A stretch of 64,000 nt of DNA, taken from positions 358,298,001 through 358,362,000 of the forward strand of contig OZ024741.1 in NCBI GenBank assembly GCA_964016885.1. The letters are read 5' to 3'. The DNA comes from Eledone cirrhosa (lineage: Eukaryota). The notes beneath the pieces are model-generated. The model ran no database searches, was not told the origin of the DNA, and was given only the letters and a program-made list of their open reading frames with translations. The stretch's first letter is position 1; the number at the start of each line of letters is the position of its first letter. Shown in pieces: positions 1 through 64,000 of this stretch. A program made the translations under genes and the position numbers.

Positions 1-1012
1 CTTATGTTTCAATTGGTGCTTCCATTTCCACACGGTTCTATTGTCTTATTTACAAAAATATATATTTCTATATATTTCTTTATTTATTTCTCTTCTTTTA
101 GTTGTCACCAGTGATGTTTGTCACCAGTGATGTTTGAAGTTCCTTGTATGTTTCTAAGTTGTTAATATTTTAATAAATTAAATTACTTTCTGTCATATTG
201 GAGAAGCTGTGTAAATATTCATTCTTGGTCATATTAAACTACTCGGCACTACAACGGATTGTTTTCTTGCTTTACTTTCTTCGTTTTTTCCGTTCATTGC
301 CAGAGAACGTCTCTATGAACCACCTATAATAAATATATATATATATTTTTGAAAGATGCAAGGGTAGTTATTTAATAACCCCTAGCGTATTTTCATCAGA
401 TGGGGTAAGTAAGAGGGAGACAGTAGTGTTGCTGGCATTAGTGACTGTAAGAAAGCTATGGTATCAAATTACCAGAGGGGTCATATATTTCTTAGAATGG
501 ATTGAATGAACTATTGTTTTTTTTTAATTTCTGGACTTAATTCGACATACTTATGTTTCCAACTTGGGCATTAATAATTGGATAAGGATGTTTCAGTGTA
601 ATTATGTGTGTGTATATATACATATACAAAGAACACGTTTCTATGTTTCTCTACATACACAGTTTGCCTAGCCACCTGTCACCTGTCACCTGCCACATAT
701 AACTAAAAACCAAATCAATAATGTAAAGTTGTACTTAAGCACAAAAGCTTGAAGATGAACACCTCTATGGATACATTATATATGTAACCTGTATTTCTGT
801 GCTTAGACTATAGATTTATAAATACATATAGTGTAAGTATATAGTAATAGTTAAATAATAGATATTTATATTATGAAACAGCAAATATTAGCGGATTTAA
901 GGTGAATCTAACGTAGATATAGTTATAGTTTTATAATTAGAAGCTTCGTTGTGAAAAGTATGAAGTTAAAACACTTTCCATTGATTCTTTTGTACACAAC
1001 AATACGCAAGTG

Positions 1013-1061
1013 ATTGCCATTATGCATTTCGACGATTATTTTCTCGTCATCAGAAGATAAC
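1013..1061 (-). ncRNA. Degenerate minimal type I hammerhead motif
   Basis: rc: gttatctt CTGATGA cga gaaaataa tcg tc GAAA tgca TA atggcaat; palindromic stem III ATGCAT; stem I only partly paired. Confidence 0.45.
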
Positions 1062-1192
1062 TATCCGTAAAATTATGTCTACAGAATAATCTTTCTATAG
1101 CATAGCTATATATGTCAAACAAGTTGTAGAATACATCTGAAATCATCAGTAATAGGTATATTTTTATACTCGTGCATGTATATATATATATA

Positions 1193-2623
1193 CTAGCAGT
1201 GGTACTCGGCGTTGCAGGGGATAAGGTATTTTGGAACGCGGACCGCCAACAGACCTAATCGTGGAAAAACTGCATGCCTGGACAATATGTAAAGAAAATA
1301 AACCGAATACTCTGATGCTATTAGTATTAGGTATGCTTCTCCTTCCACGTGGAGAAAATCGGCTTGGTGCTTTTGTACTTTAATAAAGTGGCATGAGTCA
1401 GCAGGACAGATGTCACCACTTATGTCAGAGGGAAGTCTGCAATGCTTGAGCAAGGCATGACGTGCAATCGGACAGTATGTGGAGCCTTCTCGAAGGAGTT
1501 CATCCCACCTTAGTAAGTAAACGCAACTGGACAAACGTTTACCAAACTGTGGGTATAATTTAACAAATTTAAAGAGGAATGGTGCAATAAAATGGGCCCC
1601 GAGACGTGTGCGCGTTTACTGGCAGCCCCTAAACGAAAGGGTCGCCATCAGCTATTTCAAGGGCCCTTAAAAGGGCCGTGTAAGCCGTTCGTTGACACCC
1701 CACTAAGGAGGGTAACCATCAACAATTTCAAGTGGTGGCCCTAAAAAGGGCCATGTGAGCGTTCACTTGTAGTCCTTAATAGTGACTTTGACTGCGTTCT
1801 CTGACATTTGAAGGAGGGTGTTACGGTTGCTTCCACTGGTAGCCTTTAGAATGAATCAGAATGCGTTCGCGGTCTGTTTAACAGCCATACATTGACACGC
1901 CGAGTGCGAAGCGGAAGGTCCATCTATGAAGGTAGTCACCTGAAGCCGAGGGAAAACGTATTTCAGGTAATAGGCCGTATGAATGGCAACCAGATTGCCT
2001 TAAGAAATGTTGATAACGAACCTACCTCGTCCTTGTGCAAATGCAAGAAGGCAGGATCGACTTTATTTCACTCGCTCCACTAAAAGTTGGATTTTCTTTG
2101 CTCACGGTATGAAGAAGAGACTGACTAATACATAGTTACCGGCTTTCAGTTTTAGTGTTGTTTGAAATATATAAAGAAGTAAGGGTCTGGTGGTACGTAA
2201 GTAAGCGACACTGTGGCTTAAAACGTGAGGAAGAAGTTGTGTGCACTTACCATCTGTTTGGGGAATGAGTGTGAGATTTGTCTTGAGCAAGGGTGGCAGA
2301 ATAACCGGAGGCAGTGGGCCGTAAGTAGAAAATCTGCACGTAGAGGGAATTTTGGGAAGTGACGTAATGCAGACAGCCAGACATACAGACATATATTATA
2401 AGGGCGCGACGTTATATGTATGTATCTATCTAAAAAGAGAAAAACTAAGAATTATAAAGAGAGATCGTTAAATCGCCTAGGGCATTGAAAATTTGAAATA
2501 TTGTTTGCTCAAACACTCACAGGACCATAAGTATTACATGTGTAAAGTTTGAAAACAGTCGGTTGGGTGCTTCTCGAGTTTTAGGGATTCAAACTCACAC
2601 ACACACACAGACAGGTATCCTCA

Positions 2624-2656
<33 letters not shown>
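1193..2656 (-). mobile_element. Non-autonomous Helitron-like element (possibly two adjacent)
   Basis: Minus-strand 3' end CCCCTGCAACGCCGAGT imperfect hairpin followed by CTAG-T at 1193-1196; minus-strand 5' end TATATAAAACTGAGGATACCTGTCTGTGTG typical of invertebrate Helitron-N; a second 5'-like end near 2420. Confidence 0.6.
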
Positions 2657-2661
<5 letters not shown>

Positions 2662-2671
2662 TGAGGATACC

Positions 2672-2715
<44 letters not shown>

Positions 2716-2869
2716 GATATATATATAAAAGAATATGATAAAGATCCTATAACCCTTTGTAGAGTCGTAGAGGCATCGTCATACAGTGTGTCTAGGGCAC
2801 ATTTAAACCTGGTAGAGCCCAACTCTCTCCAGGTCTGAGCACAGACAATGTTTTCTATGGAGGAAGAAT

Positions 2870-3025
2870 TGACCCCAGTACTGGACTGGTACTTTATTTA
2901 TCGACCTCGGAAGGATGAAAGGCAAAGTTGACCATGATGGGATTTGAATTCAGAGCGCACAATGAGGTAGGACGAATACCGTAAAACATTCTATGCAACG
3001 TCTTAACGACTCTGCCAATTCACCT
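2870..3025 (-). mobile_element. tRNA-derived SINE, family A
   Basis: ctggtactttatttatcgacc..ggatgaaaggcaaagttgacc..gggatttgaattcaga core shared with many other copies in the window; B-box-like on minus strand. Confidence 0.8.
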
Positions 3026-3299
3026 TAAGTATATATGGTCTGAACATCCATTGGAAAGCATTGCACCTTTAACTCGTGGAGACATGATCCATGATAATTA
3101 TTACTTAACATTCAGGCAAGAAATAAGATGACCGACGTTACTTTATATGAGATCTCATCAAGCCCAAGGGAGGTTAAATTGTTTTTTTTTGTTATTCTGG
3201 GGAGTAAGTTTATAATTTTGAATGTAATATAATTATCAAAGTGTATGTGTTGTGTGTATATGTATGTTTATGTTTTTTCTGCGTATAATTATATAGATC

Positions 3300-3870
3300 A
3301 TTGTAGTGAAAGCGTGCTTTTATTAAACTGGTGGCTCTGGTGGTGGTTTTGGGGTGATGTTTATTGTCAAAGATGTGTATTTAAGCTACATTAAGTTTCT
3401 GTGGAATATGTGTATGACCAGATGACCGACATAGTGGATTTAGGCGTGTATAAATTAGTAGAATCTTTTGTTCCTGGGCCTGTATACTTCAATGCTGACA
3501 GGAGATGTGAGTTTATGTATGGACATCCTCTAAATATTTCACTTTTTATGTCCAAGTCGTCATTAGATTATTGCAATCTCTGTAATATCCTGAGTTTTTC
3601 ATTTAGGCAAAAATGAGCACCTCTTATAATATAAAAGCCTGACATGTCCAATATATTACATTTAATCGTGTATGGTGTCCTTTTATACTTTAGTTCCCAT
3701 ACTTGGTTTCCTGGTGGCATGGGCGTTTTCATTTGCTGATGTCTGAATGACGTGATACGTGAGTAGTACTATTGTTTAAAACAAATTTATGTTATACCCA
3801 CATATCGTTCACTAATCTCTGTATGGTTGGCTGCATTTGGTGTCATGATGGATTCGCACACAATCGATCT
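3300..3870 (-). pseudogene. Penelope-like element 3' relic (GIY-YIG C-terminus and 3' region)
   Basis: Frameshifted minus-strand translation KRCxFCLNEKLRIL...LDIKSEIFRGCPY matches the PLE C-terminal CxLCxxEK...LNxRSE..C pattern; 3772-3863 recurs inverted at 4592-4686. Confidence 0.55.
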
Positions 3871-4462
3871 GACATTGCATTTTTGTTGCAGAGTGCATCC
3901 ACCCTTTCTGTTGCATGGTCATCCTGGGTTTACATCAGGTTCTTTATTGTTTGTTACCCTTATCCTCATCGAAGGTCTACAGGAGTAGCTGATTTTCATT
4001 GCCTGCTGGTTGAAAAGTTTTACTATATATATATATATATATATATTGAGAGGGAATGTTTGTCTAATAAGAATTTTATGCCTACGTTAGTCTTCAGTGC
4101 AAGTTTGTTTTGAGTAGTGGTGATAGGTATATATTTAATTTCATCCTTGAAGTCGTTATCTGCAAGTGACATGTATGTATGTATGTATGTATGTATGTAT
4201 GTATGTATGTATGTATGTATGTATGTATGTATGCATTTATGTATGTGCATAAAGACAAACATACACTTAAGCGCATTGAAATGTACATGAAAAGCTGTTT
4301 CTTACACACACACACAGACACACACACACATACACACGCATACACGCGTATACACAGGCAACACACACACACACACACACATATAGATATACAAACATAA
4401 TAAATTTATTGAAGAGACGTTAGTTGTCATGGTCAAATGGCCACTACATTGTAGCTTCTTTC

Positions 4463-4493
<31 letters not shown>

Positions 4494-4680
4494 ACAAAGA
4501 AGATGTGGTAAGACACCACTACTCCATGTTTGTATCTAGCTGTCGAAACAGCCGGAGCTCAGCCGTCGGGGTCCTGACTCTTTTCCCTATATATTGTGTG
4601 TGAATCCATCATTACACCAGATGCAGCCAACCATACAGAGATTAGTGAACGATATGTGGGTATAACATAAATCCGTTTTA

Positions 4681-4716
<36 letters not shown>

Positions 4717-5159
4717 GTCGGAGAGGAACGGTACGGATAACTCCGACGGATAACTTCCCCCCGGAAAACCCCCCAGTTGATGGATCCGAATCCGAAATAT
4801 AGGGACAATTAAATCTCTCCCGAGGTAACTCTATCTCGTGTTATTATTTTTATTTTTTACGCTCTTTCCTACATTCATCTACACACTATACATCTCATTC
4901 TACATTCCCTTACATCTCTCTCTTCACCACCGGATTCTGTTACCCGGCAATTTACCCATCTGCATTGTTGAGGCTTCCAAAACGCCCCCCCCCCATCTTA
5001 TTATTCCACAATGCTTCAAGCAAACTTCAATACTCTCATGTATAGTAATAATAATAATATTTATACTTATATATGAGTTATATATAATTATAAATATGGA
5101 GGGTAGTACTAAGCACTAGTCAATTACCAGTAAGAGAAAAGTTTCAATGTAAATTATCA

Positions 5160-6454
5160 AATGTATTATAGAGCCGAGATACAAAATATAAAACAATCAA
5201 ATCTTAGTTTAATACATTTAATTTCTGACAATTGTTTCTTCCAGAAGAATGTCTGGAATCATCGGAGCATACACAATGTTCAAATATTTTATAATTTTAT
5301 ATTTTATAAATATTAATTTTTAATAGATGGACCGTGGCAAGTGGAGAGATGCTGTGTTGAATAGGACCCGTCCAACCCTTGCAAGCAGGGAAAAGCGGAC
5401 GTAAAATGATGATGATGATGAACACCATTTAATGAATGATAATTTTTAATAGATAATGAACAATAATTTAGAATAATAAAACAACCCTTCTTTTATTGTC
5501 AACCTTAATACTTCCTTAATTACCTCCATTTGTTAGAAACTCCCTTTATGAATATCGTTCCCCTTATTTTTAAAAATTTCAAAACGTTAAAATAATTTAA
5601 CGACATTTTTACCATTAGACTTCGTCTAATAACTATAAATAGAACTCGTACATAAAGCAAAGTGAACTATTTCTTAATAGAAAATTTAAAGATAGGAATG
5701 CATTGCATAATATATTTCCTATATTAACATGGCTAGTAATACAGTGGAATTAATCTTTACTACACACATATTTTTAAACTGTACACATCTCAAACACATT
5801 ACAACTAAAATTAAAAACATTCCATGTACACTACATTTGCTTTACACCCAACATATACATTTATACACGAACTCTAATATAAAATTCCTTGAATTACAAT
5901 TACCTATCTTATTTACTTACGTTTTTTGCATTACACATTAAATAACATCTATTGACTTTATCATTACATATTCCTTTACCATAATGCATGCCATTTTTAA
6001 CATTTTTAACATTTTAAACATTTTTAACACTTTTAACACTTTTAACATGCATTAACATTCTGTATGAAATCTGCTTTATTTATTTATTTTTGCATTACAC
6101 ACCCTTAATATTACCTGCTTTTCAATACTATGATATATTTTCTCTAACACCTTTTTTGCTTAGTATCTGTTGCACATGTATTACCTTAAAGAATATCTTT
6201 ATATATAATATGCTTAATATTTCACTTTTCACCATTGTTCCTTATACTGTGATATCTATAACACAACATCTTTTTGTAACTCCTGCTCTTCTATTTGATG
6301 TCACTGACACTGTCAATAGTTATGTACATTTATCAATGTTCTGAAGACTATGATTATAATTACCTGTTTAAACATTGTGTATGCTCCGTTGAATCCAGAC
6401 ATTCGACAGGAAGAAACAATTGTCAGCAAACTAAGATTTGATTGTTTTATATTT

Positions 6455-6460
<6 letters not shown>
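5160..6460. mobile_element. PLE-like inverted-arm element with degenerate hammerheads in both arms
   Basis: 5175-5285 is the reverse complement of 6368-6460; both contain tgct CCG(A/T)TGA ..stem II.. GAAA caattg TC ag; about 1.1 kb AT-rich spacer. Confidence 0.55.
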
Positions 6461-6489
<29 letters not shown>

Positions 6490-6493
<4 letters not shown>

Positions 6494-6676
6494 CAAAGTA
6501 ATTGTGGTAAGGAACCAGATAGACGATAACGCACCAGAGTACTCAATACTTAGGGTAGTAGAGTGGGAAATAGGAAAAAGTATGACCCCGACGGCAGAGC
6601 TCAAGCCGTTTCGACGGCTATTTCTGGACAAAGCCGTCGAAACGGCTTGAGCTCTGCCGTCGGGGTCATACTTTTT

Positions 6677-6680
<4 letters not shown>
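6490..6680. repeat. Foldback cassette in (TA)n carrying 3' half of a hammerhead (family also at 4492-4590 and 24463-24666)
   Basis: 6567-6623 inverted at 6630-6680; GAAAcggc-ttgagctct-gccgTC gggg forms stem III plus a GUC site. Confidence 0.7.
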
Positions 6681-6728
<48 letters not shown>

Positions 6729-6769
6729 TATATATATATATGTATGTATATATATATCACCTTGATCAC

Positions 6770-6996
6770 CTTGACCGACCAGTCTGTCGGGCGCCAATCA
6801 GCGCCGCTGGTCACAGCACGTCGTGCTGTTTTAGCCATAAGATAACGTCACCCCACTGGCTGGGCGGGCAGGTTGGTACTCATTTCTACAGCTGAGTAAA
6901 CTGGAGCAACGTGAAATAAAGTGAAGCAACACATCACCCGGTCCGAGAATCGAACTCACAACCTCACGATTGTAAGCCCTACGCTTTAACCACCAA
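6770..6996 (-). mobile_element. tRNA-derived SINE, family B
   Basis: rc tggtggttaaagcgtagggc (A box)...gtgagttcgattctc (B box)...ttgctccagtttactcagctgtagaaatgagtacc core. Confidence 0.8.
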
Positions 6997-7059
6997 GAAA
7001 CACACGCACGCACACACACGCATATATATATATGCGTGTGTGTGTGTGTGTGCGTGTGT

Positions 7060-7507
<448 letters not shown>

Positions 7508-7861
7508 TGTGTGCGTGTGCGTGTGTGTGTGTGTGTTTGTTTGAGTGTGTGTCTAGCAACCGAAGTAAAATACACAGTTAGAGCATTGGGTTCAAAATCG
7601 GTTCTTTGTCTTCTTGAGCAAGACATTTTATTTCACTTTGTTCAAGTTCACTCAGCTGGAAAAAATGAGTTGTGACGTCACTGATGCTACGAATCAATCA
7701 GTTATAATTAATTAACAATTATTCACACAATATACTCAACTCCTACATATCATCAGGATCATTAAGAGGGATTGAATTCAACACAAACACGCATCAAGAA
7801 CTTTAGCAAGTACTGAATATAACCAAGCAATGAAAAAAGCAGGTGAAGTGGGTGTGTAGCG

Positions 7862-8232
7862 GTCTCTAGACAAAGGGAAGTAGCTAGAGTTACTTCCCGT
7901 AGAATTTCTAGAACATTCCTTGAACTTCCGTTCCAGAGATTATAAAAGAAAGAGTAAAGGGCAATCTCTCTCTCTTGCAGCTTGACCTTGCTAAGGTAAA
8001 CACCAATTCTTCTTTTGCTCCGCAAGGCACGAACAATATGTAACGACAAAACATTACTACAGGCCTGGCCAACGCCTCAGCCAGTCGACCGTACCATCTC
8101 TTGCAATCTTAATTGGTTTATTTCATTTCTTTTGGCATGCCAGCTTAATCCACCTCTTAACCTTTGTTAATAAATTATGTAAAACCATGCTAAAGTCTTG
8201 GTGATATAGCTATTATTATCTTTCTGCTAAAG
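7862..8232. repeat. Dispersed ~370-bp repeat, copy 1
   Basis: Near-identical direct copy at 9283-9683; family unassigned. Confidence 0.85.
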
Positions 8233-9282
8233 ATGATGACCCCTCGTGTTGATAAATCCATTATTATATTTTATTGCTTAAATGCTGACCCCCGACAGAG
8301 GAGTATTTCAGTACGAAATACTCCTTTTAAATAATAAAAAAAAATTAATTAGCAGTATTTTCAATAACATTTTCGTACACCTCACGTGTTGTATCATCTA
8401 AATGTGTCTCACTCACTGGATATATATTTCGTTACATCTTTCATTTTCGGTAGCCATGTCTCTTTCGTAATTTTCCAGCGCAAAAGAAATGTTTTCAACT
8501 TCAATTTCACCTTGTACTAGCACGTGTGTAGTGCACAAATCTCGACTCACTGCGATCCCATGCTTTGCTATTTCTTTTCAAGGATTTCATCAGCCCAAGC
8601 TATTTTTTGTATTTGCCAGTAAAAAAATTGCGACACTACAATGTCCTAAATTGGAGTTAGTTACTGTGCTCGTTTCTATGGTCGCAACTTCATCTGGACT
8701 TAAACAGATCAACGCTCAACCGCAACACTCACCATCAATTTTGGCTGTTTTTTCTGACACTTTGCGCAACAGTTTTTCTGGGATCTTCTAACTGTGAATG
8801 AGTTGTTTCCCTTGAAACAACTTCAAAAAGGCTCTGCGATCCACATACCACACAACCTTATGTCACACGAGGTGTAAAATGGCCACGTAAACTGTCAAAA
8901 ACTATATACATTTAACCCCTAGTGGCATTAACAAACTTTTTTTTTCAGTTTCAGATAGAATTAATGTCAGAAAAGTCTGTACACTGGTGATGTATGAACT
9001 ATTTGATTTTGAAGAAACTTTGAACTTACCATTGAGCATTAATTTTTCTCTGCTCCTTTATGTTAACTTTGAATTATCAGTTTTGTTACATTTACATTTT
9101 TTCTTTGTAAAATGCATTTACTTGTTTTGTGCTTTTTTGCTATTTGCTTCAGTTGCGAGCTCATGTTTTATTCATGCACTTTCTTGTACCTTTGCTTTGC
9201 TCCTCATTCTTACGGGTTCTCGCTACAATGACCTTCGGTTGGTTATTCGACTTCTCGTCTGAGAGGGGAGTCTTGTAGTGCT

Positions 9283-9683
9283 CTCTAGACGAAGGGAAGT
9301 AGGATAGAGTTACTTCCCGTAGAATTTCTAGAACATTCCTTGAACTTCCGTTCCAGAGATTATAAAAGAAAGAGCAAAGGGCAATTTCTTTCTCTTGCAG
9401 CTTGACCTTGCTAAAGTAAACACCAATTCTTCTTTTGCTCCGCAAGCACGAACAATATGTAACGACAAAACATTACTACAGGCCTGGCCAACGCCTCAGC
9501 CAGTCGACCGTACCTTCTCTTGCAATCTTAATTGGTTTATTTCATTTCTTTTGGCATGCCAGCTTAATCCACCTCTTAACCTTTGTTAATAAATTATGTA
9601 AAAACATGCTAAAGTCTTGGTGATATATCTATTATATCTTATTGCTAAAATGGTTATATAGCTATTATTATCTTTCTGCTAAA
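9283..9683. repeat. Dispersed ~370-bp repeat, copy 2
   Basis: Direct copy of 7862-8232. Confidence 0.85.
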
Positions 9684-9806
9684 GGTGAAAGTAGAGGTGT
9701 GGTAATTATAGTAAAATTGTATTTTTTTAGGCTTATGAGGCATAAGGCAGTAGAGATTTTTTTCGTGCAACCGTTGGAAAAACAACCGGACATTGGTGAC
9801 ATGCTG

Positions 9807-9865
<59 letters not shown>

Positions 9866-9868
<3 letters not shown>

Positions 9869-10212
9869 AGGCACATGGCTTAGTGGTTAGGGTATTGGTC
9901 TTGCAATCGAAAGGTTGTGAGTTCAATTCTCAGACTGTGTGATGTGTTGTTTCCTTGAGCAAGACACTTTATTTCACATTGCTCCAGTTTACTCAGCTGT
10001 AGAAATGAGATGATAGGGACTGGGGTCCATATCATTCCACTGCAAAGTGGTCGTGGAGGTGCCACGGCAAAAAAGCACCCAGCACTCACTGTAAATGAGG
10101 TTGGTGTTAGGAAGGGCATCCAGCTGTAGAAATCAAGCCAGAATCAGTTCCCGTCCCACCCTTGCAAGCAGGGAAAAGCAGACGTAAAAATGATGATGAT
10201 GATGATGATGAT
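9866..10212 (+). mobile_element. tRNA-derived SINE family B head joined to an RTE-type tail ending in (GAT)n
   Basis: ggcacatggcttagtggttagg..gagttcaattc head; tail ttaggaagggcatccagc...cccttgcaagcagggaaaagcagacgtaaaaatgatgat, also at 5325-5420. Confidence 0.75.
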
Positions 10213-10214
10213 AT

Positions 10215-10322
<108 letters not shown>

Positions 10323-10662
10323 GACGACGACCCAAAATATACAATAGTAATTGAGTAGTTTTTGCATTAATAGATGTGTAAGAGGAGCAGAAACAGAAAG
10401 CATCTTGATAGCTGACAGAGAGCAAAATTAACATGGGTAGCGGTAAATTCAAAACGGAAAAGCGGAGTAACGTCTTCAGGGCGGTGTATTTAGGCGTAAA
10501 GTAATCTGTTTAATTATGTCTGATGTGATCAAGTATCATTACGTTACTCAATTGATTAAGAATCATCGTGTAATAAACGGTGTTGGTTTAGGAAAGTGAC
10601 TGGTTGACATAAGAATCTATGTTAGTTCAACTGTGTGGATTCATAATTTGACGTAGACATGC

Positions 10663-12650
<1,988 letters not shown>

Positions 12651-12767
12651 ATATATATATATATATGTAAATATGATAATAATGGAGCTGCGGCGTTGCA
12701 AATGGGATACATATGAAAAAGTGAGTCCTTCATCAGTGACCCTCCAACTGTCCTCGGCATTTCATCG

Positions 12768-13557
<790 letters not shown>

Positions 13558-13999
13558 ATACATACATACATACATATATACATATATAAACATACATACA
13601 CATATATACATACATACACATGGTGACGGCCACTACTTTATATCCATGTAGGAGAACCCCTACCGATGCGCTGAACGATACATACACATATATACATATA
13701 TATATATATACATATATACACATATATATATATACACATATATATATATACATACATATATATAGATATACACATATATATATATACATATATATATATA
13801 CATACACATACACATACATATACATACATATATATATACATATATATATACATACATATATATACATACACATATACATATATACACATATATATATACA
13901 TACAAATATACATACATACATATATATATACATACATATATACATACATACATACATACATACATACATACATACATACATACATACATACATACACAT

Positions 14000-14105
14000 A
14001 TGGTCTGTTGGAGATGCAGGATATGGCAGCGATAATGAGGGACAGAGACCGCTGGAGAGAACTCGTCCATGGATCTCGGGAATTTTACCCGCCCTAGATA
14101 GATAG
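14000..14105 (+). mobile_element. RTE/RTEX-like LINE 3' fragment
   Basis: Reads ..[23 protein letters not shown].., a typical RTE C-terminal DRxxWR motif, followed by a (TAGA)n tail. Confidence 0.55.
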
Positions 14106-14330
14106 ATATATATACATACATACACATATATATACATATATACATACATAGACATATACATATATACATACATATATATATACATACATATATACATATA
14201 CAGTATATATACATACACATATATACATATATATATACATACATATATATATACATACATACACACATACATACATATATATATACATACATATATACAT
14301 ACATACATATATATATACATACATATATAT

Positions 14331-14361
<31 letters not shown>

Positions 14362-14466
14362 GATGTAAATATAATGTATTTTGCAATACACTTTATGCTT
14401 AATTAAAAGCATTTTGAAGACCGTAAGCTATTGTTTTAAAGTAGTGACAAATTCACTCACTTCGAT

Positions 14467-14554
14467 CTCAGCAAACAGGAGGAGATAAGCCGACATGACA
14501 TGTTTCGCTTTTGTTGAAGCTTATCAAGGCCAACTACCCCGCCCGTCTGCTGAG
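14467..14554 (-). ncRNA. Type I hammerhead ribozyme (U3-A8 variant)
   Basis: Reverse complement of 14791-14878. Confidence 0.75.
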
Positions 14555-14790
14555 ATTAATGATGTTATATTCTTATAGAAATCTAGTAAATAATCAGGAG
14601 CTGATTATGCAGAGCGGTTGTTGGTCAGGCAGAAATTAAAAATTAGAATTGTAGCTCTGAAATAGCAATATATATATGGATGTAAATATAATGTATTTTG
14701 CAATACACTTTATGCTTAATTAAAAGCATTTTGAAGACCGTAAGCTCCTGATTATTTACTAGATTTCTATAAGAATATAACATCATTAAT

Positions 14791-14878
14791 CTCAGCAGAC
14801 GGGCGGGGTAGTTGGCCTTGATAAGCTTCAACAAAAGCGAAACATGTCATGTCGGCTTATCTCCTCCTGTTTGCTGAG
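14791..14878 (+). ncRNA. Type I hammerhead ribozyme (U3-A8 variant)
   Basis: ggcc TTGATAA gctt-caacaa-aagc GAAA catgtcatg TC ggct; long distal stem I ctcagcagacggg/cctgtttgctgag; predicted cleavage after C14853. Confidence 0.8.
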
Positions 14879-15107
14879 ATCGAAGTGAGTGAATTTGTCA
14901 CTACTTTAAAACAATAGCTTACGGTCTTCAAAATGCTTTTAATTAAGCATAAAGTGTATTGCAAAATACATTATATTTACATCCATATATATATTGCTAT
15001 TTCAGAGCTACAATTCTAATTTTTAATTTCTGCCTGACCAACAACCGCTCTGCATAATCAGCTCCTGATTATTTACTAGATTTCTATAAGAATATTACAT
15101 CATTAAT

Positions 15108-15195
15108 CTCAGCAGACGGGCGGGGTAGTTGGCCTTGATAAGCTTCAACAAAAGCGAAACATGTCATGTCGGCTTATCTCCTCCTGTTTGCTGAG
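15108..15195 (+). ncRNA. Type I hammerhead ribozyme (U3-A8 variant), next tandem unit
   Basis: Same motif as 14791-14878, +317 bp. Confidence 0.8.
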
Positions 15196-15424
15196 ATCGA
15201 AGTGAGTGAATTTGTCACTACTTTAAAACAATAGCTTACGGTCTTCAAAATGCTTTTAATTAAGCATAAAGTGTATTGCAAAATACATTATATTTACATC
15301 CATATATATATTGCTATTTCAGAGCTACAATTCTAATTTTTAATTTCTGCCTGACCAACAACCGCTCTGCATAATCAGCTCCTGATTATTTACTAGATTT
15401 CTATAAGAATATAACATCATTAAT

Positions 15425-15512
15425 CTCAGCAGACGGGCGGGATAGTTGGCCTTGATAAGCTTCAACAAAAGCGAAACATGTCATGTCGGCTTATCTCCTC
15501 CTGTTTGCTGAG
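15425..15512 (+). ncRNA. Type I hammerhead ribozyme (U3-A8 variant), last tandem unit
   Basis: Same motif as 14791-14878, +634 bp. Confidence 0.8.
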
Positions 15513-15647
15513 ATCGAAGTGAGTGAATTTGTCACTACTTTAAAACAATAGCTTACGGTCTTCAAAATGCTTTTAATTAAGCATAAAGTGTATTGCAAAA
15601 TACATTATATTTACATCCATATATATATTGCTATTTCAGAACTACAA

Positions 15648-15685
<38 letters not shown>

Positions 15686-15791
15686 TATACATATACATAC
15701 ATATATACATACATACATATATACATACATATATATATACATATATACATACATACATATATATATATACATATATACATACATACATATA

Positions 15792-16397
15792 TGGTGGCTG
15801 CCAACTCGTTTTCGAGTACGGCCACTACTTTATATCCATGTAGGAGAACCCCTACCGATGCGCTGAACGAGTGTGACTTTTTAGTCCAGCCAGCGACTTG
15901 AAAACTCTGGTACAAACACTACAGTTGTGACAATTATTGACACACAGTGCTGGGCCCATGGTACCATGTGATGACAAGTGTAGAGAGATCTCCAGATATA
16001 AAGCAATGCCTGTGCCGTGAAGCTTTTATAGTGAGCAAAGGCACTGCACAAAGCCAGTCCCACTCTCTTAACCAAGATGATATTTACCAAAAAGAAGAAC
16101 AAGTCAACATCATTGAATACCATCAGGGTTGCAGGTGTTATATCAGAGTTTTCCTTCTAGAATTCTGCCTTGACAAAGGCTAAGGGGTCATCTCTCCCGG
16201 TGATTTTGGATGGCCATTGACTCTTAAGAGCTCCTTTGCCCTTTGACAGGTTTTGTTTTTATTCCTGCAGGATGTCCAAAGTCACCCTCCTCTCCAAGAA
16301 ACCTTGGTGGGGTTGCCAGTTTAGTCGCCAACGACCCGACCATGGGACAGGTTGTACTGGGATACATGTTACCAGTAGCACCAACTGGTGACCTGAC
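15792..16397 (-). mobile_element. ~600-bp non-coding LINE-derived element in (TACA)n, copy B (longest)
   Basis: Direct copy of 12957-13557 with about 15 more nt at its 5' end. Confidence 0.75.
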
Positions 16398-16474
16398 ATA
16401 CATACATATATACATACATACACATATATACATATATGTATACATACATACATGTTTATGTATATATATATATA

Positions 16475-18144
16475 CAAACTGAGGTACCCAGCTTCGCCAG
16501 GGTAAAAAAATGATAAGAGAAGACCGGAGAAAACGTCTGTATTGAATGCATTGTCTTATTTACAGTGTGTGTGTATTGTGTTTGTGTATATATATATATG
16601 TGTGTGTGTGTGTGTGAGAGTGTTCCTCTGTGTGTCTATATATATATATGTGTGTGTGTGTGCCTGTGTGAGTGATCGTGTGTGTGCCTGTGTGAGTGTT
16701 CGTGTGTGTGTGTAAACCACCGTTGGAATCGGAGACATAAGGACGCGAAACACGATCATCACTGACAACGAACTCGAGAGAGAATCCCTTATGGTTGATT
16801 GTCAACCTGCTAGAAATAGCAGTCAGGTTGGTTAGCATACGTGGTATGTCTTTCTTCTTCTTTGGTGTTATAAAATTAGTATCAATAAACTTTCTTGGAT
16901 ATACTCTTATCCCAATCCTGTACATACTTTCCGAGTGTCACTTCGCTTTTTTTTCGTGTGATACGCGAAGGAACCAACCAACAAACATCTCTCTTTTATA
17001 TCTCTTTTATTTGTTCATTCAAAATATTTTCCAGCTAATTCTGTCATACAATATACATCAGCAAACGTTATCTAATGTTTAAAACAGATGAATAGCTGCG
17101 ATATATGCACCATATTAATCAAAAACGATATGAGAATTGAATACCATACTAAAGCGCCAGTAAGCTTGCTAAGAACCTGAAGATAGAAATGTTAATAAAT
17201 ACAACATTTGGCTTGGGTAAACTTTAAGATGTTCTTTCATTGTAGGTTTCTTTTCTCAGCCAGTACGTTAAAGAAAATTGATAGTTACAACAATAAAGGT
17301 TGAACAGAGAACACATTTTTTAACAAACTTTACATTAATTTGTACAACCATCATGGAAATTCCAAGTAACAGAAAATACATAAATTACATTTTTAGAGCC
17401 TCAGAGTATACAATATTTTTTGTTCGGCTCTCGGGAGCAAAGATGAAGAGATTGTTTGGCGAGCTCACCCTAGAGCATCCTACATACAGTTGACCATGGT
17501 TTTCCCAGATGAAGGCCAGCCACTTTTAGGGTTTGACCCTGAGCTTTGTTGATGGTATTCGCGAAGCTTAGTCTCTCTGTTGCTCTAGAAACATTTTTTC
17601 TTCTGGAAAATCTGATCTTGCGGCCAGGCTAGGACCTTTTGGGTGGCATATCGGCAGTAACAATGAGGATAAGCCGCCTGTGCTTTCGTGAAATAAATAC
17701 GTTTGTTTATATTTTGTTTTTGGGTATGCGAAAATATCTGTACACGAATATATAATTATATATTAAAATAATAGATTAAAGTTTAAGCAAAGAATCGCTG
17801 CTTTCACCCGTAACGGGATCTTCTGAAACTGAAAAAATCAATCTGTGAACGCAGAAGTAAATATTTCGAAAAACGTTGCAGCCGAAAGAAAACAGGAAGA
17901 TGATACTTTGGTTCGTGAAGATGTTAGGAATGTCGTATAACCGGAAGTGTTGACATTTGAAAATTTTAAAGAAGTGAATATTTAAATAATGTCTTTAATC
18001 TTTTAACAAAATTCAGTAGACAAAAATGCCCTCAATTTCTTACTTGGAAAAAGTTGCATCTATGGTGCAAATTTGGTGCCGTTTGTGCCAGCCGCTTGGC
18101 AGAAAGTTTGTTACTTACATATGGCCGTCAGCTTTATAGTATAG

Positions 18145-18145
<1 letters not shown>
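16475..18145 (-). mobile_element. Non-autonomous Helitron-like element
   Basis: Minus 5' end TCTATACTATAAAGCTGACGG at 18145; minus 3' hairpin accctggcgaagctgggt near 16486-16503, terminal CTAG degenerate. Confidence 0.5.
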
Positions 18146-18216
<71 letters not shown>

Positions 18217-18324
18217 TAAAATAACAGATTAAAGTTTAAGCAAAGAGTCGCTGCTTTGACCCTTAACGGGATCTTCTGAAACTTTTGGATTTTAGTCTTC
18301 AAATTTATTATTATTACTAGTGCA

Positions 18325-18450
18325 TTACTGGTACTTTATTTTATCGACCCCATAAGGATGAAAGGCAAAGTTAACCTCGGCGGGATTCGAACTCAGAATG
18401 GCAAGGGCCGTAACTCTGTGCGTCAAACTCTCTACCGATACTGCCAATCC
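18325..18450 (-). mobile_element. tRNA-derived SINE, family A
   Basis: Same core as 2870, 25075, 33485, 34795, 58780, 60880, 63030. Confidence 0.85.
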
Positions 18451-18592
18451 AGAGGTAAATAATGTATTGCAGATCGAGTGACGCAACTTCAAGCGATTAG
18501 CGACCTCTAGACTCACCTGATCAACGAAACAATTGTCAGTACTTGAAATAAAGCCCCTTATTGTACAGCCAGCCATGTTACTCTTCATTCTT

Positions 18593-18631
<39 letters not shown>

Positions 18632-18674
18632 TTTAGTAAGTAAGTTAATTTTTATAATTTTCTTATTTTACGTC

Positions 18675-18822
<148 letters not shown>

Positions 18823-18855
18823 CATAGATATATATACATATAAAAATAAAATTGG

Positions 18856-19230
18856 CCTTCATCAGGACTGTATACCTCTACCAATCTGTTGAACAGTTGA
18901 AAATATATAGTAACCGCATCTATGTATGAACTGTGCTAGGGCGAGAAATAAAATTCTGATCTTAATTTTAGTTTTCGGCACTGTCAGCCGTAACTCGCTC
19001 AGTATGCAAATGAGGCTACTCAGCCGATGTGTAATTAAGAAAATACTATATATTTTCAACCGTTCAACAGATTGGCAGAGGTACACAGTCCTGATGAAGG
19101 ATAATGACCCAGAAACATGATGATTGTTCCTCAATGCCAGTGTTGAACAAACGGATGACGATTTGTCATCGGCGCGGCACAGCTTTAATCGGGTTGTTTG
19201 TTTACAAACGAATCGATTATTATCTATATA
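18856..19230. mobile_element. PLE-like inverted cassette with degenerate hammerhead
   Basis: 18856-18912 inverted at 19044-19100; cagtc CTGATGA agg ataatga ccca GAAAcatga t gattg at 19086-19126 (stem I intact, cleavage site decayed). Confidence 0.6.
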
Positions 19231-20054
19231 TAATATAAAAGTGAGATGTTTATTGGTTGGTTGGTTGAATCACACGAAAATTACACATACGCACACATCT
19301 AAAGAGAGAGAGAGAGAAGCCGTTATACAGAGAGAGATACAATTAAAGTGTCAAATATTCAGAGAGAGAGAAAACGAGAGAACGAGAGAGAGAGAGAGAA
19401 AGAGAGTGAGAGAGAGAGAGAGAGAGAGAGAATATAAACAATGCTTTCTATTGATTGAACGTTTTATTTTCACGTAAGCCAGAAATGATTGCCTCTGGTT
19501 TCAATAGTTCAATGAAACTGAAAGATCGTGTATTTGATAAGCAATATAGTTTAAATGAACGAAAAAAAAACTAAACCAGAAGAAATACTTTCCTTGAAAA
19601 CCTAAGTTTGAATATAAGCTAGTCGCATTTTGTGACCCCATTTTGGTTCCTAACTGAAATCATACAATGTAGAATACGAATAGCGTCGGAATCAATAATA
19701 ATTGTATACAGTGGCGGACTGGCCAGGTTGCCAGGTTGCCCAATGGCGAGTGGGCCACGGTGGCATTGCAAGAGCCCACAGTAGCATTGCAGGGCTCACT
19801 GTAGTATTTTAGGGGCCAATGCGTTCCTTTCAAAAAATACCTGAAATCTAAAAGAAAGAATCAAATTAAAAAAATAATAAATAAAACAATTAAGCAAAAC
19901 ATTTGGTCAATCAATTTCTCGGGGAATTAATAGAAACCAAAATATATGATAGCGCAAATAGGTGGAATCAGTGATTGTACATACTACTAAACCTAAAGCT
20001 TAGTGTATTCATTCATGCATGGAAACATACATATATATAGACACAGGCATACAA

Positions 20055-20135
<81 letters not shown>

Positions 20136-20856
20136 CACCGAATTCACAGACTAGATTCCTTCTTCCTCCCGTTAGGCCTGTACGGAATTCCTTCCTTGCT
20201 CACATTCCAACCAGGTTTGATGGTCTTTATTCTCTCTCGTTCACGATTTCACCGAACTTATATTCATGGAAATTTGGGACTTGACTCGTTCTTCCTCATT
20301 TTTCGTTGCTTCACCATCTTTGTTTGTTTACACTCTCATGTCTCCTTTATTTACGTGTCCCAACGACTTTTTTTAGCCGTTGCTCGCACCAACCGGAGGT
20401 ATATGGTCTTTAAAGCGATGAAATATCAATGATGGTTGGAAGATCACTGATGAAGGACTAACTTTATTCATATATATATATATATATACTTACACACAAA
20501 CTACTGACCAAATAATATTTGGTATCAATGGGTTAAAGACATCTGTCAAATCAATTAGTGGAGAAGGTGGTGTATACACACAGACATACACACACACACA
20601 CATATATGAGTGAGTGTCAAAGATCAAAGGTCATTATTGAAAGTCTCTGGATTTCGCAAAATACATATTTTTTATTGGAGAAGGTAAGATATTTTTCCTC
20701 AAAAATTTGATTTCACTGTTTTGTTTCCACTTATGTATTTTTTGAAATTGTTATTTATTATAAAAATTAAATGATAGCATTCTATATGTAGGTGGGCCCA
20801 TTTCATCTGGCAACCAATATTTTTAGACCTAGTCCGCCACTGTATATATACATATA

Positions 20857-21512
20857 CGAGGTGTGTCAGAAAAGTTCCAGGACTGATGTCACAAAAGATT
20901 TATTTCAAATCCAAACTTCACACTAAGAGTGTTCTCCTTCAAAGTAATCCCCCTGGAGTATGTAACTGTAATCTTAGCTCTCTGCAGCGATCAAACTTTT
21001 TTATTCATAATTTTATATATGTCCTCTGATTCAGGTCGTCAAGCAATGAGCACAGAGCAACGAACAAACTTGAAGTTTCAGGTACGGTTGGGGAAAACTC
21101 CGTCAGAAGCACTGGGATTGCTGCAACAAGTGTATGGAGATGAGACGATGTCACGCTCACGTGTTTTTGAGTGGTGCAAGATGACCCCAGGAGTGGAAGG
21201 CCCTCAACAACCAGGACTGAGGTCAACGTTGAGCGCGTTAGGCAGATGGTGCGTAGCGATCGCCGGCTGACTGTTCGACTGATGGCAAATGAGCTGGGTA
21301 TTATTCGGGACAGCGTCTGGAAGATTCTCACTGAAGATTTTGACATGCGGAAAGTCTGCGCGAAGATGGTGCCAAAACTGCTGAACGATGACTGAAGGGT
21401 CGACGCATGCAAGTGTACCAGGACATCCTCGAGCGTCTTGAAACCGAACCAGACTTGCTCGGGATAGTCATCACCGGTGATGAGTCATGGATATTTGAGT
21501 ACGACCCTGAGG
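20857..21512 (+). pseudogene. mariner transposase relic (5' half)
   Basis: TA-CGAGGTGTGTCAGAAAAGT TIR; EQRTNLKF..LGKTPSEA..VYGDETMSRSRVFEW; DDPRSGRP; KVCAKMVPKLL; VITGDESWIFEYDPE; frameshifts and stop. Confidence 0.92.
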
Positions 21513-21612
21513 GTACCCGTTCTGAAGACGTGTAAGTTTGAATCTAACATGTAAAAACATATATATAGGAATAAGGTAAGCCCAAATCACAGTAGAGTCA
21601 AATATCACAGAA

Positions 21613-21683
<71 letters not shown>

Positions 21684-21774
21684 GGAACAGAAATGAAACA
21701 TGGATTACAGGTTAAAATATAGTCTAGATAGATTAGAAACAAAACGAAGATGTAGTTTATGGAACACCCAAATT

Positions 21775-22235
21775 ATTTAGAAGTCACCCTTAAGTAGGAG
21801 CAATAACATTAAGAAAGACATGAACGACACCACATCATTTTGTTTTGAAAATTTAGAAAGTAGGTTTATAAGTATGAATTTTCAGTATATTTTCGTAGTT
21901 GTCTCTGTGGCCTAGCGGTAGGTACTAGAGACGGTGGAGATCTTGTCTTTGGGTTTAATCCTGGTCAAGAGGTACATGTAAGCTTTCTCAGTTTTTATTT
22001 TACACCCAATAGAAAAAAACTGAATAGGTTCACATGGAACCCTATTCCCGACCAGGATCGAACTTCAGACTTGGATCACCACCGTCTTTGATTCCTCCAG
22101 TTAGGCCACGGAGACAGCTACAAAAGTATAATGAAAATTGACAATTATAAACCTACTTTCAAAATCAAAGTTTAAAATATGTGGTATCGTTAATGGATTT
22201 CCTAGAGGTATTAATAATATTTAGGGTCAATTTCT
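21775..22235. repeat. Old foldback element with tRNA-like heads in both arms
   Basis: gaaagtaggtttataa..gtagttgtctctgtggcctagcggtagg..agacggtgg..tcctggtc inverted at gaccaggatcgaac..ccaccgtct..taggccacggagacagctac..ttataaacctactttc. Confidence 0.7.
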
Positions 22236-22504
22236 GGTCATTATATATATATATATATTGAGTGAGTGTGAAAGACCAAAGGTCATTATTGGAAGTCTCT
22301 GGATTTCGCAAAATACATAACAATTTTTATTGGAGAAGGTAAGATATGTTTCAGCAAAAATTTGATTGCACTGTTTTGATTCCACTTATGTATTTTTCGA
22401 AAATGTTATTTATTCATTAGAAAAATTAAATGATAGCATTCTATATGTAGCTGGGCCCCCTCCATCTCCTGGCAACCAATATTTTTAGACCCAGTCCGCC
22501 ACTG

Positions 22505-22559
<55 letters not shown>

Positions 22560-22759
22560 TATTTTCCGTTAATATTCTCTATAAAAACTAAATAGGTCCT
22601 CAGTAATATTATTCTGATGAAATGACAGTAAATAATAACATTGAAATATTGAATGTCTGCATAACTAAAAGTTTGTAGATAGCTGTTTTAGGTTATGTAA
22701 CTGTTATAGAAACACGTGTCAATAAATTCCTTTCAACTAAACTGTATCCATTCAAATCT

Positions 22760-22830
<71 letters not shown>

Positions 22831-22982
22831 TTGTTATACTTTGGGAGGGTCATGTTGCCAATAAAAACACACGCACCAGTTGCTTTCACTTCAATTTATT
22901 ATAAATTAAATTAATAAATTTAGGAATTTATAAATTTCCGGTTGGTTGGTTGGTTCCACAACCAGACGATTGTTCATATATT

Positions 22983-23025
22983 GTCAAAGTTCTTTCGTCA
23001 CACATTCTGTGACCTCTTCAGTGAC
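22983..23025 (-). ncRNA. Minimal type I hammerhead ribozyme
   Basis: Reverse complement of 23096-23138. Confidence 0.7.
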
Positions 23026-23095
23026 TGGGAATTCTTTTCTTTGTTTTTGTGCCTCTCCTTTGTTCTGTCCTACACCATCTTGAAAAGAATCCCCA

Positions 23096-23138
23096 GTCAC
23101 TGAAGAGGTCACAGAATGTGTGACGAAAGAACTTTGAC
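23096..23138 (+). ncRNA. Minimal type I hammerhead ribozyme
   Basis: gtca CTGAAGA g gtcac-agaatgt-gtgac GAAA gaac TT tgac: canonical core, 5-bp stem II, 4-bp stem I, very short stem III as in PLE hammerheads. Confidence 0.7.
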
Positions 23139-23262
23139 AATATATGAACAATCGTCTGGTTGTGGAACCAACCAACCGGAAATTTATAAATTCCTAAATT
23201 TATAAATTTAATTTATAATAAATTGAAGTTAAAGCAACTGGTGCGTATATATATATATATAT

Positions 23263-23703
23263 ATTAGAATTGGAGCTAGCTCTGAAATAGAAATATATAT
23301 ATGAATGTATATATAATGTATTTTGCAACACACTTTATGCTTAATTATGCTTAATTAAAAGCATTTTGAAGACCGTATGCTATTGTTTTAGAGTAGTGAC
23401 AAACTCACTTACTTTAATCTCAGCAAACAAGGGGAGATAAGCCGACAAGGCCTTGTTTCGCATTTATTGATGCTTATCAAGGCTAACTACTCCCTCCTGT
23501 CTACTGAGAATACTGATGTTATATTCTTATAGAATTCTAGTAAATAATCAGGAACTGATTATACAGAGCGGTTGCCGGTCGGGCAGAAATTAAAAATTAG
23601 ATTAAAGTAAGTGAGTTTGTCACTACTCTAAAACAATAGCACACGGTCTTCAAAATGCTTTTAATTAAGCATAAAGTGTATTTCAAAATACATTATATAT
23701 ACA

Positions 23704-23706
<3 letters not shown>
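23263..23706. mobile_element. Diverged copy of the 317-bp retrozyme-like monomer (minus unit then short plus arm)
   Basis: Clearly homologous to 14361-14746; orientation flips near 23600. Confidence 0.85.
23419..23508 (-). ncRNA. Type I hammerhead ribozyme (U3-A8 variant), covarying homolog
   Basis: rc: agcc TTGATAA gcat-caataa-atgc GAAA caaggccttg TC ggct; compensatory changes in stems II and III relative to the 14.8 kb copies. Confidence 0.8.
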
Positions 23707-23771
<65 letters not shown>

Positions 23772-23937
23772 TAAGTATGTTTTGAAACAGTGAGTAGGTT
23801 TGAAATTAGAAAATAGAATAGCTTTCACCGTATTTTTGACTAAAGGAATTTTAGCCTGATAATGGAGTTTAGAACCCTCAGATAAATGGAAAAAGATGAG
23901 TATTGACGTACATGTAAGTCAAAAATACGGTGAAAGC

Positions 23938-24177
<240 letters not shown>

Positions 24178-24427
24178 AGGGAGTGTAACAGGAAGTTACT
24201 GTAGGTTCACCCAGTTGAGCATTCGAGGTTTAGGTTCATGTCAGTGGCGAGGTGTAGAGCTAAACAGAGTGTAATATAATAATACAAGAAGGATTTGTTA
24301 AGCCTTTATTACGTTTATTGATTGGTGATGCGCGTTTCGCTATTGATCAGCTCAAGGCCCGACTCTGGAGTGAAAAGCTCGTCGGACCTCTGTTGTAGTA
24401 ATGACAAAATGAATATATATATATATG

Positions 24428-24462
<35 letters not shown>

Positions 24463-24467
<5 letters not shown>

Positions 24468-24666
24468 AAAAGAGTCAGGACCCCGACGGCTGAGCTCCGG
24501 CTGTTTCGACAGCTAGATCCGAACAGTTCGGATCTAGCTGTCGAAACGGCCGGAGCTCAGCCGTCGGGGTCCTGAATCTTTTCCCATTACCCACTCTATT
24601 ACCTAAGTATTGAGTACTCTGGTGCGTTATGGTCTACCTGGTATCTTACCACACCCTCTTTGTTAT
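24463..24666. repeat. Foldback cassette in (TA)n carrying hammerhead 3' half
   Basis: 24465-24522 inverted at 24526-24584; gtcGAAAcggc..gccgTCgggg; right arm longer; homolog of 6490-6680. Confidence 0.75.
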
Positions 24667-25074
24667 ATATATATATATATACTCATATACACATATATAT
24701 TCAAACACACACACACACACACATTTATATTTAAAAGTTGTCCCCCAAAAAATGTATTCAACAGCATTCTAATAAATATTACCTGTACAGGTAATAAAAG
24801 TGGTGTATACAATTTTTAGAGTACACCCTGTATATATCTGTCGTTATGTTATTTCTATTTTTACTTATTTATATTTTAATTATTTCTTGATTTCTTTTAT
24901 TGATAGATTATGAAGAAATATGACAGAAAATTTTCATATGTTGGGCGTTGGTTTTCTATGAGGGTGACGCATGCTTTGTATGCTAGTGTTGTTCTGTATT
25001 TAGGCTTAATTTTAATTGGATGTTTGTTCGGGAGATACATATGTATGTGTGTGTGAGTAAATAATGATTTCTAG

Positions 25075-25250
25075 CATAGGCACAAGGCCAGTAAGTTGGG
25101 GAAGGGGATGTCAATTAAATCGACCCAGTATTTCACTGGTACTTTATTTTATCGACCCCGTAAGGATGAGAGGCAAAGTTAACCTCGGTGGGGTTTGAAC
25201 TCAGATCGGAAAGCATGGCGTCCGACCCTCTGCCGATGCCGCCAATCCAC
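25075..25250 (-). mobile_element. tRNA-derived SINE, family A
   Basis: Family A core. Confidence 0.85.
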
Positions 25251-25675
25251 CGTCCTGTGTGTGTGTAACTAATTAAAAATAGAAATAACATAACAACAGA
25301 TATATACAGTTTGTCTCCCCAAAATTGTATACACCATTGCCAGAAATAATAAACAGAACACACTCACTGTTTAATAATAAACACACAATTTCATATCAAA
25401 AACCTTGCAAAACAAATTCATCGCCGTCACGGCATTAGCTTATGCCAAGCTGAAAGGTTATTGAAAGATACTGTTTTATATTTGTTTCGACACACGATTT
25501 CATATAAAACACCTGGCAAAACAAATATATATTTATGTAAGTATTAGGGATATTTAATTTGTTGGAAATTCAACAAATATAAATGTTTATAACTGATTCA
25601 GAGCACTCGACAGTTTTCTGGAGTAAATATTCAATGATATTAAATAAATGGAAACTATATTTATAAAACCATATT

Positions 25676-25737
25676 TATTCTATTATATATATTTCAAGGG
25701 TACCAAAAACTTTGGTACGCTTTCATCAGATAAAATA
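25676..25737 (-). ncRNA. Type I hammerhead ribozyme
   Basis: Reverse complement of 25831-25892 with a change only in the stem II loop. Confidence 0.75.
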
Positions 25738-25830
25738 CAAAGTGTGTTTTATAAATTTTACTATCCAAGGAAAATTCAACTGATAAGGTATGTTTCCTTG
25801 GCTATGTAAAAATTTATAAAACACACTTTG

Positions 25831-25892
25831 TATTTTATCTGATGAAAGCGTACCAAAGTTGTTGGTACCCTTGAAATATATATAATAGAATA
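25831..25892 (+). ncRNA. Type I hammerhead ribozyme
   Basis: tattttat CTGATGA aag c gtaccaa-agttg-ttggtac c ctt GAAA tatata TA atagaata: 8-bp stem I, long stem II, palindromic stem III. Confidence 0.8.
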
Positions 25893-26374
25893 AATATCAT
25901 TTTATAAATATAGTTTCCATTTATTTAATATCATTGTATATATATATATATAGATAAGAATATTTATATTTATATATGTTTGATATAACTATAAATATGT
26001 AGGGTAGTACTAAGTACTAGCTGGTTTTGACTGTATTGACTCTGCACTGTACACCGATTTTCCTTGCTTATAACTTTTTTGCCTGTGTTTTTTTTGCTTG
26101 TGATTTTTTTTGCTTGTGCTTTTTACCTATTACACTTTCAACAAGTGCTGCCTGTAATTGTGTTCTCTCAATATATACATGCTTACACTAACTTCACATA
26201 TATGTATGTATATATACATATAAGTGATATAATTGGAAAATTATGTCAATTATAATTGATAAATGTTGTCCAAAGCACTTCTGTATTTTCTTCATTTCGG
26301 TGAATGATTTCAATAAGTTGTGAGGTAAAAAATTTAATAAAGGAGTAAAATCGATTGAGTGTATTAGAGGCGCG

Positions 26375-26689
26375 TATACATACATACATACATACACACA
26401 TACATACATATACACATATATACATATATACATACATATATCATACATATATACATACATATATACATATATACATACATATGTACATACACGCATACAT
26501 ATATTCATACATACATATATACATTCATATATACATACATATATACATACACGCATACATACACGCATATATACATATATTCATACATATATTCATACAT
26601 ATATACATACATATACATACATATATACATGCATAGATACATATATACATACATACATATATACATACATATATTCATACATACATACA

Positions 26690-26722
<33 letters not shown>

Positions 26723-26951
26723 TCATACATATATATTCATGCATATATTCATACATACATATATGCATACATATTCATACATATATATATTCATACATAC
26801 ATTCATGCATACATACATATATTCATACATATATATATATTCATACATATATTCATACATATATTCATACATATATTCATATATACGTACATACAGACAT
26901 ACATACATACATATATATATCTATATTCATACATACACACATACTCACACA

Positions 26952-27035
<84 letters not shown>
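26375..27035. repeat. Compound (TACA)/(TA)/(CA) microsatellite, representative of dozens in the window
   Basis: Direct inspection; similar tracts at 12047-12270, 12769-12953, 13679-14360, 18679-18840, 23940-24175. Confidence 0.97.
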
Positions 27036-27769
27036 ACACATGAAATATAATTGATAAATGATATCAAAAGTTTTCTATGTTTTCTAGATTTCACCGCTTC
27101 ATATCACTTCAAAGAGAAGTTAAAGAAGCATGACGGAATATGCTTTTTGATTTTTGTATTTTCACGTAGGAAGTTAATTGTTAGTCATTGGAGTGGTTTA
27201 ACGAAGTTCAACAAATCATGCATTAAGAAAGCAATTTTGAGAAACATCCTTACCTACAAAAATGTTTCTTCTTTCTTCAGATATAAGTCAGTCGGATTTT
27301 GTGACCTGGTCCAGGTCCCTTATTGGAGCTATGTCCTATATAACGCGAAGGGATTTCAGACAGACAAATAATAATAATTCCAAATAACACCCTCCCCCCA
27401 TATATATATATAATGAAAGAGTAAGGAATAACATGGTCGGCTGTACAAAAAGGGTTTATTTACAGTATTAACAATTGTTTCATTAATCAGGTGAGTCTAA
27501 AGGCGGTTGATCGCTAGAAATGACGTCACTTGACCTTAATTACAGTGTGTGTCTCTGAGAAAATCATCAGTATATTGTGCAACCGACCATGTTATTCCTT
27601 ACTCTTTCACTATTATTATTCCAAGAACCACCTGCATGGGAATTCTCTTAAACTCGCCACCCGACTAAAGAAACTTGTTGTTGAGTCAAACAACGGCGTA
27701 CGTTAAAACTATCCTCAACCTCTAGCTGCATTACCTTAAACGATACCTTGTTATCCTATATATATATAC

Positions 27770-27823
<54 letters not shown>

Positions 27824-27829
<6 letters not shown>

Positions 27830-28008
27830 TGAGATTCTACAGGACTAGAACTGTTTCATTCTTTAGAAATCATCAGGATTCCTGATGATTTCTAAAGAAT
27901 GAAACAGTTCTAGTCCTGTAGAATCTCATCTATATTAAAACTTTTATACTCTGCAATGTATTGAGTACCTTACTTACTGTGGTTACCTCCGATTCAACCC
28001 GGAATAAC

Positions 28009-28012
<4 letters not shown>
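27824..28012. mobile_element. Perfect palindromic hammerhead cassette in (TA)n
   Basis: 27824-27878 inverted at 27880-27934 with 1-nt spacer; right arm continues with gtattgagtac tail shared with the 24.6 kb family. Confidence 0.85.
27877..27925 (+). ncRNA. Type I hammerhead ribozyme
   Basis: gattc CTGATGA t ttc-taaa-gaa t GAAA cag-ttctagtc-ctg TA gaatc; GUA cleavage triplet; atypical U.U at base of stem II. Confidence 0.65.
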
Positions 28013-28057
<45 letters not shown>

Positions 28058-28224
28058 GGGGTAACAGATTATTGTTATAGGTAGTCCACTTAGGTGTAGT
28101 CCAGTTATGGTACTTCGAGTAGTGGATGATATCAACGCTTGGCTAAGTTTGACTCAACAAGGCGTTTCCACAGTGATGTTGCGAGTACGCGGTAATTTCT
28201 ATGTTGTAAACACTTGGAGTAATG

Positions 28225-28859
28225 ATAAATCAGGAAAGAAGAGTGACACGGTTTGCTATACAAAAAAGGTTTTTAATCTCATTGCTGACAATTGTTTCTC
28301 TGAACTGGTATGTCTAGAGATCGCTACCCGCTTGTTTTCACGTCATTCGATCACCAATACATAGTTATAACCAGTCAATTCATCGGAGCTTGTGAGAATG
28401 AAAGGAATATACAGGCATGGCTACTATATATAGTAGTAATGGCATTCAATCAGAACAATAACAACAATACTAACAATGCTAGCAATACATTATTTGAAAT
28501 AATCACAACATCTATCTAGGTGAGAAATATAGTATATCTACGATTTTAGCGTGTAAAACTAGCTGACATGAGGCAGATGTAAAAGCTGTCATGGGGTGTA
28601 TTATATATAGTGTAAAGATAAGCCGGTGGCTTTAAACAATGTAGGTCTGGTGGCCGTAAGAATCATTGATTATCTGACAGATGAAAAATTTATCACTGTA
28701 GTGAGGATAGTAATATTTGTGGTGTTAGGTTCAATATTTGTGTGGTCTATATTAGATGAAAGGGTTGTCTAGCTTTCTCATCATCAATAACATACATGTA
28801 TCAGACAACATTAATAGAGTAGCAATATAACAGGCAAGTTAATACAGAGGTTAAGGAGG

Positions 28860-28895
<36 letters not shown>

Positions 28896-29477
28896 AGAGA
28901 AAACATGCTGACTACAATTATAACAAGAGGAAGGTAATGTTCTGCTGTAGTAGTATTTTGAAATGTTCTTGGATTTAGGTTCATTTGTTGAGAGTCAAGG
29001 GTGAGGAAGTTGTGTTGACAGCAGCTGAGAAGGGATATATTTATGGGTTGATAAGGTACTTACAGACATTACTGTGGTATAGAATCAAGAAGGCTAGAAT
29101 GTACTTAATGATTATATTTCTGTGGTGGTCCGTGCAGTATAGTGGATATCCTAAGTTGAAAGCTAAGTTACGTCGGTTCGATTCACGGTGGCTTAAATCT
29201 TGTGAATTTAGTGGCGATCCTGTGTCTGCAGAAGATTGATCTTTCTAACTAGTTGTTGAGTAGCCTTTTTACATTTCTAAGGATATATAGTAATTCTAGA
29301 TCACAGAGCCTACGGTGGGACATACCGGTACTGTAGGTCTTTGCGGCCGACAACCTCGATCAGTTGATACTGTAGTTGGTGTTATTGTGCAGTTATATAC
29401 CAGTTCAGAGAAACAATTGTCAGCAATGAGATTAAAGACCTTTTTTGTATAGAAAACCGTGTCACTCTTCTTTCCTG

Positions 29478-29484
<7 letters not shown>
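28225..29484. mobile_element. PLE-like inverted-arm element
   Basis: 28225-28311 inverted at 29397-29484, each with GAAAcaattgTCag; related segments at 18455-18598, 27412-27545, 29755-29960. Confidence 0.6.
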
Positions 29485-29512
<28 letters not shown>

Positions 29513-29528
29513 CTCCCCCAAATATATA

Positions 29529-29684
29529 TACTGTGTACCTCGGCATTCGCGGTCGCGGTTATTCGTGGAATTTTCCTCAGAACCTAATTAATAATTGTTC
29601 TTGTAAACCACCACATATTCACGGTTTTTCACTAATCGCAGGTGTTCTAGGAACGCAACCCCCGTGAATATCGGGGCACAACTG
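29529..29684. mobile_element. pogo/Tc1-like MITE
   Basis: Imperfect TIRs (c)tgtgtacctcggcattcgcgg / ccgtgaatatcggggcacaactg; same family as 33301-33756. Confidence 0.6.
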
Positions 29685-29958
29685 TGTATATATACACACA
29701 CACACACACACACGCACACATATGTAAATATGTATATATATATATATATAATTCAAGAAATAAGAGTAACATGGTTGGCTGTACAATAAGGGCTTTATTC
29801 ACAGTGCTGACAATTGTTTCTTTGAGCTGGTAGGTCTAGAGCTCGCTAATCGCTTGATGTTGCGTCAATCGATCTCCAATACTTTGTTTATAACCAGTCA
29901 ATTCACTCTAACTGGACTACCTCTAAGTGGATTGCCTATAACGATAACTTGTTATCCC

Positions 29959-30029
<71 letters not shown>

Positions 30030-30049
30030 GTTATTTTCGTAGAGAACGA

Positions 30050-32887
30050 GTTGCAGGTGGCGGAAAGCGATACGGCCGGCAGGTGCGATGGTTAGTTGCG
30101 ATGTAAGTAGGTTCCTGCTAGATGAATAAACAACACAGGACCAAACTGCAGTAAGTTACTAAGGGATATGGTGCAATAGATGATACTGCTAGCTCTTAAG
30201 AAAACTCTCAGTAGTCAGCCAAGTACTTACGATGAAACAAGTATAGGCCACCTCTAAAAAATCCTCGTCTTCGCGAGTCTGAGAAAATTACCAAAATGGT
30301 GACTGGTGGGAATAAGACTAGGAAAAGACAGTAGTATAGTCAGAACCAATAAAAACAATCATATTGTGTCGTCCTTCGTGTTGTATAACAAGGGTCGCTT
30401 TCTGGCCTTAGGTAAAGGGACCTGTTCGAAAAGAATATATTGCTGTCTCCACTTAATGTTGGATTGACGTACAAGGGTTGCGTAGCCCAAAACATCAAAA
30501 AAGGAATAGAAGGGAGCAAATGTTAAGAATTGGCATCTGGAACGTTACAACCCTTACAAGTAAAAAGCAGAAACTTGTAGCTGAGGCCTGGAGTTATTGG
30601 TTAGATATAGTCGGGGTCTCCACAACAAGGTTCCTTCATTCTGGTACCGTAGATTTAGATGGAGCTATAAAGAACACCACAGGTGGGAGTGGGGATAATC
30701 ACAAGTCTCTGGCTGTCGGAATATGTTATGGAATAGATACCATTGGGAGGGAAGATTTGCGCCTCGAAGCTTAGGCTAAAAGAAAGGCTTCTATGTGTAG
30801 TGCAAGTTTATGCGCCAAACAAAGAGCGCGAATAAGGACTCTTCCTTGATGAAGTCACTGCAGCGTTAGATGTAATTAAGACAGCCATATATCCTAATGG
30901 GCAACTTCAATGCGCACGTTAGCACTGACTACCAGACATGGAAAGGAGTGGTTGGAATGAACGTCAATTCCGATCAAAGTGCTAACGGAGATGTCTTATT
31001 AGACTTCTGTTCTAACGATGGGCTCTGAATTATGAACGCATTCTGGCAGTACTAACATATCCATAATATAAGGGGAATTGGAGAGAGAGGTCAATAATTG
31101 ATTCTTTAATTGCCTCTTTTCAATTTTGCGCTGGATGTTCGTGTTAAAAGAGGGGCTGAGTTATCAACTAATCTTCATTTAGTTATCTACAACCCGAGAC
31201 TACCTCAAGTCAAGAAAACCCACAAACCTGGTTGGTTCAGATCGACAAACAGGATAAAGTGGAAAACGGCTGATGAATAGGTCAGGAACAGGTATGCGGA
31301 TACTATTGCATCCAAATTCAGAGAACTCCCTGAGCAAACTGTGGACGTTGAAACGGTGTATATAATCTTCAAGTCAGCAGATTAGCTGTTAAAGGGTGCG
31401 GGAAAAAGCGGCTTTGTGTGTCGCCGGATGGAAAGAGAACCCCCAGGTTCAATTAGAAGATTAAAAATGCCACCCGATCAAAGAAGAAGGCTTACAAAGC
31501 TTGGTTTCGAAATAAGTCTTTCTTCTTGCCCTCACGGTACAAAAATTGCAGCAGAGAGAGTAAAGGCGTTTAAGTTTAAAACATGGGAGGACTTTGGGGT
31601 TAAGCTGGAATCCTATTTTAGATCGGCAAATAAAGTATTCTGGCAGACCTTCCGTTGATTTCGTAATAAGACGTTCATCTCCAAGTCTGCTATCAGAAAC
31701 ACACCTAGGGTTCTTTTCTCCGCGAGGTGGAAAGAATATTTTTGTGATCTTCTAAATCCAGTCACATTTCTGATGTGCATGTGGTGCATCTAGGGGCAAA
31801 GATAAATCTTGCGGAGGCTAACATCACCAAAGCAATTAATGCATTCAATTGTAGCAAGGCCTTAAATAGAGAAGGTACACTAAAGCTGACTTATGTGCGC
31901 CGAGTAGTCTGGATCTTTTAAAAAAGACCAATCAATGGCAATTGGGAGTGATAACCTCAATTTTCGAAAAAGGAGACAAGGGAGATTACTCTAATTAAGG
32001 AGGAATCTCCTTGTTAAATACCCTTAGTAAAGTCTGTGCTAATTGTGTAGCAAATAGATGTAGGGATATTGTCGAGTCAAAGCTAACTGACTAGAGTAGC
32101 ATTTTCGCCTTGACGTAGCACAGCCAACCAAATATTCGCTCTGTGGCATGGTATTACTTAACTCGTCGGAGGTGATTTCCGACAAGCACTGTTTGCTGCC
32201 GAGTGCTGTCTGGCAGAAATGAAAATCAGTGCTGCGAAACCTAAGACACTCGTTCTCTAAAGAAAGCCTGCGCTGTGAACTTGGCATGTTAGTGGAATTA
32301 CACTAAGCAGGTGGAGAAGTTCAAGTATCTTGGGGCCGTTTTACGAATGATGGAAGGCAGGAGGCTGAATTAAATGCAATAATTGCAGGAGCTAGTGCAG
32401 TAATGTGTCAGCTTCAGTACTCGGTAATTAGAGAAGGAAGGTATGTGTAAAATCCAAACTCGCTATCTTCAATTTGGTGTTTGTGCCTACCCTGACCTAC
32501 GGCCAAAGGGTAATGATCAAAAGTATCCGATCTCGAATACAAGCGGCCAAAATGGGGTTCCTCGAAAAGGTCTTTGGAGTTACTCAATATGGTGCATACC
32601 TCGGAGATAAAGATAGAGCCACTACCTTTCCGAATTGAGAGATCACAGCTCCAGTACTACGGATATGTGGTTAGAATGTCTGAGGAAAGTATCGCTGGAC
32701 AGTTTTAACAAGCAAAGCTAACCGGCAGGGACAAATAGATAGACACGAGCAAGATGGTTGCATGACATCCATAAGCTCAGGAAGTCTCGGTTGTTGACCC
32801 AGCTGAAGTTTTGGAGACGATTGTTTCTGATTAGACTCTCTGGAAGATGTGTCTGATGACCCTACTCTCCTCAACCCTCCCAGAAAG

Positions 32888-32888
<1 letters not shown>
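30050..32888 (+). pseudogene. Decayed RTE-clade LINE
   Basis: APE motifs RIGIWNVTTL, QVYAP, GNFNAHV; RT-region remnants KKGDK..GISLL, QVEKFKYLG; many stops and frameshifts. Confidence 0.85.
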
Positions 32889-32970
<82 letters not shown>

Positions 32971-33300
32971 CACACACACACATATATATATTCACATCTA
33001 CGCACTTTTTTTATCTCTCCATATTCATTTTCCCTAGCCACCTGTCACGGAAATATAATCTAAAATGAAATCAATAAAGTAAATAAGGTGTATTTAAGCA
33101 CAAAAGCCTGAAGATTAACAATTCGATAGATACATTATATATGTAATGTATATTTGAGGGCATACATTTTAAACATATTCATATATATTATACCATTATA
33201 ATATAAATATACAGTATCAATTGAATAATACAAAATTATTTTAGAACACAACTCATAGAGGATTTCAGAAAAATCTAATGTAGAAATATTTAGTTATATG

Positions 33301-33752
33301 CAGTGTACACCCGGCATTCGCGGTCCTGGTTATTCGCTGAATTTTCCTCAGAACCTAAATAATAATTCTTTATGGAACCCACCGCAGATTCGCAGAATCG
33401 TAAATATCTTCCGCGATATTTTAATAGCTTTTTTCGCGGCAATATATATATTTTTACGCTTTTTAACACTAAATTATTAATAATTGTTTCTATGTTAGGC
33501 GCAAGGCCAGCAAATACCCAGTGTATTACTGGTACTTTATTTTATCGACCCCGTAAGGATGAAAGTCAAAGTTAACCTCGGCAGGATTTGAACTCAGAAT
33601 GTATTAATAACAATATACTGTATGTGGCGGCCTATATTTCATGTTATGTCTTGACGTTTATAGGCATTTTTATGGACTACGTCCAATATTCGCGGTTTTT
33701 CACTCTTCACGGGTGCTCTAGGAACGTAACCCCCACGAATACCGGGGGACAA

Positions 33753-33756
<4 letters not shown>
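33301..33756. mobile_element. pogo/Tc1-like MITE with nested family A SINE (33485-33600)
   Basis: TIRs cagtgtacacccggcattcgcgg / ccacgaataccgggggacaactg-TA. Confidence 0.65.
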
Positions 33757-33826
<70 letters not shown>

Positions 33827-33945
33827 GTATATAAACGTTAGTTATAGCTCTGGTTTATCCGAACCATTGAGCACTTTGCCGCACATTTTGAAGATTGTTT
33901 TTTCGTTATTTCGTGGGCCGAAGTTCCGATTCTCGATAATTTATT

Positions 33946-34002
<57 letters not shown>

Positions 34003-34074
34003 TATGGCGCAAGATTAGTATGGCGCAAGATTATGGTATTCTCAGACATGACATCCTTAATATAATTTTGGTAT

Positions 34075-34566
34075 GTATGTATGTTCTTCTGGTTTTATAA
34101 TTTCACAAAGTGTTACCAATAGAGAAAGAGTCGGTCTCTAACATAGACACACGACTCTCTCATTGGAATTTACTCAACATCAACTAGGTAGATATGTATG
34201 CATGCATGCATGTGTAGATATGGATGTTATTGTATGTGTGGATGTGTATGTTTTGAGTTGTATGTGTGCATGTGTATATGCTTAGTATCTGTACATGTGT
34301 ATATGTAGTTATTAGATGCAACATTTTTGGAATGTTTTACATACTTTTACTGTTCCATTAATGGATTGTACTTGTAATTTCCTAACTAGTTGTGTTCTTT
34401 CTGTTTCTGTGAAGCCTAGCTTCTCAAGATTTGTATTGAAGCAGTTACTAACATACCCCAGTGCCCCAATAATCACAGGCATAAATCTGAAGGTGTAATC
34501 AGGGTGGAGTATCTGCAGATTTCTCATCAGTTCTGTATAAATATTCTCCTTTTCACTAATCTTTGA
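34075..34566 (-). pseudogene. 5'-truncated RLE non-LTR retrotransposon fragment in (TATG)n
   Basis: ORF 34312-34527 ..MPVIIGALG..GTVKVCKTF (RLE C-terminus); 3' UTR homolog at 61232-61330. Confidence 0.8.
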
Positions 34567-35259
34567 TGTATGTATGTATGTATGTAAACATGTTTACAGT
34601 AACAACAGCTTCAGAATGAATTGAAATGAACATTTACAACAACAGCGGCATCAAACGATAACCCCCCCCCCCCCCACAAAATAACAAAACACACACACAC
34701 AACTCAACAACAACATCAACTGCCACCACCACCACCACCACCACCAGCGACCGGGCCTTAAGAAAACAACAACTTTAATAATAATAATTTTTCTGCTTTT
34801 GACACGGAGCCAACGATTGTTTCAGTGCATTACTGGTACTCTCTTTTGTTGACTCCGTGGGGATGAAACGCAAGGTTGACCTCGGCGGGATTCGAGCTCA
34901 GGGCGTGGAGGGCCATAGCTCTATGCTGTAAAGCAATTATAATAATACTGAACGGTAACACGAACGGCTTCAACTATACGAACTCTTTTGAAAGTCAACA
35001 GTTGATATAATCTTGTAATCTTGTATCAGTAATTGTTTCTACTTTAGGCACAAGGCCAGCAATTACCCAGTGCATTACTGGTACTTTATTTTATCGACGT
35101 ATCAGTAATGACGGTAATATATATATATATGTGTGTGTGTAAGTGAGTAGCGTGTGTATGTTTGTATGTATGAGTGTTGGTGTGTGCGCGCGTATGTATG
35201 TGTGTGTGTGTATGCGTGTGTGTATGTCGTACGTATAAGTGTCAATAAATGATTTTTTT

Positions 35260-35552
35260 TTTATATGCGCGTGGACATAGAAATAGTCGGGCTGGATACC
35301 CGATCGCGCAGTTAAACCACTGGGAGTGAAGAACCCCTAGCCCTTGTCAGGGCATTCTTCTAGGAAACTGGGTTAACTCCGACATAAAACCTGCGGCTCA
35401 GGAGTTACCGATCATGTTGATCTTTTCTTCTTTTCGGGTTATAGCTACTGTCGCTCAGAGAGTGGGATTGGCTCAGTGCACAGTCTTTCCTCACTTTAAA
35501 AATATTCGTCACGCACAGGCATTGCACGATTGCGGGATCACTCTGAATATAC
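35260..35552 (+). mobile_element. Non-coding LINE-5'UTR-like element related to the 600-bp family
   Basis: ccctagcccttgtcagggcattcttctagg..gggattggctcagtgcacagtc..gcacaggcattgc parallels 59170-59365; rc copy at 61008-61202. Confidence 0.65.
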
Positions 35553-35892
35553 GTCTGTAGTTTGAGAAATGGAAAAATTGAGAGAAGGCGCTTGCCCTGG
35601 TGGTCAGGGTGGCCGTGGTCTTTTGTGTGGTTTTCGCCACGAGTAACCCTCGGAGGTTTCCCCCCTATTGGGGAATTTTTCATTGTTTCAATTTTCATTT
35701 TTATTGTTTATATATATATATATATGTTTCTATGTCCTTTTATTCTTTTCTTATATAAATAATAAAAAATATTTACACGCACAAAACCCACATCGTACCG
35801 TCCTGTACTGTCCTGTGTCGTCTGTAATGTTTTTCTTGATATCAGCCCTTGTGGCCAATAAAGAAATCTTTATTATTATTATTATTATTATT
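35553..35892 (+). mobile_element. Tx1/L1-like 3' UTR with AATAAA and (ATT)n tail
   Basis: Homologous to 53900-54190. Confidence 0.6.
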
Positions 35893-38800
35893 TGCATTTA
35901 TCTTGCTTTATGTTCATACGAGTTATCACCAAGTCACAACCAGTGACCTCAAGAGACAACAAGGTCCGCCATGTTCAAGAAAGAACATACATATTCACAC
36001 ATGCATCCTTAGTGTTTAGACTTTTGATGTACTTATATTGACAGGATCTTCCTTAGTATATGGGCAGTTCCCATTAGTACTATCTTTTGTATTTCTCCTA
36101 TACGCGGGTTTCCTGGGATTTGCGATAAGTAGTCGTTAGACCCCTTAGGTATCATTCCCAGAGCGCCTACAACCACTGGTATTGTTTTAGTTCTCAATTT
36201 CCACATTTTTCCAATTTCTATCTCCAGGTCCTTATACTTGCTCAATTTTTCAAATGTTTTTATAGATACATTCTTGTCTATTGGAACAGACATATCAATT
36301 AGCAGGCATACCCTCCTTTGAAAGTCCTTCAATATTATATCAGGTCTATTTGCATCTATTTTTCGGTCTGTTTGGATGCTAAAGTTCCACAAGATTGAGA
36401 TGTGATCTTTTTCAAGTATGGGAGGTGGTTGATGCTCCCACCAATTCTTTTGATGGGGCAGGTCAAAATGCTTACACATTATCCAATGTATGTATTGTGC
36501 AGCTCTGTCATGCCTGTTTAGGTATTCGGTTGGAGCTATAGGACTGCACATTGAAATTATATGGTCAATGGTCTCTGGTTGTTTTTTGCATACACGGCAT
36601 AATGGGCTGCACCCATTTTTTATTATGTTGGCTTGGTAATTTTTTGTTGGCAGACACTGATCTTGTGCCGATATAATCAGTCCTTCAGTCTCCGATTTCA
36701 GTCCAGAGGATGCCAACCACTGATGGGTTAAAGTTTTGTCAACATCAGGATTGTTAGCTCGCTCTGGGTATTTTCCATACAGAGGCGTTTCTTGCCATTT
36801 CTTAGCCAGTTTCTGTAGCAGTTCTTTCTTTGCAGTTACTTTTACCTGCTTTGCTTTTTCTGTGTTTTCCATTTCAGCAGTAAATGGGACTTCTGAAATT
36901 TGTAGTCCATTACTGTATCTTTGTGCATCTTTTGTAATGGAATATGATCTTTTGGTGCTTTCGTGTTTCAAAACGAGTTTGATCATCCAATAATGTGATT
37001 CCCTTAGATATGTGGATAATCCAATTGTTGCAGTTTTCAACGCAATGTCTAACTGGATTAACCCACGTCCTCCTTCTTTCCTAGGGAGATATATTCTATC
37101 TATGTCTGCCTTAGGGTGATGCATTCTGTGCATGGTTAAGAATTTTCGGATTTTTGTATCGAGCCTACGGATCTCTGTGCTTGACCAGTTGATGACATTG
37201 TAACTGTAGGTTACTACTGGTATGGCAAGCGTGTTTATGGCATCGATCCTATTCCTTGCATTCAATTCCGTTCTTAAGATTGCTCTGACTCTGCGGTAAC
37301 ATTCCTTCCTTATCCTTTCCCTCATTGTCGAGTGCTTGATTCCGTCTCCTTCACAAAACCTAGATATTTGTAAGTTTTTTCTTGATCAAGCTCTCTTATC
37401 ACGTTCCCCCGATCAAGATTAATGTCTGAACTCTTCAGCAGCTTTCCTCTGGTGAACGTTGCTTTGGCGCATTTATCTAGTCCAAACTCCATTTTAATGT
37501 CATCACTGAACTGCTTCACAGTGGATAATAGCCCTTGCAATTGTTCATCATTTTTTGCAAATAGTTTCAGGTCATCCATGTAGAACAGGTGATTAATGGT
37601 TTTGTCATAGACTCTATATCCATGTTTTGTTTCATTGAGCATTTTACTTAATGGTATAAGTGCGATGCAGAATAAAAGCGGTGATAAAGAGTCACCCTGA
37701 AAAATTCCACAATTAATATTAACTTCTCCAGCTTCCAGTGATTTTGTTTCACTATTCAAAAGGAGTGTCGTTCTCCATGTCTTCATACTGAATGACAAAA
37801 ACCTCCTGACAACGGGGGATATTTTGAAAATCTCTAAACATTTTTCAATCCAACTGTGTGGCAAACTATCGAATGCTTTTTTATAATCTATCCAAGCAAT
37901 CGATAGATTTTTGTGTCTGTTATGACAATCTTCCAGTATCATTTTGTTAACCAGAAGCTGATCCTTACAGCCATATGAGCCTCGTTTACACCCTTTCTGC
38001 TCAATGGGAAATAGGTCATTTGTTATCAGGTGGTCATATGTGTATTCAGTTAGGACTGATGTTAAAATGTTATACATTGTGGTCAAGCAGGTTATCGGTC
38101 TGTAATTTTTGGGATTGTTTGTCTCATCATTCTTCGGTAGCAGGAATGTAATGCCGTTAACTAGCCATGATGGTATCTTTTCTGGCTCCTTAACTATTTC
38201 ATTGTAAAGTTGGGCTAACAGCTCATGAGACTCTGTGAAGGCATTTATCCAAAAGTTTTGTATTTTGTCTTTTCCTGGGGATTTCCATTTGCTGGTTTTT
38301 CTTAGAGCCAAGCGCAACTGTTCAACTGTTATATTTTCCCATGTTTGTTCTTCAAGGTGAGCTGTTTCTTTCATTTGTCTGTCTATCCATGGGGCATGTA
38401 TGTTATGAACTTTTTCTTCGGCCCAGATCTTTTCCCAGAATTCTTGCACTTCCTCCTTGGGTGGTATTGATTTAGCAGTTATTGTTGACTTACCAATTTT
38501 TCTGTAGAAGTTTCTTTGGTTGTTTTTGAACATATTATTGTCCTTATAGAATCTAGATCGTTTTTCAAAGCGCCTTATACGAGCAGCTTTGGCCGACACT
38601 TTTTGCTTGATTGTTTCTATCAGCATGTCTATGTCACATGTTGATCTTATACTGTACTTTTTTTTCAATTTTCTAAGTTTAGTTTGTTTAACATGTTCAC
38701 CTACTTTATAGTTTGTTAAAATTTCTATGTCAGATCGGAGAAGGTTTATTTGGCGATTGATGTTATCTTGCCAAGTAGATTTCTTGTGGGAATTCCTTTG

Positions 38801-40796
38801 TTTTTTCATCTTCACTCCACATAAGTGAGTGGTGACTTTAGCCGATGCATAATAGAGATGATTTAAGTCAGTAATGTTTAGTTTGTTTGTGATGATAATG
38901 TTTTTGAGAATTATGTTAGTCTTGTGTATTATCTTTTGGTTCTGTTTGGAGTTCTGGATCTTAGGGAGGGTGTCTCGTTGCCCCATGTCAGATTCTTTCA
39001 TTTTCATCCATTCGATCATAATTTCATCCTTCAAGTTGGCAAGTTCATTCTCATTCATTTCTTTATCATTTACGATCTCATTATTTTCATTTGGAGTTTC
39101 ATCCTGAGCATGCACTCCCTCCACTTTTTCGCTCCTTTCTTTAATTTGTTCTGTTGCCAGTGATTCCGCCCCAACCCTGGGATTCGAAGTGTTACAGTTT
39201 ACCTCGTTTTCACTGACACATGCTTCATTTTCCCTTCGCTGACTTTGTGCTACTAGCTTGATCTGATCAATTTCTATGTCAGTTAGTAACTTTTTTCTTA
39301 CAATATTTCTTCGTATATTGGCTAGTTTGTTACTGTCTCTGTTTTCGGGATGTTTCTTTTTCCAGTTGATATATGTTTGTTCTGTATTCGATGTATTTGA
39401 TGGGTAGTACATGGCAGTGTAGAAAGCCTCAAGGACTTCTTTATTATCTTCCCTTGACCATTTTTCTCTCTTTTTCTTTGGATTTCTTGGTGGTGAGCAT
39501 GGAGGGCCAACAGTAGGAGTATTCCGGTTATGGGAGGTCTCCAGCTCCGAAGTGATGGGAAGGTTTGAACCATTAGCTGATTTTTCGACCCCAGTCTGGT
39601 TCCTCTCTGAGGGACGCGGCCCTTTTTTACCCGGGTGACGGCCGATCCGGTATGAGATTTTATCATTAGACATTTACTTTATTTTGTCGCGTTTTATCCT
39701 TATCCGCCAAGGGGTAATCATTTCGTGTTACCACTTCTAGAACGAGTGTCAACCAAGACTAGAGGGGTCGTTCTCCCCTAGAGACATGGCTATTCCCCGC
39801 CGGCCGCCATCCCGGTATTTCTTGGTCACGGGGTTTTCTTTTTGTTGTTTTTTTAAAAATTGTTATTATCATGAGTGGTTCCTTAATGTGAGTATTGCGT
39901 GGCTTAAGAATGAAATTATTAATAATTGTCTCCACTCCAGGCACAAGTCCAGCAATCACCCAGTGCATTACAATAATATAATATACTTTTTGTTGTAGTT
40001 GGCTGTTATTGTTGTTGGCTATGTCGGGGGTGGTGCCGGGGCTTTTTATATTGTTGGTGAGGAAGGGGTGAGCCAGCAGTCCCATAATTGTTGATGTAGA
40101 CGTTTGGCCGGTGGCAAGGTCACCAAGTCAATCTATTTATATCTTTTGCTAGCCTCTCTCTTGTCTAGTGATACCGCCACCTTCCCTTTTCTCTCTCAAG
40201 TTAACAGGGGAATAGTGTCGGTAGCATTGAATGAGTGGTGGCGGCGATGATGGATGCGGTGGGGTGGTGGCAGCGGTGGTGTTGTGGTTACTGATATAGT
40301 ATCTATGAGTTTGTGTTCGTATGTTTAATATATATTTTTATTATATTTTGTGTTGACATATTCCCGTAAAATTTGAATTAAACATTTTTTAAAATTTGAG
40401 ACAATAATAGTAGTAATTATTATTATGATGCTGGTGAAATTGCCGTTATCTGGCTGTTATATTTAGTGTGATGGGATAGGTAGTGTATCAAGTTTCTGGT
40501 GTTGGTGAAATTGAAATTGCTGCTATTTGGCTGTTCTATATAGTGTAGACAGAGGGTGTTTTGTTCCATTTATAACCATTTTCTTTTTTTGAATACAAAA
40601 TATATAATACAAAATTGAATATTTGAGCGATACAACAATATAATATGGATCCGAAACTTTATGGGACCTCATTCGGTGCATTTATGCAACATTTGTGCTA
40701 AGAATTGTTCTTTCACAATTGATTTAAATATGTTAAAAATCAAAAACTTACGGGAGCAATTTCGTGACGTTCTACCACCTCGTGCGTCTTCTTCCC
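35893..40796 (-). mobile_element. R4/Dong-like RLE retrotransposon, family 1, apparently full length
   Basis: ORFs 37322-39673 and 36033-37325; bounded by (ATT)n on both sides. Confidence 0.9.
36033..39673 (-). pseudogene. RT + CCHC + restriction-like endonuclease ORF, one frameshift near 37325-37345
   Basis: KSPGKD, NYRPITCL, QGDSLSPLLF, YMDD, CRVC..HIISMC, RHD, RPDIIL..IDMSVP..KLSKY. Confidence 0.93.
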
Positions 40797-40867
<71 letters not shown>

Positions 40868-40873
40868 GTTATT

Positions 40874-43800
40874 CCTTGAATCTCAGTCATTGATGTTGGT
40901 TAACTGGAAAGTCCGTTGGATTGAATATCAAGCCACTACCTGCAGCCTCAGATATTCAGGACGTATCGGAGGGTTCTTGCTGTTCCAAGCAAGCATGCCT
41001 TTTGAAGCGTTCCAAAAAGCGTGAAGGGGCCGATTTTCTTTAACCATCCCTGGAAACTTTTGGAGATAGTCCCCAGTGCGCCTATGACAATCGGGATCAC
41101 TTTGACTTCATGGCAGTTCCAAATCCTTTTCACCTCCCACTTTAGGTCCTGGTATCGGTTAATTTTCTCCCTCTCCTTCTCTTGCACTCTCGTGTCGAAC
41201 GGGCAGGCCACATCCACAATCAGGCACGATCTTTTTTCTTTGTCCACAACCACCAGGTCAGGTCTATTGTGTTCCAGTTTTTTGTCCGTCTGTATCCTAA
41301 AATCCCACAGCACCTTCACCTGACTGTTCTCCATCACCGCCTCTGGCCTATGCTCATACCATTTCTCAGAATGTGGTAGATTGTTTACTTTGCACAGGTG
41401 CCAGTGGATCACCCTGCCCATCACATCGTGTCTCCAGCCCTTATAGTGGGTCTGGGCTAGGTGTTTACACTCGGACACAATGTGAGCCACAGTCTCCTCT
41501 CTCTCTCCACAGATCCTGCACAGTGGGCTAGCCTCCTCCTTGTAGATATGGTGCTTCAACCACTTCGTTTTGAGGGCCTGCTCCTGCGCAGCCATTAGCA
41601 TTCCTTCTGTAGCCTTTTTGAGGTCTCCTCTTCTCAACCAGTTCCATGTCTGTGGATCTCTAAATTCAGTTTTCTCAAAGAAGGTACTATGAAGGGATTT
41701 TCCCTTAAGGCTGCTCTTCCTCCTTGATGTTATTTCCTCCTTGGACATCCCCTGGCCTACTGTCCCCTCCTTCAGTACAGTTCTGAGCATTGGCTCCTTA
41801 CTATAGGTCACGTATTTGTATAGGTTGTTTTTCTCCATCCGAACACAGTCCTCTATGCTGATAAGACCTCTTCCACCCTCAGATCTCCTTAGGTAGAGTC
41901 TATCGACATCACTCCTCCTGTGGAACATGTTGTAGATAGTCAATAGCTTCCTAGTCTTCCTATCCATTTCTTTTTGTTCAGCAACATTCCATCTCAGAAT
42001 TCCCGCACTGTACCTAATAATAGACACAGCTCGGGAATTTACTGCGCTTATGGCATTTCTGCTGTTCAGATGTGACTTCAATACGCTCCTTACTCTCCGA
42101 ATGTATTCAGTTCTTAACAATTCCTTCATTTTTTTTGTTCTTTATGCCATCAGCCTCCAGAACGCCCAAATACTTGTATCCTTCCTCAGAGTCAATTTCC
42201 TTTATCATCTCATCTGTTGGTATCTGGATCCCGTTACTTCTGCTCAACCTACCCCTCTTCATCACAATGACTCCACATTTACCAATACCAAACTGCATAC
42301 ATATATCACTGCTGAAAATACGGACAGTGTCAACAAGCACATCCAACTCCTTCTCACTTTTCCCGAAGAGCTTAAGATCGTCCATGAAGAGGAGGTGATT
42401 GATGGTAAGCTCTCCCCTTCCCAACTTGTATCCTGCTCTCACTTTTCGCAGCATAATGGTCAAGGGCATCAGGGCAAGGACAAACAACAGAGGGGACAGG
42501 CTATCTCCCTGGAAGATACCTCTCTTGATCTTCACGCTTCCCAAGGATACTCCAGTTGATGTCAACTCTGTCTCCCAGGACCCCATACTCCTGCCCAGCA
42601 ACTGTCTGATGTTATCTGCCACCCTGAAGACCTCCAGGCTTTTGGTGATCCAGGAATGAGGCACCATGTCAAATGCCTTTCTGTAGTCTATCCATCCCAT
42701 GGCAAGATCAGTGTGTCTCCTCCTGCAATTCCCCATTACCATCTTATCAATAAGCAACTGGTCCTTTGTACCACGTGACTTCTTTCGGCATCCTTTCTGT
42801 TCGTCCGGTAACAAGTTGTTTGTGTGGAGGTGATGGTAGATTTCCTCAGACACAATGCTCGTCAACAGTTTCCACATTACGGACAGACATGTGATAGGTC
42901 TATAGTTGGTAACATCATTACCCTTGATTCGGTCTTTCATTATCAGAACTGTGGTACCTTTTGTCAACCACTCTGGCACCTCACCCGACACCAAGCAGTC
43001 ATTGAACATGGCCGTCAGCTTCGGGTGGAGGGATGTTAAATGTTTAATCCAATACCCCTGCACACCATCTGGGCCTGGTGATTTCCAGTTGGTTAGTTTT
43101 TTGGCTTGCCCCTTAAGAGTTTCAACTGTGATACTCAAATCAGTCTGTTGTTGTGCCTTCTCACCGATCTCCCTCTGTACTGTCTCAATCCACCCTGCCT
43201 GGGCATTGTGTCTAACATCCTGCTCCCATATTCCTCTCCAGAATGTTTTAGCTTGTTCCGCCCCAGGGATCAAGTCGTTGCCTCTTTCTTTCCCCTCAAG
43301 CTGTCCAAACACCATCTTCTGGTTGTTGTCGAACATGCGGTTCTGTTTATACTGACTGACTCTGTTCTCGTATCGACTGATTTTGGCACTCTTTGCTACA
43401 ATGCGTTGCTTCAATTCCTCTATGATAATATTTAGCTTTTTACTCCTAGTTTTGTATTTTATTTCCAGTCTATTTTTAGTGCCTATGCTTTTTAGTGTCC
43501 CATTCAGTAGTGACTCAAGCTTTCCTATGTCATTTCTCATTTCCCCGATTTGCCCACTCAGTCGCTTCTTCCACCACGGCTCTGCTCTTTCTTGTCTGTT
43601 GTTTCCTCTCGCTTTTATACCAAGTAGTTTCCTCACCGTATTTGCTGTTGCTTTGAGGATATTGTTGCACTGGTGAAGACTCCTCGCCTCAAGGTATGGG
43701 ATGACTTTGTTTACCTTAGCTGTTGTTTCTTTTAACTTTTTCCTGTCTACAAATCTTAGGTTCATAGGTCTCCCACTATCATTGTTCAATTCATCTACCA

Positions 43801-45420
43801 CTAGATTTAGGATGTCAACCGAATCTTGTCCTAGCCCGTCAGCATTCATCTCCTCAGTGGCCGTATCTCTGTTCCAGGTATTATTTATCTCAGTATTCAG
43901 ATCATTGTCTGCTTCGGGTGGTTCCTCCGTTCTCAGGACCTCCTCACCTTAATTTCCCACCGGCTCGCTTGTCTGGCATACTACACCCGCCATCTCCAAG
44001 CCATTCTCTCTGCTCAGTTCCTCCAGTTCCAGCTCGCTTATCCACCCATTAGTTCTTATTACCCGAGCCTGCCCGGCCAATTTTTGTTCATCTAATTTAA
44101 ATAAACCAATCTCGTTCCAGATGTTATGCATCCGTCTCCTGTAGCCCCTCTCCTTGGGGTTACTTTTCAGGTAGCATTGCATAACAGTTCTATTCAATTC
44201 TTTCGTCCAGTTGGTTCTGGCCCCTTTCCTTCTTCTTCTTCCTCCAACATCAGCAGTATTTGGTTGACGGTCAGGTTCCTGCTGCTGAGCCAGGGGGCAC
44301 CTGTTGGGTGAGAGTCTGTCACATGACGTTCTAGTCACCATTTCACCGTTATTCGAACTGTTTATGTTCGATATTTAAACACTCTTATCGAGGATTGGCG
44401 AATGTATGTTTACATAGCCATCTGTGGATCCGCCATCCCACTTGGCCCTTGTGTGGCATTATCACCACGCTGTATACGAACACACATAAACAAACAAACA
44501 CACGGGCAGAAAGGGCCCCAAAAATGAATAAGCATAAGTTTCATTGTAATGTAGTATTCGAATGTCTGACTTAGTTTTTGTTTTTTAAGTTTTACTTTTT
44601 CCCCCCTCTTCTCTGTCCGTCCGCCTGCTTCTCTCTTCATTCTTATTTTCTTTACGTTTTTGGGGTTTCTTTTTTTGTTTTTGTTTTTCTCTGTTTGTTT
44701 TTCTCGTTTTTTGCTGTTGTTGCTGTGCTGCTTTGGTTTTGTTGTTTGTTTTTTCTTTTTTCTTTTGAGTCTATCTATATATTTTGATGCCTTCCTCTTT
44801 GTTAGTAGTAGGGATTCTATAATGTGGAAGTAGGGAGAAGCCAGCAGGGAGAAGCGGGAGGCTGGCGGCGCTGGCGATACTGAGACAGTGGTGGTGGTGA
44901 TGTCGGTACCGAGGCAGTGGTGGCGGTGATGCGACCGTATTACTGTAGTGATGGTGCTGTAGCGGTGGCAGCAGCAGTGAAGGAGTCAAGGGGTGGTGGC
45001 GGCGGTGATGGGATAGTGGTGGTAATGATGGCCGTAGTGAGCGGTGGCGGTGAAAGTGAAAATGCTGTTGTGTTTAGTGTACACAGATGATGGGGTGGGT
45101 GGTGTATCTAGTTTCTGGTGTTGGTGAGTTTAGCTGTCCTATATAGTGTAGCCAGAGGAGAGGAGGGGGGGGGGTTCTTCTTCTTCCATTTATAGCCATT
45201 TTTTTGGGGGATATACAGTGTACAATACAAAGTTGAATATTTGAATATTTGAGCCTTATAACAATATATTTTGGGTCCGAATATTTTGGGGCTCAAGCCG
45301 GGTGCTTTACGTAGCATTTGTACTAAGAGTTGTTATTTCACAAATGATTTAAATATCTTAAAAATTCAAAACTTACGGGAGCGATTTCATGACCTCCGTC
45401 ACCTCGTGCGTCTTCTTCCC
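40874..45420 (-). mobile_element. R4/Dong-like RLE retrotransposon, family 2, copy 1
   Basis: Near-identical to 45519-49993; flanked by (ATT)n. Confidence 0.93.
40948..44341 (-). pseudogene. RT-RLE ORF with one nonsense codon (~43950) and a +1 T frameshift (~42130)
   Basis: Three ORF pieces collinear with the intact 1121-aa ORF. Confidence 0.92.
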
Positions 45421-45506
<86 letters not shown>

Positions 45507-45518
45507 GTTATTGTTATT

Positions 45519-48500
45519 CCTTGAATCTCAGTCATTGATGTTGGTTAACTGGAAAGTCCGTTGGATTGAATATCAAGCCACTACCTGCAGCCTCAGATAT
45601 TCAGGACGTATCGGAGGGTTCTTGCTGTTCCAAGCAAGCATGCCTTTTGAAGCGTTCCAAAAAGCGTGAAGGGGCCGATTTTCTTTAACCATCCCTGGAA
45701 ACTTTTGGAGATAGTCCCCAGTGCGCCTATGACAATCGGGATCACTTTGACTTCATGGCAGTTCCAAATCCTTTTCACCTCCCACTTTAGGTCCTGGTAT
45801 CGGTTAATTTTCTCCCTCTCCTTCTCTTGCACTCTCGTGTCGAACGGGCAGGCCACATCCACAATCAGGCACGATCTTTTTTCTTTGTCCACAACCACCA
45901 GGTCAGGTCTATTGTGTTCCAGTTTTTTGTCCGTCTGTATCCTAAAATCCCACAGCACCTTCACCTGATTGTTCTCCATCACCGCCTCTGGCCTATGCTC
46001 ATACCATTTCTCAGAATGTGGTAAATTGTTTACTTTGCACAGGTGCCAGTGGATCACCCTGCCCATCACATCGTGTCTCCAGCCCTTATAGTGGGTCTGG
46101 GCTAGGTGTTTACACTCGGACACAATGTGAGCCACAGTCTCCTCTCTCTCTCCACAGATCCTGCACAGTGGGCTAGCCTCCTCCTTGTAGATATGGTGCT
46201 TCAACCACTTCGTTTTGAGGGCCTGCTCCTGCGCAGCCATTAGCATTCCTTCTGTAGCCTTTTTGAGGTCTCCTCTTCTCAACCAGTTCCATGTCTGTGG
46301 ATCTCTAAATTCAGTTTTCTCAAAGAAGGTACTATGAAGGGATTTTCCCTTAAGGCTGCTCTTCCTCCTTGATGTTATTTCCTCCTTGGACATCCCCTGG
46401 CCTACTGTCCCCTCCTTCAGTACAGTTCTGAGCATTGGCTCCTTACTATAGGTCACGTATTTGTATAGGTTGTTTTTCTCCATCTGAACACAGTCCTCTA
46501 TGCTGATAAGACCTCTTCCACCCTCAGATCTCCTTAGGTAGAGTCTATCGACATCACTCCTCTTGTGGAACATGTTGTAGATAGTCAATAGCTTCCTAGT
46601 CTTCCTATCCATTTCTTTTTGTTCAGCAACATTCCATCTCAGAATTCCCGCACTGTACCTAATAATAGACACAGCTCGGGAATTTACTGCGCTTATGGCA
46701 TTTCTGCTGTTCAGATGTGACTTCAATACGCTCCTTACTCTCCGAATGTATTCAGTTCTTAACAATTCCTTCATTTTTTTGTTCTTTATGCCATCAGCCT
46801 CCAGAACGCCCAAATACTTGTATCCTTCCTCAGAGTCAATTTCCTTTATCATCTCACCTGTTGGTATCTGGATCCCGTTACTTCTGCTCACCCTGCCCCT
46901 CTTCATCACAATGACTCCACATTTACCAATACCAAACTGCATACATATATCACTGCTGAAAATACGGACAGTGTCAACAAGCACATCCAACTCCTTCTCA
47001 CTTTTCCCGAAGAGCTTAAGATCGTCCATAAAGAGGAGGTGATTGATGGTAAGCTCTCCCCTTCCCAACATGTATCCTGCTCTCACTTTTCGCAGCATAA
47101 TGGTCAAGGGCATCAGGGCAAGGACAAACAACAGAGGGGACAGGCTATCTCCCTGGAAGATACCTCTCTTGATCTTCACGCTTCCCAAGGATACTCCAGT
47201 TGATGTCAACTCTGTCTCCCAGGACCCCATACTCCTGCCTAGCAACTGTCTGATGTTATCTGCCACCCTGAAGATCTCCAGGCTTTTGGTGATCCAGGAA
47301 TGAGGCACCATGTCAAATGCCTTTCTGTAGTCTATCCATCCCATGGCAAGATCAGTGTGTCTCCTCATGCAATTCCCCATTACCATCTTATCAATAAGTA
47401 ACTGGTCCTTTGTACCACGTGACTTCTTTCGGCATCCTTTCTGTTCGTCCGGTAACAAGTTGTTTGTGTGGAGGTGGTGGTAGATTTCCTCAGACACAAT
47501 GCTCGTCAACAGTTTCCACATTACGGACAGACATGTGATAGGTCTATAGTTGGTAACATCATTACCCTTGATTCGGTCTTTCATTATCAGAACTGTGGTA
47601 CCTTTTGTCAACCACTCTGGCACCTCACCCGACACCAAGCAGTCATTGAACATGGCCGTCAGCTTCGGGTGGAGGGATGTTAAATGTTTAATCCAATACC
47701 CCTGCACACCATCTGGGCCTGGTGATTTCCAGTTGGTTAGTTTTTTGGCTTGCCCCTTAAGAGTTTCAACTGTGATACTCAAATCAGTTTGTTGTTGTGC
47801 CTGCTCACCGATCTCCCTCTGTACTGTCTCAATCCACCCTGCCTGGGCATTGTGTCTAACATCCTGCTCCCATATTCCTCTCCAGAATGTTTTAGTTTGT
47901 TCCGCCCCAGGGATCAAGTCGTTGCCTCTTTCTTTCCCCTCAAGCTGTCCAAACAGCATCTTCTGGTTGTTGTCGAACATGCGGTTCTGTTTATACTGAC
48001 TGACTCTGTTCTCGTATCGCCTGATTTTTGAACTCTTTGCTACAATGCGTTGCTTCAATTCCTCTATCATAATATTTAGCTTTTTCCTCCTAGTTTTGTA
48101 CTTTATTTCCAGTCTATTTTTAGTCCCTATGTTTTTTAGTGTCCCATTCAGTAGTGACTCAAGCTTTCCTATGTCATTCCTCATTTCCCCGATTTGCCCA
48201 CTCAGTCGCTTCTTCCACCACGGCTCTGCTCTTTCTTGTCTGCTGTTTCCTCTCGCTTTTATACCAAGTAGTTTCCTCACCGTATTTGCTGTTGCTTTCA
48301 GGATATTGTTGCACTGGTGAAGGCTCCTCGCCTCAAGGTATGGGATGACTTTGTTTACCTTAGCTGTTGTTTCTTTTAACTTTTTCCTGTCTACAAATCT
48401 TAGGTTCATAGGTCTCCCCACTAAATTTAGGATGTCAACCGAATCTTGTCCTAGCCCGTCAGCATTCATCTTCTCAGTGGCCGTATCTCTGTTCCAGGTA

Positions 48501-49993
48501 TTATTTATCTCAGTATTCAGATCATTGTCTGCTTCGGGTGGTTCCTCCGTTCTCAGGACCTCTTCACCTTCATTTCCCACTGGCTCGCTTGTCTGGCATA
48601 CTACACCCGCCATCTCCAAGCCATTCTCTCTGCTCAGTTCCTCCAGTTCCAGCTCGCTTATCCACCCATTAGTTCTTATTACCCGAGCCTGCCCGGCCAA
48701 TTTTTGTTCATCTAATTTAAATAAACCAATCTCGTTCCAGATGTTATGCATCCGTCTCCTGTAGCCCCTCTCCTTGGGGTTACTTTTCAGGTAGCATTGC
48801 ATAACAGTTCTATTCAATTCTTTCGTCCAGTTGGTTCTGGCCCCTTTCCTTCTTCTTCCTCCAACATCAGCAGTATTTGGTTGACAGTCAGGTTCCTGCT
48901 GCTGAGCCAGGGGGCACCTGTTGGGTGAGAGTCTGTCACATGACGTTCTAGTCTCCATTTCACCGTTATTCGAACTGTTTATGTTCGATATTTAAACACT
49001 CTTATCGAGGATTGGCGAATGTATAGTTACATAGCCATCTGTGGATCCGCCATCCCACTTGGCCCTTGTGTGGCATTATCACCACGCTGTATACGAACAC
49101 ACATAAACAAACAAACACACAGGCAGAAAGGGCCCCAAAAATGAATAAGCATAAGTTTCATTGTAATGTAGTGTTCGAATGTCTGACTTAGTTTTAGTTT
49201 TTTAAGTTTTACTTTTTCCCCCCTCTTCTTCTCTGTCCGTCCGCCTGCTTCTCTCTTCATTCTTATTTTCTTTACGTTTTTGGGGTTTCTTTTTTTGTTT
49301 TTGTTTTTCTCTGTTTGTTTTTCTCGTTTTTGCTGTTGTTGCTGTGCTGCTTTGGTTTTGTTGTTTGTTTTTTCTTTTTTCTTTTGAGTCTATCTATATA
49401 TTTTGATGTCTTCCTCTTTGTTAGTAGTAGGAATTCTATTATGTGGAAGTAGCAGCCAGCAGGGAGGAGTGGGAGACTGGCGGCGGTAGCGATACTGAGA
49501 CAGTGGTGGTGGTGATGTCGATACCGAGGCAGTGGTGGCGGTGATGTGACCGTATTACTGTAGTGATGGTGCTGTAGCGGTGGCAGTAGTGAAGGAGTCA
49601 AGGGGTGGTGGCGGCGGTGATGGGATAGTGGTGGTAATGATGGCCGTAGTGAGCGGTGGCGGTGAGGGTGAAAATGCCGTTATCTGGCTGTTGTGTTTAG
49701 TGTACACAGATGATGGGGTGGGTGGTGTATCTAGTTTCTGGTGTTGGTGAATTTGGCTGTCCTATATAGTGTAGCCAGAGGAGAGGAGGGGGGGGGGGGT
49801 TCTTCTTCCATTTATAGCCATTTTCTTTTTTGGATATACAGTGTACAATACAAAGTTGAATATTTGGATATTTGAGCCTTATAACAATATATTTTGGGTC
49901 CGAATTTTTTGGGGCTCAAGCCGGGTGCTTTACGTAGCATTTGTACTAAGAGTTGTTATTTCACAAATGATTTAAATATGTTAAAAATTCAAA
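45519..49993 (-). mobile_element. R4/Dong-like retrotransposon, family 2, copy 2
   Basis: Contains the intact ORF; ~1-kb 5' UTR; lacks the first ~55 nt seen in copy 1. Confidence 0.93.
45593..48958 (-). CDS. Intact R4/Dong-like retrotransposon protein (RT, CCHC zinc knuckle, RLE), 1121 aa
   Basis: WTKELN N-terminal motif, KSPGPDG, NYRPITCL, QGDSLSPLLF, FMDD, CRIC..HIVSEC, RHD, RPDLVV..DVACP..EKINRY; no disruptions. Confidence 0.95.
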   Translation of the reverse strand: METRTSCDRLSPNRCPLAQQQEPDCQPNTADVGGRRRKGARTNWTKELNRTVMQCYLKSNPKERGYRRRMHNIWNEIGLFKLDEQKLAGQARVIRTNGWISELELEELSRENGLEMAGVVCQTSEPVGNEGEEVLRTEEPPEADNDLNTEINNTWNRDTATEKMNADGLGQDSVDILNLVGRPMNLRFVDRKKLKETTAKVNKVIPYLEARSLHQCNNILKATANTVRKLLGIKARGNSRQERAEPWWKKRLSGQIGEMRNDIGKLESLLNGTLKNIGTKNRLEIKYKTRRKKLNIMIEELKQRIVAKSSKIRRYENRVSQYKQNRMFDNNQKMLFGQLEGKERGNDLIPGAEQTKTFWRGIWEQDVRHNAQAGWIETVQREIGEQAQQQTDLSITVETLKGQAKKLTNWKSPGPDGVQGYWIKHLTSLHPKLTAMFNDCLVSGEVPEWLTKGTTVLIMKDRIKGNDVTNYRPITCLSVMWKLLTSIVSEEIYHHLHTNNLLPDEQKGCRKKSRGTKDQLLIDKMVMGNCMRRHTDLAMGWIDYRKAFDMVPHSWITKSLEIFRVADNIRQLLGRSMGSWETELTSTGVSLGSVKIKRGIFQGDSLSPLLFVLALMPLTIMLRKVRAGYMLGRGELTINHLLFMDDLKLFGKSEKELDVLVDTVRIFSSDICMQFGIGKCGVIVMKRGRVSRSNGIQIPTGEMIKEIDSEEGYKYLGVLEADGIKNKKMKELLRTEYIRRVRSVLKSHLNSRNAISAVNSRAVSIIRYSAGILRWNVAEQKEMDRKTRKLLTIYNMFHKRSDVDRLYLRRSEGGRGLISIEDCVQMEKNNLYKYVTYSKEPMLRTVLKEGTVGQGMSKEEITSRRKSSLKGKSLHSTFFEKTEFRDPQTWNWLRRGDLKKATEGMLMAAQEQALKTKWLKHHIYKEEASPLCRICGEREETVAHIVSECKHLAQTHYKGWRHDVMGRVIHWHLCKVNNLPHSEKWYEHRPEAVMENNQVKVLWDFRIQTDKKLEHNRPDLVVVDKEKRSCLIVDVACPFDTRVQEKEREKINRYQDLKWEVKRIWNCHEVKVIPIVIGALGTISKSFQGWLKKIGPFTLFGTLQKACLLGTARTLRYVLNI

Positions 49994-50044
49994 ATAATAA
50001 TAATTGTTATTTCACAAATGATTTAAATCATTTGTGAAATAACA

Positions 50045-50113
<69 letters not shown>

Positions 50114-50118
50114 GTTGT

Positions 50119-53100
50119 TCTTTGAGTCTCAGTCATTGATGTTAGTTAACTGGAAAGTTTGTTGAAATGAATATCAAGCCACTACCTGCAGCCTCAGATA
50201 TTCAGAACGGAGGGTTCTTGCTGTTCCCAGCAAGCATGCCTTTTGAAGTGTTACAAAAAGCGGGACGGGGCCAATTTTCTTTAACCATCCCTGGAAACTT
50301 TTTGAGATAGTACCTAGTGCGCCTATGACAATCGGGACCCCTTTGACTTCATGGCAGTTCCAATTCCGTTTTATCTCCCACTTTAAGTCCTGGTATCGGT
50401 TAATTTTCTCCCTCTCCTTCTCTTGCACTCTCGTGTCGAACGGGCAGGCCACATCCACAATCAGGCACGATCTTTTTTCCTTGTCCAAAACCACCAGGTC
50501 AGGTCTATTGTGTTCCAGTTTCTTGTCCGTCTGTATCCTAAAATCCCACAGCACCTTCACCTGATCGTTTTCTATCACCGACTCTGGCTTCTGCTCATAC
50601 CACTTCTCAGAATGTGGTAAATTGTTTACTTTGCATAGGTGCCAGTGGATCACCCTGCCCATCACATCATGTCTCCAGCCTTTATAGTGAGTCTGGGCTA
50701 GGTGTTTACACTCGGATACAATGTGAGCCACAGTCACCTCTCTCTCTCCACAGATCCTGCACAGTGGGCTAGCCTCCTCCTTGTAAATATGGTGTTTCAG
50801 CCACTTCGTTTTGAGAGCCTGCTCTTACGCAGCCATTAGCATTCCTTCTGTAGCCTTTTTGAGGTCTCCTCTTTTCAACCAGTTCCATGTCTGTGGATCT
50901 CTGAATTCAGTTTTCTCAAAGAAGGTACTATGAAGGGATTTTTCATGAAGGCTGCTCTTTCTCCTTGATGTTATTTCCTCCTTGGACACCCCCTGGTCTA
51001 TTGTCCTCTCCTTCAGTACAATTCTGAGCATTGGCTCCTTTCTATCGGTCACGTATTTGTGTAGGTTGTTTTTCTCCATCTGAACACAGTCCTCTATGCT
51101 GATAAGACCTCTTCCACATTCAGATCTCCTTAAGTAGAGTCTATCGACATCACTCCTCTTGTGGAACATGTTGTAGATAGTCAATAGCTTCCTAGTCTTC
51201 CTATCCATTTCTTTTTGTTCAGCAACATTCCATCTCAGAACTCCCGCACTGTACCTAATAATAGACACAACTCGGGAATTTACTGCACTTATGGCATTCC
51301 TACTGTTCAGATGTGACTTTAATACGCTCCTTACTCTCCGAATGTATTCAGATCTTATCAATTCCTTCATTTTTTTGTTCTTGATGTCATCAGCCTCCAG
51401 AACACCCAAATACTTGTATCCTTCTTCATTGTCAATTTCCTTTATCATCTCACCTGTTGGTACCTGGATTCCGTTGCTTCTGCTCAATTTACCCCTCTTC
51501 ATCACAAGGATTCCACACTTACTAATACCAAATTGCATACATATATCATTGCTGAAAATACGGACAATGTCAACAAGCACATCCAACTCCTTCTCACTCT
51601 TCCCGAAGATCGTCCATGAAGAGGAGGTGATTGATGGTAAGCTCTCCCTTTCCCAACTTGTATCCTGCTCTCACTTTTCGCAATATAATGGTCAGGGGCA
51701 TCAGGGCAAGGTCAAACAACAGAGGGGACAGACTATCTCCCTGGAAGATACCTCTCTTGATCTTCACGCCTCCCAAAGATTCTCCAGCCGATGTTAACTC
51801 TGTTTTCCAGGACTTCATAATTTTGCTCAACAACTGTCTGATGTTATCTGCCACCTTGAAGATCTCTAGGCTTTTGGTGATCCAAGAATGTGGCACCATG
51901 TCAAATGCCTTTTTGTAGTCTATCGATTCCACGGCAAGACCAGTGTGTCTCCTCTTGCAATTCCTCATTACAATCTTATCAATAAGTAACTGGTCCTTTG
52001 TACCACGGGACTTCTTTCGGCATCCTTTCTGTTCGTCCGGTAACAAGTGGTTTGTGTGGAGGTGATGGTAGATTTCCCCAGACACAATGCTTGTCAACAG
52101 TTTCCACATTACGGACAGACATGTGATATGTCTATAGTTGGTAACATCATTACCCTTGATTCGGTCTTTCATTACCAGAACTGTGGTACCTTTTGTCAAC
52201 CACTCTGGTACCTCACCTGACATCAAGCAGTCATTTAACATGGTTGTCAGTGGAGGGATGTTATATTATAATCCAATACCCCTGCACACCATCTGGGCCT
52301 GGTGATTTCTAGCTGGTTATTTTTTTGGCCTGCCCCTTAAGAGTTTCAACTGTGATACTCAAATCAGTTTGTTGGTGTGCCTGTTCACTAATCTCCTTTT
52401 GTACTGTCTCAATCCACACTGCCTGGTCATTATGTTTAACATCCTGCTCCCATATTCCTCTCCAGAATGTCTTAGTTTGTTCCACCTCAGGGATCAAGTC
52501 GTTGCCTCTTTCTTTCCCTTCAAGCTGTCCAAACAGCATCTTCTGGTTGTTGTCAAACATGCGGTTCTGTCTATACTGACTCTGCTCTCGTATCGCCTAA
52601 TTTTTGCACTCTTTGCTACAATGCGTTGCTTCAGTTCCTCTATGATAATATTTAGCTTTTTCCTCCTAGTTTTGTACTTTATTTCCAGTCTATTTTTAGT
52701 GTCTAAGTTTTTTAGTGTCCCATTCAGTAGGGACTCAAGCTTTCCAATGTCATTTCTCATTTCCCTGATTTGACCATTCAGTCGTTTCTTCCACCAAGGT
52801 TCTGATCTTTCTTGTTTGTTGTTTCCTCTCGTTTTTATACCAAGTAATTTCCTCACCGCATTTGCTGTTGCTTTCAGGATATTGTTGCACTGGTGAAGGC
52901 TCCTCGCCTCAAGGTATGGGATGACTTTGTTTACCTTAGCTGTTGTTTCTTTTAACTTTTTCCTGTCTACAAATCTTAGCTTCATAGGTTTCCCACTATC
53001 ATTGTTCATTTCATCTACCACTAAGTTTAGGATATCAACCAAATCTTGTCTTAGCCCGTCAGCATTCATTTCCTCAATGGCCGTATCTGTGTTCCAGGTA

Positions 53101-53720
53101 TTATTTATTTCAGCATTCAGATCATTGTCTGCTTCGGATGCTTCCTCCGTTCTCTCAACCTCTTCACCTTCATTTCCCACTGGCTCGTTTGCCTGGAATA
53201 CTCCACTCTCCATTTCCAACCCAATCTCTCTGCTCAGTTCCTCCAGTTCCAGCTCGCTTATCCACCCATTAGTTCTTATTACCCGAGCCTGCCCGGCCAA
53301 TTTTTGTTCATCTAATTTAAATAGACCAATCTTGTTCCAGATGTTATGCGTTCGTTTCCTATAGCCTTTTTCCTTGGGGTTACTCTTCAGGTAACATTGC
53401 ATAACAGTTCTATTCAATTATTTCGTCCAGTTGGTTCTGGTCCTTCTTCTTCCTCCGACACCAGCAGTATTTGGTTGACAGCCGGGTCCCTGCTGCTGAG
53501 CCAGGGAGCACCTGCTGGGTGAGAGTCTGTCACATGACATTCCAGTCTCCACTTCACCGTTATTCGAACTGTTTAGGTTCGACATTGAAACACTCTTATC
53601 GAGGATTGGTGAATGTATGGTTACATAACCACCGGTGATTTGATCACCCTCGGTGATTTTAGCGTGGCACTATCACGCTGTAGACGAACATAAATAAACA
53701 AACAAACAAACAGGCAGAAA
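50119..53720 (-). pseudogene. R4/Dong-like retrotransposon, family 2, older copy 3
   Basis: Fragmented ORFs 50174-53417 collinear with the intact copy; multiple indels and stops. Confidence 0.92.
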
Positions 53721-53721
53721 G

Positions 53722-54190
53722 AGATAGTATGGCGGACACGTTTGAAAGGGCTGAAGACGAGCACTTACCTCTTCGGTGATGCCCTGATTAACTTTTTCAA
53801 ATTTCATTTGAAAAGGAAAATCAGGGTAGAGAGGGAAGTGCTCTCTTCCCAGCATTTTGTTGAAAGATGGGTGAGAGAGGCAAGAATGGCCCGAGTATGT
53901 GTCTGTAAATTAAAGGTGGAAAACTGGGAGAGGGCACTTGCCCTGGTGGTCAGGGTCACTGTGGCTTTTTAATGGGCTTTCTCCACGAATGTCCCTCAGA
54001 AGTCTCCCCCCTATTGGGGAATTTTTTCATTGTTCTATTATTACATCCTCTGTTTCTTGTTTTTTTTACACGTAGAAATGCCCTTTTGTACCGTCCTGTA
54101 TTGTCCTGTACTGTCCTTAATGTCTCACTCTGTGTAAACCCTTGTGGTTAATAAAGAAAGCATTATTATTATTATTTATCATTATTGTTA
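53722..54190 (+). mobile_element. Tx1/L1-like LINE 3' end
   Basis: WRTRLKGLKT..LINFFKFHLKRKIRVERE..FVERW resembles Tx1 ORF2 C-termini; AATAAA then (ATT)n. Confidence 0.6.
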
Positions 54191-54194
54191 TTAC

Positions 54195-55445
54195 TCCTTG
54201 AGTCTCAGTCATTGATGTTAGTTAACTGGAAAGTTTGTTGAAATGAATATCAAGCCACTACCTGCAGCCTCAGATATTCAGCACGTATCGGAGAGTTCTT
54301 GCTGTTCCCAGCAAGCATGCCTTTTGAAGCGTTCCAAAAAGCGTGAAGGGGCCGATTTTCTTTAACCATCCCTGGAAACTTTTGGAGATAGTCCCTAGTG
54401 CGCCTATAACAATCAGGATCACTTTGACTTCATGGCAGTTCCAAATCCTTTTTACTTCCCACTTTAAGTCCTGGTATCGGTTAATTTTCTCCCTCTCCTT
54501 CTCTTGCACTCTCGTGTCGAATGGGCAGGCCACATCCACAATCAAGCACGATCTTTTTTCTTTGTCCACAACCACCAGGTCAGGTCTATTGTGTTCCAGT
54601 TTCTTGTCCGTCTGTATCCTAAAATCCCACAGCACCTTCACCTGATCGTTCTCTATCATTATGCTCATACCATTTCTCAGAATGTGGTAAATTGTTTACT
54701 TTGCACAGGTGCCAGTGGATCACCCTGCCCATCACATCATGTCTCCAGCCCTTATAGTGGGTCTGGGCTAGGTGTTTACACTCGGATACAATGTGAGCCA
54801 CAGTCTCCTATCTCTCTCCACAGATCCTGCACAGTGGGCTAGCCTCCTCCTTGTAAATATGGTGTTTCAACCACTTCGTTTTGAGGGCCTGCTCCTGCGC
54901 AGCCATTAACATTCCTTCTGTAGCCTTTTTAAGGTCTCCTCTTTTCAACCAGTTCCATGTCTGTGGATCTCTAAATTCAGTTTTCTCAAAGAAGGTACTA
55001 TAAAGGGATTTTTCCTGAAGGCTGCTCTTTCTCCTTGATGTTATTTCCTCCTTGGATATCCCCTGGCCTATTGTCCCCTCCTTCAGTACAGTTCTGAGCA
55101 TTGGCTCCTTACTATCAGTCACGTATTTGTGTAGGTTGTTTTTCTCCATCTGAACACAGTCCTCTATGCTGATAAGACCTCTTCCACCCTCAGATCTCCT
55201 TAAGTAGAGTCTATCGACATCACTCCTCTTGTGGAACATGTTGTAGATAGTCAATAGCTTCCTAGTCTTCCTATCCATTTCTTTTTGTTCAGCAACATTC
55301 CATCTCAGAATTCCCGCACTGTACCTAATAATGGACACAGCTCGGGAATTTACTGCGCTTATGGCATTTCTGCTGTTCAGATGTGACTTCAATACGCTTC
55401 TTATTCTCCGAATGTATTCAGTTCTTAACAATTCCTTCATTTTTT
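54195..55445 (-). pseudogene. 5'-truncated R4/Dong-like copy 4
   Basis: ORFs 54808-55440 and 54270-54668; (ATT)n at both ends. Confidence 0.92.
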
Positions 55446-55673
55446 ATTATTATTATTATTATTATTATTGTTGTTACTATTATTATTACTTTTTTTTCCC
55501 CCCAATTCAATGATGTTCCAAAACAATATAAAAGAGATAATTGGCAATAAAGGTTCTGGAACAAAAGAGATAATTGGCAATAAGGGCAGGGGCCCCAGGT
55601 TATCACAGCCTGGGCCCGCTCGTCATCGTGCCACTGTAATGGAGCCAAACAAGGCATTTAGTCAGGACGCTCC

Positions 55674-58600
55674 ATGAGAATTCCGCTGGACAAAGGAAGA
55701 TATGCGACCCTGGTGAGTGTGTATGCTCCAACTATGAATTCTGTCGATGAAGAAAAAGTGTCCTTTTACCATGCCTTGAAAGGTGTTTTAAGAAATATCC
55801 CTCAGGCAGACAAAGTCATCGTGCTTGGTGACTTTAATGCTAGAGTGGGTAGGGATTTTAACACATGGAATGTAATCGTAAGGCATGGGTGGGAAAGTGT
55901 AACAACAATGGTATGCTCCTGCTGCAGATGTGTGAGGAGCTGGATCTGTGTGTTATCAGCACAATGTTCCAACAAAAGAACAAATTTAAGACCACATGGA
56001 TGCATCCAGCATCTAAGGAATGGCATCTTTTGGACTACGTCCTAGTCAGGATGCGTGACAGACAGGATGTACAGTGTGTTCGTGCTCTTCGTGGAGCTGA
56101 GTGCTGGACGGACCACCGCCTGGTACGCGCAAAAGTGAAACTTATCACGAAACGTAAAATCCGGGCTCCTGGTGTTGCCTTGCCCAGGAGATTGAATGCT
56201 GCTCGTCTCAAGGATAAAAATGTGAAGAGGACATTACAAGAAGAGATGCAGGTTGCAGATCTTAGTGAGGATTGGCCGACCCTTAAAAAGTCGGTTTATG
56301 ATGTAGGCAGGCGTGTTCTGGGATTGGTGCAGAGAAAACATCAGGACTGGTTTAATGAGAATGATGAACATATAGAAGACTTGTTGGCTGATAAGTGGCG
56401 TGCTCTGTCACGCTACTTGACGGCAAAACCACAGGAGAAGAATATGTTGCATAAGGAACTCAAGGATGTGAAATCACGTGTTAGGCGGAGTCTTTCTCAG
56501 ATGAAGGATCAGTGGTGGAGTGAGAAGGCTGATGAGATACAAACTGCGTCAGATTCCAATAACACAAAGCTGTTGTACAGTCTCTTGAAGTTTATGGACC
56601 GTCTTCTTCTCTGGTGACACCGCTTCGCAGCAAGGATGGCAAAGAATTTCTTCGTGACTCACAAGGAACTCTACGAAGGTGGCGAGAGCACTTTGATGAT
56701 CTTTTGAATCAGCCGTCTGTCGTCAATGAAGATTTCCTCAATCTCATTCCAGAAAGTCCTGTGAAAGTAGCTCTCGCAGAACCTCCGACGCTTGTGGAGG
56801 TTGCAGTGGCTATCTCGAAGCTGAACAGTGGAAGGTCTCCAGGTAGGGATGGCATACATGCTGAGCTCCTACAATATGGTGGTGAGAGACTCCTGCAACA
56901 TATTCACTCTTTGTTTGGCAGGATATGGGCTAATGAATCCGTACCTGAGGACTGGAGAGATGCAGTAATGGTGGTCTTGTACAAGGGAAAGAGTAACAGG
57001 AATGATTGTGGGAACTACAGAGGTATATCATTGCTTTCTGTCGTAGGAAAAGTTTTATGTAGGGTGCTTCTGGACCGTCTGCTGGCATATATTGCAGATT
57101 GTGTTCTTCCTGAAAGTCAATCTGGTTTTCGTGCTGGACGTGGCACTACTGATATGATCTTCTCAGCTAGACAGCTCCAGGAGAAGTGCATAGAACACGG
57201 TTTGGATCTGTATCAGGTTTTTGACGATCTGACAAAAGCTTTCGATACTGTTAACAGAAATGCATTATGGAAGGTTCTCCAGAAACTTGGTTGCCCTGAT
57301 AAGTTCCTTGCTTTAGTTAGGTCTTTCCATGACGACATGAAGGCTTGGGTTAATGTCGGAGGTAACATGTCGGAGCCTATCTCAGTAAAAAATGGAGTGA
57401 AACAGGGGGATATTCCAGCACCGACCCTGTTTGCCATATACTTTGCAATGGTTTTCTGTATTGCATTCAGGAATTGCGAACATGGTGTTTACATCCGATA
57501 TCGAACCTCAGGCAGCATATTTAACATCAGACGCTTTGCTGCAAAAACAAAAGTATTTACATCAATCATAAGAGACGTCTTGTATGCAGATGATTGCGAT
57601 CTTGTAGCGCACACAGAGAGTGATATGCAGCACATTTTGAATGCATTTTCTGATGCTTGCATTGCCCTAGCATTGACTGTCAGTCTCAAGAAAACCGTCG
57701 ACATGTACCAACCTGCCCCTGGTAAGCAGTACAGTGAACCAAATATCTATGTCTATGGTAAACGACTTGGAGTGGTTGATCAGTTTGTCTACCTGGGAAG
57801 CACTGTCAATCGATACAGCAACTTTGATAGTGAAATCCCACTCAGCATTAGGAAAGCAAGTGATGCTTTCGGAAAGCTAGAAAGGCGACTCTGGGGTCGG
57901 CGAGACATATGCAAGAAGACCTGGGTCACATATCGACACCACCTTAAGCAATTGGAGCGTTTCCATCAGATGTGTCTTAGACGGATCCATAGCGTTCACT
58001 GGAGGGACCACATCAGTGTTGTCGAGATTTTGGAAAGCTCTATGTGTGACAGTATAGAAGCTCTTGTGCTTAAGCAACGACTCCGTTGGAGTGGTCACCT
58101 TGCCAGGATGAAGGATTCTAGAATACCAAAAGAACTCTTTTATGGAGAGTAAGTTAAAGGAAAACGACCTCCACATAAACAAAAAAAGAGGTATAAGGAT
58201 TCCTTGAAAGCCTCTTTGAAAGACGCTAACATCTCTGCTGATACATGGGAAAATGTTGCTGCAGATCGTAATAAGTGGAGAAAGACTGTATATGAGGGAA
58301 AAGTTGTCTTTGAGGCATCTCAAATCGCATACGAGAAAGTAAAGCGAGATGTGAGGAAGGGCACTGCTGTTGCACTTCCAGACGGCGAAGGTCCTCCTAT
58401 GGCGCTGACATGCAGCGTCTGTGCGAGACTCTGCCCAAGCAAAGCTGGACTCGAAAGTCATCTTCGCAGTCATAAAGTAAGACCAGTGGTTGACTACCAG
58501 GCTGCTGTTGAGATGCCACTCATCATGTAAATCAGTAGGAGGGCTCAAACGACATGCAAAAGTACATGAACTCCAACCACAGCCGACTATTCCCAGTGAA

Positions 58601-58681
58601 TGTTTTGGTTGCCGACTCTGTGCAAGTCATTTTAGATCATTGGCTGGGCTAAAAAGCCACATTCGATCGCAGCGCTGTTAA
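55674..58681 (+). pseudogene. RTE (BovB-like) LINE, 5'-truncated: APE, RT and three C-terminal C2H2-like fingers
   Basis: SVYAPT, GDFNARVG, WHLLDYVL, TDHRLV; NYRGISLL, DLTKAFDTV, GVKQG, LYADD; CSVC..HLRSH etc.; few frameshifts/stops. Confidence 0.93.
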
Positions 58682-58774
58682 TTGCTATTGTGTGTGTGTG
58701 TGTATAGATAAGTTTGTGTGTGTGCGTGTGTGTGTATATATATATGTATATTATTATTGTTGTTGTGATTTGCA

Positions 58775-58910
58775 GCACAGTTACGTCCCTTTATGGACTG
58801 AGTTCAAATCCCGACGAGGTTAACTTTGCCTTTCATCCTTACGGCTTCGATAAAATAAAGTACCAGTAATGCACTGGGTAATTGCTGGCCTTGTGCCAAA
58901 AAGTAGAAAA
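58775..58910 (+). mobile_element. tRNA-derived SINE, family A
   Basis: ctgagttcaaatccc B box plus family A core. Confidence 0.85.
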
Positions 58911-59010
58911 AAAAGAAGAAAAAAAGAAAAAAATTATTATTATTATTGTTATTATTGTTTTTTTTTCTCGTGAAATGGCCATACTCGATAACGAGGAGGC
59001 AGCCATCATC

Positions 59011-59043
<33 letters not shown>

Positions 59044-59076
59044 TGTATGTATGTATGTATGTATGTATGTATGTAT

Positions 59077-59573
59077 GTGACTTTGGACATCCTGCAGGAC
59101 TAAAAACAAAACCTGTCAAAAGGCAAAGGAGCTCTTAAGAGTCAATGGCCATCCAAAATCACCGGGAGAGATGACCCCTTAGCCTTTGTCAAGGCAGAAT
59201 TCTAGGAGAAGGAAAACTCTGATATAACACCTGCAACCCTGATGGTATCCAATGATGTTGACTTGTTCTTCTTTTTGGTAAATATCATCTTGGTTTAGAG
59301 AGTGGGACTGGCTTTGTGCAGTGCCTTTGCTCACTATAAAAGCTTCACGGCACAGGCATTGCTTTATATCTGGAGATCTCTCTGCATTTGTCGTCACATG
59401 GTACCATGGGCCCAGCACTATGTGTCAATAATTGTCACAAGTGTAGTGTTTGTACCAGAGCTTTCAAGTCGCTGGCTGGACTAAAAAGTCACACTCGTTC
59501 AGCGCATCAGTAGGGGTTCTCCTACATGGATATAAAGTAGTGGCCGTACTCGAAAACGAGTTGGCAGCCACCA
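59077..59573 (+). mobile_element. ~600-bp element copy C, 5'-truncated, in (TATG)n
   Basis: rc of 15792-16285; (TATG)n on both sides. Confidence 0.8.
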
Positions 59574-59664
59574 TGTATGTATGTATGTATGTATGCTTGC
59601 ATGCATGCATGTATGCTTGCATGCATGCATGTATGTATGTATGTATGTATGTATGTATGTATGT

Positions 59665-60875
59665 TATCTCTTTCTCTTAATTTCGAGTATATTTTTTTGA
59701 CCGGCCACCTTCCTGGTGGCAAGGTTGTAAAAGAAAAGAAATTGTCATCCCTTGAATCGCAAGAATGTTTTGCAAATTTTGAAGGTGCCAGCTATCGCAG
59801 CCATTTGTAGACTATGAATTAGGGAGCTGCGCTCTTTGTCCGCAAATCCAAGTTCAGTCATACTTTGGTCCAAGCGGGTTGGTATATAACCCGTAGCTCC
59901 AATAATGATGGGAATGAAGCTAAAGGTGTATCTTGGATACTGGATTTGTAAACTCCTCATCAATGGTCCGATGTCCTCCTTCTTTTGTATTTTTCTGACA
60001 ACGGTTACATCAAGTGGGCAGCTGATCTCCACAACAGAACACGTTTTCAATGTGTGGTCCCAAACAACAATATCAGGCCGGTTGTGCTTTAATTTGGTGG
60101 CAGTTTTTATTTTCAGATTCCACCAGTATTCCTTAGTGCCATCTGTCTCAATATATTCTTCCTTGTTTGTTGTTAATTTTGTTTTCCGAAGTGCGTTCCA
60201 GATGGTTCTAGCTATCCCATCGTGTCTCATGGGGAGGTAGTAGCGAGATGACATTCTTTCGCAGCTGGCAACAATGTGGCTTACATCCTCGATCTTTGTT
60301 TTACATAGCCTACATTTATTGTCAGCTGCTGGCCCTCCCCTTTTGTGCAGCAGATATTTGGTAGGGAGTTCTTGTTCCTGTATTGCATAGATATATCCCT
60401 TCAAGGTGTGATGTCATAAACTTGTCGGAACTCCATGCCAGGCTTTTTGAGTGGTTTATTCCCCTCTATGGTCTGTGTTTTACGTTTCAAGTATCCATGC
60501 ACAACTTTTTCTGTAAATTGGTCAATTTTTTCATCTTGTTTGAACATTGAATAGGATCTTCCGATTTCTCTGGGTGAGAGATTTATATCAGGCTTTATTC
60601 CATATCTCTCCTCCAGATCAGTGGCTATTCTAATGATATTTTATTTTTCATGCTCATAAACCTGGACAAGATGGTTGCCAACCTTTTTCCTCTGTTGAAG
60701 ATGTTGCTTCAGTGTTACTATCCGGGTCTCATATGATATTAATATGGATTTTAGACCCCGGCCACCTTCCTTGCGTGAGAAGTATAACCTATCCACATCA
60801 CCATTGATGTTAAAGTTCCCAGTAACACTGAGAAGTTTGTGAGTTCTAACATCCATCTCACTTAGTTCTTCCCTT
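59665..60875 (-). pseudogene. RLE non-LTR retrotransposon 3' fragment, third family
   Basis: DVDRLY..RKEGGRGL; CRLC..HIVASC; RHD; RPDIVV..VEISCP. Confidence 0.9.
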
Positions 60876-60879
60876 TACG

Positions 60880-61000
60880 ATCTGAGTTCAAATCCCGCCG
60901 AGGTTGACTTTGCCTTTCATCCTTACGGGGTCGATAAAATAAAGTACCAGTAATGCACTGGGTAATTGCTGGCCTTGTGCCAAAAGTAGAAACAATTAAT
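60880..61000 (+). mobile_element. tRNA-derived SINE, family A
   Basis: Family A core. Confidence 0.85.
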
Positions 61001-61690
61001 TAATTCTATCGTGCAATGCCTGTGCGTGAAGATATTTTTTAAAGTGAGGAAAGGCTGTGCACTGAGCCAATCCCACTCTCTGAGCGACAGTAGCCTGAAA
61101 AGAAGAAAAGATCAACATCATCGGTAACTACTGAGCCGCAGGTTTTATATCGGAGTTAACCCAGTTTCCTGAGTTGCCTTCTCTTAGAAGAATGCCCTGA
61201 CATACATACATACATATATACATACATATTTAACTAGTCGATGTCTAAATTCTTATTAAAGAGTCTTGTGTCATGTTAGAAACCGGTTCTCTCTTTGCTG
61301 GTGAAAATTTATAAAATAATATAACCGGAACACCCCCCCCCCCACCCCCTCCTCCCATATATATATATATATTCACACATGATATTTTATTTCTTGTTTT
61401 TATTTCTGGATCTTTGTATTGCTAAAATTTGTTTCAATAAAAGAGTTTTATGCGATAGGCGTTAGTTTTCTATGTGGGTGTTTTGTGTTTTGTAACTTAC
61501 TTGTGTTTTGTAAGAATATATTTCTGGTAGTTTTTTTTTTTAAATTTGGGCGTTGGCTTTGGGTGCACATATATATATATATATAGTAATAATAATAAAT
61601 TTGAAGACTAAAATCCAAAGAGGGCTCGATAAGGATAAATATATATCAAATATATAAGAACCGTAGAGCAAATATTTATTAAAATAACAG

Positions 61691-61773
<83 letters not shown>

Positions 61774-61777
<4 letters not shown>

Positions 61778-63030
61778 ATGTAACAGGTAAATTGGGACAA
61801 GTCTCAAATGGGTATATTTCCAATTGTATAGATTTCGTTGGAATATTCCCAGCTTGAATAATCACTTATTTATAATTTGTTCAATCTGAAATAAAAAAAA
61901 ATATGTTAATAAAGAATTAAACCGTAGAAGTGTAATTGCCACATTATTCCGCTCCGTCAAAAATGCTGGGGAGCTCGTTAGATCCACAATGTATGTCAAT
62001 TCTACTGTTTTTAGTTTTAGAGTTGTAGCCAGGAGAAAGTCAGGATGTTCAGAGAAAGCCTCACAGGCCTCGTAGTGACCCAAAACGCACACCTTGCTTC
62101 TTAGCAGGACTTCAAAGATCGATCAAGTCGAACCCATCAAAATCGATGATGAAGTTGGCTCAAGATCGAGGAACCTGTAAAATGATCCTTTCTAGGGCTG
62201 TGAGACAAAATCTTGATATGAAATCGTACGCGAGGAGATACCGTAACATCCTAACTACCTACTCTAAAGCCATTCGAGTTGAAAGAAGTCCCAAACTTCT
62301 TAGTCATCTGAAACATCGTGGCGGAGTCGTTCGTCGATGAAAAGAAGTTCATGGTAGCTGAAGTTGCAAATCGTCCAAACTCATGAATGATAGCGTATGG
62401 CCCTTCTAAAGTCCCTTTGGCTATGAATAGCAACAATAAGGCTTCCATTATGGTCTTTGAAGCTGTTGCAAGGGATGGGGAAAGGATGTCTCCTAATTTT
62501 ATTGAAGCAGGTTTTAAAATCAACACAGCAGAATATCTCATAATCTTAGAAGTTTTGTTGCCTTGGATTAGGAAGCATTAGGATGCAAGTCGAGCCATGT
62601 TTGTTCAGGACTCCGCATTCGTCCGTTCTTCGAAAAGAATTTTGTAAGAATTTTTTAAGAAGGAATTGCCGATGTTTGTCCCTAAAGATATCTGGCCCTC
62701 TAGCTCGCCAGATTTGAATCCGTGTAATCTTCGGCTAAGGGGCGCAGTTGAACCAATGTCCAGCTCAACTTCTCACAACCGTGTATCTTCACTGCAGTCT
62801 TCGATCAAGAGAGAATTTGGTAAAACGAAAAACGAAGAAATAGTTAAGGCATGCGCATCATTTCCTAAACGGATTGAGCTAGTAAAGAAAGGAAATGCTG
62901 GTCACATTGAACTAAAATAAGTGCTAAATACTCCACATAAATTGGCATAATCATGAAATTTGAAGTGATTGATTTTTTCGAGTTGTACCAATTATAATAA
63001 AGATATTTAAATGGTCTCAATTACGGTGAA
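61774..63030 (+). pseudogene. Decayed Tc1/mariner transposon
   Basis: FVDEKKF, MFVQDSA, WPSSSPDLNP, KACASFPKRIELV..GHIE; imperfect TIRs aattgggaca / ggtctcaatt. Confidence 0.85.
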
Positions 63031-63212
63031 TTGGCAGTATCGGTAGAGGGTTGGACGCCATGCTTTCTAGCATAGTTACGTCCATTTACGGTCTGAGTTC
63101 AAATCCTGTCAAGGTTAACTTTGCTTTTCATCCTTATGGGGTCGATAAAATAAAGTACCAGTAATGTACTGGGTAATTGCTGGCCTTATTCCAAAAGTAG
63201 AAACAATTATTA
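63030..63212 (+). mobile_element. tRNA-derived SINE, family A
   Basis: tggcagtatcggtagag A box, gagttcaaatcc B box, family A core. Confidence 0.85.
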
Positions 63213-63298
63213 CTAAAGTCCGATTCATAACCAATATGTGTAAGAAGTGATAGAAACAACCAGAAAAGGGGCAGTGCTTAAAAGATTACCTTAATGTA

Positions 63299-63600
63299 CT
63301 AAGTAGGGTCATATTTACTATAATAGAAATAATAGGAATTCCCGTGTAAGCAAGTAGAGAGAGATTCAGATTCCCTATTTAAGATTGGTAAATGAAATTT
63401 TATTATCAGGAGGCATCTACGGTTGCCTGGCCTGAGTGACCCTAAGTATATTCCATTTAAGGGAGTATTCAATATTAGCATCTTTTAATTCCCATATGTA
63501 ACGGGCTAGTGAGGTAGAACATTTTATGTTTATACTAGAGGTTAAATCACAGTTTGCTCTTTGACAGTACCTGACAGCTACCCGTGCGAGATTATGCAAA
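63299..63600 (-). pseudogene. Penelope-like GIY-YIG endonuclease C-terminal relic
   Basis: STSLARYIWELKDANIEYSLKWNIL..GNRRCLL..ILNRESESLSTCLH matches PLE T.LS.YIW.LK....W.IL and LN.R.E....C.H motifs. Confidence 0.75.
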
Positions 63601-64000
63601 GATTCATTTGGGAAACAGGAATGGTGATTGTGCTGAAAAGTGAACACCGATAAACAGCTGTCTCAGTTTTCAGTGTTTGTTCGCCTAGCGGAGGAACTGA
63701 CCATCAGGTCAACGTCAGGGGACCTCTACCACCATCAATGAAGCACTACATCAGTGAGAGTCCTGGAAAGTCATCACAGTATTTCAGCAGGTAAAAAAAA
63801 AACATGATTGGTACAAACAACAGCTTCACAGTTAGAGATCGTGATTTTCTGACCCTGCATGTTGCTAAAGAAGGATCAAATTCTCTCTACGAAGATGATG
63901 TTATATGACATAATGGACGAGCATCCTCCGATGTCAGGACTAGGGGTGGCGGACTATCTCGACCAAAGAGATCATATATCTTCGGCTCTCTAAACTACCG

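Follow-up and report, generated by a model that had tools for sequence, protein, structure and literature searches.

A probable non-autonomous U3-A8 hammerhead retrozyme family in Eledone cirrhosa, likely dispersed by a Neptune-type Penelope protein

A 64,000-nt stretch of the Eledone cirrhosa genome (contig OZ024741.1, positions 358,298,001 to 358,362,000; hereafter the window) carries two related insertions, near 14.8 kb and 23 kb, whose hammerhead-like motifs differ in their stems and agree in their core. This raises the question of whether the fold is maintained by selection and, if so, what kind of element carries it and how that element moves. Both insertions belong to one family, probably a non-autonomous retrozyme, whose cleavage is predicted to be most efficient when tandem units form a double hammerhead; a Neptune-type Penelope protein likely copies it into TA repeats. 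Comparable elements are on record: U3-A8 cores, a palindromic stem III and the derivation of retrozymes from Penelope elements have all been published.

Two window insertions and their hammerheads

The 23-kb insertion occupies 23264-23716, running slightly past the end at 23706 first assigned to it. Its main arm (23264..23601, minus strand) is just over one unit long, contains one hammerhead and has a private 10-nt duplication and a 4-nt insertion. This arm ends at the distal of two 3' sites, with a tail of about 26 nt, and abuts a TA repeat. An inverted, 5'-truncated arm (23599..23716, plus strand) ends at the proximal 3' site without the tail, again abutting a TA repeat.

The ribozyme copy lies on the minus strand at 23418..23509 and is a type I hammerhead with an extended stem I, consisting of a proximal stem, an internal loop and a long distal helix. 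The core U3-U4-G5-A6-U7-A8-A9 (23474..23480, minus) has U3 at 23480 and A8 at 23475, replacing the usual C3-G8 pair. Stem II (23460..23473, minus) comprises four base pairs, GCAT/ATGC, and a 6-nt loop, and the GAAA box, as read from the sequence, follows at 23459-23456 (minus). Stem III (23445..23456, minus) is a perfect 12-nt palindrome that could form 4 bp and a tetraloop in a monomer or 12 bp between two units. By the hammerhead consensus, cleavage is predicted after C17 of the GUC triplet, at 23443..23444 (minus; C17 = 23444). The complementary 3-8 pair is accompanied by G10.1-C11.1, A15.1-U16.1 and an NUH triplet, and the three helices, with helix I open, are supported by covariation, as expected of a type I hammerhead. 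The minus strand here folds with z = -6.9, none of 200 shuffles being equally stable. Its Rfam HH9 match is weak (19.5 bits, E 0.017); neither this nor another window match at 31-32 bits reaches the hammerhead cut-off of 52 bits.

The second insertion (14351..15654, mixed orientation) belongs to the youngest subfamily. It consists of an inverted minus-strand arm (14351-14746) and about 2.9 tandem 317-nt plus-strand units, with four hammerheads whose U3 residues lie at 14527 (minus), 14818, 15135 and 15452 (all plus). Its copies have GCTT/AAGC in stem II and an 11-nt stem III with a central T. Neither window insertion contains a stop-to-stop frame of at least 120 aa. The differences listed in the earlier note are as it gave them: on the minus strand, GCTT/AAGC is replaced by GCAT/ATGC at 23 kb, the 11-mer with central T by the perfect 12-nt palindrome, distal stem I pairing is kept (23509-23418), and TTGATAA, GAAA and GTC are the same in both copies.

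That note had taken the 23-kb copy to be a diverged homologue supplying covariation. The units are 86-90% identical, their comparison yields just two double changes, and 14 unchanged core letters are expected by chance at that identity with a probability of 0.12-0.23. This single pairwise comparison is weak evidence, so we analysed the family genome-wide, and it is the whole family that provides the covariation. The 43-nt ribozyme of the 23-kb copy has 125 exact occurrences in the genome, which rules out a lone decayed or diverged homologue; the 14.8-kb type has 473. Best relatives are 98-99% identical to the 23-kb ribozyme and 100% identical to that at 14.8 kb.

Covariation, core constancy and the succession of subfamilies

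The family is a non-coding repeat of about 318 nt (units 316-324 nt, GC 33-35%). A pattern for the U3-A8 core with a long stem III has 4,809 matches in the 3.0-Gb genome and 17 in the reversed control, a few of the 100 listed matches belonging to other families. A pattern anchored outside the core, leaving the core free, has 3,875 matches against 4 in the control. Listed places on contig C1 between 5 and 82 Mb gave 76 insertion loci, of which 75 contain a whole ribozyme. Because the search patterns need part of the ribozyme intact, copies whose core or anchors are preserved are over-represented in this sample. At least two same-strand ribozymes are present in 22 of the 76. The alignment comprises 69 of the 75 loci and the two window copies, after exclusion of four that were too short, one with stem I deletions and one duplicate reference. 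Elsewhere in the genome, a long mixed-orientation cluster (G000:C2:207687138-207703092) carries the youngest ribozyme type at spacings of about 304, 316 and 620 nt.

Covariation was measured by pair counts against slid-partner and shuffled controls. Among 69 distinct copies, 95.4% of stem cells are paired and the covariation score is 0.263, compared with at most 0.096 for slid partners. Double-change cells number 171, against 6-19 for slid partners; the copies are related, and these cells are not counts of independent events. Double changes fall in 9 of 30 pairs, and by this count taken on its own the family does not stand out from the shuffles (150 of 500). Compensatory changes are present in all three stems, often via G-U intermediates, and per-locus pair tables reveal Watson-Crick swaps at I.1, II.2, II.3, II.4, III.4 and III.5. 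Across the 75 loci, I.1 is U-A in 44, C-G in 29 and U-G in one; II.2 is C-G in 49 and U-A in 23; II.3 is A-U in 53, U-A in 19 and G-U in two; and II.4 is U-A in 44, C-G in 28 and U-G in one. Among the 56 twelve-mers, III.5 is A-U in 31, G-C in 20, G-U in three and mismatched in two, and III.4 is a C-C or U-C mismatch in nine.

The core behaves differently from the adjacent positions. Of the 13 core columns one has recurrent variants, compared with 13 of 24 stem or loop columns next to the core (Fisher p = 0.011), and no core column has a clear lineage substitution. The sole recurrent core variant is A9 to T in three rows, two of them from loci where a sister copy retains the A. The 3-8 pair is U-A in 71 of 75 loci, a near-invariance that leaves no room for covariation within the family; a search for a C3-G8 form, using a pattern that omits the GCTT subfamilies, gave no matches. 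Recurrent G-U types outnumber A-C types seven to one (p = 0.07), the single A-C type falling in a column pair misregistered for 11-mers, and rare G-U and A-C cells are unbiased (16 to 15). The G-U bias and the constant core point to selection on the RNA of the hammerhead strand, which would act on source elements. The earlier proposal of selection on the ribozyme fold is supported at the level of the family. We are highly confident that the fold is real and under selection.

Private changes in the C1 sample appear concentrated at A9 and G12, on either side of stem II. In some cases they lengthen stem II by one pair, possibly reflecting hairpin-linked mutation.

A maximum-likelihood tree was built without the core, stem II, stem III or proximal stem I and rooted at its midpoint. 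It takes the form of a ladder of subfamilies (starred branches, 15 of 72). The oldest are GTAC/GCAC types with an AGCT-centred palindrome, followed by a G-U stage at III.5, a GGCC-centred palindrome and an extra-A stage, in which an additional A separates C11.1 from G12. Next come the 23-kb subfamily, GCTT, the 11-mers and finally the 14.8-kb type. Terminal branches shorten along the ladder, and G-U intermediates sit between Watson-Crick states. With this root the 14.8-kb type is nested within older types; most likely, therefore, the 23-kb type is the older and stem III changed from a 12-mer to an 11-mer. The extra-A variant has 243 genome matches; the best tree places it on the trunk, which requires one gain and one loss, and its monophyly is not rejected (AU p = 0.07). 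Our literature search found no paper on an insertion between 11.1 and G12 in the text available, and supplementary files may show such variants.

Stem III in monomers and in tandem units

Natural U3-A8 cores with a palindromic stem III suited to dimers were described by Perreault et al. 2011 (PMC3088659, Fig. S8 legend), and about 1,300 U3-A8 motifs in Schistosoma Penelope elements (Cercyon PLE) were reported together with a dimer model (PMC4209133). The present family shares with these hammerheads the compensatory U3-A8 core, thousands of copies, a Penelope link, and a palindromic stem III and loop III of the sort proposed to permit dimers (PMC3088659, PMC4209133). Unlike them, it has an extended canonical architecture and no attached ORF. 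As described in PMC4209133, the PLE minimal hammerhead has an absent or very short helix III, a helix II of 7-8 bp, an extra base after A9 and a short helix I, and is further recognised by a palindromic 15.2-16.2 and loop 3. The family shares this last feature and none of the others: helix III is 4 bp with a loop, helix II is 4 bp, no extra base follows A9 and helix I is long. The earlier note had seen in the palindrome a fit to dimeric cleavage as in PLE minimal hammerheads; the likeness to that motif is not supported, and the dimeric part draws its support from sequence and modelling only.

Several properties of the palindrome bear on dimerisation. III.5 covaries although in a monomer it would close a 2-nt loop (56 twelve-mers), and all 15 of the 11-mers have G-C at this position, enclosing a central base that is T, A or G. 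Palindromes persist at lengths of 10, 11, 12 and 13, the odd lengths having a free central base, and a perfect 10-mer is found in an older branch (L228). In ViennaRNA, monomer models are less stable than the free ensemble by 1.5-9.3 kcal/mol. Of 11 natural tandem pairs, 10 favour the double hammerhead over two monomers, by 5.9-19.3 kcal/mol, and the remaining pair has no dimer advantage (a difference of 0.1 kcal/mol, given as -0.1). For the two tandem pairs of the 23-kb subfamily, the double hammerhead and the free ensemble differ by no more than about 1 kcal/mol. Tertiary contacts, whether in the core or between loops I and II, are not represented in ViennaRNA, so the dimer modelling is support and not proof. 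A predicted 'off' fold of the monomer was discarded as evidence by itself, since unrelated motifs behave alike in ViennaRNA.

The same retrozyme could instead be an ordinary monomeric extended hammerhead with an inherited palindrome, its inner covariation reflecting tetraloop preferences. This would suit the 4-bp stem III of most subfamilies, the extended helix I and the conserved 6-nt loop II, and invertebrate retrozyme ribozymes with a stem III of about 2 bp are described as cleaving efficiently alone (PMC7229834). The blindness of ViennaRNA to core and loop contacts also favours it, as does the 15.2-16.2 pair, which is predicted at p ≤ 0.01 in all five other motifs printed. Against it, III.5 passes from A-U through G-U to G-C and III.6 is G-C in 51 of 56 twelve-mers; palindromes recur at lengths 10-13 with a free central base when odd; and the modelled dimer has by far the greater stability. 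We consider a purely monomeric hammerhead unlikely, and judge dimer-favoured cleavage in tandem transcripts, as suggested by sequence and modelling, to be moderately likely. The 23-kb copy has one ribozyme and hence is unable to form a dimer in cis. The single succession of subfamilies makes the family a natural experiment in stepwise compensatory ribozyme evolution, in which one of the changing pairs is meaningful mainly in a dimer.

The model also predicts a competing helix in the monomer, in which the 5' half of the palindrome pairs with a stem I strand and U3-U4-G5 (90.3% of cells paired). The natural 12-mer ranks 1-4 among 256 palindromes for the locking pair in seven of seven informative copies (eight were tested, one of which fell into another fold); the ranking is weaker in 11-mers (14-94 of 256) and in the 10-mer outgroup (12 of 64). 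Along the lineage the locking pair 2.1:III.5 goes from U-A through U-G to C-G, with no C-A among 74 loci. One tentative reading, which we regard as somewhat doubtful, is that the palindrome is a selected multimer-sensing switch: the core of a lone unit or circle would be locked, and tandem units would switch both cores on. This reading is post hoc and draws on few independent events. Were it true, the dated ladder with its extra-A stage would amount to a natural fitness series for asking if retrozymes owe their success to cleavage. The literature available yielded no paper describing a core-locking palindrome, and supplementary files may show such variants. Exchange of stem III between tandem units is also described for avocado sunblotch viroid and the double hammerheads of newt and axolotl satellites (PMC4209133, PMC7229834). 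Their stem III is given as too weak alone, whereas that of the family could form and is predicted to face the competing monomer helix.

Insertion layout and a probable link to Penelope elements

Insertions of the family have two fixed 3' ends, one 141 nt and the other about 166 nt downstream of the cleavage site. Head-to-head inversion is found in 51 of 76 loci, and 39 of these 51 have one end at each 3' site, hence the tail at one end only, which is also the layout of the 23-kb insertion. Outer ends coincide with the two 3' sites in 114 of 126 cases, and 82 of these 114 are flanked by TA repeats. Both window insertions fit this layout in their TA flanks, inversion and one-end tail. Tail, inversion and microsatellite targeting are features given for Penelope elements (PMC8557442), and in the anole element PAc the tail marks two internal starts of reverse transcription (PMC11167929). 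The TA-repeat flanks, inverted 5'-truncated copy and one-end tail therefore constitute a Penelope signature.

A DNA-level satellite or MITE-like repeat would also have inverted ends, its hairpins being merely ribozyme-like, and the sub-threshold Rfam scores could be read that way. The inverted arms, however, are variably truncated, head-to-head and end at two different sites, in contrast to fixed terminal repeats, and the family has every core residue as well as three stems that covary; this explanation is largely refuted and has very little probability left. A retrozyme moved by a Penelope-type protein is very likely.

The cleavage site is read through in all 76 loci, which were chosen for holding a ribozyme, and 2 of 132 5' ends lie near it. 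Read-through would imply a circular or an uncut multimeric template. In the mechanism we propose, tandem arrays would be transcribed, and neighbouring units would swap stem III halves and excise unit-length RNA. This RNA would be ligated into a circle, or an uncut multimer would be used instead. A Penelope protein would then nick TA DNA, and reverse transcription would begin at two internal sites and run through one or more units, giving arrays, 5' inversion and a tail at one end.

Cleavage may conversely be dispensable, with the fold kept for protein binding, RNA stability or hairpin-templated copying during reverse transcription, and with uncut multimers as templates. The extra-A lineage was amplified, 5' ends are not piled up at the cleavage site and III.6 has one private double change, all of which agree with such a role. 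So does published work in which ribozyme mutants of an anole PLE still inserted in vitro (PMC11167929); in addition, eight of nine Xenopus retrozyme dimers are reported without cleavage (bioRxiv 10.64898/2026.07.22.740005). Three observations speak against this: the unpaired core columns remain constant as the stems beside them change (p = 0.011); on one strand G-U is preferred to A-C, a bias that templated correction of DNA would not produce; and the best tree has the extra A lost again. Dispensable cleavage is accordingly improbable in our view. Whether mobility depends on hammerhead cleavage can be tested directly with the extra-A stage and the predicted monomer lock.

Metazoan non-LTR retrozymes (Cervera and de la Pena 2020, PMC7229834) are close counterparts. 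Like them, the family has a non-coding, low-GC unit within the range of 170-400 nt, one type I hammerhead per unit, arrangements from monomers to multimers and Penelope elements in the same genome. It differs in its U3-A8 core and in a palindromic stem III of 10-13 nt, where 1-2 bp is described. Expression and circles are described for those retrozymes, whereas this family is known from the genome. In the retrozyme literature available we found no account of insertions that are dispersed, inverted and furnished with a Penelope tail. Retrozymes are presented as Penelope derivatives by Li et al. (bioRxiv 10.64898/2026.07.22.740005), and the tail and inversion signature is genomic evidence for this proposed link.

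With Neptune PLEs (PMC8557442) and PAc (PMC11167929) the family shares microsatellite targeting, an inverted 5'-truncated copy, partial tandems, an optional tail at one end and 3' ends downstream of the ribozyme site. In contrast to these it has no RT or endonuclease, and among the loci examined no sequence match links it to a driver. Its tail of about 26 nt compares with 30-40 nt as reported in those sources and 66 nt in the commonest Neptune-type family of this genome. Frames encoding RT and GIY-YIG domains with a CxxxxCxxC linker, accompanied by U3-A8 hammerheads, do occur in the genome, and from the linker description in PMC8557442 we class them as Neptune-type. One is a 938-aa frame between two U3-A8 hammerheads (L141; G000:C1:145870000-145877000). 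It belongs with L202-L230 to a very abundant family whose U3-A8 hammerhead has a palindromic stem III of 6 nt. The two 3' ends of this family lie about 78 and 144 nt past the site and define the 66-nt tail. U3-A8 patterns with a short stem III have 21,508 matches against 277 in the control, some of the listed matches being of the 14.8-kb type.

The GIY-YIG loci examined were 50 of 150 listed matches, from 10,597 candidates. At the best 30, pieces of the family were found solely as apparent neighbouring insertions (L092) or TA-rich matches, and none of 20 long-frame loci shared sequence with it. No RT and GIY-YIG ORF between pseudo-LTRs is attached to the family. An nhmmer search of 15 loci and two stretches of the window recovered just one other short U3-A8 family, L131, weakly similar to the ribozyme region analysed here (E 5e-4). 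L131, L227, L139, L140 and L201 represent further non-identical U3-A8 hammerhead families with an 8-nt, mostly palindromic stem III. In another Neptune-type family (L147, L159), both examined copies have A13 changed to C in the GAAA box, and another listed copy has the box intact.

The window holds further elements. Four tandem copies of about 4.6 kb at 41-55 kb, bounded by TTA repeats, include one unbroken 1,132-aa frame (RVT_1, zf-RVT); their RT has no GIY-YIG match and was set aside as unrelated to the family. RT-encoding frames of non-LTR retrotransposons span 36033-39673 and 40948-55443 (minus). Rfam microRNA and other window matches are TA-repeat or inverted-repeat artefacts under the cut-off. 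At 2599-2686, 6577-6674 and 24470-24580, short and perfect inverted repeats adjoin TA or TG repeats; they gave weak matches to microRNA families and are probably tiny inverted insertions of other elements. A different inverted insertion at 22858-23260 adjoins the 23-kb insertion and contains two hammerhead-like motifs of the canonical C3-G8 type (C3 at 23021, minus, and 23100, plus), in which stem II is preceded by a bulged base and stem III is very short; its family is also found in L100 and L132. An inverted pair of C3-G8 hammerhead-like motifs at 25660-25900 (25729, minus; 25839, plus) has an AT-only palindromic stem III, with relatives in L123, L125, L126, L137 and L152.
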